64,000 bases of DNA. Origin: an uncultured beta proteobacterium. GTDB lineage: Bacteria; Pseudomonadota; Gammaproteobacteria; Burkholderiales; Rhodocyclaceae. Within the stretch, counting starts at the first letter, position 1, and every line of letters begins with the position of its first letter. The stretch spans positions 36,030-100,029 of the forward strand of contig CAVTQL010000021.1 in the NCBI GenBank assembly GCA_963736845.1, read 5' to 3'. Below are positions 1 through 64,000 of this stretch, one piece after another. The notes under the pieces are model-generated. The model ran no database searches. It was not told the origin of the DNA and was given only the letters and a program-made list of their open reading frames with translations. A program made the translations under genes and the position numbers.

Positions 1-119
1 TAGAGTATGCAATCAAATTGTTGCACAACAAAATTGGCAAACTGCGTGAACTTTCCCCGCTGTGGGAAATGGTTCAGGAAGGCATCGACCTGAGCACCGT
101 GCAGTGGGCGGCACACTGA
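1..119 (+). CDS. iscS: cysteine desulfurase IscS, C-terminal fragment (5' end outside the window)
   Basis: The frame ending at TGA 117-119 reads ...[26 protein letters not shown], a typical IscS C-terminus. It is followed by iscU-iscA-hscBA-fdx-iscX. Confidence 0.9.
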
Positions 120-139
120 GGAAGTAAAGGAGAAACAAC

Positions 140-523
140 ATGAGCTATAGCGTAAAACTGATTGATCATTATGAGAATCCGCGCAACGTCGGTTCCTTCG
201 CGAAGGAAGACGAAGGGGTCGGCACCGGCATGGTCGGCGCGCCGGCCTGCGGCGACGTGATGAAGTTGCAGATCAAGGTCAACAAGGCCGGCGTCATCGA
301 GGACGCCAAGTTCAAGACCTACGGCTGCGGCTCGGCGATCGCCTCGTCGTCGCTGGTGACCGAGTGGGTCAAGGGCAAGACGGTCGACCAGGCCATGACG
401 ATCAAGAACACCGATATCGCCGAGGAACTGGCGCTGCCGCCGGTCAAGATCCATTGTTCGATCCTGGCCGAGGATGCGATCAAGGCGGCGGTCGCCGACT
501 ACAAGAAAAAGCACGGAGAATAA
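140..523 (+). CDS. iscU: Fe-S cluster assembly scaffold IscU
   Basis: 127-aa [23 protein letters not shown]...[11 protein letters not shown]...[11 protein letters not shown]...HCSILAED carries the three conserved Cys and sits in isc operon context. Confidence 0.96.
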
Positions 524-525
524 GC

Positions 526-849
526 ATGGGCGTCACCTTGAGCGAAAAGGCGGCAAAGCATGTCGCCAGCTACCTGAACAAACGCGGCAAGGGTATCGGT
601 CTGCGCCTCGGGGTGCGGACCAGCGGTTGTTCCGGGATGGCCTACAAGCTCGAGTTCGTCGACGACACCAACGCCGAGGACATCGTCTTCGAGAGCAACG
701 GCGTCAAGGTCTTCGTCGATGCCAAGAGCCTGCCCTACCTGGACGGGATGGAACTCGACTTTGCGCGCGAAGGATTGAACGAGGGGTTCAAGTTCAATAA
801 CCCCAATGTCAAGGATCAGTGCGGTTGCGGCGAATCGTTTAACGTCTGA
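526..849 (+). CDS. iscA: iron-binding A-type carrier IscA
   Basis: The internal ATG at 526 of ORF 364-849 gives [13 protein letters not shown]...[11 protein letters not shown]...[10 protein letters not shown], the C-X-C C-terminal motif. It starts 3 nt after the iscU stop. Confidence 0.93.
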
Positions 850-1376
850 TGGATCTCCGATCCGATCACTTCGCCCTGTTCGAACTGCCGCGTGCCTTCC
901 GCCTCGACGTCGCGGAACTGGATGCGCGCTACCGCAACGTCCAGGGGCAGGTGCATCCCGACCGTTTCGCGCATGCCGGCGCGGCGGAGCGGCGGCTGTC
1001 GATGCAGTGGGCGACGCATGCCAACGAAGCCTACCGGGCGCTGAAGAAGCCGCTGGAGCGGGCGAAGTACCTGCTGCACCTCGCCGGGCACGACGTGCAG
1101 GCGGAGAACAATACCGCGATGCCGGCCGATTTCCTGATGGAACAGATGGAATGGCGGGAAGCGGTGATGGAGGCGCGCGGCGGCGGTGACCACCACGAAC
1201 TCGAACGCCTGCACAATCGCCTGCGCGCCGACCTCGACCGCCGCTACGCCGAACTGGGCGAACTGTTCGACGTCGCCGGCGATCTCGACGCGGCGACCGA
1301 TCGTGTCCGCCGCCTGATGTTCCTGGAAAAACTCCTGCACGAAATCGACGACGCGCTGGCGTCGCTGGAAGAATAG
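849..1376 (+). CDS. hscB: co-chaperone HscB (J-domain)
   Basis: 175-aa ORF with [14 protein letters not shown]...L...YR.LQ..VHPDRF. TGATG overlap with the iscA stop. Confidence 0.92.
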
Positions 1377-1378
1377 CA

Positions 1379-3255
<1,877 letters not shown>

Positions 3256-3259
<4 letters not shown>

Positions 3260-3600
3260 CGCAAGTCATCGTGCTGCCGCACGTCGAGGCCTGCCCCGAC
3301 GGCGCCGTCATCGAGGCGGAAGCGGGCAAGTCGATCTGCGAGAACCTGCTGGAACACGGCATCGAACTCGAACACGCCTGCGAAATGTCCTGCGCCTGCA
3401 CGACCTGCCACGTCATCGTCCGCGAGGGCTTCAAGTCGCTCGACCCGGCCGAGGAGGAGGAAGAGGACCTGCTCGACAAGGCCTGGGGACTCGAACCGAA
3501 CTCGCGCCTCGGCTGCCAGGCATTGGTGCGGTCAACCCCGCTGGTGGTCGAAATTCCGAAATACAGTATCAACATGGCGAAGGAGGGCCACCGCAAATGA
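3256..3600 (+). CDS. fdx: ISC-type [2Fe-2S] ferredoxin
   Basis: 114 aa with C..ACTTCHV and the LGCQ Cys pattern. ATGA overlap with the hscA stop. Confidence 0.93.
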
Positions 3601-3792
3601 AATGGACCGACATCAACGACATCGCCATCGAGCTTGCCGATGCCCATCCCGACAAGGACCCGCTGACAGGTCAACTTCGTCGACCTGCGCGACTGGGTGA
3701 TGGCGCTGCCCGGCTTCGCCGATGACCCGAAGCACTGCGGCGAGAAGATCCTGGAGGCGATCCAGCAGGCCTGGATCGACGAGGTCTCGTGA
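3597..3792 (+). CDS. iscX: Fe-S assembly protein IscX, frame broken by an apparent 1-nt insertion near 3667-3670
   Basis: [24 protein letters not shown], then after a +1 shift, VNFVDLRDWVMALPGFADDPKHCGEKILEAIQQAWIDEVS*. The span is 196 nt (65 codons + 1). Confidence 0.85.
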
Positions 3793-4184
3793 AGGCGCGC
3801 GACTTTCCCGGACGCGGCAGCCAGCTCAACGTGCTCGGCGGCCCGCTGCTGACGTGCAGCGATGCGCCGTTGACCGGGTTCTTCCGCGATGGCTGCTGCA
3901 ATACCTCTGAAGACGATCTCGGCAGCCACACCGTCTGCGTCGTGCTGACCGCCGAGTTCCTCGAATTCTCGACGTCGCGCGGCAACGACCTGTCCACGCC
4001 GCGCCCAGAGTTCGATTTCCCCGGCCTGCAGCCGGGTCAGCGCTGGTGCCTCTGCGCCGCGCGCTGGCTGGAGGCGTATCGCGCCGGCAAGGCGCCGCGC
4101 GTCTCGCTCAATTCGACCAACCAGGCGGCGCTGGAAATCGTCCCGCTCGAACTGCTCAAGCAGCACGCCATCGACCTGCACTGA
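3789..4184 (+). CDS. DUF2237-family conserved protein
   Basis: 131-aa ORF with a GTG start overlapping the iscX stop. The motif LTGFFRDGCC.....D.G.H.VC...T.EFL matches my recollection of DUF2237. Confidence 0.7.
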   Translation: MKARDFPGRGSQLNVLGGPLLTCSDAPLTGFFRDGCCNTSEDDLGSHTVCVVLTAEFLEFSTSRGNDLSTPRPEFDFPGLQPGQRWCLCAARWLEAYRAGKAPRVSLNSTNQAALEIVPLELLKQHAIDLH

Positions 4185-4208
4185 CGGCGCGCTGCGGCGC
4201 TTGGCCTT

Positions 4209-5624
4209 TCAGCCGCCCACCCAGAGGATCCAGGGCGTGCCGACGACGAGGAAGACGAGGGTGCAGAATACCGTGGTCAGCAGTCCGAGCCGGTAGAGTT
4301 CGCTCTGGGTCAGGTAGCCGCTGGCGACGAAAATGACGTTCTGGCTGCCGCCCTGCGGCGTCAGCGTCGAGAAATAGCTGCTCGCGAAGAGCAGGGCGAA
4401 GGCCATCAGGTGCGCAGGCACGCCGGTCTGCACGCCGACGTCGAGAAAGACGCCGAGCAGCGCCAGCACCTGCGCCGACTGGCTGACGAACATGTAGTGC
4501 ATCGCCACGTAGAGCAGCAGCAGGACGACGTAGGCGGCCGGCCACGCCAGCCCGGTGAGCATCGATGCCAGCCGTTCGCCGACATAGCCCATGAAGCCCA
4601 TCTCGTTGAGCTGCCCGCTCAGGGCGAAGAGCACCGCCAGCCAGAGGAAGGTCGCCAGCGTGCTGCCCTGCAGGTAGATGTCGTCGAGGGTCAGCACACG
4701 GACGGCGAGCAGGAGGCCGAGTCCGGCGATGGCGACGCCGGCCAGGCTGAAGTTGAAGGTTCCGGCGAAGATCCAGGCGAAGATCATCAGGCTGAAGACG
4801 ACGGCCGTGATCCACTCGTCGCGCGACAGCGGCCCCATCGCGCGCAGCGCCTCGCGTGCCACCCGCGGCGCATCGGGGGTATCGGTCACGCCGGGCGGAA
4901 ACAGGCGGTAGAGCAGGGCGGGCAGCAGCGCGATCGTGGCCAGCGCCGGCACCGCCGCGACCAGCAGCCAGTTGCCGAAGCCGACCTGCAAGCCCTTCTC
5001 GGCCGCCAGCGAGACGCCGATCGGGTTGGCCGAGGTCGCGGTCAGCCACAGCGCCGACGAGACGCTGAGGCTGGCCATGCCGCAGAACATCAGGTAGCCG
5101 CCCAGCCGGCGCCCTTTTTCGTCCTCGGGCCGCGACCCGCTGCCCTGGGCGAGCGACAGGATGATCGGGAAGAGGACGCCGCCGCGCGCCGTGTTGGACG
5201 GGAAGCCCGGCGCGATCAGGGCGTCGGTGATGAAGATGCTGTAGGCCAGCCCGAGCGTCGACTTGCCGAAAACAGCTACCACGCACAAGGCGATGCGCTG
5301 GCCAAGTCCGCACTTGACGACCGCCTGCGCGACGAGGAAGGCGACGACGACGAGAATCACGCTCTGGTTGGCGAAGCCCCCGAAAACCTTGGCCGGGTCA
5401 ACCGTTTCGCTCAGCACCGCGAACGAACCGGCGAGCAGCGCCGAAGTCAGCAGCGGGAAGGCGTTGATGATGACCGCGAAGATGGCGGCGGCGAAGATCG
5501 CGAACAGGTGCCAGGCCTCGCGCGTCAGCCCCTCGGGGATCGGCGTCAGCCAGAGCGCGACGCCGAGCGCGAACGGTGCCAACGTGACGAGGGTTGCCTT
5601 CAGGCGGGAAGCCGGCGCGCTCAT
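4209..5624 (-). CDS. DASS-family anion/dicarboxylate permease
   Basis: The internal ATG at 5624 (GGAGG 7 nt upstream) gives a 471-aa polytopic protein MSAPASRLKATLVTLAPFALG... with the SNTARGGVLFPI motif typical of divalent anion:Na+ symporters. Confidence 0.85.
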   Translation of the reverse strand: MSAPASRLKATLVTLAPFALGVALWLTPIPEGLTREAWHLFAIFAAAIFAVIINAFPLLTSALLAGSFAVLSETVDPAKVFGGFANQSVILVVVAFLVAQAVVKCGLGQRIALCVVAVFGKSTLGLAYSIFITDALIAPGFPSNTARGGVLFPIILSLAQGSGSRPEDEKGRRLGGYLMFCGMASLSVSSALWLTATSANPIGVSLAAEKGLQVGFGNWLLVAAVPALATIALLPALLYRLFPPGVTDTPDAPRVAREALRAMGPLSRDEWITAVVFSLMIFAWIFAGTFNFSLAGVAIAGLGLLLAVRVLTLDDIYLQGSTLATFLWLAVLFALSGQLNEMGFMGYVGERLASMLTGLAWPAAYVVLLLLYVAMHYMFVSQSAQVLALLGVFLDVGVQTGVPAHLMAFALLFASSYFSTLTPQGGSQNVIFVASGYLTQSELYRLGLLTTVFCTLVFLVVGTPWILWVGG

Positions 5625-6208
5625 CGGGTTCCTCCGGGTGTCTGCGGGTTGGTGGCCGGCGCGGCGAGGCGGGCGCGACCCTTGAAACCGGTGACGCGCC
5701 CGCTGAAGCCGCCGTCCTCGGTGTCGACCAGGGTCTGCCAGCGGAAGCTGTATTCCCCGGTGACCCCGGCGTAGCGGCCGGTACCGCCGACGAAGCGGCC
5801 CTCGATCAGCCGGCCGGTGCTGTCCAGTCCGCCGCTCAGTTCGCTGAACGCCTTGTCGCCGTGCTCGTCGGTCCACACGCTGCGCGCCTGTAACCCCGTC
5901 ACATTGTCGCGGAAGCCGATGATCTCCGCCTTGAACGCGGCGTGGGGCCGCTCCTTGCCGGTCAGCACCAGCGCACCGCTGAGGCGGAAGATCTCGGCGC
6001 GGTTTCCCGCCGCCAGGTCGAGGCCGCTGCGCATGCCGGCGGCGGACCAGTGGCCCGCGAAGAAGCTGTCCGCCGTCGCCTCGGCCGTCGGTCCCGCTGC
6101 TGGCGGCGGCGTGCGGTCGCAGCCGGCGGTAGCGAGCAGCAGGACGGCTGCCGCAACGCGGACAAGAACACCGGCGCTGGCCGGAACAGGTTGACGGCGC
6201 ATCGTCAT
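5621..6208 (-). CDS. lipoprotein of unknown function
   Basis: MTMRRQPVPASAGVLVRVAAAVLLLATAGC has a signal peptide and lipobox. Its stop overlaps the transporter ATG (ATGA). Confidence 0.65.
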   Translation of the reverse strand: MTMRRQPVPASAGVLVRVAAAVLLLATAGCDRTPPPAAGPTAEATADSFFAGHWSAAGMRSGLDLAAGNRAEIFRLSGALVLTGKERPHAAFKAEIIGFRDNVTGLQARSVWTDEHGDKAFSELSGGLDSTGRLIEGRFVGGTGRYAGVTGEYSFRWQTLVDTEDGGFSGRVTGFKGRARLAAPATNPQTPGGTR

Positions 6209-6431
6209 GGCTCGCCTCGCGAGTGGGTGGTATCGACGTCCCGCCGTAGCCGGGTTGCCAGACAAAGGCGGGAGGGTTCGCAGGGGGCCATTCTTTGCCG
6301 CGTCCGCAGCCCTGTCAATGCCGCATTCCGGGAGGGGTGGCATCCCCCTTTCACGCCGCGGCCGGCATGAAGGCCCAGTCGAGCCGCTCGGCGACGAGCG
6401 GCGGCACCAGCGCCGCAGACGACGAGATCCA

Positions 6432-7662
6432 TCAGGCGATGACGTGCGACACCAGTCCGTCGGCCAGCTTGGGTTCGAACCAGGTCGACTTGGGCGGCAT
6501 CACCTCGCCCGAGTCGGCGACCGCCATCAGGTCGTCCATCTGCGTCGCGTGCAGGGCGAAGGCGACCGCCATCTCGCCGCTGTCGACGCGCCGCTCGAGT
6601 TCGCCGAGGCCGCGGATGCCGCCGACGAAATCGATGCGCTTGTCGCGGCGCAGATCGCCGATGCCGAGGACGGGCGCCAGCAGGTGGTCGGACAGCAGGC
6701 TGACGTCGAGCCGGCGCACCGGGTCGGCGGCGGGAACCCGCGCCGGGTCGATCGCCAGCCGGTACCAGTGGCCGCCGAGGTACATGCCGACGACGCCGGG
6801 CTGGTCGGGATGCACGGCGGTGGCCGCCGGCGTGACGGTGTAGCGCTCGCCGACGCGGGCGAGGAATTCCGCCGGCGCCAGGCCGTTGAGGTCGCGCACG
6901 ACGCGGTTGTAGTCGAGGATGCGCATCTGGTTGGCCGGGAAGAGCACGGCCAGGAAGTACTCCGCGTCGTCGGCTCCGGGCCTGCCCGCGGCGGCTGGCG
7001 GCGACGCGCGAGGCGGCCGCCGAGCGGTGGTGGCCGTCGGCGATGTAGAGGGCGGGCATGCGCGTCGATCGCCGCGGTGAACCCGGCGACGGTCGCCGCA
7101 TCGTCGATCACCCAGACCGTGTGGCGGACGCCGTCCGCCGTCACGTCGGCGACCGGCGCGCCGCCGGTGGCACCGGCGATCAGCAGCGTCGGCCGCCGGC
7201 GCCTCCGGGTAGGCGAGCAGCACCGGCCCGGTCTGCGCGGACAGCGCCTCGATCTGGCGGACGCGGTCGTCCTCCTTGTCCGGGCGGGTGAACTCGTGCT
7301 TGCGGATGCGGTTGCTGTCGTAGTCGGCGACCGACGCGGCGGCGACGATGCCGGTCTGCACGTGCTCGCCCATGGTCAGCCGGTAGGCGTAGTAGCACGG
7401 CGCCGCATCGCGGATCAGGACACCGTCGGCGATCAGGCGGCGCGAAATTCTCGGCGGATTTGGCGTAGACCGCGGGCGCGTAGGGGTCGGTATCCGGCGG
7501 CAGGTCGATCTCGGCCTTGGAAATGTGCAGGAAGTTCCACGGCTTGCCGGCGGCACGCTCGCGGGCTTCCTCGCTGGACAGCACGTCGTAGGGCGGCGCG
7601 GCGACATCGGCGGCGCGCCCGGTAGCCGGGCGCAGTCCGCGGAAGGGCTGGATGAGGGGCAT
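6432..7662 (-). CDS. DUF1015-domain protein, frame broken about 4 times (near 7443, 7200, 7060, 6985)
   Basis: MPLIQPFRGLRPATGRAADVAAPPYDVL...; the homologous sequence continues by hopping between minus-strand ORFs 7180-7662, 6432-7607, 6527-7144 and 6205-7101, then back (..MPALYIADGHHR.. ..ILDYNRVV..). Confidence 0.8.
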
Positions 7663-7808
7663 GACGGAGGATTCCTGATTCAGGTCGTGCGGGCGTCGGT
7701 CCGGTGAAAATTGGGGTCAGACCCCTGTTTCTCCGTTTCTGGCGCGGACTCCGGTAGGGGGAAGGCAGTCCATTGTGCATCAGCGTCCGCCTGTGGATCA
7801 ATGACTTG

Positions 7809-8889
7809 TCATTCGTCCTTGAGGCGTTCCGGCAGCACGTCGCGCAGCAGCACGGCGGCGTCGCGGATCATCTTCTCGGTGGTTTCCCAGTCGACGCAGG
7901 CGTCGGTGACCGAGCAGCCGTACCTGAGCTGCGCCAGATCGGCCGGGATCGGCTGGTTGCCGGCCGCGATGTTGGATTCGACCATGACGCCGACCAGCGA
8001 GTGGTTGCCGCCGCGGATCTGGTTGACCACGTCGGCCATGACCAGCGGCTGCAGTTCGGGATTCTTGAAGCTGTTGGCGTGCGAGCAGTCGACGACGATG
8101 TTGGCCGGCAGCTTCGCCTTCCGCATCGCCTGTTCCGCCATCGAGACGGACACGGTGTCGTAGTTCGGCCGCCCGTCGCCGCCGCGCAGCACGATGTGGC
8201 CGTAGCCGTTGCCGGTGGTGCGCACGACCGCGACGCGGCCCTGGCCGTTGATGCCGAGGAAGGAATGCGGCTTCGACGCCGACAGGATCGCGTTGATCGC
8301 CACCGTCGAGGTCGCCGCTGGTGCCGTTCTTGAAGCCGACCGGCGTCGACAGCCCGGACGACATCTCGCGGTGCGTCTGCGATTCGGTCGTGCGCGCGCC
8401 GATCGCGGTCCACGTGATGAGGTCGCCGTAATACTGCGGCGAGATCGGGTCGAGCGCCTCGGTGCCGGTCGGCAGGCCGATTTCGGCGATGTCGAGGAGG
8501 AACTGGCGGGCCTTCTCCATGCCGACGTCGACGCGGAAGGAATCGTCCATGAAGGGATCGTTGATGTAGCCCTTCCAGCCCACCGTCGTGCGCGGCTTCT
8601 CGAAATAGACGCGCATGATGATCTGCAGCGTGTCGCCGACCTCGTCGGCCAGCGCCTTCAGGCGCCGCGCGTAGTCGATGCCGGCGACCGGGTCGTGGAT
8701 CGAGCACGGGCCGACGACGACGAACAGGCGATGGTCGCGGCGGTCGAGGATGTCGCGCAGCACCTGCCGGCCCTGCGTGACGGTGTCCGTCGCCGCGACC
8801 GAAATCGGCAGGCGGGCGTGGATTTCCTCCGGCGTCGGCATCGCGTCGAAGGCGGCTACGTTGATGTTTTCGATGTTCTGGGTCGTCAT
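7809..8889 (-). CDS. aroG: class I DAHP synthase (3-deoxy-7-phosphoheptulonate synthase), one frame break near 8308
   Basis: The N-terminal part is MTTQNIENINVAAFDAMPTPEEI...GPCSIHD...KPRTTVGWKGYINDP. The C-terminal part lies in ORF 7809-8303 (AINAILSASKPHSFLGI...). The span is 1081 nt, not a multiple of 3. The isozyme assignment is uncertain. Confidence 0.88.
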
Positions 8890-8891
8890 GT

Positions 8892-11800
8892 TCAGGTCGT
8901 GAGCTGGCGAATCATGTCCTTGACCGCGGCCACCTTGTCGCCGAGGGCCGGGCAATGGCGCAAAAGCGCGATTTTATCCTGCCCGGCCAGCTTGTAGGTC
9001 CGGTTTTTCTGGATCAGCGCGATGATCCTGGCCGGGTCGACCGGCGGATTGCGGGAGAACTCCGGGCCGAACTGCAGCGTGATCTGGTCGGCCGTGGCGT
9101 CCAGCTTCTGCACGCACAGCGGCTTGACCAGCAGGCGCAGGCGGTGGGTGGCGAGCAGCGACTGCGCCTGCAGCGGCAACTGGCCGAAGCGGTCGATCAG
9201 TTCCTCCTGCATCGCGTCGAGTTCCTCGCCGGCTTCGCAGTTGGCGAGGCGCTTGTACAGCGTCAGGCGTTCGTGCACGTCCGGGCAGTAGGCGTCCGGG
9301 AGCAGGGCGGGGGTGCGCAGGTTGATCTCGGTGCTGATTCCGAGCGGCTGCGTCAGGTCGACCGCATCCACCACCTTGCCCTGGCGCAATTGCGCGACGG
9401 CGCGGTTGAGCATCTCGGTGAACAGGTTGAAGCCGACTTCCTGCATCTCGCCCGACTGGTTGTCGCCGAGCACCTCGCCGGCGCCGCGGATTTCCAGGTC
9501 GTGCATGGCGAGGAAGAAGCCGGAGCCGAGTTCCTCGGACATCTGGATCGCTTCGAGGCGCTGCTTCGCCTGCTTGGTCATCGCCGCGTCGTCGTGCACC
9601 AGCAGGTAGGCGTAGGCCTGGTGGTGCGAACGGCCGACGCGGCCGCGCAGCTGGTGCAACTGGGCAAGGCCGAACTTCTCGGCGCGGTTGATCAGGATGG
9701 TGTTGGCGTGCGGGTTGTCGATGCCGGTCTCGATGATCGTCGTGCACAGCAGCAGGTTGGCGCGCTGGCCGGTGAAGTCGCGCATGACGCGTTCCAGCTC
9801 GCGCTCGTTCATCTGGCCGTGGCCGATGACGGTGCGCGCCTCGGGCACCAGCTTTTCCAGCTTTTCACGCATGTTGGCGATGGTGTCGACCTCGTTGTGC
9901 AGGAAATACACCTGGCCGCCGCGCTTCAGTTCGCGCAGCACCGCCTCGCGGATGATGCCGTCGGAGAACCGGGAAACGAAGGTCTTGATCGCCAGCCGCT
10001 TCTGCGGCGCGGTGGCGATCACCGAGAAGTCGCGCAGGCCTTCCATGCTCATCGCCAGCGTGCGCGGGATCGGCGTCGCGGTCAGGGTCAGCACGTCGAC
10101 CTCGGCGCGCATCGCCTTCAGCGTTTCCTTCTGGCGCACGCCGAAGCGGTGCTCCTCGTCGATGACGACGAGGCCGAGGCGGCTGAACTTGACGTCCTTG
10201 CCGATCAGCTTGTGCGTGCCGATGATGATGTCGATCTTGCCCTCGGCCAGTTCCTGCAGCGCCTGCGCCGATTCCTTCGCCGTCTTGAAACGGGAGATTT
10301 CGGCGATCTTCACCGGCCAGTCGGCGAAGCGGTCGACGAAAGTCTGGTAATGCTGTTCACAAAGCAGCGTCGTCGGGCACAGCACGGCCACCTGCTTGCC
10401 GCCGGCCACCGCGCAGAAGGCGGCGCGCAGGGCGACCTCGGTCTTGCCGAAGCCGACGTCGCCGCAGACCAGCCGGTCCATCGGCTTGCCCGAGCGCATG
10501 TCGTCGATCACCGCGGCGATGGCGGCGGCCTGGTCGCTGGTTTCCTCGAAGCCGAAACCGTCGGCGAAGGCTTCGTAGTCGTTCTCGTGGAAGCTGAAGG
10601 CGTGGCCCTCGCGGGCGGCGCGGGCGGCGTACAGCGTCAGCAGTTCGGCGGCGGTGTCGCGCGCCTGCTCGGCGGCCTTGCGCTTGGCCTTTTCCCACTG
10701 GCCGGAGCCGAGCGTGTGCAGCGGCGCGGCTTCCGGCTCGGCGCCGGAATAGCGCGAAATCACGTGCAGCTGCGCCACCGGCACGAACAGCTTGGCCTCG
10801 TTGGCGTAGTGCAGTTCGAGGAATTCCTGCTCGCCCAGGCCAAGCTCCATGCGCACGAGTCCGCGATAGCGGCCGATGCCGTGGCTTTCATGGACCACCG
10901 GATCACCGACCTTGAGCTCGGTGAGATCCTTCAGCCAGTTGTCGAAGCTCGCCTTGCGCGCTGCTTCGCGGCGGCTACGGCGCGGCGCGCCGGCGTACAA
11001 CTCGGTTTCGGTGATGAAGGCGAGGCCGGGCAGGGCGAAACCGGCATGCAGCGGCCCGACGCCCAGCGCCAGCGGCGCATCGCCCGCCGCGAAACCGGCG
11101 AAGTCGGCTGAGGCAGCCGGGCGCAGGCCGTGTTCGGCCAGCATCGCCGCCAGCGTCTCGCGCCGGCCGGCCGATTCGGCGAGCAGCAGCACGCGGCCGG
11201 GATTCGTGGCGAGGTAAGCCTTGAGCCGGCCCAGCGGATCGTCGGCACGGCGATCGACCGCGACATCGGAAACCGTACAAACCGGGGACAGACCACGGTT
11301 TTCGTCGTTAAAACCGTGGTCTGTCCCCGGTTGGTTCGGTTGTTTGGCCGAAATGACCAGTCGACCGTAGCTTTTGGCCGCCGCGAAGAACACCTCGTCG
11401 GACAGGAACAGTTCCTCGGGCGGCAGCAGCGGCCGCGCCTTGTCGCCCTGCAGCAGGTTGTAGCGCGAGCGGGTGTCCTTCCAGAAGGCGGCAATCGCGC
11501 CCGGCGCGTCGCCGTGGGTGACGAGTACCGCATCCGCCGGCAGGTAGTCGAACAGCGTGGCCGTTTCATCGAAGAAGAGCGGCAGGTAGTACTCGATGCC
11601 GGCGCTGGCGATGCCGGTGGAAACATCCTTGTAGATGCCCGACCTGGCCGGGTCGCCCTCGAAGACCTCGCGGAAGCGCTGGCGGAAGTGCGTGCGGCCC
11701 TTGTCGTCGAGCGGGAATTCGCGCGCCGGCAGCAGGCGCACGTCCGGCACCGGGTAGATCGTGCGCTGGGTATCGACGTCGAAGGTCTTGATGCTCTCGA

Positions 11801-12414
11801 TCTCGTCGTCGAACAGGTCGAGCCGGTACGGCACCGGCGAACCCATCGGGAAGAGGTCGATCAGCCCGCCGCGGATCGAGTATTCGCCCGGCGACACCAC
11901 CTGCGTCACGTGGGCGTAGCCGGCCAGCGTCACCTGGCCGCGGAATTTCTCGGCATCGAGCCGTTCGCCCTTCCTGAAGGCGAAGGTGTAGGCGGCGAGG
12001 AAGGCCGGCGGCGCCAGCCGGCACACCGCGGTCGACGCCGGCACCAGCAGGATGTCCAGTTCGCCTGCGCATCGCCGCCCACAAGGTGGCGAGGCGCTCG
12101 GAGACGAGATCCTGGTGCGGCGAGAAATGGTCGTAGGGCAGCGTCTCCCAGTCCGGCAGCAGCCGCACGCGCAGCCCCGGCGCGAACCACGGGATCTCGT
12201 CGAGCAGCCGCTGCGCGTCCGCCGCGCTCGCCGTCACCACCGCCAGTAGCCGCCCGCCGGCACGCCCGGCGATCTCCGCCAGCGCCAGCGCGTCGGACGA
12301 CCCGGCCAGCGTCGGCAGGTCGACACGCATGCTGGCCCGGGGCAGGGCGGGGAGGGAAAGGAGCTGGGTGGGGGCGGACACGGATGCGTGGGGATGGTGA
12401 AGCGAGGGCGGCAT
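8892..12414 (-). CDS. mfd: transcription-repair coupling factor Mfd, one frame break near 12065; start uncertain (12414 or 12330)
   Basis: ORF 8892-12044 has the helicase motifs (LVCGDVGFGKTEVALRAAF, VIDEEHRFGV, LTATPIPRTL, QLRGRVGRS). The N-terminal part is in ORF 11566-12456 (..LLPDWETLPYDHFSPHQDLVSERLATLW). Confidence 0.93.
11280..11332. repeat. perfect 23-bp-stem / 7-nt-loop palindrome embedded in the mfd coding frame
   Basis: aaccggggacagaccacggtttt-cgtcgtt-aaaaccgtggtctgtccccggtt. The arms are 11280-11302 and 11310-11332 by manual count. The mfd ORF reads through it (..KQPNQPGTDHGFNDENRGLSPVCTV..). Confidence 0.9.
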
Positions 12415-12584
12415 TATAGCCGCTGGCTCATCGGCCGCCGTTGCGCGGGAGCGCAATGCCGAAGTTCCAAATGCCCCGGCGGTTCCCGCTCCCGACCCCC
12501 AAACCTAGACCAAGGTCGAATTGCCTATTTCCGCCGGACGGGTAATCTGGCACCACATTCATCTGTATCCAACGGAGGCACATC

Positions 12585-15500
12585 ATGGCAAACACTACGA
12601 GCGTCAAGGGTTCCGCGGCGGCGAAGGCAGTCGGTACCGTCAAGAACATCATCGGTTCGGCCACGGCCACCGACACCAGCGGCGTCACCCGCACCCTGCA
12701 CGTCGGCGACAAGGTCTACGCCAACGAAGTCATCAAGACTTCCGAAGCCGGCGCCATCCTGATCGAGTTTGCCAATGGCAACAACGCCAACCTCGGCCGT
12801 GATTCCAGCATGACGCTGACGGGCGACATTTTCGGCGTCCAGTCGGCGCTGGCACCGGCAGGAGCCGAGAAGATGAGCGCCGCCCAGAAGGCCGCCGTCC
12901 AGGATGCCCAGGCCAAGATCGCCGCCGGCCTCGACCCGACGCAGGTCACCGAAGCTGCCGCCGCCGGCCCGAACGCCGCCGGTAGCGCCACCGAAGGTTC
13001 CGGCTACAACTTCGTCGTCGTCGACCAGCTTGCCGCCCGTGGTGAGGTCACCAGCGGCTTCCCGACCGGGCCGATCAGCGTCGTGCTGGAGCAGCCGCCG
13101 GCCGAACTCGGCTACATCGAACCTGAAGTGCTGCCGGTGAATCCGCCGGTCGTCAGCATCTCCGTCAGCGTCGATGTCAATGTCGGCGTCCCCCCGGGTG
13201 GTGGCGGCGGGAACAATTTCCCCGAGAACCCCAACGATCCGAGCCTGCCCTACATCAGCGGCAGCAATGCCTACATTCCTGAAGGCACCGAGGGGGCCAA
13301 CGAATTCAACGAAGTCACCTTCCTGCTGACGCTCAGTGCGCCCTTCGCTCAGGACGTCACGGTCAGCTACGAGATCCGGCCGGGCACGGCCATCCAGGGT
13401 GTCGACTACTTCGATGGCCCGATCCTTGCCGGCACAGTCACTCATCCCGGCAGGCTCGACGCAGTTCCCGGTAACGATCCAGATCGTCCCGGATCACCTC
13501 GATGAAGGCCCGAACACGTTCGACAGTGCGGAAAGTTTCTACATCGTCCTGACCAGTGCGACCAACGCCACCATCAACCCGGCCGCCAGCACGGCGACGG
13601 GCTGGATCGTCGATGACGATACCACCCCAGTTGCCAACAACGACAGCTACACGACCCAGGAAGATCAGGCACTGACGCTTTCACCATCCATCCTTGAAAA
13701 TGACACGGATCTTGATGGTGACAGCCTGTCGATCGTCAGCTTTACCCAACCCGCCAACGGGACCGTCACGGTCGTAAACGGCGAACTGGTTTACACCCCG
13801 ACCGCTGACTACAGCGGCACCGACAGCTTTACCTATGTCGCCACAGATGGTTATCAGAATTCCAACACCGCAACCGTCACCATCAACGTGACGCCGGTGG
13901 ACACGATCCTCCGATCGCGGTGCAATGATGTCAACAGCCTGACGGAAGATACGGGTTCGGTGGGCCGGGACACCAAAGTATCCGGTGTCTGGGCAATGAC
14001 ACCGACGTCGATGACGTCCTCGCCGACTTCTCGGTGACCTCGATCCGCACCGGCGGCACGGAAGGCAGCGGCACGGCAGGGACGCTCGGCACGCTCTCAA
14101 CGGCACCTACGGCACGCTGCTGGTCAGTGCCGACGGCACCTACACCTACACGCTCTATACCCAGGCGCAGAATGCGTCCGCGTACAACACGGTACAGGCG
14201 GCTGGACGACGGGTTGACGCTGCTGAGCGACGTCTTCAACTACACGGTGCATGACCGACGGCACGGGTTCCAACGACACGGCCGGAGCGCGTGACCATCC
14301 CTGCTCGATGGCGACGGGGCGGCGCCAATGGCAGGGCACCGATCGCGGGTGAATGATGTCGCGAATGATGTTCAGCCTGACGGAAGATACGGGCTCGGTG
14401 GGTCAGAACACCAAAGTGACCGGTGTGCTGGGCAACGATACCGATGTTGACGACGTTCTCGCCGACTTCTACGGTCACCTCCATCCGCACTGGCGGCACC
14501 GAAGGCAGCGGCACGGCAGGTACGCTGGGCACTGCTCTCAACGGTACCTACGGCACGCTGCTGGTCAGTGCCGACGGCACCTACACCTACACGCTCTATA
14601 CCCAGGCGCAGAATGCGTCCGCGTACAACACGGTGCAGGCGCTGGACGACGGGTTGACCGCGCTGACCGACGTCTTCAACTACACCATGACCGACGGCAC
14701 GGCCAACGACACGGCCACGCTGACCATCTCGATCACCGGCGCCAATGACGCACCGATCGCGGTGAATGATGTCAAACAGCCTGACGGAAGATACGGGCTC
14801 GGTGGGTCAGAACACCAAAGTGACCGGTGTGCTGGGCAACGATACCGATGTTGACGACGTTCTCGCCGACTTCACGGTCACCTCCATCCGCACTGGCGGC
14901 ACCGAAGGCAGCGGCACGGCAGGTACGCTGGGCACTGCTCTCAACGGTACCTACGGCACGCTGCTGGTCAGTGCCGACGGCACCTACACCTACACGCTCT
15001 ATACCCAGGCGCAGAATGCGTCCGCGTACAACACGGTGCAGGCGCTGGACGACGGGTTGACCGCGCTGACCGACGTCTTCAACTACACCATGACCGACGG
15101 CACGGCCAACGACACGGCCACGCTGACCATCTCGATCACCGGCGCCAATGACGCACCGATCGCGGTGAATGATGTCAACAGCCTGACGGAAGATACGGGC
15201 TCGGTGGGTCAGAACACCAAAGTGACCGGTGTCTGGGCAACGAGACCGATGTCGACGACGTTCTCGCCGACTTCACGGTCACCTCCATCCGCACTGGCGG
15301 CACCGAAGGCAGCGGCACGGCAGGTACGCTGGGCACTGCTCTCAACGGTACCTACGGCACGCTGCTGGTCAGTGCCGACGGCACCTACACCTACACGCTC
15401 TATACCCAGGCGCAGAATGCGTCCGCGTACAACACGGTGCAGGCGCTGGACGACGGGTTGACCGCGCTGACCGACGTCTTCAACTACACCATGACCGACG

Positions 15501-17784
15501 GCACGGCCAACGACACGGCCACGCTGACCATCTCGATCACCGGCGCCAATGACGCACCGATCGCGGTGAATGATGTCAACAGCCTGACGGAAGATACGGG
15601 CTCGGTGGGTCAGAACACCAAAGTGACCGGTGTGCTGGGCAACGATACCGACGTCGATGACGTTCTCGCCGACTTCTCGGTGACCTCGATCCGCACCGGC
15701 GGCACGGAAGGCAGCGGCACGGCAGGTACGCTGGGCACTGCTCTCAACGGTACCTACGGCACGCTGCTGGTCAGTGCCGACGGCACCTACACCTACACGC
15801 TCTATACCCAGGCGCAGAATGCGTCCGCGTACAACACGGTGCAGGCCCTCGATGACGGGTCGACCACGCTGACCGACTTCTTCAACTACACGATGACCGA
15901 TGGCACGGCCACGCACCGCGACGCTGACCATCACCATCATCGGCGCCAACGATGCGCCGGTGGCGTCAGTCAATGCGAGCGGTGTGGGAGAGATGGTTGG
16001 AAGAAGCCGGGCTTGCAAGCGGCGGATCGCAGGCCCAAGGCAATGGCGAGTTTGCATTCGGCAGCATCACCCTCTCGGATACGGACGGATTGGACGACCT
16101 GCAATCGGTCACCATAACCGGCATTCCGAGCTCGGTTACCCTGTCCCTCAGCACGATTGTCGGCCAGTCGTTCAGCACCGGCGAAGGCACAGTCACCTTC
16201 ACGAGTTACACCAGCGGTGTCCTGTCCTACACCTATCAGTTGACCAGCGCGCAAAATCACAGTGGTGGTGCCGTGTCCGATAGCTTCAGCCTGACAGTCT
16301 CGGACGGTACGGCGTCCAGCAGCCCCGCCGTCACGGTCAACATTGCAATCCTGGACGATGCGCCGTCATTCACCGTGGTTCGTGACGGTACCGATGCCAA
16401 TACCTCGGTCGATATTTCCGCACCTAACGCCGCAACAACCTATACCGGCGAAAACATTGCAGACTGGGTCTATGGGGCAGACGGTGCCTCCGGCACTCCG
16501 ACCCTGTCGGGCATTACCTCAAATAGCGCGGGCAGTGCCTTTACGGTCACCGGCGGTGCGGTTTCGCTCAACACAGCATCGACGACCGGCGTAGTGGTCA
16601 TCGATCTCAAGGACTCTTCTGGCGCCGTGGTGGGCAAATTGACCCTGAACTCCGGTGGCGTCGATTCCCTGCAGGTCTTCGACCGTCCGCCGACACTGGT
16701 CGAGGATACGTTGCTTACCGGTGATGTGACTGCCGGAGGCCCCGAAACCACGAAGATCATCAACAGCACCATTTCCGGATTGGTTGTAACGGTTACCGCT
16801 GAGGATAATGGCGTCGCTGATCTGGTCAACCCGAGTACTCAGGGCTGGGCCGTCGGCAACAACACGATCGAGGAAGGCGAAGCGATTAGCTTCAGCTTCA
16901 ATAACGATGTCGCACGCTTCAGCTTCGTCGCCGACGGCTTTACAGGCGGCATGTCCAACGCCGGATTGACCATCCGTGTTTACTACGACGCAGCCAAGAC
17001 GGTGTATGAGGACTTCAACGTTACCGTCCCGGAAAGTGGTTCCGTTCAGGTTGCTGACCTTGTCGGGTTTGGCACGACCTCCGGAGGGGTGACCTACACC
17101 ACGTTCTATGAGGTGACCGTTACCAGCGATACCGCGGTTCAGGATGCCAATGACGCGTTCCGCCTCAACAACGTTACGGTCGGCGACTACACGAACGTGG
17201 CGGCACCCGATCTCGACTACACGCTCACACTGAACTTGGCAGACACTGACGGCGATACGGCCAGCCAAACCTTCGTGGTTCATCTGGACGGCGACACCAC
17301 GAGCGGCACGGTAAGCCTGGAATCGATGATCGAGGGCACCTCGGCCAACGACATCCTTACTGGCACCAGTGCAAACGAGTTGTTCATGGGAGGTGCCGGA
17401 AACGATACGCTCACTGGCGGAGGCGGAGCCGATACTTTCAAGCTTGGGTATGCATCTGGAAGTGACTCGATCGCGGACTTCAAGGTTGGTGTTCCAGGTA
17501 TCGACGCGGATGCAGACATATTGCAGATTTCTGATCTGCTGGTCGGTGCTCATGGTGCCAGCGCTGCTGTCCCAATTGATCCGGCTGGTGCTATTGCCGG
17601 CGGATACCTGTTTGCACAAGATGACGGGACAGGTCATACCCAAATTGTTCTCGACGTTGAGGGGACCGGTGGGGCCGACGGGACGTTCACCACGGTTGTC
17701 ACCCTGACAAACGTCGCGTACACCACGGACATTCTCACTACCCTGATGCATGGTGCCGGCACAGGAGACGACCAGATCAAGTAA
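12585..17784 (+). CDS. giant LapA-like RTX adhesin (T1SS substrate); reading frame broken >=10 times in this assembly
   Basis: The N-terminus MANTTSVKGSAAAKAVGTVKNIIGSATATDTSGVTRTLHVGDKVYANEVIKTSEAGAILIEFANGNNANL is a retention-module type, followed by ..KIAAGLDPTQVTEAAAAGPNAAG.. Downstream are a Calx-beta-like segment, a cadherin-like segment (VANNDSYTTQEDQALT..DTDLDGDSL), VCBS-type repeats, and a C-terminus GGAGNDTLTGGGGADTF...IADF...ADILQISDLL (RTX plus T1SS C-terminal target domain). Confidence 0.88.
13920..15965 (+). repeat. about 5 tandem near-identical ~402-nt (134-aa) VCBS-type coding repeats inside the adhesin gene
   Basis: The anchor gtgaatgatgtc recurs at 14349, 14762, 15165 and 15566 (spacings 413, 403, 401 by manual count), plus a more degenerate copy from 13920. 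The unit encodes VNDVNSLTEDTGSVGQNTKVTGVLGNDTDVDD...GTYGTLLVSADGTYTYTLYTQAQNASAYNTVQALDDG...ITGANDAPIA. Confidence 0.9.
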
Positions 17785-17806
17785 TGCCGTAGTCACTGGA
17801 TCTCAG

Positions 17807-17833
17807 GGCGGAATGGCAACATTCCGCCTTTTT
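17807..17833 (+). terminator. intrinsic terminator after the adhesin gene
   Basis: ggcggaatg-gcaa-cattccgcc followed by ttttt. Confidence 0.75.
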
Positions 17834-17952
17834 CTTGCCAATATCATGAAATACTTCATGGACAGGGATACGCAAAAGTTATAAAAAGACAAAACGCTGA
17901 TCATGTTCGATAATCAACGAGCGCCATTTCAAAGTCACGTGAGGGTACAACT

Positions 17953-19329
17953 ATGAAGAAACTCCCCAATATCTCAAAAATAACGATGGCGGTTGCCGCT
18001 GCGCTGTGTGTCCAGTCGCCCGCTTTTGCCCAGACCCTGAAGGATGCAGTCGACCAGACGGTGCAGACCAACCCGGACGTGCGCCAGGAAGCCAACCAGC
18101 GCCTGGCCAACGAGGAGGCGGTCAAGGGCGCGCGCGGCGGCTTCTTCCCCAAGGTCGATGTCGGCGCCGGCTACGGCCGCGAATGGAGCAAGAACGCCAC
18201 CACCCGCGCGCTTTCCGTCGCCGGGACAGCCGCTACCAACAAGTACTACGGCAACGATGGCTACACGCTCGACCGCCGTGAAGCCAACGCGACGCTGTCG
18301 CAGATGCTGTTCGACGGTTTCGGCGTCAGCAGCGAGGTCGACCGCAACAAGGCGCGCGTCGAGTCGGCCGCCTACAAGACGGCGGGGACGGCGGAATACA
18401 CCGGCCTGCGCGCTGTCGAGGCCTACCTGAACGTGCTGCGCAACCGCGACCTGGTGCGGCTGACCAAGGCCAACGTCGAGTACCACCTGAAGGTGCAGGA
18501 CCAGATTACCGTCCGCTCCGGTGGCGGCGTCGGCCGCAAGTCGGACCAGGAACAGGTCGAGGCCCGCGTCGGCCTGGCCAGGGCGAACCTGGTTTCGGCC
18601 GAGGCCAACCTGCGCGACGTCGAGGTGAATTACCTGCGTACCGTCGGCGCCAAGCCGGGTCCGCTGGTCCGGCCGAACGGCCCGACAGCGGCCGAACTGC
18701 CGAAGACGGAAGATGACGCGATCAGGATCGCGGTCGAGAACCATCCGATCCTGAAGTCGGCGACGGCGGACGTCAAGGCGGCCGATTACCAGCGCGAGGC
18801 GGCCAAGTCGTTCATGTATCCGCGCTTCGATGTCGAGCTCGGCTGGGGCAACAACGAGGACCTCGATGGCCAGCCCGGCCCGAACGACGAGCGGTATGCG
18901 ATGCTGCGCGCGCGCTGGAACCTGTTCAAGGGCGGCAGCGACTATGCGCGGATCAAGGAGACGGGCTACCTGACGTCGGTGGCGACGGAGATCGCCAACC
19001 GCACGCGTCGCCAGGTCGAGGAAAGCATCAGCCTGTCGTGGAACACGATGTATTCCGCGCAGAACGCGCTGCCCGACCTGCGCCAGCACTTCGAGAAGAG
19101 CGTCGCGACGCGCAACAGCTTCAGCCAGCAGTTCATCCTCGGCCAGCGCACCCTGCTCGACCTGCTCGATTCCGAGAACGAAGCCTTCACGGCGGAGCAA
19201 AACTACATCAGCCGCAATTACCTGGAAGTGTTCGCGCGCTACCGCCTGCTCGCCGACATGGGCCAGTTGCTTGGCCACCTCGGCGTTACACCGCCGGAAG
19301 AATCGCTGGTGGTTGCCGAGCAGCGTTGA
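17953..19329 (+). CDS. lapE: TolC-family T1SS outer-membrane protein (LapE-like)
   Basis: 458 aa with signal peptide MKKLPNISKITMAVAAALCVQSPAFAQ and the TolC-like start TLKDAVDQTVQTNPDV. Located next to the adhesin and lapGD. Confidence 0.85.
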   Translation: MKKLPNISKITMAVAAALCVQSPAFAQTLKDAVDQTVQTNPDVRQEANQRLANEEAVKGARGGFFPKVDVGAGYGREWSKNATTRALSVAGTAATNKYYGNDGYTLDRREANATLSQMLFDGFGVSSEVDRNKARVESAAYKTAGTAEYTGLRAVEAYLNVLRNRDLVRLTKANVEYHLKVQDQITVRSGGGVGRKSDQEQVEARVGLARANLVSAEANLRDVEVNYLRTVGAKPGPLVRPNGPTAAELPKTEDDAIRIAVENHPILKSATADVKAADYQREAAKSFMYPRFDVELGWGNNEDLDGQPGPNDERYAMLRARWNLFKGGSDYARIKETGYLTSVATEIANRTRRQVEESISLSWNTMYSAQNALPDLRQHFEKSVATRNSFSQQFILGQRTLLDLLDSENEAFTAEQNYISRNYLEVFARYRLLADMGQLLGHLGVTPPEESLVVAEQR

Positions 19330-19350
19330 GGCTCGCCGTCTAGCCGATGG

Positions 19351-19387
19351 AGCGCCGGGGAGGGAAACCTGTCCGGCGCTCTTTTTT
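19351..19387 (+). terminator. intrinsic terminator after the OMP gene
   Basis: agcgccgg...ccggcgct stem followed by cttttttc. Because of it I place the lapG start at ATG 19419 rather than at the ORF-track start 19347. Confidence 0.65.
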
Positions 19388-19418
19388 CGTGTCTCCTTCG
19401 GCCGTCGTCCCGGCGCCC

Positions 19419-20126
19419 ATGACAATTGCCGCTGACCGTTTTTTCGCCGGCTTCGCCCGCACCCTCTCCGGCGCGGCGTGCGTCGTCGCGCTGGCGCTGG
19501 CGGGCGGGGTGTTCGTCCATTCCCAGACGACCGGCATCCGCGTCGAACCGAAGGTACTGGAAAGCGCCGAGCGCAAGTACGGCGCCACCGCCCGCAAGCG
19601 CCTGGAGGACTGGCAGCAGTTGCTCGATACCGGCGGCGCCAGGTCGGAAACGGACAAGCTGACCCTGGTGAACAGCTTCTTCAACCACGTCGCCTGGATT
19701 TCCGACCTCGACCACTGGGGAAAGGCCGACTACTGGGCGACGCCGGTCGAGATGCTGGCGTCGAACGGCGGCGACTGCGAGGATTTCGCGATCGCCAAGT
19801 ACTTCACGCTGGTGGCCCTCGGCGTGCCGATGGACAAGCTGAAGATCACCTACGTCAAGACGCGCGACCCCAACCCGATCAACCAGTCGCACATGGTGCT
19901 GGCCTACTACGCCAAGGTGGACTCTGTGCCGCTGGTGCTCGACAACCTGGTGCCCGAGATCAAGGTGGCCAGCGCCCGTCCGGACCTGACGCCGGTTTAC
20001 TCCTTCAACGGTGACGGGCTGTGGCTGGCCAAGGAGCGCGGGTCGGGCAAGCGGGTGCAGGGCGGCTCTTCCAACATCGCTTTCTGGCGCGAACTGACGG
20101 CGCGCATGGGCAAGGAATTCGACTGA
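19419..20126 (+). CDS. lapG: periplasmic transglutaminase-like cysteine protease (LapG / BTLCP family)
   Basis: ..DLDHWGKADYWATPVEMLASNGGDCEDFAIAKYFTLVALGVP...SHMVLAYY...VLDNL.. shows the Cys-His-Asp arrangement typical of LapG. The gene lies immediately upstream of lapD. Confidence 0.85.
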   Translation: MTIAADRFFAGFARTLSGAACVVALALAGGVFVHSQTTGIRVEPKVLESAERKYGATARKRLEDWQQLLDTGGARSETDKLTLVNSFFNHVAWISDLDHWGKADYWATPVEMLASNGGDCEDFAIAKYFTLVALGVPMDKLKITYVKTRDPNPINQSHMVLAYYAKVDSVPLVLDNLVPEIKVASARPDLTPVYSFNGDGLWLAKERGSGKRVQGGSSNIAFWRELTARMGKEFD

Positions 20127-20151
20127 TGCAAATTCTTGAAAGGTGGTCAAG

Positions 20152-22107
20152 ATGACCCTGTTACGGCAACTCATCCTCGTCATCGTGACGCTGTTCACCC
20201 TGCTCTTCGTCGGGACCTTCGCGCTCTCGGTGAACAACACCCAGCAGTATCTTTCCGAGCAATTGCGGACCATCGCCCAGGATACCGCCACCTCGCTCGG
20301 CCTGACCCTGTCGCCGCACTTCGTGAACGAGGACCTGATCGTCGTCGAGAGCATGGTCAGCGCGGTGTTCGACAGCGGCTACTACCGCGAGGTGATCATC
20401 CGCGACATGGAAGGCAAGCCGATCGTCGAGCGCATCGCGCCGGTGTCGTTCGAGGGCGTTCCCGACTGGTTCGTCAAGATGGTGCCGTTGCAGACGCCGA
20501 GCGGCGAGTCGCTGATCATGGCCGGCTGGCAGCAGGCCGGGGTGATCAGCGTGGCGGCGAACCCGGGCCAGGCCTACACCCGGCTGTGGAAGAACGTCGT
20601 CGGGGCGTTCTTCTGGTTCCTCGCCTGCTCGGTGTTCACTTTCGGGCTCGGCGTGGTCGCGCTGCATTTCGTGCTGCGCCCGCTGCGCTCGGTCGAGGAC
20701 CAGGCCAAGGCGATCTGCGACCGCGAGTACCCGGTGCAGAAGAAGGTGCCATGGACGCTGGAGCTGCGCAGCGTCGTCGCGGCGATGAACCGGATGACCA
20801 TGAAGGTCAAGGACATGTTCCAGGAGCAGGCCGACGCGATGGAGCGCATCCGCGCCGAGAACTTCGTCGACCCGGTGACCGGGCTGGGCAACCGCAAGTA
20901 TTTCGACATGCAGTTGCGCCACCTGATGGCCGACACCGAGAAGTTCGAGACGGGCGCGCTGATCATCCTCGAGATCAAGGACCTCAAGCGCATCAACGAC
21001 GAACTGGGCTACGTCAAGACCGACGCCTTCATCGCCGAGGTCGGCAAGCTGATCACCGAGCAGTGCAATGCGCTGGAGGGCATCGAGTCCTTCGCCGCGC
21101 ACATCGCCGGCGCCGACTTCGCGGTGGTCCTCAGCGACGTGTCCGAGGCCGAGGCGGAGCAGTTCGCCGACCAGCTGATGCAGGCGCTACCCCGCCTGCA
21201 CGACAAGGGCCTGATCGACACGCTGGAAGTCGCCCACGCCGGCATCGCGATGTTCAGCAGCCAGACCTTCTTCGATTTCCTGTCCGACGCCGACACCGCG
21301 CTGCGTGCCGCGCAGGGCAAGGGCGCCAACCAGTGGGCGCTGAACAGCGAGTTCCAGCGCCAGGGCCAGTACAGCTATTCGGCCAGCCAGTGGGGCGACG
21401 TGCTGCGCAAGATCATCGGCGAGCGCAAGATCACGCTGTTCATCCAGCCGGTGGTGCATCCGAATGCGGAGCGCACGCTCAACCACCGCGAGATCCTGCT
21501 GCGCGTGGTGGACGACGAAGGCAACATGATCCCGGCCGGCATCTTCATCCCGCAGGCCAAGCGCCTCGGGCTGATCCAGGAGTTCGACAAGCTCGTCGTC
21601 AGCGAAGTGATGGCACGGCTGGCCAGGGGCAGCGACGGCGTGCCGGTGGCGATCAACCTGTTCCCGAGTTCGATCATGGACACCGGCTTCAACGAATGGC
21701 TGATGCGCGAACTGGGTGCGCAGCCCGAGGTGGCGCGCCAGATGGTGTTCGAGATCGCCGAATACGGCGCGGTGGAGGACGTTGTCCTGCTCAAGAGCTG
21801 GGTCAACCGCATCCGCACGACCGGCGCACGCACCAGCATCGACCACTTCGGCAAGGCGTTCAAGTCGTTCGGCTACCTGTGCGACACCCGCATCGACTAC
21901 CTGAAGATCGACGGCAGCTTCATCTCGGGCATCGCCGAGAACAAGGATCACCGCTTCTTCGTCGAATCGGTCATCAAGATCGCGCACGGCCTCGACATCA
22001 CCGTTGTCGCCGAATCGGTCGAATCACAGGCCGAGATCGACACGCTGACCAGCCTCGGCATCGACGCCCTGCAAGGCTACGGCCTCGCCCGCCCGGCGGC
22101 CTGGTAA
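20152..22107 (+). CDS. lapD: LapD-like inner-membrane c-di-GMP receptor (periplasmic LapD/MoxY domain, HAMP, degenerate GGDEF, EAL-like)
   Basis: MTLLRQLILVIV... has two TM segments flanking a periplasmic domain with ..LIMAGWQQAG.. (GWxQ). The GGDEF position reads AGADF and the EAL position reads EIL. The ATG at 20152 is preferred (AAGGTGG upstream); the ORF track starts at GTG 20143. Confidence 0.87.
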   Translation: MTLLRQLILVIVTLFTLLFVGTFALSVNNTQQYLSEQLRTIAQDTATSLGLTLSPHFVNEDLIVVESMVSAVFDSGYYREVIIRDMEGKPIVERIAPVSFEGVPDWFVKMVPLQTPSGESLIMAGWQQAGVISVAANPGQAYTRLWKNVVGAFFWFLACSVFTFGLGVVALHFVLRPLRSVEDQAKAICDREYPVQKKVPWTLELRSVVAAMNRMTMKVKDMFQEQADAMERIRAENFVDPVTGLGNRKYFDMQLRHLMADTEKFETGALIILEIKDLKRINDELGYVKTDAFIAEVGKLITEQCNALEGIESFAAHIAGADFAVVLSDVSEAEAEQFADQLMQALPRLHDKGLIDTLEVAHAGIAMFSSQTFFDFLSDADTALRAAQGKGANQWALNSEFQRQGQYSYSASQWGDVLRKIIGERKITLFIQPVVHPNAERTLNHREILLRVVDDEGNMIPAGIFIPQAKRLGLIQEFDKLVVSEVMARLARGSDGVPVAINLFPSSIMDTGFNEWLMRELGAQPEVARQMVFEIAEYGAVEDVVLLKSWVNRIRTTGARTSIDHFGKAFKSFGYLCDTRIDYLKIDGSFISGIAENKDHRFFVESVIKIAHGLDITVVAESVESQAEIDTLTSLGIDALQGYGLARPAAW

Positions 22108-22125
22108 GAGCCAGCGGCGCTCGTC

Positions 22126-22145
22126 ATTCCCGCGGAAGCGGGAAT
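22126..22145. repeat. ATTCCC-N8-GGGAAT palindrome (dRS3-like motif) just after the lapD stop
   Basis: attccc-gcggaagc-gggaat, within cgtcattcccgcggaagcgggaatctcc. Confidence 0.6.
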
Positions 22146-22189
22146 CTCCGGAACCGCCGCGACTGATTCACCCGGGAAAAAGCAGTTGC

Positions 22190-22226
22190 GACGCAGATAA
22201 CGCAGATTGCCGCAGATCAAATCTGC
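22190..22226. repeat. CGCAGAT-triplet intergenic repeat, copy 1 (truncated)
   Basis: gacgcagataacgcagattgccgcagatcaaatctgc. CGCAGAT occurs at 22192, 22201 and 22211 (9-10 nt phasing), then one inverted ATCTGC. Confidence 0.7.
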
Positions 22227-22262
22227 TCTTGCAGGGACTCCGGGCAACGGCCCAGCGCTTGC

Positions 22263-23663
22263 CTATCTCTCGCGCAGCGCCTCGCTGCGGGCCTTGATGA
22301 TCGGCTTGAGGAGGTAGCGGAGGACGGATTTGCTGCCGGTCTGGATGTGGACCGTGGTCATCATGCCGGGGATGATCGGCAGGGCTTCCTTCGCCGAGCC
22401 GAAGCGGTTGGTGGCGGTGCGGACGCGGACGAGGTAGAAGCTTTCGCCCTTGTCGTTGGTGATCGAGTCGGCGGTGATGGTCTCGACCGTCGCCGCCAGC
22501 CCGCCGTAGATCGAGTAGTCGTAGGCGGTGACCTTGACCACGGCCGGCTGGCCGGGGCGCAGGAAGGCGATGTCGGCGGGGCGGACGCGGGCTTCGACGA
22601 GCAGGTTGTCCTCGATCGGGACGATCTCCATGACGTCGCTGCCCGGCTGGATGACGCCGCCGACGGTGGTGACCTTGATCGTCTTGACGATGCCGTTGAC
22701 CGGCGAGCGCACGGTGGTCCGTTCGAGGCGGTCGGCCATCGCGACGTTGCTGGCGCTGGTGCCCTCGAGTTCGGCGCGCGCCTGCGAGAGCTCCATCGAG
22801 GCGTCGGCGCGGAATTTTGCCTGGGCACCCTCGACCTTGTTGCGGCCTTCCTGGAGGCTGGCTTCGAGACGCGGGATGGCCAGCCGCGTGGCGTCGAGTT
22901 CGCCCTTGATGTCGCTGGCCTGGCGCTCGAGGCGGAGCAGTTCGACGTCGGAAATGACCTTCTGCGCGGCCATCGGGCGCGTCATCGCCACTTCCTGCTG
23001 GACCAGGCGGTAGCTTTCGCCGAGTTGGGCGGCCTTGGCGCGTTTTTCGTTGAGTTCCTGGGCGCGCTGGTCGAGCTGGCGGCGCAGGACGCTGAGCGTC
23101 GCTTCGTACTCCGCCATGCGGTTGCGGTGGAGCGCCATCTCTTCCTTGAGGATTTGCGGGCTTTCCTCGAGTTCCTTGGGCGGCGTGAACGGCTTGCCGT
23201 CGATCTCCGCCACCAGCCGCGTCGTCTTGGCGAGCAGCGCGAGGTACTTGGCGCGCGTTTCGCCAAGCGACGACGAGAAGCGCGTCGGGTCGATGTTGAG
23301 GACGACCTGGTCTTTCTGCACGATGTCGCCGACGCGGACGGGAATCTTGCCGACGATGCCGCCTTCGAGGTTCTGGATGACCTGCACCTGGTTCGACGGA
23401 ATGACCTTGCCCTCGCCGACGGTGACTTCCTCGAGTTCGGCGAGCGCCGCCCAGATGATGCCGACGACGAACAGCGCCAGTGTGCCGCGGATGATCAGGA
23501 AGGCGGGGCGCGGCGGGTTCTGCATCAGCGCGGCGATGCGGCTGGGCATGAATTCGGCTTCGTCGCGCGCTTCCGGATCGGCCGCCGCGGGCGGGAAGAT
23601 GATCCGCTGCCCGAGATCCTTGAGGCGTGCCTTCAGTTGCGAGAAATCAATTCGACTGAACAC
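22263..23663 (-). CDS. lapC: HlyD-family T1SS periplasmic adaptor (LapC-like)
   Basis: 466 aa with an N-terminal TM segment, a coiled-coil middle and barrel-sandwich motifs. It overlaps the upstream ABC gene stop by 17 nt. Confidence 0.88.
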   Translation of the reverse strand: MFSRIDFSQLKARLKDLGQRIIFPPAAADPEARDEAEFMPSRIAALMQNPPRPAFLIIRGTLALFVVGIIWAALAELEEVTVGEGKVIPSNQVQVIQNLEGGIVGKIPVRVGDIVQKDQVVLNIDPTRFSSSLGETRAKYLALLAKTTRLVAEIDGKPFTPPKELEESPQILKEEMALHRNRMAEYEATLSVLRRQLDQRAQELNEKRAKAAQLGESYRLVQQEVAMTRPMAAQKVISDVELLRLERQASDIKGELDATRLAIPRLEASLQEGRNKVEGAQAKFRADASMELSQARAELEGTSASNVAMADRLERTTVRSPVNGIVKTIKVTTVGGVIQPGSDVMEIVPIEDNLLVEARVRPADIAFLRPGQPAVVKVTAYDYSIYGGLAATVETITADSITNDKGESFYLVRVRTATNRFGSAKEALPIIPGMMTTVHIQTGSKSVLRYLLKPIIKARSEALRER

Positions 23664-25824
23664 GGATATTCCCTCCCGACAATGCGTCCAGAACCTGCTG
23701 CTTCGGGCCGTCGGCGACGATGCGGCCGCCTTCGAGGACGATCAGCCGGTCCACCAGGCTGAGCAGCGACGACCGGTGCGTGATCAGCACGACGGTGTGG
23801 CGCGGCGTCAGGCAGTTGGCCAGGCGGGCCTTGAAGTTTTCTTCCGAGCGGTTGTCGAGCGAATTGGTCGGCTCGTCGAGGAGCAGCAGCGGCGGGTCGG
23901 TGAGCAGCGCGCGCGCCACCGCGATGGCCTGGCGCTGGCCGCCCGAGAGGCGTTCGCCGCGTTCGCCGAGTTGCATGTCGAAGCCTTTCGGGTTGTCCTT
24001 GACGAAATCCATGACGCCGGCGACCTGGGCGGCGCGCAGCATCGCCTCGTCGTCCTGGAACTGGGCCGACATCATGATGTTGTCGCGCACGCTGCCGAAG
24101 AAGAGGTAGACGTCCTGCGGCACGTAACCGACGTTGTGGCGGATGTCGGCGGGGTCCATCTGGTTGAGGTCGAGGCCGTCGAGCCAGACCGAGCCGGAGA
24201 TCGGCTGGTAGAGGCCGAGCAGCAGCTTGTGCAGCGTCGTCTTGCCGGAGCCGACGCGGCCGATGATGCCGACGCGTTCGCCGGCCTTGATGCTGAACGA
24301 GATGTCGCGCAGCGCGCCGATTTCCTGTTCGGGGTAGGAGAAGGAGACGTTGCGGAACTCGATGTCGCCGACGATGTTCTGCCGATGGACGAAGCTCTTG
24401 CCGCGCGGCCGCTCGGTCGGCAGGCTCATGATGTTGTCGATGCCGCGCAGCGCCGAGGTGACCTGGTAGTAGCGCGTCATCAGCGCGGCGATCTGCGAGA
24501 ACGGCATGATCGCCCGGGTGACCAGCAGGCTGCAGGCGATCAGCGCGCCGACCGACATATTGTGGGCGGCGATCTGGTAAACGCCGACGACGACGACCAT
24601 GACGACGGCGATGTTCTGCAGGAAGGCCGAGACGTTGGATATCAGGGTCGACAGCAGTTTCGCCGCGAGGCCGTGCCGCTCGATCTCGCCGATGGTCTGC
24701 TCCCACTGGCGTTGCGCGCGGCTCTCGGCGCGCATTGTCTTGACCGTCTCGATGCCGCTCAGCGTTTCGATCAGGATGGATTGCTTCTGCGACACGGCCA
24801 TCATCACCTTGCGTACGCGCGACGACAGCGGCCCCTGCAGCGCGAGGCCGACGAAGATGGCGAGCGGGATGGTGACCAGCGGGACGACGACCACCCAGCC
24901 GCCAATCCACCAGATGACGGCGAGGAAGAGGAAGGCGAAGGGCAGGTCGATCAGCGTCGCGATGGTCGCCGAGGTGATCATGTCGCGGAAGCCGTCGAAT
25001 TCCTGGAGCGTGTTGACCAGGTTGCCGACCGAGCGCGGCCGGACTTCGGAGCGGAGCGCGAGGATCTGTTCGAAGATGTTGGACAGGAAGATCACGTCCA
25101 CCTGCTTGCCGGCGACATCGAGGAAATAGCCGCGCAAGGTGCGCATCAGCAGGTCGAAGCAGTAGGCGATGACGAGGCCGATCGCCAGCACCCACAGGGT
25201 CTCGTACGCTTCGTTCGGGACTACCCGGTCGTAGACGTTCATGATGAACAGCGGCGAGAGCAGGGCGAAGACGTTGATCAGGAAGGAGGCGATCAGCACC
25301 TCGGAATACAGTGGCCAGGCACGCTGCACGACGCCCCAGAACCAGTTTTCCGGGCGCGGGAGCTCGTAGTTGCCGACCCGCTCGTCGTAGCGGAAGCCCG
25401 GCTTGACGTAGATGACGCTGCCGGCATAGCGCGCTTCGAGTTCGTCCTGCGGCAGGGTGGTCTCGCCGCCGCCCGAATCGGGGTCGATGAAGCGCCAGAG
25501 GCGCGTTTCGGCATCGCAGCCGATCGCGACGGTGGCCGAGCCGTCGTTGAGCAGCAGGACGGCGGGGAAGGTGTTGGGCGAGATGTCCTTGAGCGCGCGG
25601 CGCATGATGCGCGCCGAGATGCCGGCGCGGTCGGCGGCGCGCGTGAACAGTTCGGGCGTCAGGCGCCCCTGTTCGAGCGGCAGCCCGGCCGTCAGCGTCT
25701 GCGCCGAGAACGGCCGCTGGAAGAAGCGGGTCAGGATGACGAGGCAATCCGTCAGCGGGTCGGACGCCTGGTAGGCCGCGCGCGGCAAGGTCCAGGGATC
25801 CTGCGGGGTGCTCGTTGAGGTCAT
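23647..25824 (-). CDS. lapB: T1SS ABC transporter ATPase/permease with N-terminal C39-like domain (LapB-like)
   Basis: The internal ATG at 25824 gives a 725-aa protein. Walker A is GRVGSGKTT, signature LSGGQRQ, Walker B LLLLDEP, and there are six TM helices. Confidence 0.9.
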   Translation of the reverse strand: MTSTSTPQDPWTLPRAAYQASDPLTDCLVILTRFFQRPFSAQTLTAGLPLEQGRLTPELFTRAADRAGISARIMRRALKDISPNTFPAVLLLNDGSATVAIGCDAETRLWRFIDPDSGGGETTLPQDELEARYAGSVIYVKPGFRYDERVGNYELPRPENWFWGVVQRAWPLYSEVLIASFLINVFALLSPLFIMNVYDRVVPNEAYETLWVLAIGLVIAYCFDLLMRTLRGYFLDVAGKQVDVIFLSNIFEQILALRSEVRPRSVGNLVNTLQEFDGFRDMITSATIATLIDLPFAFLFLAVIWWIGGWVVVVPLVTIPLAIFVGLALQGPLSSRVRKVMMAVSQKQSILIETLSGIETVKTMRAESRAQRQWEQTIGEIERHGLAAKLLSTLISNVSAFLQNIAVVMVVVVGVYQIAAHNMSVGALIACSLLVTRAIMPFSQIAALMTRYYQVTSALRGIDNIMSLPTERPRGKSFVHRQNIVGDIEFRNVSFSYPEQEIGALRDISFSIKAGERVGIIGRVGSGKTTLHKLLLGLYQPISGSVWLDGLDLNQMDPADIRHNVGYVPQDVYLFFGSVRDNIMMSAQFQDDEAMLRAAQVAGVMDFVKDNPKGFDMQLGERGERLSGGQRQAIAVARALLTDPPLLLLDEPTNSLDNRSEENFKARLANCLTPRHTVVLITHRSSLLSLVDRLIVLEGGRIVADGPKQQVLDALSGGNIRVQSN

Positions 25825-25970
25825 GGTCGGGGCGTTCTCGCGTTGGACTTGTTCGGACCCTGCGGCGTGCGCGCAGGGCATTTTGAGCGTGGAGCGAAAC
25901 ATACCCTACCGGGGCGCAAGGCGCCACTGCTTCGGGGCATCGGCGGGCGTTTCAGGCGATCAGCGGTCGT

Positions 25971-27398
25971 TCACAGCAGCGGGCTCATCGTCTGCGCGGC
26001 GTTTTCGAGGAGGCGGCGCGCGCGCGGGCGGGAACGCCATTGCGCCAGTTCGAGCACGCCGGAGCGGGATTCGTATTCGCGCTGCAGGGCGCGCATGGCG
26101 GCGGCGAATTCGTGGTCGTAGGCGATCAGCGAGACCTCGAAATTGAGCTCGAAGCTGCGCAAGTCGAGGTTGACCGTCCCGAATACGGTGATTTCGTCGT
26201 TGACCACCATGCTCTTGGTGTGCAGGAGGCCGTCGCGGAACTGCCGTATCGTCACCCCGACGGCCAGCAGGTCGTCGTGGTAGGCCTCGCTGGCGAGCCG
26301 CACCAGGCGCGAGTCGATCCTTTCCGGTACGATCAGGACGACCTGCACGCCGCGCAGGGCCGCTGACCGGAGCGCGGTCAGCAGCGCTTCGCCGGGCACG
26401 AAGTAGGGCGTGGTCAGGACGATTTCGCGGCGCGCCGCGTAGATGGCGGCAAGCAGCAGGGCATCGATGCGGACGACCGAGGCCTGCGGTCCCGACGGAA
26501 AGATCTGCACATGCCCTGTACCGGGCGCCGGCAGGTCGGGTGGCGAGGGCGGCGCGAAAGGCGTGCCGGTCTGCAGCGAGGTCAGCGTCAGCGAGACGGC
26601 TTCGAGCACCCAGGCGGCCGGCCCCTCGATCCGGACCATGGCATCCACCCATTCGCCGACGCCGGCATCCTGCTTGAAGAAACGCGGATCGGCGATGTTC
26701 ATGCTGCCGGTGTAGGCGATGCGGCGGTCGATGACCGCGATCTTGCGATGGTCGCGGAGGTCGAAGCGGACGAACAGGGCGCGCAGCGGGTTGACCGGCA
26801 GGACCTCGACGACCTCGACGCCGGCCTGGCGCAGGCGCTCGACCGCCGTGCTGCGCAAGAACGGCCGGCTGCCCAGGGAATCCATCAGCACGGTGCAGGC
26901 GATGCCGCGGCGCGCGGCCCGTGCCAGCGCGACGACGAGGTCATCGACGAAGCCGCCCGGGTACCAGATGTAGAACTCCAGGCGGACCGAGCCGCGGGCG
27001 GCGTCGATATCGGCGATGAGCGCGCGCATGATCGCCGCGCTGTCGGCAAGCAACTGGAGGCGGTGGCCGTTCATCGCCGGCATTCCGACGGCGGCGCGGG
27101 CCAGCCGGCTGACGCTTTCCGCACCGGGGGAGAGCGCCTGCGGGTCGCTGATGCAGGCCGCCGGAATCCCCTCGGCCCAGCGCAGTATCTCGGGATGGAG
27201 GGCAGCCGCCCGCCGCATCCAGGTTCTTCCCAGCCGCCGCTCGCCGATCAGCAGGTAGGCCAGCGCGCCGACCGCGGGCAGCAGGATGACCAGCAGCAAC
27301 CACGCCACGGCCGTTCCGCCCGTGCTGCGCCGCGCGAAGATGCGCAGCGCGATGCCGGTCAGCACGAAGAAGTGGAGAAAGGAAAGGAGGACAAGCAT
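25971..27398 (-). CDS. cls: cardiolipin synthase
   Basis: The internal ATG at 27398 gives MLVLLSFLHFFVLTGIALRIF... (2 TM). Two HKD motifs are present (HRKIAVIDRRIAYTGSMN; LHTKSMVVNDEITVFGTVN). Confidence 0.88.
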   Translation of the reverse strand: MLVLLSFLHFFVLTGIALRIFARRSTGGTAVAWLLLVILLPAVGALAYLLIGERRLGRTWMRRAAALHPEILRWAEGIPAACISDPQALSPGAESVSRLARAAVGMPAMNGHRLQLLADSAAIMRALIADIDAARGSVRLEFYIWYPGGFVDDLVVALARAARRGIACTVLMDSLGSRPFLRSTAVERLRQAGVEVVEVLPVNPLRALFVRFDLRDHRKIAVIDRRIAYTGSMNIADPRFFKQDAGVGEWVDAMVRIEGPAAWVLEAVSLTLTSLQTGTPFAPPSPPDLPAPGTGHVQIFPSGPQASVVRIDALLLAAIYAARREIVLTTPYFVPGEALLTALRSAALRGVQVVLIVPERIDSRLVRLASEAYHDDLLAVGVTIRQFRDGLLHTKSMVVNDEITVFGTVNLDLRSFELNFEVSLIAYDHEFAAAMRALQREYESRSGVLELAQWRSRPRARRLLENAAQTMSPLL

Positions 27399-27462
27399 GG
27401 CAGGTGCAGTATCGGATGCCGGATCGACTCCGGTCAATGGTCCGAACCGCCGGTTCGCGCCA

Positions 27463-28017
27463 TCATGCGCCCGGTTGCGGTCGCCGACTGAAATTGAAGC
27501 GTTCCGGCACGTCAACCGCAGCGATCCGTTGCAGTGGGATGTCCCGCCAGCGAACCGGCGCGCCGTCGTTGCCGGCCATCAGTGCGAGCAGGGTGTGGTC
27601 GTCGGCGACATCGCCGGTCGCGGTCGCGCGGCATTCGCCGAAGAATCGCGCGAGGTCGCGGTCGTCGAGCAAGCCGATGCCGAGGTCGGCTTGCAGCAGG
27701 ATGCTGCCGTCCTGGTCGAGATGGACGGCCCGAACGCTGCCGGCCGCCGCCCCGGTGTGGCTGACGAAGCCATCGCCTTCGCGCCGGAAAACCCACGGCG
27801 TATAGGCGAGTTCGACGAACACCCGCTGCGGCCCGTTCTGCACGAACCAGCAGCCCGAATCATCGCCACCGTACTGGCGGTTCATGAAGTCGATCAGGCC
27901 GCGGTGCGTGACGCGCTCGCCCTGCAAGCGCCAGTCGCCGCGCCGGTCGAGCGACAACCAGTCGTAGCAGGCGGGGACATTGGGCCATTTGGCGATGGCG
28001 GAGAGATCGACGGCCAT
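27463..28017 (-). CDS. conserved hypothetical protein translationally coupled to gcvP
   Basis: [31 protein letters not shown]...WFVQNGPQRVFVEL.. The ATG overlaps the gcvP stop (ATGA at 28015-28019). I cannot name the family with confidence. Confidence 0.6.
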   Translation of the reverse strand: MAVDLSAIAKWPNVPACYDWLSLDRRGDWRLQGERVTHRGLIDFMNRQYGGDDSGCWFVQNGPQRVFVELAYTPWVFRREGDGFVSHTGAAAGSVRAVHLDQDGSILLQADLGIGLLDDRDLARFFGECRATATGDVADDHTLLALMAGNDGAPVRWRDIPLQRIAAVDVPERFNFSRRPQPGA

Positions 28018-30868
28018 CAGTCGGCGTAGTTCTCCATCGGCGGGCAGGCGCAGTTCAGGTGGCGGTCGCCATAGACATCGTCGATGCGATTGACGCTCGG
28101 CCAGAACTTGTTGGCCGCGACCCACGGCAGCGGGAAGACGGCCTGTTCGCGGCTGTACGGGTGCTTCCATTCGCCGTCGATGACATCCGCCTGCGAATGC
28201 GGGGCATTCTTGAGCGGATTATTGTCGGCCGTCCATACGCCATTCTCGATCTGGCGGATTTCCTCGCGGATGGCAATCAACGCCTCGATGAAGCGGTCCA
28301 GTTCAGCCTTCGACTCGGATTCCGTCGGCTCGACCATGATCGTGCCGGCCACCGGGAAGGACACCGTCGGCGCGTGGAAACCGTAGTCCATCAGGCGCTT
28401 GGCGATGTCGATCTCGGCGATGCCGGTGGCGGCCTTGATCGGGCGGATGTCGAGGATGCACTCGTGGGCGACGCGGCCGTTCTTGCCGACGTAGAGCACC
28501 GGGTAGTGCGCCTTCAGCTGGCGTGGCGACGTAGTTGGCGTTGAGGATGGCGACTTGCGTGGCCTTCTTGACGCCTTCGCCGCCGAGCATGGCGAGGTAC
28601 ATCCAGGAAATGGTCAGGATCGACGCCGATCCGAACGGGGCTGCGGACACCGCGCCCTGTCCGCTGTGCGGGCCGTCGATGGGCGCAACACGTGGTTGGC
28701 CATGAACGGTGCCAGGTGCGCCTTGAGGCCGATCGGGCCCATGCCCGGTCCGCCGCCGCCGTGCGGGATGGCGAAGGTCTTGTGCAGGTTCATGTGGCTG
28801 ACGTCGGCACCGATGAAACCGGGCGAGGTCAGGCCGACCTGGGCGTTGAGGTTGGCGCCGTCCATGTACACCTGGCCGCCGTGCCGGCGTGAACGATGGC
28901 GCAGATGTCGCGCACGGCTTCCTCGAAGACGCCGTGCGTGGACGGGTAGGTGATCATCAGGCAGGCGAGGTTGGCGGCATGCAATTTCGCCTTGTTTTCC
29001 AGGTCGACCGTATCAACGTTGCCGTTTTCATCGCAATCGACGACGACGACCTGCATGTGGCACATCTGCGCCGTCGCCGGGTTGGTGCCGTGCGCCGATT
29101 TCGGGATCAGGCAGACGTTGCGATGGCCTTCGCCACGGCTGGCGTGATAGCGGGCAATCGCCACCAGGCCGGCGTATTCGCCCTGCGCGCCGGAGTTCGG
29201 CTGCATGCAGATGGCGTCGAAGCCGGTGACGGTCTTCAGCCATCCGGTCAGGCCGCCGATCATCTCGAGGTAGCCCTGCACCTGGTCGCGCGGGGCGAAC
29301 GGGTGGATGCCGCCGAATTCCGGCCAGGTGACCGGGATCATCTCGCTGGTCGCGTTCAGCTTCATGGTGCACGAGCCGAGCGAGATCATCGAGTGGTCGA
29401 GCGCCAGATCCTTGTTCTGCAGCGACTTCAGGTAGCGCAGCATCTCGTGTTCGGTGTGGTGCGTGTTGAACACCGGGTGGGTCAGGATGGCATCATCGCG
29501 CAGTAGCGGGCTTAGCGGGCTGTTGGCGGTGGCTTGCGCGTCGAGTACGGCGAGATCGGGGGACTGGCCGGCGAGGGCTTGCAGCAGGGTGGCGACGTCG
29601 GCGGCCGTGGTCGTTTCATCGAACGAAATGCCTTGCATGCCGTTGCCGAGCGGGCGGAAGTTGTAGCCGGCGACCGTCTTGTCGGTCCTGACCTGCACGG
29701 TGTCGAAGAATGTTGCGGTTGACACGGAAATTCCCGCCATTTTCAGGCCCTCGACCAGCATCCCGGTCAGGCGGTGGATACGGCTGGCGATGGTCTTCAA
29801 GCCTTGCGGGCCGTGATAGACGGCGTACATGCCGGCCATGTTGGCGAGCAGCACCTGCGAGGTGCAGATGTTTGAATTGGCCTTCTCGCGGCGGATGTGC
29901 TGCTCGCGCGTCTGCAGCGTCATGCGGTAGGCGGTGTTGCCGCGCGCATCCTTCGAGACGCCGATGATGCGGCCCGGCATCGAGCGAACGAAGGCTTCGC
30001 GGGTGGCGAAGAAGGCGGCGTGCGGGCCGCCGAAGCCCATCGGGATGCCGAAGCGCTGGCTGGAGCCGAGGGCGATGTCGGCGCCCATGGCGCCCGGCGA
30101 CTTGAGCAGCACCAGCGCCATCAGGTCGGTGGCGACGGCGATGGTCGCGCCCCTGGCCTTGAGGCCGGCGATGGTGGCGGTCAGGTCGCGGACTTCGCCG
30201 TTGTCGCCCGGGTACTGGAGCAGGGCGCCGAAGAATTCCTCGTCTTTTGCCGTGTTGACCGCGGCAATCACCAGTTCGAAGCCGAAATAGCCGGCGCGGG
30301 TCTTGACCACGTCGATGGTCTGCGGGAAACAGGCGGCATCGACCAGGAAACGGTTGGATTTCGACTTGGAGACGCGGCGCGCCATGGTCATGGCTTCGGC
30401 GGCGGCGGTGGCTTCGTCGAGCAGCGAGGCGTTGGCGATTTCCAGGCCGGTCAGATCGACGACCATCTGCTGGAAATTCATCAGCGCTTCGAGGCGGCCC
30501 TGGGCGATTTCGGCCTGGTAGGGCGTGTAGGCGGTGTACCAGCCGGGGTTTTCCATGACGTTGCGCAGGATGACCTTGGGCGTCAGCGTGTCGTAGTAGC
30601 CCATGCCGATGCAGGACTTGTTGACGACGTTCTTGCTGGCGATGGCCTTCAGGTCGGCCAGCGCCTCATGCTCGCGTTGCGGCGCGGGCAGCGGGAGGTC
30701 GGCCGGCAGGCGGATGGCGGCGGGAACGGTCTGGTCGATCAGGTCGTCGAGGCTGGCGGCGCCGATGGCGGCCAGCATCGCGGTCATTTCAGCGGCGCAG
30801 GGGCCGATGTGACGGCCGATGAACTCGTCGTGCTGTTCCAGCGCGGAGAGCGGTTGGGTGAATGGCAT
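28017..30868 (-). CDS. gcvP: glycine dehydrogenase (decarboxylating) GcvP, about 3 frame breaks (near 28875, 28690, 28530)
   Basis: [23 protein letters not shown]...[16 protein letters not shown]... The sequence continues through ORFs 28614-28871 (..[19 protein letters not shown]..), 28303-28650 and 28017-28499. Confidence 0.93.
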
Positions 30869-30894
30869 GGGCAATGATCCTGAATAAAGATTAC

Positions 30895-30966
30895 GACGCA
30901 GATGACGCAGATAGGCGCAGATCAAGCAAAGGCATTGAATCTGCGTTTATCCGCGCAATCTGCGTC
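30895..30966. repeat. CGCAGAT-triplet intergenic repeat, copy 2 (full imperfect palindrome)
   Basis: gacgcagatgacgcagataggcgcagatcaagc...gaatctgcgtttatccgcgcaatctgcgtc has three direct CGCAGAT (30897, 30906, 30916) facing three inverted copies. It lies between gcvH and gcvP. Confidence 0.7.
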
Positions 30967-30987
30967 GAAAAAGTAGTCTGCTCTGGC

Positions 30988-31374
30988 TCAGGCGGCGTCG
31001 GCGACGGCCTGGTAGGCGGCGGCGTCGAGCATCTGGTCGAGGTCGGCGACATTGTCCGGGGTCATCTTGAACAGCCAGGCGGCGTAGGCGTCCTGATTGA
31101 CCGATTCCGGCGCATCGGCAGCCGCCTGATTGACTTCGGTGACGGTGCCGGCGATCGGCGCGTAGACGTCGGCGGCGGCCTTGACCGATTCGACGACGGC
31201 GATTTCCTTCTCGGCATCGAAATGGGCGCCGACTTCCGGCAGTTCGACGAAAACGAGGTCGCCGAGGGCTTCCTGGGCGTGGTCGGTGATGCCGACGGTG
31301 ACGGAGCCGTCAGCGTTGAGCAGCATCCATTCGTGGGAGGCGGCGTACTTGAGGTTGGCGGGGACGTTGGACAT
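30988..31374 (-). CDS. gcvH: glycine cleavage system H protein
   Basis: 128 aa, [17 protein letters not shown]...[14 protein letters not shown].. with the lipoyl-lysine motif. Confidence 0.95.
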
Positions 31375-31438
31375 GGGGGCTCCTTAAAAAGTGTTGTCGG
31401 TTGAAGATGGTTGATGGATAATTCGGCGCAAAGTGGTT

Positions 31439-33703
31439 TCAGGAGGGCTTTGAGGGCGACGGGTGGGCGTTGGTGAGCGCTGCTTCGTGACTACGGGCGG
31501 GTTTGCACCGAGCCACGTTTCGCTTGTCGTGTGCCCCATCGGTTCGGGCGTTTTTGTTGACACCGAACTGTGCCCGGAGCGTTGCCAAGGTGATAGCGAC
31601 GCCTTGCTTGATGTCGAAAACGTTCACGTCCTCGCGCACCGCCGGGCGGTTGTTCTTTAGTCGAGTTGCCGTGAAGGTCTGAGCACGTCGCGAGGCGGAG
31701 TGACAGCAGAGTCGATCTGGCAACCCGCATGCGTCGGGTTGCCAACGAAACGAGTGGCTCGTGATGAGCCCAGACGCGCCGACACCCGAGTCGATGATTG
31801 CGCTGCGAGAAGCGCGCGAACTTCACGCAGTCGTCGTTCGAGCCAACTGAGCGCCTGCTCGAATCGCACTCCGTGACGTTGTAGTCTGCCAACCCGCGCG
31901 TGCAGTGATGAGGCTCTGGATTGCCGAGAGCCCCGAATACGGCGGATTGCCGATGACGACGGTGAAGCGTTTCTACCGTTTGATCTCGTTGACGGCGCGG
32001 CTTCGTGGGCCAGCGCCTCGAAGCCGACGAAGCGCCGAGCTGTCTCGCTCACGGGTTCGAGCGCGTTGGTCAGGTAGACGCGGACGCGTTCGTCGCTGCC
32101 GAAGCGGTAGCCGGTCTCGGAGAGCTTGAGGCCGATCTTCATGTGGGCGATGGCGTAGGGCGCCATCATCAGCTCGTAAGCCGTGCAGGCGCGGCAGCAG
32201 GTGCTTCGGGCACGTAGTCGTTCCACAGCCTCGCGTTGCTGCTGCGCCTCGGTCGAGCCGCTGCTGTCTTCCACTTGGCCTGATCAGGGTGCGGTGGATC
32301 ACGTCGATCACTTCGACCAGGAAGGTGGCGGTGCCGGTGGCGGGGTCGAGGATTTGGACGAAGGGTTCGTCGGGCGAGATGGTCGCGCTGTCATCGCGCT
32401 GCCTCGTCGGTGAGAGGCGGCATTTCAGGTCCGGGTTGCTTTTGAGCCATCTCGCCCCAGGTGACGGTGGCGGCCAGGCCGTCTTCCAGGCCGAACTCGG
32501 TTTGCAGCAGTTCGTGGACGCTGCGCACGATGTAGGAGACCACCGGCTGCGGGGTGTAGAAGACGCCGCGCTGGACCTTCAGCTTCTTGTCGTAGGCGGC
32601 GAGGAAGTGCTCGTAGAAGTGGATGACCGGGTCTTCGCCGCGGGTTCTGGTTGCCGAAGTCGCGCAGGATGGCCGGCAGGTCGGTCTCGTCGCCGCGCAG
32701 GAGTTCCACCACGTCCTGGATGCCCAGCTCGTCGAAGTCGATGCCGCCCTTGCCGCGCCGCCGGCCTGGAGGAAGGTCTGGAGCATCTCCTTGCAGGAAC
32801 GGGTTGGTGATGGGCACCATGTCGGTGACGTTGCTCGGCGACGAGGCGGTGCCGTGCGGCCCCGCTCATCTCGGTGCGCGAGATGGCGGCGGTGAGCAGG
32901 CCGTAGGTGATGGTCTGGGCGTAGGTGTCGGCGAAGTCTGCCTCGCGTCAGGTCGTGGATCAGCGCGGTCTGGAAGGCCTTGTGCAGCTGGCGCAGCGGG
33001 CCGCGCTCGGACTCGTGGTCCATCAGCGTGCGCGCGGCGTCGCGGATGCCGCGCGCCAGCGCGGCCAGCCGCTCGGCCAGCGCGTCGGCGGTGCGGATGA
33101 CGTGGCCCAGGCGGTGGCGGAAGGCGCGCGACCACTGCTCGCGCCAGGCGTCCGCGTCGGCGGGGTCATCGGGCCAGCGCAGCCGCTCGTGCAGCGTAGC
33201 GGCCACGTAGTCGAGCTTGAGGCCGGTGTCGCGCGCCGTCCCAGCCCAGCACGCGCAGGGTGGGCAGGTCGCCCGCCTCCTGGTGGAAGTGGGCGAAGGC
33301 GATCTCGCGCTGGTCGGTGGCCTCGTCGCCAAAGGCGGAGATGAAGAGCAGGTCGTCCAGGTGCCAGGCGGCGCGCGTCGGCCCGGTTGGCGCGAGGCGC
33401 GCTTCTTGAGCACCAGGTGGCTGAGGATGCGGCGCAGCACCACCACCGGCATGCGTCTTGTTCTCGAACTCGACGAAGAAGATGCCCCACGGCTGGCCGT
33501 GCTGCAGCGGGCGCAGCTGGTGGATCGTCTTGACCTTGGCGGCGTCCTCGTCCTTCAGGCCCAGCTCGGCCGGGGCGTACTCGAAGGTGAGCTCGTCGAA
33601 GCTCGTACTTCTGCAGCGGCCAGTCGAGCTCGTCTTCCAGGTAGCGCGACCAGGTCGTCGAAGTTCTTGATGGCGCGGAGGCGGTCGGCAGGCGTTGGGC
33701 CAT
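31439..33703 (-). pseudogene. N6-adenine DNA methyltransferase (type IIG / type ISP / PglX-like family), many frame breaks, one in-frame TAG, apparently 3'-truncated
   Basis: ATG at 33703 with AGGAG 8 nt upstream. Stitching the frames gives ..YLEDELDWPLQKYE..FEYAPAELGLKDEDAAKVKTIHQLRPLQHGQPWGIFFVEFE.., ..FADTYAQTITYGLL.., ..EDPVIHFYEHFLAAYDKKLKVQRGVFYTPQPVVSYIVRSV.., ..YELMMAPYAIAHMKIGL.., ..KRFTVVIGNPPYSG.. (motif IV), ..DDCVKFARFSQ.. and ..DLHGNSTKNN...NVFDIKQGVAI.. There is no room for a target-recognition C-terminus before gcvH. Confidence 0.75.
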
Positions 33704-33714
33704 GGCCGATGCTC

Positions 33715-36568
33715 CTAGTTCAGCTCCATCCAGCACTTCAGAATCGGGCGTGACGCCCGACCGGCGCTTGCAGCGGGCGCAGATAGTCGGTGACGACTTG
33801 CTTCTCGACCTTTTTCCGCAGCTCGGACAGCGTCTGGCGATCGATCGCGCAGTGGCGCGGCGGTGTCCGGCTCGGAGCGGATCAGGCTGGCGATGGCGCC
33901 CGGCTCGGTCGAGGACGCGGTTGCCGTCCAGGTCGTAGCACAGCCAGACGGTGAACCCGGCGCGTCGCTCCAGCGCGGCTGGCCGGTCTCGGTCGTCGAT
34001 CAGAGTCTGAGGTCGGGCCGCGGGATGCGGTAGCAGAAGAAGACGCGCTCGCGCTGCCGGGCTGCGGGCAGGCGCTGGCCGGAAAAGGCCTTGAGCGGGC
34101 AGGTTCGCCAGAGCGCGCCGCCAGCTCGGGATACTGCGTGCCACCAGCGCTGCGTACTCCAGGCGCAGCTGCTCGGCCTCGGAGAGCTGTGCCGTCGCAC
34201 TGCTCGTTGAGCTCCTTGATCGGGTCGAACTCGTCGTCCGGGGTCAGCAGCGTGCGGCCCTCGATGCCCAGGGTGCGGGAGATGACCAGCATCTTGTTGG
34301 TGACCCGCTGGAACAGGCGCAGCAGCTCGTCCAGTTCGTCCGGGCGGCAGGAAGTTCCAGAACGCCACCTTGCCGCGCAGTCCTTGCAGCTCGGGGTGGT
34401 CGGCCACGATGCGGGCCTCGACCTCGGGGTTCATGCGCCGGTCCACGCGGCCGATGCGCTGCATCAGGCGGACCGGGTTCCAGTGCAGGTCGTAGTTGAT
34501 CAGCCGCGTGGCGTCCTGCAGGTTGAGGCCTTCGGAGAGGACGTCGGTGCTGACCAGGACGCGGATCTCCTGCTTGCCCTGGGCGGCCAGCTCGGCCGAA
34601 GCTCAGGCCGTTGTAGTAGGGCGAAAAGCGGCGGATGACGTCGCTGCGCTGCTTCTGGCTGCTGCCGCCGTCGATGCGCTGCAAGCCCTCGAATGCCGGC
34701 CTGGCGCCAGCTGCTGCTCCAGGTAGCGGGCGGTGTCGGCGAACTCGGTAGAAGATGATGACCTTTTGGTTCTTGAGCACCGGGTCGGTCTTGAGCAGCT
34801 TGATCAGCGCCTTGAGCTTGTCGTCCTGCGCCGGCTTGACGTCGGCCAGCTACCGTGAGGAAGTCGGCGAGCTGATCCAGGTCGTCGAAGGTGTCGTCCA
34901 GGATGGCGTCGACGTCGAAATGGCCGGGATCGAGCTGCTTCGATCGGCGCTGAGCACGATCTTCGCTCGAGGAAATCCTCGACCTCGTCCTCGTCTGCTT
35001 CCTCGCGGCCAGAGCTCCTGCTGGTGGGCCTGGACGTAGCCGATCAGGCTCGGCGTTCTTGATCTTCCAGCGTTCCAGGCGGCGCTTGTCGTGCTCGGCT
35101 GCGGCGTGCACCGTGACCCAGGCCAGCAGCTTTCTGCAGCAGGCGCCAGCACGAGCCTTCAAAGGCTCGCGCGGAGCTCTCAAAGCGCTTCAGGAACAGG
35201 GTGCGGATGAGCATGACGACCTGTTTCTGGCGGCCTTCGTCGAAAGGACTTGTAGGCGGCTTCTCCTGTCGCCCTTCCAGTAGGCCAGGGGATAGTAGAT
35301 TCCCAGCACGAACGAGCGGTGCTTCTTTGTGGAACGCCGTGCGCACAGCTGTCCAGCAGCGTGCCGTAGGTGGACTTGAGGCTGTAGGCGACGACGCGCG
35401 GGTGCTTCGCGCTCCGGGAAGAGGCGCCTCGCTGCGCGTTCTGCAGGCGCTGGCTCTCCTTGACGTAAGCCCGGCTGCGCTGCACGACCAGGGCGTCGAA
35501 GACGCGGTCGGTGCGCAGAGGCTGCTCGGCCTCAAGAATCTCGATCACCGAATTCCAGTTCGAGCTGGTCGGATGCCGGCAGCCTTGCCGAGCAGGTCGC
35601 TTGTTCCAGCTGGAATGAAGTGCGCGCGCAGGCTGTGGATGCCCAGTTGTGAGGCAAACACGGTCGTCGGCTTGCCCGAACAGCTCGATCATGTGGCGGA
35701 AGTCGTGGACGGAGTTGTTGACCGGCGTGGCGGTGAGCAGAAACACCTGCTTGGGCCGCTCGCTGGATTGCAGGTAGTTGCTGCAACTGCCGGTAGCGCG
35801 ACGGCTCCTTGACGCCCTCGCCCTTGATGCCGGGGTTGCGGAAGTGGTGGGCTTCGTCGATGATGACCACGTCGGCGTCGCGCAGGGTCAGCTCGATGTC
35901 GCGCGGGCCATTGCCCCTTGCGCTGCAGGTCGGTGTGGTTGTAGATGTTCAGGTTGACGAAGCCGCTGAACACCTGCGGCAGGTAGCGCCTGAAGCGCGG
36001 GCTCCCAGACATCCTCGCGCGCCGCCTTGGGCGCGAAGAGCACGACCGGCTTGCCTTCCTTGACCACCAGCCGCTCGATGAGCATCAGGCCGACGTAGGT
36101 CTTGCCGAGGCCGACGCCGTCGCACAGGAACGCGCCGCCGAAGCGGTCGGCGATCTGACAGCAGATTGCGGTAGGCGTCCTGCTGGTACCGGTCAAGCAT
36201 CTGGAAGACGACGGATTGTCCTCGTCCCAGGCGTCGGGCGCCAGCTCGCGGCCGCGGAAGAACTCGTCGAGCGCCTTGAACCAGATCTCGAACGGGGTGT
36301 ATGCGCGGGTGTGGCGCTCGAGGGTCGCGCAGGATTCCGGGGGTGACGTCTTCGGCCTCCTCCCAGTGCTGCTCGTACCACTCCTGCAGCAGGCCGACCT
36401 CGGGGCCGCGGATCTGGACATTCAGTTCGACGTTGTCGACGAGGCCGGGGTAGGTGAAGTTGGAGGAGCCGACCAGGGCAAAGGAGCCAACGACCGCCGC
36501 GCGACCGTGGGTGAGGTAGGCTTTGGCGTGGAACTTGTCCTTGCGATAAACGCGGCATTGGATCTTGA
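33715..36568 (-). pseudogene. PLD(HKD)-nuclease / SNF2-family helicase fusion, 5'-truncated, many frame breaks
   Basis: Stitching the frames gives VKIQCRVYRKDKFHAKAYLTHGRAAVVGSFALVGSSNFT (HKD motif), FLCDGVGLGKTYVG (motif I), VVIIDEAHHFRN (motif II), FLLTATPVNNS (motif III), ..VLVSTDVLSEGLNLQDA.. and MQRIGRVDRRMN (motif VI), ending ..ILKCWMELN* at 33715-33717. About 100 aa expected upstream of the HKD motif are missing. Confidence 0.75.
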
Positions 36569-36970
36569 CCTGTGAATGGGCAGAGCAGGCCGATACCGCA
36601 GCCCTCGAAATCGCGGGTGTTGCGGGTGACCAGAGTCAGGTTGTGGCGCCTGGGCGGTGGCGGCGATGAGCATGTCAGGTTGGTCACGGATACGATCCCT
36701 TTGCGCGAGCAAGATCGCCGCGCATGCGGCCGGCGCGCTCGGCGATTTCTCTGGCGTAACACGGTAAAACGGTGTGGCTGCGCAGATAGTTATGAAGCCA
36801 GTTGGTGAGTTGAATCTCCGGACGGCGGGTGATGCCAAACCAGGAGTTCGTCAACGGTCATTGGCGCTAATGACGTTGATCGGACAACGTTTCCAGCCCA
36901 GGCAATGACGCCGGGATTTGGGCTTGCGGCGGGCGAGTTCGCTGACAATGTTGGTGTCGAGCAGAAAACT
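36566..36970 (-). pseudogene. vapC: PIN-domain toxin (VapC-like), >=5 frame breaks, no recognisable stop before the PLD remnant
   Basis: MSFLLDTNIVSELARRKP.. (ATG overlaps the antitoxin stop, ATGA) ..VTPEIAERAGRMRGDLARKG..DMLIAATAQAHNLTLVTRNTRDFEGCGIGLLCPF. Confidence 0.7.
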
Positions 36971-37282
36971 CATGCCTGCGTCTCCGGATACTCTTCTTCC
37001 AGCATTTGAACAAAGGCGTTGGGGCGGCCTATGCTGCTACGCGGCGGGAGTTCGAGTCCGTCTTCAAAGCCTGCATCAATCATCAACTGGCGCAACTGGC
37101 AAACTCTTCCCCAGCGTCTTTTGCTTGCGCTGTGATTCTTCCAGGCCTGGTATTCCGCCAGGTCGTCAGCCGCGATCATGGCCGCAACCGGCGTGTTGCG
37201 GTTGTAGATGATCTGTGGCTCGGCGGCGCCTGTTTGACGACATCCGAGAAGTGCTGTTTGGCTTGAGCGATGTTCCAGTTCA
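36970..37282 (-). CDS. Phd/YefM-type antitoxin, probable 1-nt deletion near 37228
   Basis: The ATG at 37282 (GGAGG upstream) gives MNWNIAQAKQHFSDVVKQA, then after the shift AAEPQIIYNRNTPVAAMIAADDLAEYQAWK... The ORF-track start at 37299 gives an out-of-frame N-terminus. Confidence 0.7.
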
Positions 37283-37295
37283 TGGGGGCCTCCGT

Positions 37296-37329
37296 TCATG
37301 TCTATATTGGATGTATATTATAGACATGA
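37296..37329. promoter_or_regulatory. 11-bp inverted repeat in an AT-rich patch just upstream of the antitoxin gene (candidate TA operator/promoter)
   Basis: tcatgtctata-ttggatgtatat-tatagacatga (arms 37296-37306 and 37319-37329). It overlaps the last codons of the extended gcvT ORF. Confidence 0.45.
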
Positions 37330-38440
37330 TTTGCGGATTCAAGTAGCCAACTCACTGCTTTGCCGTTGCGGGCGAATACGGGTTTGACGACCTTGGCCTT
37401 GAGCAGCTTGCCACGGATGTCAACGTCGACTTCGTCGCCGATGGCGACGCCGAGCGGTAGGCGGGCGAGGGCGATGGATTGCTGCAATGTCGGTGAGAAA
37501 CTACCTGAGGTAATTTCTCCATTACCATGTTTTGTAATGACAATCTGATGGCCACGCAGCACGCCCTTGGCGAGCAGGATCAACCCGAGAAACTGCTTCT
37601 GCTGGCCTGCTGCGGTCAACGCGGATTTGCCGACGAAATCGCGTTCGTCCTTCATGGCGACTGTCCAGGCGAGACCGGCGTCGAGCGGCGAAACCGTCTC
37701 GTCCATGTCCTGACCGTAAAGGTTCATGCCGGCTTCCAGGCGCAGTGTGTCGCGGGCGCCGAGGCCGCAGGGGGCGACGCCGGCGGCGTGCAGCTTGTTC
37801 CAAAGGGCTTCGGCTTCACGCGGCCGGGAGCATGATTTCATAGCCGTCTTCACCGGTGTAGCCGGTGCTGGCGATGAAGTATTGATCGACTTCGGCGGCG
37901 AAAAACGGCTTCAGGCCTTCGGTCGTGGCCTTGGCCTGCGGCAGCACTTGCCAGACCTTGGCGCGGGCGTTCGGGCCCTGCACGGCGATGATGCCGAGGG
38001 CGTTGTCGCCGTCACGGCGCTGGGTGATGGTGACGTCCATCGCCCATTCGGCGGCCTTGGCCTGCATCCAGGCCAGGTCCTTCAGCGCCGTGCCGGCATT
38101 GATGACGATGCGGAAGCGGGTGTCGGTCAGGAAATAGATGATCAGGTCGTCGATGACGCCGCCGGCTTCATTGAGCATGGCGGAATAGAGGGCCTTGCCG
38201 GAAACCGTGAGCTTGGCGACATCGTTGGCGACGAGGCGCGACAGGAATTTGCGGCAATCGGCGCCTGCCAGGTCGAACCGGGCACATGTGCGAGACGTCG
38301 AACATGCCGCAGTCGTTGCGCACGGCATGGTGCTCCTCGATCTGCGAGCCGTAGTTGACCGGCATGTCCCAGCCGCCGAAATCGACCATCCGGGCGCCGA
38401 GCGAGCGATGGGCGGCGTTCAAAACCGTTTTCTTCAGCAT
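37302..38440 (-). CDS. gcvT: glycine cleavage aminomethyltransferase GcvT, 2 frame breaks (near 38285 and 37830), atypical C-terminal extension
   Basis: [52 protein letters not shown].. The sequence continues in ORFs 37816-38328 and 37302-37853 and ends ..[27 protein letters not shown]. Confidence 0.92.
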
Positions 38441-38483
38441 ATCAATCCTTTGCAGACGTTTGCTAACGCCAATTCTGGAAACG

Positions 38484-38692
38484 AAAAGGGGTGAAACGAA
38501 AGATCGGATCTTGCGTTTCACCCCTCTGTCCTTGATACCTGAGAGATTTGCCCCATCGGTGGGTGTCGACCACAACAGTTGACACCGCTCTCCAGAGTTA
38601 CAGTGTAAGCCACTGATTCCGCGGTTCGTTTACCTGAGCGTTTGCGGGTGATTTGCGCCTTCGGCGGCAGCCGGAGCTGCGCTCTCCCACGG
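38484..38692 (-). promoter_or_regulatory. tandem glycine riboswitch with terminator-type expression platform
   Basis: On the minus strand, aptamer 1 is GGGAGAGCGCAGC..GCCGCCGAAGGCGCAA..CTCAGGTAAACGAACCGCGG. Aptamer 2 is CTCTGGAGAGCGG..CACCCACCGATGGGGCAAATCTCTCAGGTATCAAGGACAGAG. Then comes the hairpin GGGGTGAAACG...CGTTTCACCCC followed by TTTT (38484-38524). Confidence 0.88.
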
Positions 38693-38701
38693 AATGCAGG
38701 C

Positions 38702-38730
38702 ACTATAGCGGGATGCCGCGGTCTCATCAA
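38702..38730 (-). promoter_or_regulatory. sigma70-type promoter for the riboswitch-gcvT transcript
   Basis: The minus strand reads TTGATG-17 nt-TATAGT, about 10 nt upstream of riboswitch aptamer 1. Confidence 0.6.
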
Positions 38731-38807
38731 CCTGCCGCGTCGCGCGGTGGTTCCGGCGGGCGCCGGCCTTTCTGATAGACTAGTCGTTTGCCTTTTCGAA
38801 CCTGATC

Positions 38808-39649
38808 GTGTCCCCCGCCAACTTCGATTTTCACTGTCACTCGGCCGTTTCCGACGGCCTGCTGTCGCCGCAGGAACTGGCGCAGCGGGCGGCGGCGAAC
38901 GGGGTCGATCTGTGGGCGCTGACCGATCATGACGAACTCGGCGGGCTCGAGGAAGCGGGCGCGGCGGCGGCGGCGGCGGGGGTTCAGTTCGTCAGCGGCG
39001 TCGAGGTTTCAATCGGATGGAACGGGCTGTCGGTCCATATCGTCGGCCTCGGTTTCGATCCCGCTTTCCCGGCCTTGCGCGCCGGCCTCGAAGAACTTCG
39101 CAGCGGACGCGTGGCACGCGCCGGCCGGATGAGCGAAGCGCTCGCCGCCATCGGCATCCCCGGCGTCCTGCAAGGTGCCATGCGCTTCGTCCGCAACCCG
39201 CGCCTGATCTCGCGCGCCCATTTCGCCCGCTACCTGGCGATGATCGGCATCGCCAGCGACGTTCCCGGCGTCTTCCAGAATTACCTGACGCCCGGCAAGC
39301 CGGGCTATGTCGACCATCGCTGGCCGACGATCGAGGAGGCCGTCGGCTGGATCACCGGGGCCGGTGGCGTGGCGGTGGTGGCGCACCCGGGACGCTACAA
39401 GATGGCCGATGCCGCGACATGCGACGTTTCCTCGCCGAATTCAAGGATGTCGGCGGGCGGGCGATCGAGGTGGTCAGCGGCCGCCAGCCGCCCGAGCAGG
39501 CCATGAACTTCGCCAGGCTGGCGCGACATTACGACCTGCATGCCTCGCGCGGGTCGGACTTTCACGGGCCGCTCGAAAGCAGCATCGATCTCGGCTGTCT
39601 GCCGCCGCTGCCGGACGACGTCAAGCCGGTCTGGCAGTTGTTCCGCTGA
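38808..39649 (+). CDS. trpH: PHP-domain phosphoesterase (TrpH/YciV family), one frame break near 39415
   Basis: GTG start; SPANFDFHCHSAVSDGLLSPQELAQRAAANGVDLWALTDHD..VVAHPGRYK.. The C-terminal part is in ORF 39017-39649 (..IEVVSGRQ..HASRGSDFH..). Confidence 0.85.
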
Positions 39650-39651
39650 GC

Positions 39652-40311
39652 ATGGCCCGCTTCGTCAATATCCACCCGGATTCTCCGCAGCCGCGCCTGC
39701 TCGCGCAGGCGGCCGAGGTGATCCGCGCCGGCGGCATCGTCGCGCTGCCGACCGATTCCTGCTACGCCCTTGGCTGCCATCTCGGCGACAAGGCGGCGAT
39801 GGACCGCATCCGGCAGATCCGGCAGATCGACGAGCGCCACCACCTGACGCTGATGGTCCGCGATCTCTCGGAAATCGCGCATTTCGCCCGCGTGGACAAC
39901 GCGCAGTACCGGCTGCTCAAGGCGACGACGCCGGGCAGCTACACCTTTATCCTGGAAGGCACCAAGGAATTGCCGCGCCGGGTGATGCATCCCAAGCGCA
40001 AGACCATCGGCCTGCGCGTGCCGGACCATCCGGTGGTGCTGGCGCTGCTCGAGGAACTCGACGAGCCGCTGCTGACGACGACGCTGCAACTGCCGGGCGA
40101 CGAAGCGCCGCTGACGGAGGGCTGGGAGATCGTGGATCGCCTGGAGAACTGCGTGGACCTGATCCTCGATGCCGGACCCTGTGGCACCGAGCCGACGACG
40201 GTCATCGACCTGACCGGCCGGGTACCCGAACTGGTCCGTGCCGGGCGTGGCCCGCTGGCGCCGTTCGGGCTGGGTGACTGGACATGGATTTCGAAAGCCT
40301 GCTCCAGATGA
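39652..40311 (+). CDS. yciO: YrdC/Sua5-family threonylcarbamoyl-AMP synthase-like protein (YciO-like)
   Basis: MARFVNIHPDSPQPRLLAQAAEVIRAGGIVALPTDSCYALGC...PGSYTFIL... It follows trpH as yciO does in E. coli. The last ~9 codons overlap the next gene. Confidence 0.8.
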   Translation: MARFVNIHPDSPQPRLLAQAAEVIRAGGIVALPTDSCYALGCHLGDKAAMDRIRQIRQIDERHHLTLMVRDLSEIAHFARVDNAQYRLLKATTPGSYTFILEGTKELPRRVMHPKRKTIGLRVPDHPVVLALLEELDEPLLTTTLQLPGDEAPLTEGWEIVDRLENCVDLILDAGPCGTEPTTVIDLTGRVPELVRAGRGPLAPFGLGDWTWISKACSR

Positions 40312-40946
40312 TCGCCGTCGCCGCGCTGCCGGTGATTTTCGCGATCACCCTGCACGAGGCGGCGCACGGCTACGCCGCGCGCCACTTCGGCGACCCGACC
40401 GCCTGGCAGCTCGGGCGCATCAGCCTCAACCCGCTGCGCCACATCGACCCGGTCGGCACCGTTCTGATCCCGGCCGCGATTCTGCTGTTTTCCGGCGGCA
40501 GCTTCCTGTTCGGCTACGCCAAGCCGGTGCCGGTCGATTTCAGCCGCCTGCGCAACCCGAAGCAGGACATGTTCTGGGTCGCCGCCGCCGGCCCCGGCGC
40601 CAACCTGTTCATGGCCCTGGGCTGGGCGTTGCTGCTCAAGCTGGCCTGGCTGCTGCCGGCCAACTCAGTTCAGCGCTGCCGCTCGCGCGAGATGAGCAAG
40701 ATCGGCATCACCGTCAACTCGTGCTGATGGTCCTCAACCTGCTGCCGCTGCCACCGCTCGACGGCGGGCGCATCGCCGTCAGCCTGCTGCCGCATCGGCT
40801 GGCCTGGCAGTTCGCGCAGCTTGGAGCGCTGGGGCTTCCCGATTTTGCTGCTGCTGCTGTTCACCGGTATCCTCGGCGCCATTATGAATCCGCTGGTTGG
40901 ACTGACTTCCGCGCGGGTCATCGAATCGATTTTCGGTCTTTACTGA
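40284..40946 (+). CDS. site-2 (M50) family metalloprotease, 2 frame breaks (near 40665 and 40830)
   Basis: ..VIFAITLHEAAHGYAARHFGDPTA.. is the HExxH motif, followed by ..NLLPLPPLDGGRI.. The stop TGA is at 40944-40946. Confidence 0.8.
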
Positions 40947-40953
40947 GCTCACC

Positions 40954-42156
40954 ATGTACGCAGAACGAGTCCTTTCCGGCATGCGCCCGACCGGCGCGCT
41001 GCATCTCGGCCATTACCACGGCGTGCTCAAGAACTGGGTCAGGCTCCAGAACGAATACCCGTGCCTGTTCTTCGTCGCCGACTGGCATGCGCTGACTACC
41101 CAGTACGATGATCCGCAGGGCATCGAGCAGGCGAGCTGGGACATGGTGATCGACTGGCTGGCGGCCGGCGTCGATCCGAATCAGGCGACCCTGTTCATCC
41201 AGTCGCGCGTGCCGGAACATGCCGAATTGCATCTGCTGATGTCGATGATGACGCCGCTCGGCTGGCTGGAGCGCGTGCCGACCTACAAGGACCAGCAGGA
41301 AAAGCTGGCCGGCAAGGATTTGACGACCTACGGCTTCCTCGGCTACCCGCTGCTGATGAGCGCCGATATCCTGATCTACCGCGCCGACAAGGTGCCGGTC
41401 GGCGAGGACCAGATTCCGCACGTCGAATTCACCCGCGAACTGGCCCGTCGCTTCAACCACATGTACGGCCGCGAACCCGGTTTCGAGGACAAGGCGCGCG
41501 AAGCCGTCAAGAAGCTGGGCAGCAAGAAGGCCCGCCTCTACGACGAATGGCGTGTCCGCTTCCAGCAGAACGGCGACAAGGAAGCCGTCGAGCAGGCGAA
41601 GGCCATGCTCAACGAAATTCAGCATCTTTCCGCGGTCGACCGCGAAAGGCTGTTCGGTTTCCTCGAAGGCACCGGCAAGATGATCCTGGTCGAGCCGGGC
41701 TACCTGCTGACCGAGGAATCCAGGATGCCCGGTCTGGACGGCCAGAAGATGTCCAAGTCGTACAACAACACGATCACCCTGCGCGAATCCGAGGAATCGG
41801 TGGCCAGGAAGGTCAGGAGCATGCCGACCGACCCGGCCCGCGTCCGTCGCCACGATCCCGGCGACCCGGCCAAGTGCCCGGTCTGGCAACTCCACCAGGT
41901 TTATTCCGACGAATCGTGCCGGGATTGGGTGCAGCAGGGGTGCCGCACGGCCGGCATCGGCTGTCTCGACTGCAAGCAGCCGGTGATCGACGGCATCCTC
42001 GCCGAGCAGGCGCCGATGCGCGAGCGCGCCCGGCAATACCTGGAAGACCCGACGCTGGTTCGCAACATCATCGCCGACGGCTGCGACAAGGCACGCGAAC
42101 TGGCCCGCGAGACCATGCGCGACGTACGCGCGTCGATGGGGCTCGGCTACCTGTGA
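40954..42156 (+). CDS. trpS: tryptophan--tRNA ligase
   Basis: 400 aa with ..SGMRPTGALHLGHYHG.. (HIGH-type motif) and ..KMSKSYNN.. (KMSKS). Confidence 0.93.
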   Translation: MYAERVLSGMRPTGALHLGHYHGVLKNWVRLQNEYPCLFFVADWHALTTQYDDPQGIEQASWDMVIDWLAAGVDPNQATLFIQSRVPEHAELHLLMSMMTPLGWLERVPTYKDQQEKLAGKDLTTYGFLGYPLLMSADILIYRADKVPVGEDQIPHVEFTRELARRFNHMYGREPGFEDKAREAVKKLGSKKARLYDEWRVRFQQNGDKEAVEQAKAMLNEIQHLSAVDRERLFGFLEGTGKMILVEPGYLLTEESRMPGLDGQKMSKSYNNTITLRESEESVARKVRSMPTDPARVRRHDPGDPAKCPVWQLHQVYSDESCRDWVQQGCRTAGIGCLDCKQPVIDGILAEQAPMRERARQYLEDPTLVRNIIADGCDKARELARETMRDVRASMGLGYL

Positions 42157-42202
42157 TGCGCCGCTTGCCGCCGATCACCCGCGCGCCCGGCGGGGGCGCC
42201 CG

Positions 42203-43042
42203 ATGAACGCAGCGGTCGACGCGGCGGAGGCACTGGTGCCGACGCGGGTCGCCCGCGTCTATGGCGAGGCGATGGACGCCCTGCCGGCCGATCTCTACAT
42301 CCCGCCCGACGCGCTCGAGATCATGCTCGACGCCTTCGAGGGGCCGCTCGACCTGCTGCTCTACCTGATCCGCAAGGCCAACGTCGACATCCTCGACATC
42401 GCGATGGCGCCGCTGACCCGGCAATACCTCGACTACGTCGAGAGCATGCGCGCCAGCAACCTCGAACTGGCGGCCGAATACCTGGTGATGGCGGCGATGC
42501 TCATCGAGATCAAGTCGCGCATGCTGCTGCCGCGGCCGAAGCATGGCGACGCCGAGGGCGTCGAGGATCCGCGCGCCGAGCTGGTGCGCCGGCTGATGGA
42601 ATACGAACAGATGAAGATCGCCGGGCAGAGGCTGAACGAGATGCCGCAGGCCGAGCGCGAGTTCTTCTGGGTCGAGACGCTGGTCGAGAGGTCGCTTTAC
42701 GAGCGCCTGCCCGAAGTCTCCGCCGCCGACCTCAAGGATGCGTGGATGACGATCCTGCGCCAGGCCGGACTCAAGCAGCGCCACCGCATCGGGCGCGAGG
42801 AACTGTCGGTGCGCGAGCACATGGGCGTCATCCTGCGCGCCCTGCGCGAGCGCGGTGGCTTCGTCCAGTTCGAGACGCTGTTCGACCCGGCGATGGGTGT
42901 GCCGGGCGTCGTCGTGCATTTCCTCGCGCTGCTCGAGCTGGCCCGCGAGAAGCTGGTCGAATTCACCCAGGGCGAGCCATTCCAGCCCATTTACGTGAGA
43001 GTGCATCAAGGTGGAACCGAGCCTGGTCAAGAAAGTGCTTGA
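42203..43042 (+). CDS. scpA: segregation and condensation protein A
   Basis: 279 aa with ..[35 protein letters not shown].. Confidence 0.88.
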
Positions 43043-43586
43043 AGCGGCGCTGCTCGCCGCGCGCGAGCCGATGACGCCGCCCGAGCTGGCGAAGATGTTC
43101 GACGACGAAGTGGCGCCGGAGGTCCTGCGCAAGCTGCTCGACGAACTGCGCGAGGAATGGACCGAGCGGCCGGCGGAGCTGATCCAGCTCGCTTCCGGCT
43201 GGCGCTTCCGCACGCGTGCCGAATACCTGCCGTTCCTCGAACGGCTGAATCCGGAGAAGCCGCCGCGCTATTCGCGGGCGCTGCTGGAAACGCTGGCGAT
43301 CATCGCCTACCGCCAGCCGGTGACGCGCGGCGACATCGAGGACATCCGGGGCGTTGCGGTCAACACCAACATCATCAGGACGCTGGAGGAACGCGGCTGG
43401 ATCGACGTCGTCGGCCAGCGTGACACCCCGGGTCGCCCGTCGCTGCTGGCGACGACCAAGAAATTTCTCGACGATCTCGGCCTGCGCAGCGTCAGCGAAC
43501 TGCCGCCGCTCGAACAGATAAGCCAGACACTGGAGCTGCACCATGAAGACCAAACGCACGCCGTTTCGCCCGCCGTCCAGACCTGA
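43011..43586 (+). CDS. scpB: segregation and condensation protein B
   Basis: GTG start, 191 aa, with ..[24 protein letters not shown].. Confidence 0.85.
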
Positions 43587-44565
43587 CGCCGGCCCCGCCG
43601 GAAATCGGCCGGAAAGCGGCGTCGACCGCAACAGCGAGGCGCCGCCCTCGCGCCGGAACCGCCGGGCGCCCGGCGCTGCCCTTGCCGCGTCGGCGCCGGC
43701 GCCGCAGGCGCGCCGCCGTCCGGGCGCACCGCCGCCGCCTGAAGGTCGCCCGCCGGGCAGGGGCGGGCGCCGCGCGTCGCCCGCCGAGGAAGCCAAGCCG
43801 GAACGGTTGCACAAGGTGATGGCGCAGGCCGGCATCGGCTCGCGCCGGGAAATGGAGGAATGGATCGCCGCCGGCCGGATCACGGTCAATGGCGAGGTGG
43901 CGCAGGTCGGGCAGACAGTGGTTTACGGCGACAAGGTCAAGGTTGGCGGCCGCCTGGTCAACCTGCGTTTCACCAGTACCCGGACGCCGCGCGTGCTGCT
44001 CTATCACAAGCCGGAAGGCGAGATCGTCTCGCGCGACGACCCCGACGGCCGCCCCTCGGTGTTCGCCGCCTTGCCGCGAATCCGCGGCGGCCGCTGGATC
44101 AACGTCGGTCGGCTCGACTTCAACACCTCCGGCCTGCTGTTATTCACCACGTCCGGGGAACTGGCCAACCGGCTGATGCATCCGAGTTCGCAACTCGTGC
44201 GCGAGTACGCCGTGCGCGTTCTCGGCGAACTGACCGCCGAGGCGCAGCAGCGCCTGCTGCAGGGTGTCGAACTGGAGGACGGTATCGCCAGTTTCGCCAG
44301 CCTCGAGGAAGCCGGTGGCGAAGGGGCCAACCGCTGGCACCGCGCGACCCTCTTCGAGGGGCGCAACCGCGAGGTGCGCCGGATGTTCGAGGCGGTCGGC
44401 TGCACGGTCAGCCGCCTGATCCGCGTGCGCTATGGCCCGTTCGTGCTGCCGCCGCAACTCAAGCGGGGCCGCGTGCGCGAACTCGACGAAGGCGAGGTGA
44501 AGACCCTGCTGCGCGAACTCGAAAGGCCGGCCGCGGCGCCGCCCCGGCAGCATGAAGGGACTTGA
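43543..44565 (+). CDS. rluB: 23S rRNA pseudouridine synthase RluB with an Arg/Pro-rich N-terminal extension (start uncertain)
   Basis: ..[31 protein letters not shown].. is the S4 domain; ..[14 protein letters not shown].. is the catalytic Asp motif. Confidence 0.85.
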
Positions 44566-44580
44566 AGGCATACGGATTCA

Positions 44581-44609
44581 TTTACGAAGAGGGGCCAACT
44601 CGTTATAAT
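44581..44609 (+). promoter_or_regulatory. candidate sigma70 promoter of the rimP-nusA-infB operon
   Basis: TTTACG-17 nt-TATAAT (the -10 box is at 44604-44609). Confidence 0.4.
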
Positions 44610-44625
44610 CCGACGGTTTGTTCCT

Positions 44626-44652
44626 CCCGCCGCTTGTGGCGGGCATCTTTTT
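44626..44652 (+). terminator. intrinsic terminator-like hairpin A in the rluB-rimP spacer
   Basis: cccgcc-gcttgt-ggcggg followed by catcttttt. Confidence 0.55.
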
Positions 44653-44658
44653 CCGAGG

Positions 44659-44679
44659 TGGGCGTTTCGCCCATTTTTT
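44659..44679 (+). terminator. intrinsic terminator-like hairpin B, 10 nt before the rimP start
   Basis: tgggcg-ttt-cgccca followed by tttttt. Confidence 0.55.
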
Positions 44680-44689
44680 GTTTGTGGTC

Positions 44690-45130
44690 ATGGATCTGAA
44701 TTCGCTGCTTGAAACGACCGTGCAGGGGCTCGGCTACGAACTTGTCGACATCGAGATGTCGCCACGCGGCCGCACCATCCGCGTCTTCATCGACCGCTCC
44801 GACAAGGACGGCGGTGTCGATGTCGACGATTGCGCCCGGGTCTCGAACCAGCTCTCGCGGCTGTTCGAGGTCGAGAACGTCGATTACGACCGTCTCGAGA
44901 TCTCTTCGCCGGGCCTCGACCGGGTGGTCAGGAAGGCTGTCGATTTCGAGCGCTTCGCCGGCCAGGACATCCAGATCAAGCTGCGCATTCCAGTGAACAA
45001 CCGCCGCAACTTCCAGGGCGAACTGCTCGGCCACAAGGATGGCAAGGTCGGCCTGCGCCTCGAAAAGGAAGACGTGGAACTGGAATTCAACAATATCGAG
45101 AAGGCACGCCTGGTGCCTCGTTTCGACTGA
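44690..45130 (+). CDS. rimP: ribosome maturation factor RimP
   Basis: The internal ATG at 44690 gives MDLNSLLETTVQGLGYELVDIEMSPRGRTIRVFID... It precedes nusA. Confidence 0.9.
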   Translation: MDLNSLLETTVQGLGYELVDIEMSPRGRTIRVFIDRSDKDGGVDVDDCARVSNQLSRLFEVENVDYDRLEISSPGLDRVVRKAVDFERFAGQDIQIKLRIPVNNRRNFQGELLGHKDGKVGLRLEKEDVELEFNNIEKARLVPRFD

Positions 45131-45151
45131 AGGACTTGGAGGTTATAGCCC

Positions 45152-46625
45152 ATGAGCCGTGAACTGCTGCTGCTGGTCGATGCACTGGCCCGCGAAAAGA
45201 ACGTTGCCAAGGACGTCGTTTTCGGCGCGCTGGAACTGGCGCTTGCCTCGGCAACCAAGAAGCGCATCCACGACGAGGCCGACGTGCGCGTCTCGGTCGA
45301 CCGCGAGACCGGCGACTACGAGTCCTTCCGCCGCTGGCAGGTGGTTGCCGACAACGAGTACGTCAATGAATTTCTCCAGGTGCCGCTGTCGGAAGCCAGC
45401 AAGGACGACCCCGAGGTCGAGGCGGGCGATTCCCTCGAGGAGCCGCTGGAGCCGATCGACTTCGGCCGCATCGGCGCCCAGGCCGCCAAGCAGGTGATCC
45501 TGCAGAAGATCCGTGACGCCGAGCGCGAGCAGATCCTCGCCGACTTCCTCGAGCGCAAGGAGCACATCGTCTACGGGACGATCAAGCGCATGGAGCGTGG
45601 CAATGCCATCATCGAAGCCGGCAAGATCGAGGCCATGCTGCCCCGTGACCAGATGATCCCGAAGGAGAACCTGCGCATCGGCGACCGCGTTCGCGCCTAC
45701 CTGCTGCGCATCGACCGCAGCGCGCGCGGCCCGCAGATCATCCTGTCGCGCACGGCGCCGGAATTCATCATCAGGCTGTTCGAGATGGAAGTGCCGGAAA
45801 TCGAGGACGGCCTGATGGAAATCAAGGCCTGCGCCCGCGATCCCGGCATGCGCGCCAAGATCGCCGTCAAGTCGAACGATCCGCGCGTCGATCCGATCGG
45901 CACCTGCGTCGGCCTGCGCGGCTCGCGCGTTACCGCGGTGACGCAACGAGATCGGCGGCGAGAACATCGACATCGTGCTGTGGTCGGCCGACCCGGCCCA
46001 GTTCGTCATCGGCGCGCTGGCGCCGGCCGAGGTGTCGTCGATCGTCGTCGATGAAGACAAGCACGCGATGGACGTCGTCGTGGACGAGGACAACCTCGCC
46101 ATCGCCATCGGCCGCGGTGGCCAGAACGTCCGCCTGGCTTCCGAACTGACCGGGTGGGCGATCAACCTGATGACGAAGGACGAATCGTCCAAGAAATCCG
46201 AGGCGGAATTCGCCGTCACCCGCCTGACGTTCATGGAGAAGCTCGACATCGACGAGGAACTGGCCGACCTGCTGATCGACGAGGGCTTCTCGTCACTCGA
46301 GGAGGTCGCCTACGTGCCGCTCGCCGAAATGCTCGAAATCAACGGGCTCGACGAGGAAATCGTCAACGAGCTGCGCAACCGCGCGCGCAACGTCCTGTTG
46401 ACCGAAGCCATCGTGACCGAGGAGCAGCTCGAGGGCGTCGCCGACGATCTGCTCAATCTCGAGGGCATGACCAGGGAACTGGCCGCCAGGCTTTCCAACA
46501 AGGGTGTAAAGACCCGCGAGGACCTGGCCGAGCTGGCGGTCGACGAGGTCGTCGAGATGACTGGCATTGACGAAGAGCGTGCCAAGGAAATCATTCTGAA
46601 GGCGCGAGCTCACTGGTTCGAGTGA
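45152..46625 (+). CDS. nusA: transcription termination/antitermination factor NusA, one frame break near 45945
   Basis: [18 protein letters not shown].. with S1 and KH domains. It continues in ORF 45975-46625 after an apparent 1-nt insertion (..RVTAVT|[14 protein letters not shown]..). Confidence 0.94.
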
Positions 46626-46641
46626 GCGGGAGGGTGCAAGC

Positions 46642-49276
46642 ATGACCGCAACAACAGTTTCGCAATTTGCCGTTGAACTCAAGATGCCGGTAGTGGCGCT
46701 GCTGGAGCAGTTGGGCCGGGCCGGCGTCGGCAAGCAGGACAGCGGCGATGCGCTGACCGACCAGGACAAGGCCAGGCTGCTCGACTACCTGCGCCGGGCG
46801 CACGGCGACGAGTCCAAGACCAAGATCACGCTGACCCGCAAGCAGACGTCCGAGATCAAGGCGACAGACGCCCAGGGGCGCGCCCGCACCGTGCAGGTCG
46901 AGGTGCGCAAGAAGCGCGTACTGGTCAAGCGTGAGCTCGGCGAACAGGCGCCGGAAGTGCAGCCTGTGCCCGAGCCGGCCGCAGCCGCCGAAGCCGTCAC
47001 CGCCGAAGCCGTCCGCCGAAGCCGTCGCCGCCGAAGCCGCCACCGCCACCGCCACCGCCGCAGCCCCGTCGCCTCTGCTTGACGAACGCGAGCTCAAGAC
47101 CCGCGAAGACCAGGACCGCCGCCAGCACAACCTGCTCGAGCGCCAGGCGCGCGAACTCAAGGAAAAGCAGGAGCGCGAGGTGGGGCTCGTCCGCGTCAAG
47201 CGCGAAGCGGAGGAGGCGGCGGCCGCCGCGCGTGCGGCCGAACTGGCCACGCAACAGGCGACCACCCAGGCCAAGGCGCAGGAACCGGCCGCCGACAAGG
47301 GCACGCTGCACAAGAAGCCCGAGATGCCGGGCAAGGACGCCAAGAAGACCGGCAACGGCCGCGCCGACGACGGCAAGAAGCGGCCGGGCATCAAGACGCG
47401 TTCGTCGGATACCGGCAGTGCGTGGAAGGATGGCCGCCACGGCCACCGCAAGCACGGCGGCCATCGCGGCGACGACCAGCAGGGCACCTTCCAGGCGCCG
47501 ACCGAGCCGATGGTGCGCGAGGTGCACATCCCGGAAACCATTTCGGTCGCCGACCTGGCGCACAAGATGGCGATCAAGGCGACCGAAGTCATCAAGGCGA
47601 TGATGAAGATGGGCTCGATGGTCACCATCAACCAGGTGCTTGACCAGGAAACGGCGATGATCCTCGTCGAGGAGATGGGGCACAAGGCGGTTGCCGCCAA
47701 GCTCGACGATCCCGACGCCTTCCTCGAGGTAACTGCCGGCGGCGAGCACAGGGACGTGCCGCTCGAGCCGCGGGCGCCGGTCGTCACCGTCATGGGCCAC
47801 GTCGACCACGGCAAGACCTCGCTGCTCGACCATATCCGCCGTGCCAAGGTGGCGGCCGGCGAAGCCGGCGGCATCACCCAGCACATCGGCGCCTATCATG
47901 TCCGGACCGAGCGCGGCATGGTCACATTCCTCGACACGCCGGGTCACGAGGCGTTCACGGCGATGCGTGCGCGCGGCGCCAAGGCGACCGACATCGTCAT
48001 CCTGGTCGTCGCGGCTGACGACGGCGTGATGCCGCAGACCAAGGAAGCGATCCACCACGCCAAGGCGGCCGGCGTGCCGCTGGTGGTGGCGATCAACAAG
48101 ATGGACAAGCCGGATGCCAACGCGGATCGCGTCAAGCAGGAACTGGTGGCCGAAGGCGTCATTCCGGAAGATTACGGTGGCGATTCGCCCTTCGTGCCGG
48201 TTTCGGCCAAGAAGGGCACCGGCATCGACGAACTGCTCGAGCAGGTGCTGCTGCAGGCGGAAGTGCTGGAGCTGAAAGCGCAAAAGGATGCGCCGGCCAA
48301 GGGCCTGATCATCGAAGCACGCCTCGACAAGGGTCGCGGCGCGGTGGCGACCATGCTGGTGCTCTCCGGTACCCTCAAGCGCGGCGATGTCGTGCTGGCC
48401 GGCCAGGTCTCCGGGCGCGTCCGTGCCATGCTCGACGAAAACGGCAAGCCGATCACCGAAGCCGGTCCCTCGATCCCGGTCGAGATCCTCGGCCTGTCGG
48501 ATGTGCCGGCCGCCGGCGAAGAAGCGATCGTGCTCGCCGACGAGAAGAAGGCGCGCGAAATCGCGCTGTTCCGCCAGGGCAAGTTCCGCGACGTCAAGCT
48601 GGCCAAGCAGCAGGCGGCCAAGCTCGAAAACATGTTCGAGCAGATGAAGGAAGGCGAGGTCAAGACCTTGCCGCTCATCGTCAAGGCCGACGTCCAGGGT
48701 TCGCAGGAAGCGCTGGTCCAGACGCTGTCCAAGCTGTCGAACGAAGAAGTCCGCGTCCAGATCATCCACGGCGCGGTGGGCGGTATCAGCGAATCCGACG
48801 TCAATCTGGCGCAGGCGTCCGGCGCGGTCATCATCGGCTTCAACACCCGCGCCGATGCCAATTCGCGCAAGCTGGCCGAGAACTTCGGCGTCGATATCCG
48901 TTACTACAACGTGATCTATGACGCGGTCGACGAGGTGAAAGCGGCACTTTCCGGCATGCTGTCGCCCGAGAAGCGCGAGCAGATCATCGGTCTGGTCGAA
49001 ATCCGCCAGGTCTTCCACGTCTCCAAGGTCGGCGCCATCGCCGGCTGCTACGTGCTGGAAGGGATCGTCAAGCGCAGTTCCCGCGTTCGCCTGCTGCGCA
49101 ACAATGTGGTGCAGTGGGATGGCGAGCTCGAGTCGCTCAAGCGCTTCAAGGACGACGTCAAGGAGGTCCGCAGCAACTTCGAATGCGGCCTGTCGCTGAG
49201 GAACAACAACGACATCCAGGAAGGTGATCAGCTCGAAGTGTATGAAATCCAGGAAGTGGCACGCACGCTGAAATGA
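46642..49276 (+). CDS. infB: translation initiation factor IF-2, one frame break near 47012
   Basis: [24 protein letters not shown].. has a low-complexity Ala/Glu/Pro region carrying the shift, then a G domain ([28 protein letters not shown]). Confidence 0.95.
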
Positions 49277-49644
49277 AGCGGAAGTCGTTTCAGCGCAGCG
49301 ACCGGATCGCGGAGCAGGTCCGCCGCGACCTCGCCGAGCTGATCCAGGGCGAGCTGAAGGATCCGCGCGTCGGCATGATCAGCCTGACCGAGGTCGAATT
49401 GACCCCGGACTACGCTCACGCCAAGGTGTTCTTCACCACCCTCGACAGCGAGCATCTGGAAGAGATCCAGAGCGGCCTGCGCCGCGCCGCGGGCTTCCTG
49501 CGCCGCGAACTCGGCAAGCGCATCCATATCCACACGCTGCCCGAGTTGCACTTCATCTACGACAGCTCGATCGAGCGCGGCGCCAGCCTGACGCAACTGA
49601 TCGCCGAGGCCAACGCGCTTTCCGACCGGACGCCGGACGATTAG
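49273..49644 (+). CDS. rbfA: ribosome-binding factor A
   Basis: 123 aa, ..[47 protein letters not shown].. ATGA overlap with the infB stop. Confidence 0.93.
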
Positions 49645-49653
49645 ACGTTGCCA

Positions 49654-50559
49654 ATGCAGCCGATAGCGAAAAAGACCTGGAAACAGGTCGACGGCGTCCT
49701 GCTGCTCGACAAGCCGGTCGGCATCAGTTCGAACGACGCGCTGCAAAAGGCGCGCCGGCTTTTCTCGGCGGCCAGGGGCGGGCATACCGGCACGCTCGAC
49801 CCGCTCGCGTCCGGCCTGCTGCCGCTGTGCTTCGGCGAGGCGACCAAGTTTTCGGCCGACCTGCTTGCCGCCGACAAGACTTACGAAGCCGAACTGGCGC
49901 TCGGCGTCACTACCGATTCCGGCGATGCCGAGGGCAGGGTGATCGCCACGGCTGCGGTCGACGTGGCGGAAGGCGACATTCTGCGGGTGCTGCCGCAATT
50001 TACCGGCGACATCCGGCAGGTGCCGCCGATGCATTCCGCCCTGAAGCGGAACGGCCGGCCGCTCTACGAACTGGCCCGGCAGGGCATCGAGGTCGAACGG
50101 GAGGCGCGGTCGGTCACCATCCACGCCATCGAACTCCTGGGTTTTTCGGGTGCCCGCCTGGCGCTGCGCGTCTCGTGCAGCAAGGGAACCTACATCCGGA
50201 CGCTGGCGGCCGACATCGGCGCCGCCCTTGGCTGCGGCGCGCACCTGGCCGCCTTGCGCCGTACCGTCGTCGGCAGCCTCGGGCTGGCCGACGCGCTGAC
50301 CCTGGCGGATCTGGAAGCCCGCGACGAAGCAGGTCGCCTGGCCTGCCTGCTGCCGGTCGACCATCTGCTCGCCAGCCTGCCGGCGGTGACGCTGGCAGAC
50401 GAGGCGGTGCAGCGCTTCAGCCACGGCAACCCGGTGGACCTGCCCGGCGGTCCCGGCGGCAAGCTCCGCGTCTATGCGGCGTCGGGACTGCTCGGTATCG
50501 GCGAATCCGGCGACGACGGCCGCCTCTGGCCAAAACGACTGGTGCAACTCGCGGGCTGA
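49654..50559 (+). CDS. truB: tRNA pseudouridine(55) synthase TruB
   Basis: [53 protein letters not shown]. The ORF track starts at TTG 49648; the ATG at 49654 is preferred. Confidence 0.92.
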
Positions 50560-50666
50560 TCTGGTATAGTGATGAGCTTTTCCGTCGCCAACGGGAAAAA
50601 TGTCCTCAACTTGGCGCTGGCTCTATCAAACCGGGGCGGCGTCGTCATCATGAAAGCGAGTTTGAA

Positions 50667-50936
50667 ATGGCAATCACCACCGAGTTCAAGGCCGGCATCG
50701 TCGCCGACTACCAGCGCGCCAAGGGCGACACCGGGTCCCCGGAAGTGCAGGTCGCGCTGCTGACCGCCCGCATCAACGATCTCACCCCCCACTTCCGTGA
50801 GCACAAGAAGGACCACCACTCGCGGCGTGGCCTGCTGCACCTGGTTTCCCAGCGCCGCAAGCTGCTCGACTACCTGAAGGGCAAGGATGTCGAGCGTTAC
50901 CGCACCCTGATTTCCCGCCTCGGCCTGCGGAAATAA
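50667..50936 (+). CDS. rpsO: 30S ribosomal protein S15
   Basis: [57 protein letters not shown].. (89 aa), read inside the longer ORF 49827-50936. Confidence 0.95.
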
Positions 50937-50958
50937 AGCAGACAGAAGCTTCGAAAGA

Positions 50959-50988
50959 GCGGCCCGGAAATCTCCCGGCCGCTTTTTT
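50959..50988 (+). terminator. intrinsic terminator/attenuator between rpsO and pnp
   Basis: gcggcc..ggccgc stem followed by tttttt. Confidence 0.6.
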
Positions 50989-51040
50989 CATTTGTTGTTG
51001 TGTCGTGTGTTGTTCATTGTGATGAGAGTGAAAGGAAATC

Positions 51041-53170
51041 ATGTTTAATGTCGTGAAAAAGACCTTCGCCTACGGGGACCATCAGGTCACCCTCGAAACC
51101 GGCGAAATCGCCCGCCAGGCTGGCGGTGCAGTACTCGTTTCCATGGAAGAAACCGTGGTTCTGGTCACCGTCGTGGCCGCCAGGAACGCCAAGCCCGGCC
51201 AGGATTTCTTCCCGCTGACTGTCGATTATCAAGAGAAGACTTATGCCGCCGGCCGCATTCCCGGCGGCTTCTTCAAGCGCGAAGGCCGTCCTTCCGAAAA
51301 GGAAACGCTGACCTGCCGCCTGATCGATCGCCCGATTCGCCCGCTGTTCCCGGACGGCTTCTACAACGAAATCCAGGTCATCGCCACGGTGATGTCGCTG
51401 AACCCGGAAGTCGATTCCGACATCCCGGCTATGCTTGGCGCCTCGGCCGCGCTGGCGATCTCCGGTGTGCCGTTCAACGGCCCGATCGGCGCTGCCCGCG
51501 TCGGTTACATCAACGGCGAGTACGTGCTGTGCCCGACCCTGAGCCAGCTCAAGGACAGCCAGCTCGACCTCGTCGTCGCCGGCACCGAATCCGCCGTGCT
51601 GATGGTCGAGTCCGAGTGTGATCAACTGTCCGAGGAAGTCATGCTGGGCGCCGTGGTGTTCGGTCACACCGAATCGCGGAAGGCGATCGACGCCATCAAC
51701 GAGCTCGTCGAAGAAGCCGGCAAGCCCGAGTGGGACTGGACGCCGGCGCCGAAGAACGAGCCGCTGATCGCCAGGGTGCACGAACTCGCCAGGCCCGAGT
51801 TCGAGGCCGCCTACAACATCACCGTCAAGCAGACGCGGACCCAGGCGGTCAAGGAAATCTACGCCCGAGTCATCGCCGCCGTTACCGAAGGCGTCGAAAA
51901 TGCACCGTCGGGCGGCGAGGTCATGGACATCATGTTCGCCCTCGAAGGCGAAATCGTGCGTGGTCGCATCCTGTCGGGCGCCCCGCGCATCGACGGCCGC
52001 GACACCCGTACCGTGCGTCCGATCACCATGCGTTCCGGCGTCCTGCCGCGCACCCATGGTTCGGCGCTGTTCACGCGTGGCGAAACCCAGGCGCTGGCCG
52101 TGGCCACGCTCGGTACCAACCGCGACGAACAGATCATCGATGCGCTGGCCGGTGAGTACCGCGACCGCTTCATGCTGCACTACAACATGCCTCCCTTCGC
52201 TACTGGCGAAACCGGCCGCGTCGGGTCGCCCAAGCGTCGTGAAATCGGTCACGGCCGTCTCGCCAAGCGCGCGCTGCTGGCCGTGCTGCCGAACCCGGAA
52301 GATTTCTCCTACTCGATGCGCCTGGTTTCGGAAATTACCGAATCCAACGGTTCTTCCTCCATGGCTTCCGTCTGCGGCGGCTGTCTCGCCCTGCTGGACG
52401 CCGGCGTGCCGCTCAAGGCGCATGTGGCCGGTATTGCCATGGGCCTGATCAAGGAAGGCAACCGCTTCGCCGTGCTGACCGACATCCTCGGCGACGAAGA
52501 TCACCTCGGCGACATGGACTTCAAGGTGGCCGGCACGACTGCAGGTATCACCGCGCTGCAGATGGACATCAAGATCCAGGGCATCACCAAGGAAATCATG
52601 CAGGTGGCGCTGGCCCAGGCCCAGGAAGCCCGTCTGCACATCCTCGGCCTGATGCAGGAATCCGCTGCCGGCCCGCGCGAAGAGATGTCGGCCTACGCGC
52701 CGCGTCTGTACACCTTCAAGATCAATCCGGAAAAGATCCGTGACGTGATCGGCAAGGGCGGCGCCGTCATCCGCGCGCTGACCGAGGAAACCGGCACCAC
52801 GATCGACATCCAGGACGACGGCACGATCACCATCGCCGCCACCAGCGGCGAAGCAGCGGCCCATGCCCGTTCGCGCATCGATGCGATCACCGCCGAAGTC
52901 GAGATCGGCAAGATCTACGAAGGTACCGTGCTGAAGATCCTCGACTTCGGTGCGATCGTTTCCGTGCTGCCGGGCAAGGATGGTCTGCTGCACATCTCCC
53001 AGATCGCCCAGGAACGCGTCAACAAGGTCGAAGACTACGTCAAGGAAGGCCAGGTCGTTCGCGTCAAGGTTCTCGAAACCGACGACCGCGGTCGCGTCAA
53101 GTTGTCGATGAAGGCTGCCGCGGCGGAAGAGGGCACCAGCCCGCCGCAACCCGCCGTCCAGCCGCAATAA
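51041..53170 (+). CDS. pnp: polyribonucleotide nucleotidyltransferase (PNPase)
   Basis: 709-aa uninterrupted ORF with two RNase PH domains plus KH and S1 (..[17 protein letters not shown]..). Confidence 0.96.
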
Positions 53171-53191
53171 CGGGCATACCCCGGAAAGCAC

Positions 53192-53215
53192 GAAGGGCAC
53201 CGCGAGGTGCCCTTC
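53192..53215. terminator. bidirectional hairpin between convergent pnp and dksA
   Basis: gaagggcacc-gcga-ggtgcccttc (10-bp stem). Confidence 0.65.
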
Positions 53216-53272
53216 CTTGTTGCCGGTGGTCAATTGTGTCAGCGTCGACCGCCGGACTCGCCTTGGCCGGCC

Positions 53273-53698
53273 TTACTTGGCCATCTGCTTCTCTTTCAGC
53301 TCGTCCAGGGTCTTGCAATCGATGCACAGCGTCGCCGTCGGGCGGGCCTCCAGGCGTTTGATGCCGATCTCGACACCGCACTTGTTGCAGAAGCCGTAGT
53401 CGCCGCTGTCGATGCGCGCCTGCGTTTCGTTGATCTTCTTGATCAGCTTGCGCTCACGGTCGCGGTTGCGCAGCTCGATGGCGATGTCCGTTTCCTGGCT
53501 GGCGCGGTCGTTGGGGTCGGCGAATACCGTTGCCTCGTCCTGCATGGTGTGCACCGTGCGGTCGATATCCTCGCTCAATTCCTTCTTGAGCGTCTCGAGT
53601 ATCTTGCGAAAATGCGCAAGCTGCTTGGCGCTCATGTACTCCTCGCCCTTCTTGGGCTCGTACGGCGCAAAATGCTTGTGAAGCAGGTCTTCAGCCAT
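53273..53698 (-). CDS. dksA: RNA polymerase-binding regulator DksA
   Basis: 141 aa with a coiled coil containing the DxxDxA-type tip (ADPNDRASQETD) and a C4 zinc finger (CNKCGVEI...CIDC). Confidence 0.93.
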   Translation of the reverse strand: MAEDLLHKHFAPYEPKKGEEYMSAKQLAHFRKILETLKKELSEDIDRTVHTMQDEATVFADPNDRASQETDIAIELRNRDRERKLIKKINETQARIDSGDYGFCNKCGVEIGIKRLEARPTATLCIDCKTLDELKEKQMAK

Positions 53699-53836
53699 TT
53701 GATTGCGTGTTCCAGAGACGAAAGAGGCGATTAAATATCAGAAAGCCGGGCGGGCTGCAAGGGAAGTTTCTCGGCCCGTGATACGCCCTTGATCTGGTGC
53801 GGGTTTCCGGCCGATGATAGAATCCATTTCCTATGT

Positions 53837-53913
53837 CGGGGCGTAGCGCAGCCTGGTAGCGCATCTGCTTTGGGAGCAGAGGGTCGTGAGTTCGAATCCC
53901 ACCGCCCCGACCA
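53837..53913 (+). tRNA. tRNA-Pro (anticodon TGG)
   Basis: CGGGGCGTAGCGCAGCCTGGTAGCGC..CTGCTTTGGGAGCAG..TTCGAATCCCACCGCCCCGACCA folds as a cloverleaf by hand with one A-C mismatch in the T stem. CCA is encoded. Confidence 0.85.
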
Positions 53914-53938
53914 ATTATTAAAGCGCTTTTCCCCTCGG

Positions 53939-54015
53939 GTGCCCGTAGCTCAACTGGATAGAGCAGCTGCCTTCTAAGCAGCAGGTCGGGGGTTCGAGTC
54001 CCTCCGGGCACGCCA
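53939..54015 (+). tRNA. tRNA-Arg (anticodon TCT)
   Basis: GTGCCCGTAGCTCAACTGGATAGAGCAGCTGCCTTCTAAGCAGCAGGTCGGGGGTTCGAGTCCCTCCGGGCACGCCA has anticodon loop CTTCTAA. CCA is encoded. Confidence 0.88.
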
Positions 54016-54067
54016 CTTTCGGTTCACTTATCTTGTCAGGTCTTCAATCCAGATTGTGGGAACAGAG

Positions 54068-55080
54068 ATGATTCTTGTCACAGGCGGTGCCGGGTATATC
54101 GGTTCGCATACCGTCGTCGAAATGCTGACCGCGAACCTTGATTTGCTGATTCTCGACAACTTTTCGAACAGTTCACCCAAGGTGGTCGACGCGATTGAAC
54201 GCATTGTCGGCAAGCGACCGCTCGTTGTTCGACGACGACATCCGGGACAAGGCCGGGCTGCGCCGGATATTCGGCGAATATCCGATTGATGGCGTCGTTC
54301 ATTTCGCGGGACTGAAGGCCGTCGGCGAGTCGGTTGAGCGCCCCTTGCACTATTACGGCAACAATGTCGCCGGTTCCCTCGCCCTGTTCGAGGCGATGGC
54401 CGAGGCCGGAGTCTACCGGCTGGTCTTCAGTTCCTCGGCAACGGTGTACGGCGATCCGCATAGCGTGCCGATCCGTGAGGATTTCCCGCTGCAGGCGACC
54501 AATCCCTACGGCCGCACGAAACTGATGATCGAGGAGATGTTGCGCGATCTGGCGGCCGCTGATCCGCGCTGGCGGGTGGCGCTGCTGCGCTATTTCAACC
54601 CGGTGGGGGCGCATCCGAGCGGAATGATCGGGGAAGATCCGCAGGGTATTCCCAACAACCTCATGCCCTATGTGGCGCAGGTGGCTGTCGGCCGGCGCCC
54701 CGAACTCTCCGTTTTCGGTGGCGACTATCCGACGCCGGATGGAACCGGGGTGCGCGACTATATCCACGTCGTTGATCTGGCTCGCGGTCACCTCGCCGCA
54801 CTCAACGTCCTGGACAAGTTGCCGGGAGCAGTGCCGATCAACCTTGGGACCGGTCGCGGTTATAGCGTGCTCGAGGTCGTGGCAGCTTTCGAGAATGCCA
54901 GCGGCAGAAAGAGTGCCGTTTCGCATCGTTGACCGCAGGCTGGGTGATATTGCTGCCTGCTATGCCGATTCGTCACTTGCTCAGGACCTGCTAGGCTGGT
55001 CGGCTGGCCGGGGGATGGCGACGATGTGTGAGGATTCGTGGCGCTGGCAGTCGACCAACCCGACGGGATTCGATAGGTGA
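54068..55080 (+). CDS. galE: UDP-glucose 4-epimerase, 2 frame breaks (near 54222 and 54905)
   Basis: [16 protein letters not shown].. (Rossmann fold) ..[12 protein letters not shown].. ..[12 protein letters not shown].. (YxxxK). It continues through ORFs 54195-54932 and 54670-55080. Confidence 0.88.
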
Positions 55081-55344
55081 TCCGGCTACCGCGATTTCCA
55101 ATTGGGGTCGGTGTTGAAAGTTCGTGAAATATCTCCTTGTCAGACCAGGCGTAGCCTGTAGAATCGGCGATAAGGAAGGGTCTGCAAGACTGTCGGTTTT
55201 CTTTACATTGTCGGCGAGAGTCAGGGTCTGCATTTCAATGGGTCCGAAGGAAATCATTGATTGTTAATTGAAATTCTTTGCTTGCATGAAAATTGCTTTA
55301 TTATTCGTGCAGATTGTCCGTTGCTATTAGTCAGGTGAAAAGAG

Positions 55345-55932
55345 ATGAGTGACCAATCAAATCAAATCGGTTCAGGCCAAAGCGGGATGAACTCGAAGGC
55401 GGCGGGGCGTCGCCGTTTCGTTCGCGGTGTCGGGATTGCGACCCCGGTCATCCTGACAGTCACCTCGCGCTCGGCATTGGCAGCCACTTGCCTTTCCCCT
55501 TCGGCACAGGCGTCGATAGCTCTCGACAACAGCAGGCCCGATCGCCGGAGAGGGTCTGAGTGCTTTGGAAGGGGTCCCGAGTTTTGGAAAGAGGCCTCGA
55601 ATGAAAAGAGTGGTCATCACGGACACTGGAAAGGTTGCGGCGCAGAGCACAGATATTTTTCCGCGTGCTTTGCCGCTCACGATGGCTTTCATGGAAAGAA
55701 ATTGAAAGAGGTCTTGGCATCGCAAGGCCATGACGACCCCAGCAAACTGGGGGTGTATTTGTGCGCCGCATGGTGCAACCTGAATACGGGAAGAGTGCCT
55801 GCTTCCGTACTTAGCCTCGAGACCATGAAGAGAATGTGGGCCGGCCGTAACGGAAGTTATCAGCCGGTTCCCGGAGTCTTCTGGGGTGCGCCTCAAATCG
55901 TTGAGTACATCAAGAGCGCAACGATGGTCTGA
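55345..55932 (+). CDS. Tat-signal protein of unknown function with six Cys after the signal; first gene of the HPr-kinase-related operon
   Basis: The 195-aa ORF follows an AT-rich spacer. It has AAGRRRFVRGVGIATPVILTVTSRSALAATC (twin-arginine motif plus h-region). Its stop overlaps the next ATG (TGATG). Confidence 0.6.
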   Translation: MSDQSNQIGSGQSGMNSKAAGRRRFVRGVGIATPVILTVTSRSALAATCLSPSAQASIALDNSRPDRRRGSECFGRGPEFWKEASNEKSGHHGHWKGCGAEHRYFSACFAAHDGFHGKKLKEVLASQGHDDPSKLGVYLCAAWCNLNTGRVPASVLSLETMKRMWAGRNGSYQPVPGVFWGAPQIVEYIKSATMV

Positions 55933-56180
55933 TGTCGTTCGCGAGTGACTCAGAAACGGGGGTTGGCATCGCCAACCCCACTGTTTTTTTGCATTTCTCT
56001 TTTCGGCTGGTCGATGACGGCGTGCTTGTGTTTGACGCTGAAACTGGAGACACGTCTCTGCTACCGTTCGACCGGTCGCTTGCGCTTGATTTCTTGCGAA
56101 AGCGGATCGCGGATAGCGCCACGGGAGACTGCGAGCTCTCAGGGTTCATTTCCAGGCTAGGGTATTTCCCAGATTGCTGA
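55932..56180 (+). CDS. PqqD-family (RRE-like) small protein
   Basis: 82 aa. ..FRLVDDGVLVFDAETGDTSLLPFDRSLALDFL.. resembles the PqqD / RiPP-recognition-element pattern. Confidence 0.65.
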   Translation: MSFASDSETGVGIANPTVFLHFSFRLVDDGVLVFDAETGDTSLLPFDRSLALDFLRKRIADSATGDCELSGFISRLGYFPDC

Positions 56181-57088
56181 CGGTTCAGGACGTTTCCGGA
56201 AGGGACCTTGGGGAGGCGATGCGGCAGGGTCGCTTTCGTCTTGACATCGGACGCCTCAGAATCAAGATCAAGAGCGGTATCCCCCACTTTCCACTAGTAT
56301 TCAGAACGCTGTATGGCCGGCATTCGTGTGCAGTGAACGGGGGCGAATACGACTTCGATATCTGTATTGCGCCGCCCAACTGGCTTCGTCGTCACATTGC
56401 ACGCAATGTGGTGTTCGAGCTTTCGGGGGAACGTCCCTTTCTTCCTGTCGATGCGGGGCATGCACACGCCTTGTTCGAGTGGGGATTGAACTGGACCATC
56501 GGATCGTTCGCCCATAATTATCTGATACTTCACTCGGCTGTCCTGGAAACCCGGGGCGCCGGCGTTCTTCTCTCGGCAGTCTCGGGTAGCGGCAAGAGCA
56601 CCCTCGCAGCAGAACTCGCGCTGAGCGGCTGGAGACTGCTCTCGGACGAACTTGCCCTGCTTGACGGGAAGCTCGAACTGATTCCTTGTGTGCGACCGGT
56701 CAGTCTAAAAAATACATCCATCGATCTCATCCAGAGCAGGCACCCCGAGGCCGTCTTTGGGCCTCTGGCGAAAAATACGCACAAGGGGAGTATTGCGCAC
56801 CTGCCCGCGCCCGGCGATTCGATCCGACGGGGCAGCGAGAGTGCCACGCCCCGTTTGATCGTCTTCCCGAAATGGACGGACGGCGCATCGCTGCGCATGC
56901 GTGCCGTTGGCCAGGGTCAGGCCGCCATGCGACTGATCGACCAGTCGTTCAATTACTCGACCCTCGGGGAATCTGGCTTTCAGAGACTGGCCGGGCTGGT
57001 CAGTTCTGCCGAGGCCTGGGAGATCGAGTACTCCTCGCTGGATGAAGCCAGGAATGCATTGGATGAACTTGTCGGGCACTATGATTGA
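56174..57088 (+). CDS. HPr-kinase-related P-loop protein (HprK-related kinase A type)
   Basis: ..LILHSAVLETRGAGVLLSAVSGSGKSTLAAELALSGWRLLSDELALL.. has the HprK C-terminal-domain-like Walker A context. The TTG start at 56174 overlaps the PqqD-like stop; the alternative ATG is at 56219. Confidence 0.7.
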   Translation: MLTVQDVSGRDLGEAMRQGRFRLDIGRLRIKIKSGIPHFPLVFRTLYGRHSCAVNGGEYDFDICIAPPNWLRRHIARNVVFELSGERPFLPVDAGHAHALFEWGLNWTIGSFAHNYLILHSAVLETRGAGVLLSAVSGSGKSTLAAELALSGWRLLSDELALLDGKLELIPCVRPVSLKNTSIDLIQSRHPEAVFGPLAKNTHKGSIAHLPAPGDSIRRGSESATPRLIVFPKWTDGASLRMRAVGQGQAAMRLIDQSFNYSTLGESGFQRLAGLVSSAEAWEIEYSSLDEARNALDELVGHYD

Positions 57089-58148
57089 ATCTTCGCCATT
57101 GACTCGCTTCCTGCGGGATCGGGGGGTAGCGGACACATTCTCCGCCGAGGAATGGAGCCTCATGCTTGCCGAGGCGCGGCACGCGGGAATGCTGGCACGG
57201 ATTGCTCACTGGATACCCGGATCGTCAATGGCTGGAAATGTCCCGCCACGCCATCAAGGCAGCCTGGTGGCAGCCTTGGTCCAATCGGGAGCCTTTCGCC
57301 GCGATGTGCAGCGGGAACTGCGATCGATCAGCATTGCGCTGGTCCATGTCGAGACGCCGATCCTGCTGCTGAAAGGTGCATCGTATGTGGCTTTGGGTTT
57401 GCCTGTTGCGGATGGCCGGAGCTTCAGTGATATCGATCTGCTCGTTGCGGAGAAACAGATTCGCTTTGTCGAGAGCGAACTGATGCTTGGTGGCTGGATT
57501 ACGGGCCAGCTCGATGCGTACGACGACCGCTACTACAGACAGTGGTCCCATGAGATTCCGCCAATGACTCACACGCATCGCGGCACCACGATCGACCTTC
57601 ATCATTCACTTGTCATGCCAACATGCCGCATTGCTGTCGATTCCTCCAGAATGGTCAATGAAGCAGTGCCAATTGCCGGGAGCGGGCGTTTCTGGCGGTT
57701 GCGGGATGAAGATATCCTGCTGCATGCGGCCGCCCATTTGCTGCTGAACGGGGAGTTTGATCGCGGTCTGCGAGATCTCTGCGACATTGATCTGCTCTTC
57801 CGCCATTTTTCATCGGTCTCGGCTGAGTTCCCGAAACGCCTGATCACCCGTTCCGCCGAGGTCGGGCTCGACGCGATTCTGCGGCAAGCGCTCTATTTGG
57901 CTCGGCGGTTCTTCTCGACCCCGGTTGATGACCAGTTACTGAAGCAGGAGCCGACCGCCTTCGTTAAGCTGGTCGAAAAGGCGGTTTACTCACGTCACCC
58001 TGACACGCGAATTCGGGGACAGGCGATGGCGGACTGGCTGTTGATGGTTCGGGAATTGTCGCTGCGTTTGCCGCCAAACTTGCTTCTGATCCACCTGTTA
58101 CACAAGATGTGGGTCGGGTTTCAACCGGTCAAGCGGGTGCAGGAATGA
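57081..58148 (+). CDS. uncharacterised nucleotidyltransferase family protein (NTP_transf_5-like)
   Basis: MIESSPLTRFL.. (ATG overlaps the upstream stop: ATGATTGA) ..LLLKGASYVALGLPVADGRSFSDIDLLV.. ..HRGTTIDLHHSL.. Confidence 0.65.
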   Translation: MIESSPLTRFLRDRGVADTFSAEEWSLMLAEARHAGMLARIAHWIPGSSMAGNVPPRHQGSLVAALVQSGAFRRDVQRELRSISIALVHVETPILLLKGASYVALGLPVADGRSFSDIDLLVAEKQIRFVESELMLGGWITGQLDAYDDRYYRQWSHEIPPMTHTHRGTTIDLHHSLVMPTCRIAVDSSRMVNEAVPIAGSGRFWRLRDEDILLHAAAHLLLNGEFDRGLRDLCDIDLLFRHFSSVSAEFPKRLITRSAEVGLDAILRQALYLARRFFSTPVDDQLLKQEPTAFVKLVEKAVYSRHPDTRIRGQAMADWLLMVRELSLRLPPNLLLIHLLHKMWVGFQPVKRVQE

Positions 58149-58161
58149 GGGAAACGACTGG

Positions 58162-58932
58162 TTACGGCGACTTGACCAACAGCTCTTTCAGGTAATTCGC
58201 CGGTATCGCGTAGGCGATTCCGGACGGCTGACTCAGCGCTGCTTCCTTGCTTCCCTTGATGAACACCATATTGATGATGCCGATGACTTCGCCGCTGCTG
58301 GCATCGAATACCGGGCTTCCGCTGTTGCCGGGGTAGGCCGTGGCATCGAGCTGGAAGATGTTGAATGCTCCGCTCTTGAGCTGGCGAACCAGTTTTTCAT
58401 TAACTTGGCGCGCGTTCGCCGCCGGCAGCGCAATCGGAGTGATCGACGACACCATGCCGCGATGGGTCACCGGCGAGAAGCCGAGCGCTCCCCCGATCGG
58501 GAACCCGGTAAATCCCACCAGTTGGCCTTCGCGTACCGATTCGGAGTTGCGCAGCTTGAGGGAGGGGAGGGAAGGACCGTCGATGCGGAGGACAGCGAGA
58601 TCGTGCTCGCGATCCTTGTTCACGACATGGGCGCGACGAACCTGCGTTTCTCCCGAGCCATTACGCGACTGAATGACCAGCACCGGGGCATCGGGGTCGC
58701 TACTGTCTGGAACGACATGGGCATTTGTCGCGATGAGGTTGCCGCTGGCGACCACAAAGCCCGTGCCGCGCATGGCGAACTGCGGGCTGTCGGTCTTCTT
58801 GTAGGTGCCGACGACGACGACCGAAGGCTTGACCTGCTGGATGGTGTCGGACATCTCGGCTGACGCCACACTCGAGAACAGGCAGGCAAGGAATGCCAGC
58901 AGGAATCGGGGATGGGGCCGGGCGCGAATCAC
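58162..58932 (-). CDS. secreted trypsin-like (S1C) serine protease without a PDZ domain
   Basis: Signal peptide, then catalytic His in ..ATNAHVV.., Asp in ..DLAVLRI.. and Ser in ..GNSGSPVF.. Confidence 0.85.
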   Translation of the reverse strand: MIRARPHPRFLLAFLACLFSSVASAEMSDTIQQVKPSVVVVGTYKKTDSPQFAMRGTGFVVASGNLIATNAHVVPDSSDPDAPVLVIQSRNGSGETQVRRAHVVNKDREHDLAVLRIDGPSLPSLKLRNSESVREGQLVGFTGFPIGGALGFSPVTHRGMVSSITPIALPAANARQVNEKLVRQLKSGAFNIFQLDATAYPGNSGSPVFDASSGEVIGIINMVFIKGSKEAALSQPSGIAYAIPANYLKELLVKSP

Positions 58933-59819
58933 ATCAGCCTGCGTGAGGCGATTTTCTGCAGGTCCGGTGAAGGATCGGTCACTGCCGGGTCGTAGGGGTG
59001 CTCGTCACGCTTGAAGATTTCGCGGATGCGCTTCACGTAGCCCTGTGTCTCGGCGTAGGGTGGAATGCCGGCATGGCGATTTACGGCGCCCTCGCCGGCG
59101 TTGTATGCGGCCGCAACCAGTGCGATATCCCCCTTGAAGTAGGCCAGCAACCAGCGCAGATATGCGAGTCCGCCGCGGATGTTCTGTTCGGGATCAAAAG
59201 GCTTCTTGACATTGAAGCGTTCGGCCGTTTCCGGGATGAGTTGCATCAATCCCTGCGCATTTTTTGGTGAGACGGCACCGGGATTGAAATTGGATTCGGC
59301 ACGGATGACCGCCATCGCCAGCCGCGGGTAAACACCATACTCAGGTGCCAGTCTCAAGACCATTTCCATGACTTTGCGCCGATCGGGGGCGGCCTGCGCG
59401 ACAATGTCGCGTCCATCGCTATCGAACAGGCACTCCGGTGGCTTGCCGGCGGGGTCGCCAACCTGGCGCAGCATTCTCTGCGACAGCGCATCGCCTTGCT
59501 TGGCAGCCATCGCGAAGAAGTAGGCGGCAGTCGCATCGTCGCGTCGAACGCCTCGCCCATTGGCATACATCCAGCCGAGGTTGTACTGGGCCTCGACATC
59601 ACCCAGGCGCGAAGCTTCGCAATAGAGTTGCACCGCCTTGGCGGGGTCGCGCGTTGCGGTGTTCCCATGCTCGTAGTTGCGACCCTCGATGCGCAGGGCC
59701 ACCGCTCTCTCACTCTTGAGCGGGTCGGCCATCGCCAGCTTGCTGAAGGGGGTCACGGCAAGCAGGGCACAAAGCACCCAAGGCCCGGGAAGGTGCTGAT
59801 CAAACCTTGTGTGCTTCAT
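58929..59819 (-). CDS. Sel1-repeat / SLT-domain lytic transglycosylase
   Basis: Sel1-like ..AQYNLGWMYANGRGV.. followed by the SLT motifs ..AVIRAESNFNPGAVSPKNAQGLMQL.. and ..AAYNAGEGAV.. Confidence 0.85.
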   Translation of the reverse strand: MKHTRFDQHLPGPWVLCALLAVTPFSKLAMADPLKSERAVALRIEGRNYEHGNTATRDPAKAVQLYCEASRLGDVEAQYNLGWMYANGRGVRRDDATAAYFFAMAAKQGDALSQRMLRQVGDPAGKPPECLFDSDGRDIVAQAAPDRRKVMEMVLRLAPEYGVYPRLAMAVIRAESNFNPGAVSPKNAQGLMQLIPETAERFNVKKPFDPEQNIRGGLAYLRWLLAYFKGDIALVAAAYNAGEGAVNRHAGIPPYAETQGYVKRIREIFKRDEHPYDPAVTDPSPDLQKIASRRLM

Positions 59820-59833
59820 CTTGGACCCCCTTC

Positions 59834-61118
59834 TTACAGACGCCAGAGTTCAACACCCGATCCGGCAAAGGCTGCAGTTTCGAACATGCTCTTCACATCG
59901 GTTATCACACCATCTTTTTCCAGTTTAGACAAGAAATCGCCAACTGGCCGATCTCTGAATTCGCGATGGTTGACCGCGGCAACAATGGCTCCAGCCTTGG
60001 GCAGATCGTCCCAGGCACGTAGATCGACTTTATACTCGTGAAACGCCTCCTTTGCGTCCGCCACCGGGTCATGAACAATGACTCGGGCGCCGTAGGATTC
60101 CAACTCGCGAATGACGTCGATGACCCGTGAGTTGCGCAGATCGGGACAGTCTTCCTTGAATGTAAGACCCAGAACGATGATCGGGGAGTCCTTGACCGGA
60201 TGACCTCTCCGCACCAGTTGCTTGATCGTCTGTTCGGCTACAAATTTACCCATGCCGTCATTGATACGGCGACCAGCCAGGATTACTTCGGGATGGTAGC
60301 CAAGTTTCTGGGCCTTGTGGGTCAGATAGTAGGGATCGACACCGATGCAGTGGCCACCGACCAAACCGGGGCGGAAGGGCAGAAAATTCCACTTCGTTCC
60401 GGCTGCCTGAAGGACCTCGAGCGTATCGATCCCGATCTTGTCGAAGATGATGGCCAGCTCGTTCATAAGGGCGATGTTGAGGTCGCGCTGAGTGTTTTCG
60501 ATGACCTTTGCGGCTTCCGCCACCTTGATGGAGGAAGCCGGGAATACGCCGGCCTTGATCACGCTTCCATAGATCTCGGTGACCGTTGCCAGCGTCTCGG
60601 GCGTGTCGCCCGAGACCACCTTGACGATCTTGGTGACGGTACGTTCCTTGTCACCCGGATTGATGCGTTCCGGAGAATAGCCTACAAAGAAATCGGTCTT
60701 CCATTTCTTTCCCGAGTATTGCTCAAGGATGGGAATGCAGACTTCCTCGGTGGCTCCCGGATACACCGTCGAACTCGTAAACGACGATTGCCCCCTGCTT
60801 CAGATTCTGACCAACGGCGCGGGAGGAACTGACCAGCGGACTGAAATCAGGCTGATGTGCGTCGTCGACAGGAGTTGGCACAGCGACGATCACGAAATCT
60901 GCTTCTCTCAACGCACTTGGGTCGATACCCATCTCGAGCAGGGTGGCAGCCTTGAGGTCTTCGGTGCTTACCTCGCCGGTCGGATCGAAATGCTGTTTGT
61001 AGCACGCGACCTTCTCGGCAGACAGGTCGACACCGATGGTACGGAATTTCTTGCCGAATTCAACGGCCAACGGAAGTCCCACATAACCCAGTCCGACAAC
61101 AGCAATGGTTTTCATCAT
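59834..61118 (-). CDS. UDP-N-acetyl-hexosamine (TviB/WbpA-like) nucleotide-sugar dehydrogenase, one frame break near 60770
   Basis: MMKTIAVVGLGYVGLPLA.. ..VYESTVYPGATEE.. after removing one base, and ..GGHCIGVDPYYL.. (catalytic Cys). Confidence 0.85.
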
Positions 61119-61144
61119 CTTTCTCGTCTTGTGTTTGAAAAAAT

Positions 61145-63920
61145 CTAGAGTGTCCCCTGCAAGCGCCTTACTTCAGCGTGTTCGGAGAATTTGTTGCCCA
61201 GCTTGGCGAGGGCATCGAGTTCCACACGGGCATCATCATTGCGCCCAGCACGGATCAGAATCTTGGCCAGATTAAGGCGAATTTCAGCAGCCTGCGGAGC
61301 GAGCTTCAGCGCCTTGAGCAGGAGTTCGATCGCGCCTGCGGTGTCCCCTTGCTCTGCCATCAGCATGGCCTGCGTGTCCATGAATGCCGGCTGGTTAGGA
61401 GCGAGTCTGTTGGCCTTTTCTGCGTATTCCAGAGCCTTCGGGGACTTCATCTGCCCTGAAACCCATGCCAGATTGTTGAGGGCGAGCGCATTCTCTGGCT
61501 GAATGTCAACTGCTGCACGATAGTAATGCATGGCAGCAGGGTAGTCCTTTCTTGCCGTCGCGAGATCGCCCGAGTAGAGGCGGAATGCAACATCCTTCGG
61601 GTGGTCCTTCAGCCAGGAGTTGGCAGCCTTGTCAGCATCGGCAGTTTTTCCGGAGGATAGCAGGGCTCTGTGCAGCTTTATGGCAAGCTCCGACGCGGGT
61701 GCATGGCGGACTCCGTTCCTGTAGGCGACTGCGGCATCTGACCAACGCTTTTCAGAGGCATGAATATCACCTTCGAGTATGTAACCAACCGCCTCGTTGG
61801 GGCGCTGCCCTTCAATCTCCCGTGCAATGGCAAGCGCGTCGATGGTCTTGCCTTGATCCAGCAGTATCTGGACAAGCTTTCGCTGCGCCTCGAACACATC
61901 GGGCCTGATCTCCAGCGCCTTGCGCAAGTTCTTGACGGCCTCATCCGTGTTCTTGTTGTTCAGCTGAATGTCCGCCATGCGCAGATATGGAAGGGGCGAG
62001 GATGGCTGCACCGCGGCCAGTTTTCCATAGGTGGCCAAGGCCTTGTTGACTTCTCCGGCTCTTGCTTGGGCGCGCCCGGCGGCATCCAGCAGTTCGGGTT
62101 TGTCAGGGATCGCTGCGAGCGCTTCCTGCGCGGCAGAATCGGCCTTCTTTGGTTCGTCGTTTGCCATGTAGAAGTCAATCAATGCCAGTCTGGGGGCCAA
62201 TACGTCGGGATTTGCGCTGACTGATTTCTTGATCAACATTAGGGAATCGGCAGCGTTGCCGCCCGTCGCCGTGGTCAGTTTGGCCAGTGAGAGCAACGCG
62301 GGGATATTCTTTGGATCTGCCGCCAGTACTTCCTCAAAGCGTTTGCGCGCCCGGGCGGGATTCCCTTCAGCCATGTCCATTGATGCCAGGCTGGCAACTG
62401 CAGGTAAATAGGCAGGATTGATTGCTACGGCCCTCTCGAAGCTCTGGCGAGCAGCCGCGTTGTCCTTCTTGGCCAGCAGGACACGTCCCTGCAAGCTATA
62501 GGTCGCAGGATCGTCAGGCTTCTTCTTCTGGAGGGTGTCTATGGCGCTCAGAGCATTGTCCAGCTCATTGCGATGCAGATGGGAAGCGATGAGCGCCTGA
62601 TCTGCAGTGATCCCTTCATCGACACGGGATATCTGTTCAAATTCACTTGCGGCTTCGGTGACCCTCCCTTGAGCCATATGGGCAACTGCCACGGCCGTTC
62701 GCTTCGTCAGGTCATTCGGATCGAGCTTGCTGGCTCTATGGAGATACTCCTCGGCTTTCTTTGGATCACCAGCTTGCAGGTACACCTCTCCGACCAGCAC
62801 CAGAAAGTCCGGATCCTCCTCGATCTTGCCCAGTACCGGTTGCAGGGTGGCGAGTGCTTTGGCAGGTTGACCGGCGCGCAGATAGTTCGTTATCAACAGA
62901 CCGCGCGCAAGCCGCAGGTCCGGTGCCAGTTGCAGGGCCTTGTTGAGGTAGGACTCGGCCTGAAAATACGCGCCAAGTTGATACTCGGCCGCGCCGGCAA
63001 GTTGCAGTGCAGTCGGGTCGTTCGGCGCGGACTTTAGCAGTTGCTGCGCCAGAGTCTGCACGGTTCTGTACTCCTTGCGCTGGTATGCCATCTGCGCTTC
63101 GAGATAAATCGTCTGGGGATGATTGGGGGCAACCTTCTTCAGAGTTTCCAGTTGCTGTCCGGCATCCTCAGCGGCCCCTTTCTGCATCAGAGCAGAGATT
63201 ATTGCCGAGTGCGCTGGAATGAAGTCCGGCCGGCTCTGAAGAGCCATCTTGTATAACCGGATAGCGCCATCCTGATCACCCGTGAGGGCGAGTAGAGAAC
63301 CCTTGAGCATCAGCGCTTCGTGATTTGCTGGTTCTTTCGCCAGTATGCGGTCGACAGTCGCCAGGGAGCCCGAAATGTCCCTGTCCGCTGCCTTGCCTCT
63401 GGCTTCGACAATGAGTGCGGGTGCAAAATCCGGCTGGGCAGCCAGCGCGGCGGCCAGCGCGGCCTTGGACGCTTCAACGTTGCCAAGCACCTGGTAGGCA
63501 AGACTCAGTGTCGTATTGAGGTTGGCCTTTGCTTGGCCAGGCAGCTCCGTCCGAGAGAACTCGTTGAACAACCTTTTTTGCCTGGCCATTGCGGAGGAGG
63601 GCTTGGGCCAGCAGGGGAATTGCCAGCTCGGGGGCATACTTGAGGTCAAGTGTCTTTCTCAACTCGAGTTCCGCGCCTTGAGGATCGCCAGCTGCGAGCA
63701 ACGCCTTGCCGAGAAGGAAGCGCGCCTCGCCGGAGTTCGGATTCTTTTGCAGCGCGTTCTTGAACTGGATGACGGCAGCTTTGCTGTCGTTCTTCGCAAG
63801 GTAGTCCTTTCCTGACGCGATGAGCGAATCGGGATCTCTGGCGTCACACCCGGCAAACAGGGTCGTCACAAGAAGTGCGGCGAGGGTGACGCGAAGGTAG
63901 ATGGCTGGCTTTTTCAACAT
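61145..63920 (-). CDS. prsT: PEP-CTERM-system TPR-repeat lipoprotein (PrsT-like), one frame break near 63590
   Basis: MLKKPAIYLRVTLAALLVTTLFAGC (lipobox), then about 900 aa of TPR repeats. A sigma54-regulator gene lies upstream. Confidence 0.8.
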
Positions 63921-63945
63921 TCGTTTTCCGGTATGTCTGCGGGCT

Positions 63946-64000
63946 ATTTGAGCCCCAGGCGATGCATGATGTCATAAAGGGTAGGGCGGCTGACTCCCAG
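63946..64000 (-). CDS. C-terminal HTH fragment of a sigma54-dependent Fis-type response regulator (PrsR-like); rest outside the window
   Basis: The minus strand reads LGVSRPTLYDIMHRLGLK*. Confidence 0.7.

Follow-up and report, generated by a model that had tools for sequence, protein, structure and literature searches.

Introduction

Linear polyphosphorylated peptides (LPPs) are RiPPs of Bacillota whose core machinery consists of a discrete PqqD-type RRE, an HprK-like kinase, and an NTP_transf_5 (PF14907) protein (Popov et al., Nat Commun 2026, PMC13381572). In the authors' own table, 65 of the 152 LPP kinases are labelled TIGR04352, and the kinase LppK polyphosphorylates Ser3 of the core, which lies beside the leader cleavage site (PMC13381572). 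LPP precursors measure 35-200 aa, have a conserved N-terminus and are encoded in polysaccharide loci; LppN was inactive in heterologous LPP experiments, and the authors call LPPs Bacillota-restricted (PMC13381572).

Related enzymes act on lasso peptides of the paeninodin/pseudomycoidin type, in which an HprK-like kinase (PadeK/PsmK) phosphorylates or polyphosphorylates a Ser of the linear precursor. The PF14907-type protein PsmN is needed to add hexoses to the phospho-Ser, and its DxD motif is essential, although the authors of the PsmN study noted that it may instead make the substrate for another transferase. Bufferins, i.e., MNIO-modified RiPPs with Sec signal peptides, represent a further type in which the precursors fold (PMC11626156). 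Lastly, several pairings of HprK-like and PqqD-like proteins are curated in NCBIfam/TIGRFAMs, namely, SynChlorMet (ScmC/ScmD) and HPr-rel-B, whose partner genes differ (in SCM they encode radical SAM enzymes), and the HPr-rel-A system (TIGR04352 and TIGR04353). The latter names a kinase and a chaperone only and has no function attached.

In this study, the HPr-rel-A system was analysed in a window of 64,000 nucleotides (the whole stretch of DNA presented above), together with related genome and metagenome loci. The four-gene cassette found here is that system, and includes a predicted secreted protein, ORF1, for which the curated system has no model. The earlier note had described the system as one of no assigned function; this stands for the proteobacterial cassette, which is uncharacterised, but not for its LPP and lasso-tailoring relatives, for which Ser polyphosphorylation and phosphate-linked hexosylation have been demonstrated.

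Operon layout and four-gene linkage

The ORF listing of the window contains four plus-strand ORFs at 55345-58148: ORF1 (55345-55932, 195 aa), ORF2 (55932-56180, 82 aa), ORF3 (56174-57088, 304 aa, with a TTG start), and ORF4 (57081-58148, 355 aa). They had been described as chained by overlapping stop and start codons, and reading of the sequence confirmed all coordinates and overlaps, namely TGATG at 55930-55934 (ORF1/ORF2), a TTG at 56174-56176 with a TGA at 56178-56180 (ORF2/ORF3), and ATGATTGA at 57081-57088 (ORF3/ORF4). These overlaps are not due to chance, since the same junction spacings recur across related loci, with -4 nt in 27 and -7 nt in 12 loci for ORF2/ORF3, and -4 nt in 39 and -8 nt in 5 loci for ORF3/ORF4. 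The ORF1/ORF2 overlap is restricted to the window's clade, and the other loci have a short gap at this junction (median 15 nt). ORF1 has a strong SD sequence; those of ORF2 to ORF4, which have overlapping starts, are weak.

The four genes are linked in both directions. An ORF1-family gene adjoins the kinase gene in 79 of 80 kinase-anchored genome loci, the sole exception being truncated, and the PqqD-like and kinase genes follow ORF1 in each of the 67 ORF1-anchored metagenome loci with at least ~530 nt downstream, the NTase gene coming next wherever the contig extends. A PF14907 gene lies downstream of the kinase gene in 78/80 loci. When all ORFs of 90 aa or more within up to +/-10 kb of the cassette were clustered for the 80 loci, no further universal neighbour gene emerged, and the annotated recurrent neighbour families of these loci include neither a dedicated peptidase nor a dedicated exporter. 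The cassette is spread over Beta- and Gammaproteobacteria as a self-contained unit, of which ORF1 is an obligate fourth member. The triad proposed in the earlier note is thus conserved as far as the kinase, the PqqD-like protein and the NTase are concerned, but the true unit is a tetrad, and the ORF1 family is the conserved fourth gene that a neighbourhood analysis had been suggested to look for. Since ORF1 is both an obligate member and the most likely substrate, the system is no longer left without a candidate product, contrary to what had been stated.

The placement of the operon in an EPS/PEP-CTERM locus was corroborated. The minus strand of the window encodes PrsT (61145-63649), with a score of 762 bits where the cutoff is 312, and the genes around the cassette include GalE, a TviB-like dehydrogenase, a TIGR03013 glycosyltransferase, and other EPS genes; exosortase A is absent from the window. 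Among 59 long loci, 47 have one or more XrtA-system markers (PrsT, PrsK, PrsR, chain-length determinant, Tyr autokinase, and others) within 10 kb, and 12 have none within that distance. Neither a lasso cyclase (Asn-synthetase-like) nor a transglutaminase-like B/B2 protease occurs in the operon or among the recurrent neighbours of the 80 loci, in agreement with the earlier observation for this operon.

The three enzyme-like proteins

ORF3 (56174..57088, plus strand) is assigned to HprK-related kinase A, as had been proposed, with a TIGR04352 score of 307 bits (E=9.7e-92, model positions 2-280 of 280) that exceeds the curated cutoff of 200 bits; matches to TIGR04249 and TIGR04355, from the SynChlorMet and HPr-rel-B group of pairings, are weak and far below the cutoffs. 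It carries a P-loop, GSGKST, at 56585-56602, and S157-D158-E159 forms the metal-site region. Profile comparison aligns it with the HprK/P structures 1jb1 and 2qmh over the P-loop and the 'ADD'-aligned segment, and the P-loop and acidic-site residues do not vary in the A1 alignment.

ORF2 (55932..56180, plus strand, 82 aa) appears to be a divergent, shortened peptide chaperone of the PqqD-family/RRE type. The window copy scores below the curated TIGR04353 cutoff (16.7 bits, E=0.011, against 35 bits), and the match covers only model positions 1-31 of 74. An hhalign comparison of ORF2 from the window's clade with a TIGR04353-family alignment that excluded this clade gave a probability of 94% (E=1.2e-7, residues 23-59), and an iterative HMM search links the window's ORF2 to its positional homologues, of which 43/45 match TIGR04353, 12/45 match PF05402 and one matches TIGR04248 (far below cutoff). 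The ORF2 family profile also finds TfuB1 and TbiB1, two RREs of lasso systems. In the AF2 model, the topology is b1-b2-b3-a1-a2, i.e., one of the three canonical RRE helices is missing, and the best Foldseek matches are RREs, at an E-value of only ~0.1. Profile comparison and gene position thus support homology of the window's ORF2 to the TIGR04353 PqqD/RRE family, so that the earlier PqqD-like call holds at the level of homology and position, but not by the curated cutoff. Since this copy is below the cutoff and lacks one RRE helix, its competence for peptide binding is uncertain. With ORF3 above its TIGR04352 cutoff and nearly all ORF2 homologues in TIGR04353, the link that had been drawn to the 'HPr-rel-A system' of NCBIfam was upheld.

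The nucleotidyltransferase-fold assignment of ORF4 (57081..58148, plus strand) to PF14907 (NTP_transf_5) was likewise confirmed by a profile match (E=3e-42). It shares this Pfam family with enzymes of the LppN/PsmN type, and the motif KG...GRxFxDxD, which includes the DxD residues D117 and D119 (57429-57437, plus strand), is at least 93% conserved over 79 sequences. A longer ORF from 57042 is also possible; homologues favour the start at 57081.

ORF1, a predicted secreted protein with two invariant serines

ORF1 (55345..55932, plus strand) resembles a precursor, with a Tat-type leader, a disordered Ser-containing segment and a helical globular domain. It belongs to a family of 1603 representative clusters (about 1600 at 50% identity), and has no match in Pfam, NCBIfam (release 20) or PDB. 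The AF2 model shows residues 1-56 as disordered and gives a pLDDT of ~90 for residues 70-195; a Foldseek search with this model returned no match, and the predicted globular domain has, as modelled, a fold without a solved relative.

The twin-arginine motif R22-R23-R24-F25 (RRRF) is encoded at 55408..55419 on the plus strand. R22 and R23 are invariant both in a diverse alignment of 42 sequences and in 77/77 aligned family members, and the family consensus, S-R-R-x-F-x-K, is followed by a hydrophobic region and then C-x2-PSG-x2-S. The n-region is long (median 26 aa), the h-region is weakly hydrophobic (mean KD hydropathy 0.82), and the c-region holds a basic residue in 36/42 members; an AxA-type site is predicted as ALA|A in the window's ORF1, and these features are those of a Tat-type signal. 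The short and weak TIGR01409 model (TAT_signal_seq) is matched at E=0.005 by only 1/42 members and not by the window's ORF1. The invariant RR pair and the consensus agree with the previous designation of ORF1 as a Tat-signal protein.

Two serines, S53 and S57 (S-x3-S, 55501..55515, plus strand), are proposed as phosphorylation site(s) on the basis of conservation and disorder. They lie ~7 and 11 residues downstream of the predicted signal-peptidase site, in a segment of low pLDDT, and are kept in 78/80 (S53) and 77/80 (S57) family sequences. In the 42-sequence alignment, R22, R23, S53 and S57 are the only invariant columns, and the spacing from RR to Ser is 29-34 residues in 36/42 members. Per column, conservation is higher in the leader segment (2.65 bits) than in the globular domain (1.65 bits), and within the conserved folded domain N145 is invariant. 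The conservation of S53 and S57 could also have a structural or other purpose. No [Y/W]xxP motif of the kind bound by lasso and LPP RREs is present in the ORF1 leader, and a mirror-tree test gave no co-variation between ORF2 and the leader beyond phylogeny.

Comparison with described systems

By analogy, the cassette appears to be a proteobacterial counterpart of the peptide-phosphorylation system that has been shown experimentally only in Bacillota. The three core enzyme families are alike in both (the LPP identities being taken from the domain table of the paper), as are the position of the modified or candidate Ser a few residues past the leader cleavage site, a precursor that may reach 200 aa and is conserved at its N-terminus, leader removal of the signal-peptidase-I type (in the cassette predicted only), and the setting in a polysaccharide locus without a lasso cyclase. 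However, the annotated recurrent neighbour families of the 80 loci include no counterparts of the SipW-like archaeal-type signal peptidase LppS and the MsbA-like exporter LppD, and the ORF1 leader is of the Tat type and lacks the LPP motif YxxPxVLxHQxIxFETxxS. The hosts are Beta- and Gammaproteobacteria, the locus is of the XrtA/PEP-CTERM type, and the promoters are of the sigma-54 type. Moreover, the C-terminal part of ORF1 is a conserved folded domain instead of the variable tail of LPPs, and by this contrast ORF1 could be a functional partner instead of a substrate. The LPP chemistry was established by experiment, whereas that of the cassette is predicted.

With respect to paeninodin/pseudomycoidin-type peptides, the corresponding kinase and DxD motifs are kept in ORF3 and ORF4, but the cyclase and the B2 protease are lacking, and the target Ser is C-terminal in the lasso precursors, whereas the candidate serines of ORF1 lie close to the N-terminal end of the mature protein. 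In bufferins, as would be the case here, a general-secretion signal peptide takes the place of a specialised exporter and peptidase, the mature portion adopts the fold of a small protein, and modification takes place in the cytoplasm before export; they differ by their MNIO and DUF2063 enzymes, thiooxazole chemistry, and a Sec-type instead of a Tat-type signal.

Proposed function and alternatives

On balance, the cassette is considered to be a RiPP-like, four-gene protein-modification system linked to EPS, in which ORF1 is the substrate of RRE-guided Ser modification and is exported via Tat. From the gene content, families, linkage, conservation pattern, promoter type and genomic context described in this study, we infer the substrate, the modified residues, the ORF4 chemistry, the export route and the biological role as follows. 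At its N-terminus, newly made ORF1 would carry a long Tat-type signal that doubles as a recognition 'leader'. In the cytoplasm, ORF2 would bind pre-ORF1 by this unfolded N-terminal region and present the neighbouring disordered segment to ORF3, which would phosphorylate or polyphosphorylate S53 and/or S57; this step is proposed because the LPP kinase polyphosphorylates a Ser beside the leader cleavage site. ORF4, with its intact DxD motif, may extend the phosphate, most likely with a hexose or a different group activated by a nucleotide, on the model of PsmN in pseudomycoidin; given the inactivity of LppN, PsmN is the sole guide for this putative role. The housekeeping Tat pathway would then export the folded, modified protein and signal peptidase I would cut off its leader, the two standing in for the SipW-like peptidase and ABC exporter of LPPs.

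If true, this would extend RRE-guided Ser (poly)phosphorylation, so far demonstrated only in small Bacillota peptides, to a large, unannotated family of secreted folded proteins from Beta- and Gammaproteobacteria that occur abundantly in activated sludge, soil, and freshwater, and a RiPP pathway would rely on the general Tat pathway and signal peptidase instead of an exporter and peptidase of its own. The long-orphaned 'HPr-rel-A system' gains a concrete candidate substrate narrowed to two residues, and its function is therefore directly testable. A bolder version, which is speculative and as a whole unlikely, holds that the Tat signal is a RiPP leader, that the PqqD-like protein is a new kind of Tat 'proofreading' chaperone, which retains pre-ORF1 in the cytoplasm and brings in the kinase and the PF14907 enzyme, that these two assemble a phospho-glycan (or a different phosphodiester-linked group) on S53/S57 of a folded protein whose fold is previously unseen, and that the exported product, as a structural or priming component, connects exopolysaccharide with cells when flocs and biofilms form in an XrtA/PEP-CTERM-dependent way.

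The conserved folded domain of ORF1 with its invariant N145 is unlike typical RiPP cores, and the leader lacks the [Y/W]xxP motif. The triad could therefore modify another substrate, e.g., an unannotated small peptide or PEP-CTERM proteins, whose genes share both the loci and the sigma-54 promoter type of the cassette, and in that case ORF1 would have an accessory role in the periplasm, e.g., as a receptor or carrier of the product, or as its partner in immunity or processing. This is held to be unlikely: the operon is compact (overlaps or ~15 nt gaps) and leaves no room for a further conserved ORF, no other neighbour is conserved, and the strict 1:1 linkage in both directions extends to the 12 long loci without an XrtA marker nearby. 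Invariant serines in a disordered segment by a highly conserved leader are also hard to explain for an accessory protein. The same serines and the obligate ORF1 linkage would be left without explanation if a sugar, a lipid-linked oligosaccharide or an EPS intermediate were activated or decorated by the kinase and the nucleotidyltransferase, with ORF2 as a scaffold and ORF1 as a secreted EPS-handling protein. The surrounding EPS genes (GalE, the TviB-like dehydrogenase, the TIGR03013 glycosyltransferase) fit such a non-protein substrate, as does PF14907, which has no proven direct substrate and whose member PsmN may make the substrate for another transferase; yet PqqD/RRE proteins are peptide-binding modules, in line with the TfuB1 and TbiB1 matches of ORF2, and every characterised RRE-associated HprK-like kinase phosphorylates a peptide serine, making this reading improbable.

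Phosphorylation of the ORF1 N-terminus might also be reversible and leave no permanent mark, with ORF2 holding the signal peptide and Tat export being gated by the metabolic state. Canonical HPr kinase/phosphorylase is bifunctional and metabolite-sensing, ORF3 keeps the P-loop and acidic motif, Tat substrates often have dedicated signal-peptide-binding chaperones, and the serines are near the cleavage site. Such a regulatory switch is nevertheless given little credence, as it does not account for the obligate PF14907 enzyme, catalytically intact by its conserved motifs, and related RRE-linked kinases install a stable (poly)phosphate that remains attached when the product is exported. The notion of a degenerate or cryptic lasso-peptide cluster, with cyclase and protease elsewhere in the genome, draws on the first description of HprK-like kinases and PF14907 enzymes as lasso tailoring enzymes and on lasso B1 proteins being the closest solved relatives of the RRE profile. 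It is largely refuted and highly improbable, considering the lack of a recurrent cyclase or B2 protease neighbour up to +/-10 kb in 80 loci, the conservation of the cassette as a self-contained unit across Beta- and Gammaproteobacteria, and the size (195 aa), folded domain and signal peptide of ORF1, which is not a lasso precursor.

Promoter region and expression

The AT-rich promoter region that had been noted ahead of the operon was confirmed as to its composition: the intergenic region 5' of ORF1 (55081..55344, plus strand) has a GC content of 44%, and its last 90 nt one of 33%, against 64% for the window. A single sigma-70-like site was found upstream of ORF1 (55137-55164), which does not exceed the chance expectation. 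A variant sigma-54-type promoter element, TTGCAT-N5-TTGCT, is located at 55282..55297 on the plus strand, 48 nt 5' of the ORF1 ATG; its -24 element has TG where the canonical one has GG, and the identical variant is common to the window and two related loci, L001 and L002. Matches of this type (at least 9/11 to TGGCAC-N5-TTGCT within 200 nt 5' of ORF1) occur in 46 of 71 related loci, compared to ~2% of shuffles and 1/80 coding controls. Regulation of PEP-CTERM genes by RpoN has been documented in the literature, and the promoter sequences indicate that the cassette belongs to a sigma-54-type XrtA/PEP-CTERM polysaccharide regulon, the element of the window being a candidate variant.

Expression would accordingly be tied to the sigma-54/PrsK-PrsR XrtA/PEP-CTERM exopolysaccharide regulon, and the probable site of action of the ORF1 product is therefore the periplasm or matrix, while EPS or flocs are being formed. 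If true, the poorly understood XrtA/PEP-CTERM machinery of floc formation would gain a post-translationally modified protein, which is relevant to wastewater treatment.

A terminator-like hairpin with a T-run (55959..55990, plus strand; 9-bp stem with 7 GC pairs) lies 27 nt 3' of the ORF1 stop, within the clade-specific 5' end of ORF2. Such hairpins are not enriched across the family (20/76 loci vs 22/76 and 7/76 in controls). In the window, L001 and L002 the hairpin is kept at -19 to -25 kcal/mol, and it is possibly an attenuator.

Organization of the cassette

Four consecutive open reading frames were recovered as described in the earlier note, namely ORF1 (55345-55932, +, 195 aa), ORF2 (55932-56180, +, 82 aa), ORF3 (56174-57088, +, 304 aa, with a TTG start), and ORF4 (57081-58148, +, 355 aa). 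The overlapping stop and start codons reported there are present in the sequence, i.e., TGATG at 55930-55934 between ORF1 and ORF2, TTG at 56174 ahead of the ORF2 stop codon at 56178-56180, and ATGATTGA at 57081-57088 between ORF3 and ORF4. Overlaps within the cassette are a conserved property and not a product of chance: among related loci, 27 have an ORF2/ORF3 junction of -4 nt and 12 one of -7 nt, as in the window, and 39 have an ORF3/ORF4 junction of -4 nt and five one of -8 nt, again as in the window. The ORF1/ORF2 overlap is confined to the clade of the window, other loci having a short gap at this position (median 15 nt). ORF1 is preceded by a strong SD, while the SDs of ORF2, ORF3, and ORF4 are weak and their starts coupled, which fits a substrate that is made in excess over its enzymes. 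The AT-rich region noted earlier upstream of ORF1 was also found, with a GC content of 44% overall and 33% in the final 90 nt, compared with 64% for the window. The cassette itself (55345-58148) has a GC of 0.55-0.59 and a GC3 of 0.61-0.66, below the window average of 0.64, which hints at a compositionally distinct segment of the EPS locus that was possibly exchanged horizontally.

ORF1 as the obligate fourth gene

The conservation of the cassette was assessed in 80 kinase-anchored genomic loci from Beta- and Gammaproteobacteria, in which ORFs were searched by iterative HMM; the closest relatives in this set are Dechloromonas MAGs (93-94% identity). An ORF1-family gene adjoins the kinase cassette in 79/80 loci, and in the sole exception the contig ends 26 nt ahead of the kinase. 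Its usual position is directly ahead of the PqqD-like gene; three loci have it just downstream of ORF4 instead. When all ORFs of at least 90 aa from the 80 loci were clustered, only the four cassette genes were universal, the next most common real families occurring in at most about 37 loci. For the reverse test, a distant branch of the ORF1 family, a tighter subgroup than the diverse alignment, supplied the mature domain on which 80 metagenome loci were anchored. Of these loci, 67 extend downstream by about 530 nt or further, and in all 67 the PqqD-like gene and the kinase directly follow ORF1; the nucleotidyltransferase comes next wherever the contig goes on. The linkage seen from both anchors indicates that the unit is an obligate tetrad; the three genes of the previously proposed conserved triad are indeed linked, and ORF1 has to be added to them.

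ORF1 is unannotated. A single-sequence family scan with E-values up to 10 gave no match, and ORF1 together with 41 diverse relatives gave none in Pfam and NCBIfam release 20 apart from one weak, generic Tat-signal match. The relatives are named 'hypothetical protein' in the database sources and carry no precomputed Pfam domain. A full-library profile search placed the family at 1603 clusters at 50% identity, nearly all of 180-240 aa. Neither the ORF1 profile searched against PDB sequences nor a Foldseek search of PDB with the ORF1 model returned a match or a meaningful structural relative, respectively.

Variations in ORF1 copy number were also encountered. The possibility of several tandem precursor genes per cassette was rejected, as it applied to only 4/160 loci, all four of which proved to be internal partial duplications. 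These longer homologues (L032 8801-9664, L057 8939-9685, L067 7272-8345, and L074 8770-9681, all in comparison loci) match the profile at about 8-113 and then again at about 50-189, so that the Ser segment is present twice, as is the beginning of the globular domain. A Methylomonas MAG locus (L060) contains two complete tandem cassettes (4097-6980 and 8929-11946), each with an ORF1-like gene, a kinase, and a nucleotidyltransferase, consistent with a cognate ORF1 for each enzyme set. In P0211, an 808 aa protein of the representative library, the globular region (profile 72-161) occurs six times in tandem; the domain can thus occur as a repeat outside its usual single-domain architecture.

Anatomy of ORF1

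Only R22, R23, S53, and S57 are invariant in an alignment of 42 sequences (mean column identity 19%); in a set of 80, S53 is retained in 78 sequences, S57 in 77, and N145 in 78. The N-terminus, to judge by its sequence, has the hallmarks of a Tat signal. It follows the consensus S-R-R-x-F-x-K, its n-region is long, with a median of 26 residues, and its h-region is weakly hydrophobic; the c-region includes a basic residue in 36/42 sequences, and an AxA/VLG-type cleavage site is predicted (in the window ALA|A, with residue 46 as the last of the leader). No part of the protein is better conserved than this leader, with 2.65 bits per column compared with 1.65 in the globular domain, and the distance from the RR pair to S53/S57 is 29-34 residues in 36/42 sequences. 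AF2 models residues 1-56 as disordered and residues 70-195 as a mainly helical domain, the latter with confidence (pLDDT ~90). A conserved Cys pair, C49 and C73, flanks the Ser segment; a lipoprotein reading of C49 was discarded, since no lipobox precedes it, the residues there being T, Q, H, M, K, and others. A mirror-tree/partial-correlation test for specific co-evolution of ORF2 with the leader gave a partial r of 0.10 vs 0.05, with no sign of co-variation beyond phylogeny.

The modification enzymes

The kinase and nucleotidyltransferase assignments of the earlier note were both borne out. ORF3 is a full-length HprK-related kinase A, scoring 307 bits against TIGR04352 (curated cutoff 200), and ORF4 belongs to PF14907/NTP_transf_5 (E=3e-42). 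The ORF3 family profile matches solved HPr kinase/phosphorylases over the P-loop and the acidic motif that follows it, and G138-T143 and S157-D158-E159 are invariant. PDB sequence searches with the single sequences of ORF3 and ORF4 gave no match; among these and the search with the ORF1 profile, only the kinase profile found HprK/P. In ORF4, the KG...GRxFxDxD motif is conserved at 93% or more.

The PqqD assignment of ORF2 held at the level of the family. Taken alone, ORF2 of the window scores 16.7 bits against TIGR04353, below the cutoff of 35 and over the first 31 model positions only. Positional homologues from other genomes match TIGR04353 in 43/45 cases and Pfam PqqD in 12/45, and a profile-profile comparison (hhalign) of the ORF2 clade with a family alignment that left out the window clade gave 94% probability (E=1.2e-7, residues 23-59). 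Against PDB, the family profile matches the lasso-peptide RREs TfuB1 and TbiB1; its top matches, designed helical repeat proteins, were dismissed as low-complexity artefacts. The window copy is missing about 20 residues ahead of the last helix, and its AF2 model of moderate confidence has the order b1-b2-b3-a1-a2, one helix fewer than a canonical RRE. RREs rank first in a Foldseek search with this model, at non-significant E-values (~0.1) and with low TM-scores, which are due to the only moderate confidence of the model. The positional homologues, the profile matches, and the shortened copy together identify ORF2 as a genuine but divergent, shortened member of the PqqD/TIGR04353 family.

Relation to known systems and proposed mechanism

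The cassette belongs to the HPr-rel-A system, a curated system to which no function is attached, and a literature search on the family names turned up no work on the function of the proteobacterial cassette. By analogy, the mechanistically closest known system appears to be that of the linear polyphosphorylated peptides (LPPs), RiPPs defined in Bacillota in 2026 (PMC13381572). In LPPs, the RRE presents the precursor, and core Ser3, directly past the leader cleavage site, receives up to four phosphates from the kinase; the domain table lists NTP_transf_5 as the NTP transferase, PqqD as the RRE, and TIGR04352 for 65/152 kinases, and the NTP transferase LppN was inactive in the experiments (PMC13381572). 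For pseudomycoidin, the PF14907-type PsmN is needed for the addition of one or two hexoses to a phospho-serine, in a DxD motif-dependent manner. RiPP-type precursors with a genuine Sec signal peptide that fold as small proteins are known from the bufferins (PMC11626156). The cassette falls outside the LPPs by peptidase, exporter, leader motif, and phylum: it lacks the LppS peptidase and the LppD exporter, neither of which is a recurrent neighbour in the 80 loci, the YxxP motif is missing from the ORF1 leader, and the authors describe LPPs and paeninodins as confined to Bacillota (PMC13381572). Unlike LPP precursors, ORF1 also has a conserved C-terminal domain.

The linkage of the four genes, their pattern of conservation, and the families to which they belong are observations, beside which we infer ORF1 as the substrate, the modified sites, the chemistry, and the export route of the cassette. 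In the proposed mechanism, the N-terminal leader of pre-ORF1 would be bound by ORF2, S53 and/or S57 would be phosphorylated by ORF3, and the phosphate may be extended by ORF4. The modified, folded ORF1 would exit via the Tat pathway and its leader would be removed by signal peptidase I, general export/processing machinery taking the place of LppS and LppD.

The two departures of ORF1 from LPP precursors, the leader motif and the conserved C-terminal domain, would also suit an accessory protein accompanying enzymes that act on another substrate, a reading considered unlikely. It is still less probable that the enzymes act on a non-protein substrate, and a reversible switch that gates export is given the same small chance. 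A cryptic lasso cluster, to which the RRE matches of the ORF2 profile might seem to point, is very improbable. Of the earlier interpretation, the operon, the kinase, and the nucleotidyltransferase stand, and the triad gives way to a unit with ORF1 as its obligate and unannotated fourth gene, which provides a specific and testable substrate hypothesis for the HPr-rel-A cassette.

Regulation and genomic context

A terminator-like hairpin, GGGGTTGGCATCGCCAACCCC, followed by a T-run is located at 55959-55990 (+), 27 nt past the ORF1 stop codon and within a clade-specific 5' extension of ORF2. It is kept in the window and in its relatives L001 and L002 (-19 to -25 kcal/mol) and is real only in this clade; a leaky terminator as a family-wide, RiPP-like feature was rejected, a hairpin with T-run being found in 20/76 loci compared with 22/76 and 7/76 in coding controls. 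The hairpin could reduce transcriptional read-through from the precursor gene into the enzyme genes, an effect that ribosomes reinitiating at the overlapping ORF2 start may relieve. Upstream of ORF1, 46/71 loci carry a promoter of the sigma-54 type, matching TGGCAC-N5-TTGCT at 9/11 positions or more, compared with about 2% of shuffles, and a PEP-CTERM gene in Aquincola is driven by the same promoter class under RpoN. The window (55282-55297) and its two closest relatives share an identical variant with TG for GG at -24, which leaves regulation in this clade uncertain.

The EPS/PEP-CTERM setting described previously was corroborated by PrsT in the window (61145-63649) and by at least one XrtA marker within 10 kb of the cassette in 47/59 long loci. 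Recurrent XrtA/PEP-CTERM neighbours are PrsT, PrsK, PrsR, the chain-length determinant, the Tyr autokinase, the ATPase, the TIGR03016 outer-membrane protein, a deacetylase, and the TIGR03013 glycosyltransferase; a secreted trypsin-like protease, an SLT transglycosylase, GalE, and a TviB-like dehydrogenase also recur. In the window, a secreted Trypsin_2 serine protease (58162-58932, -) is convergent with the cassette and ends 14 nt past the ORF4 stop codon. Its family occurs within 10 kb of the cassette in 37/80 loci and, not being universal, was kept out of the cassette; a role of the protease in the periplasmic processing of ORF1 or of other matrix proteins is possible.

Several flanking genes look frameshifted, unlike the four cassette ORFs, which are intact. 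Three overlapping ORFs, each in a different frame, together make up GalE (54056-55080, +), which most related loci encode in one ORF; the TviB-like UDP-sugar dehydrogenase is broken into two (59834-61118, -), and the PrsT ORF (-) begins only at model position 106. This suggests either pseudogenes or assembly indel errors. Housekeeping genes lie upstream of the EPS locus (51041-54015), i.e., PNPase (51041-53170), a DksA-like gene (53273-53698, -), tRNA-Pro (53837-53913), and tRNA-Arg (53939-54015). The polysaccharide locus starts directly after the tRNA pair, such a pair being a common boundary of variable genomic regions.
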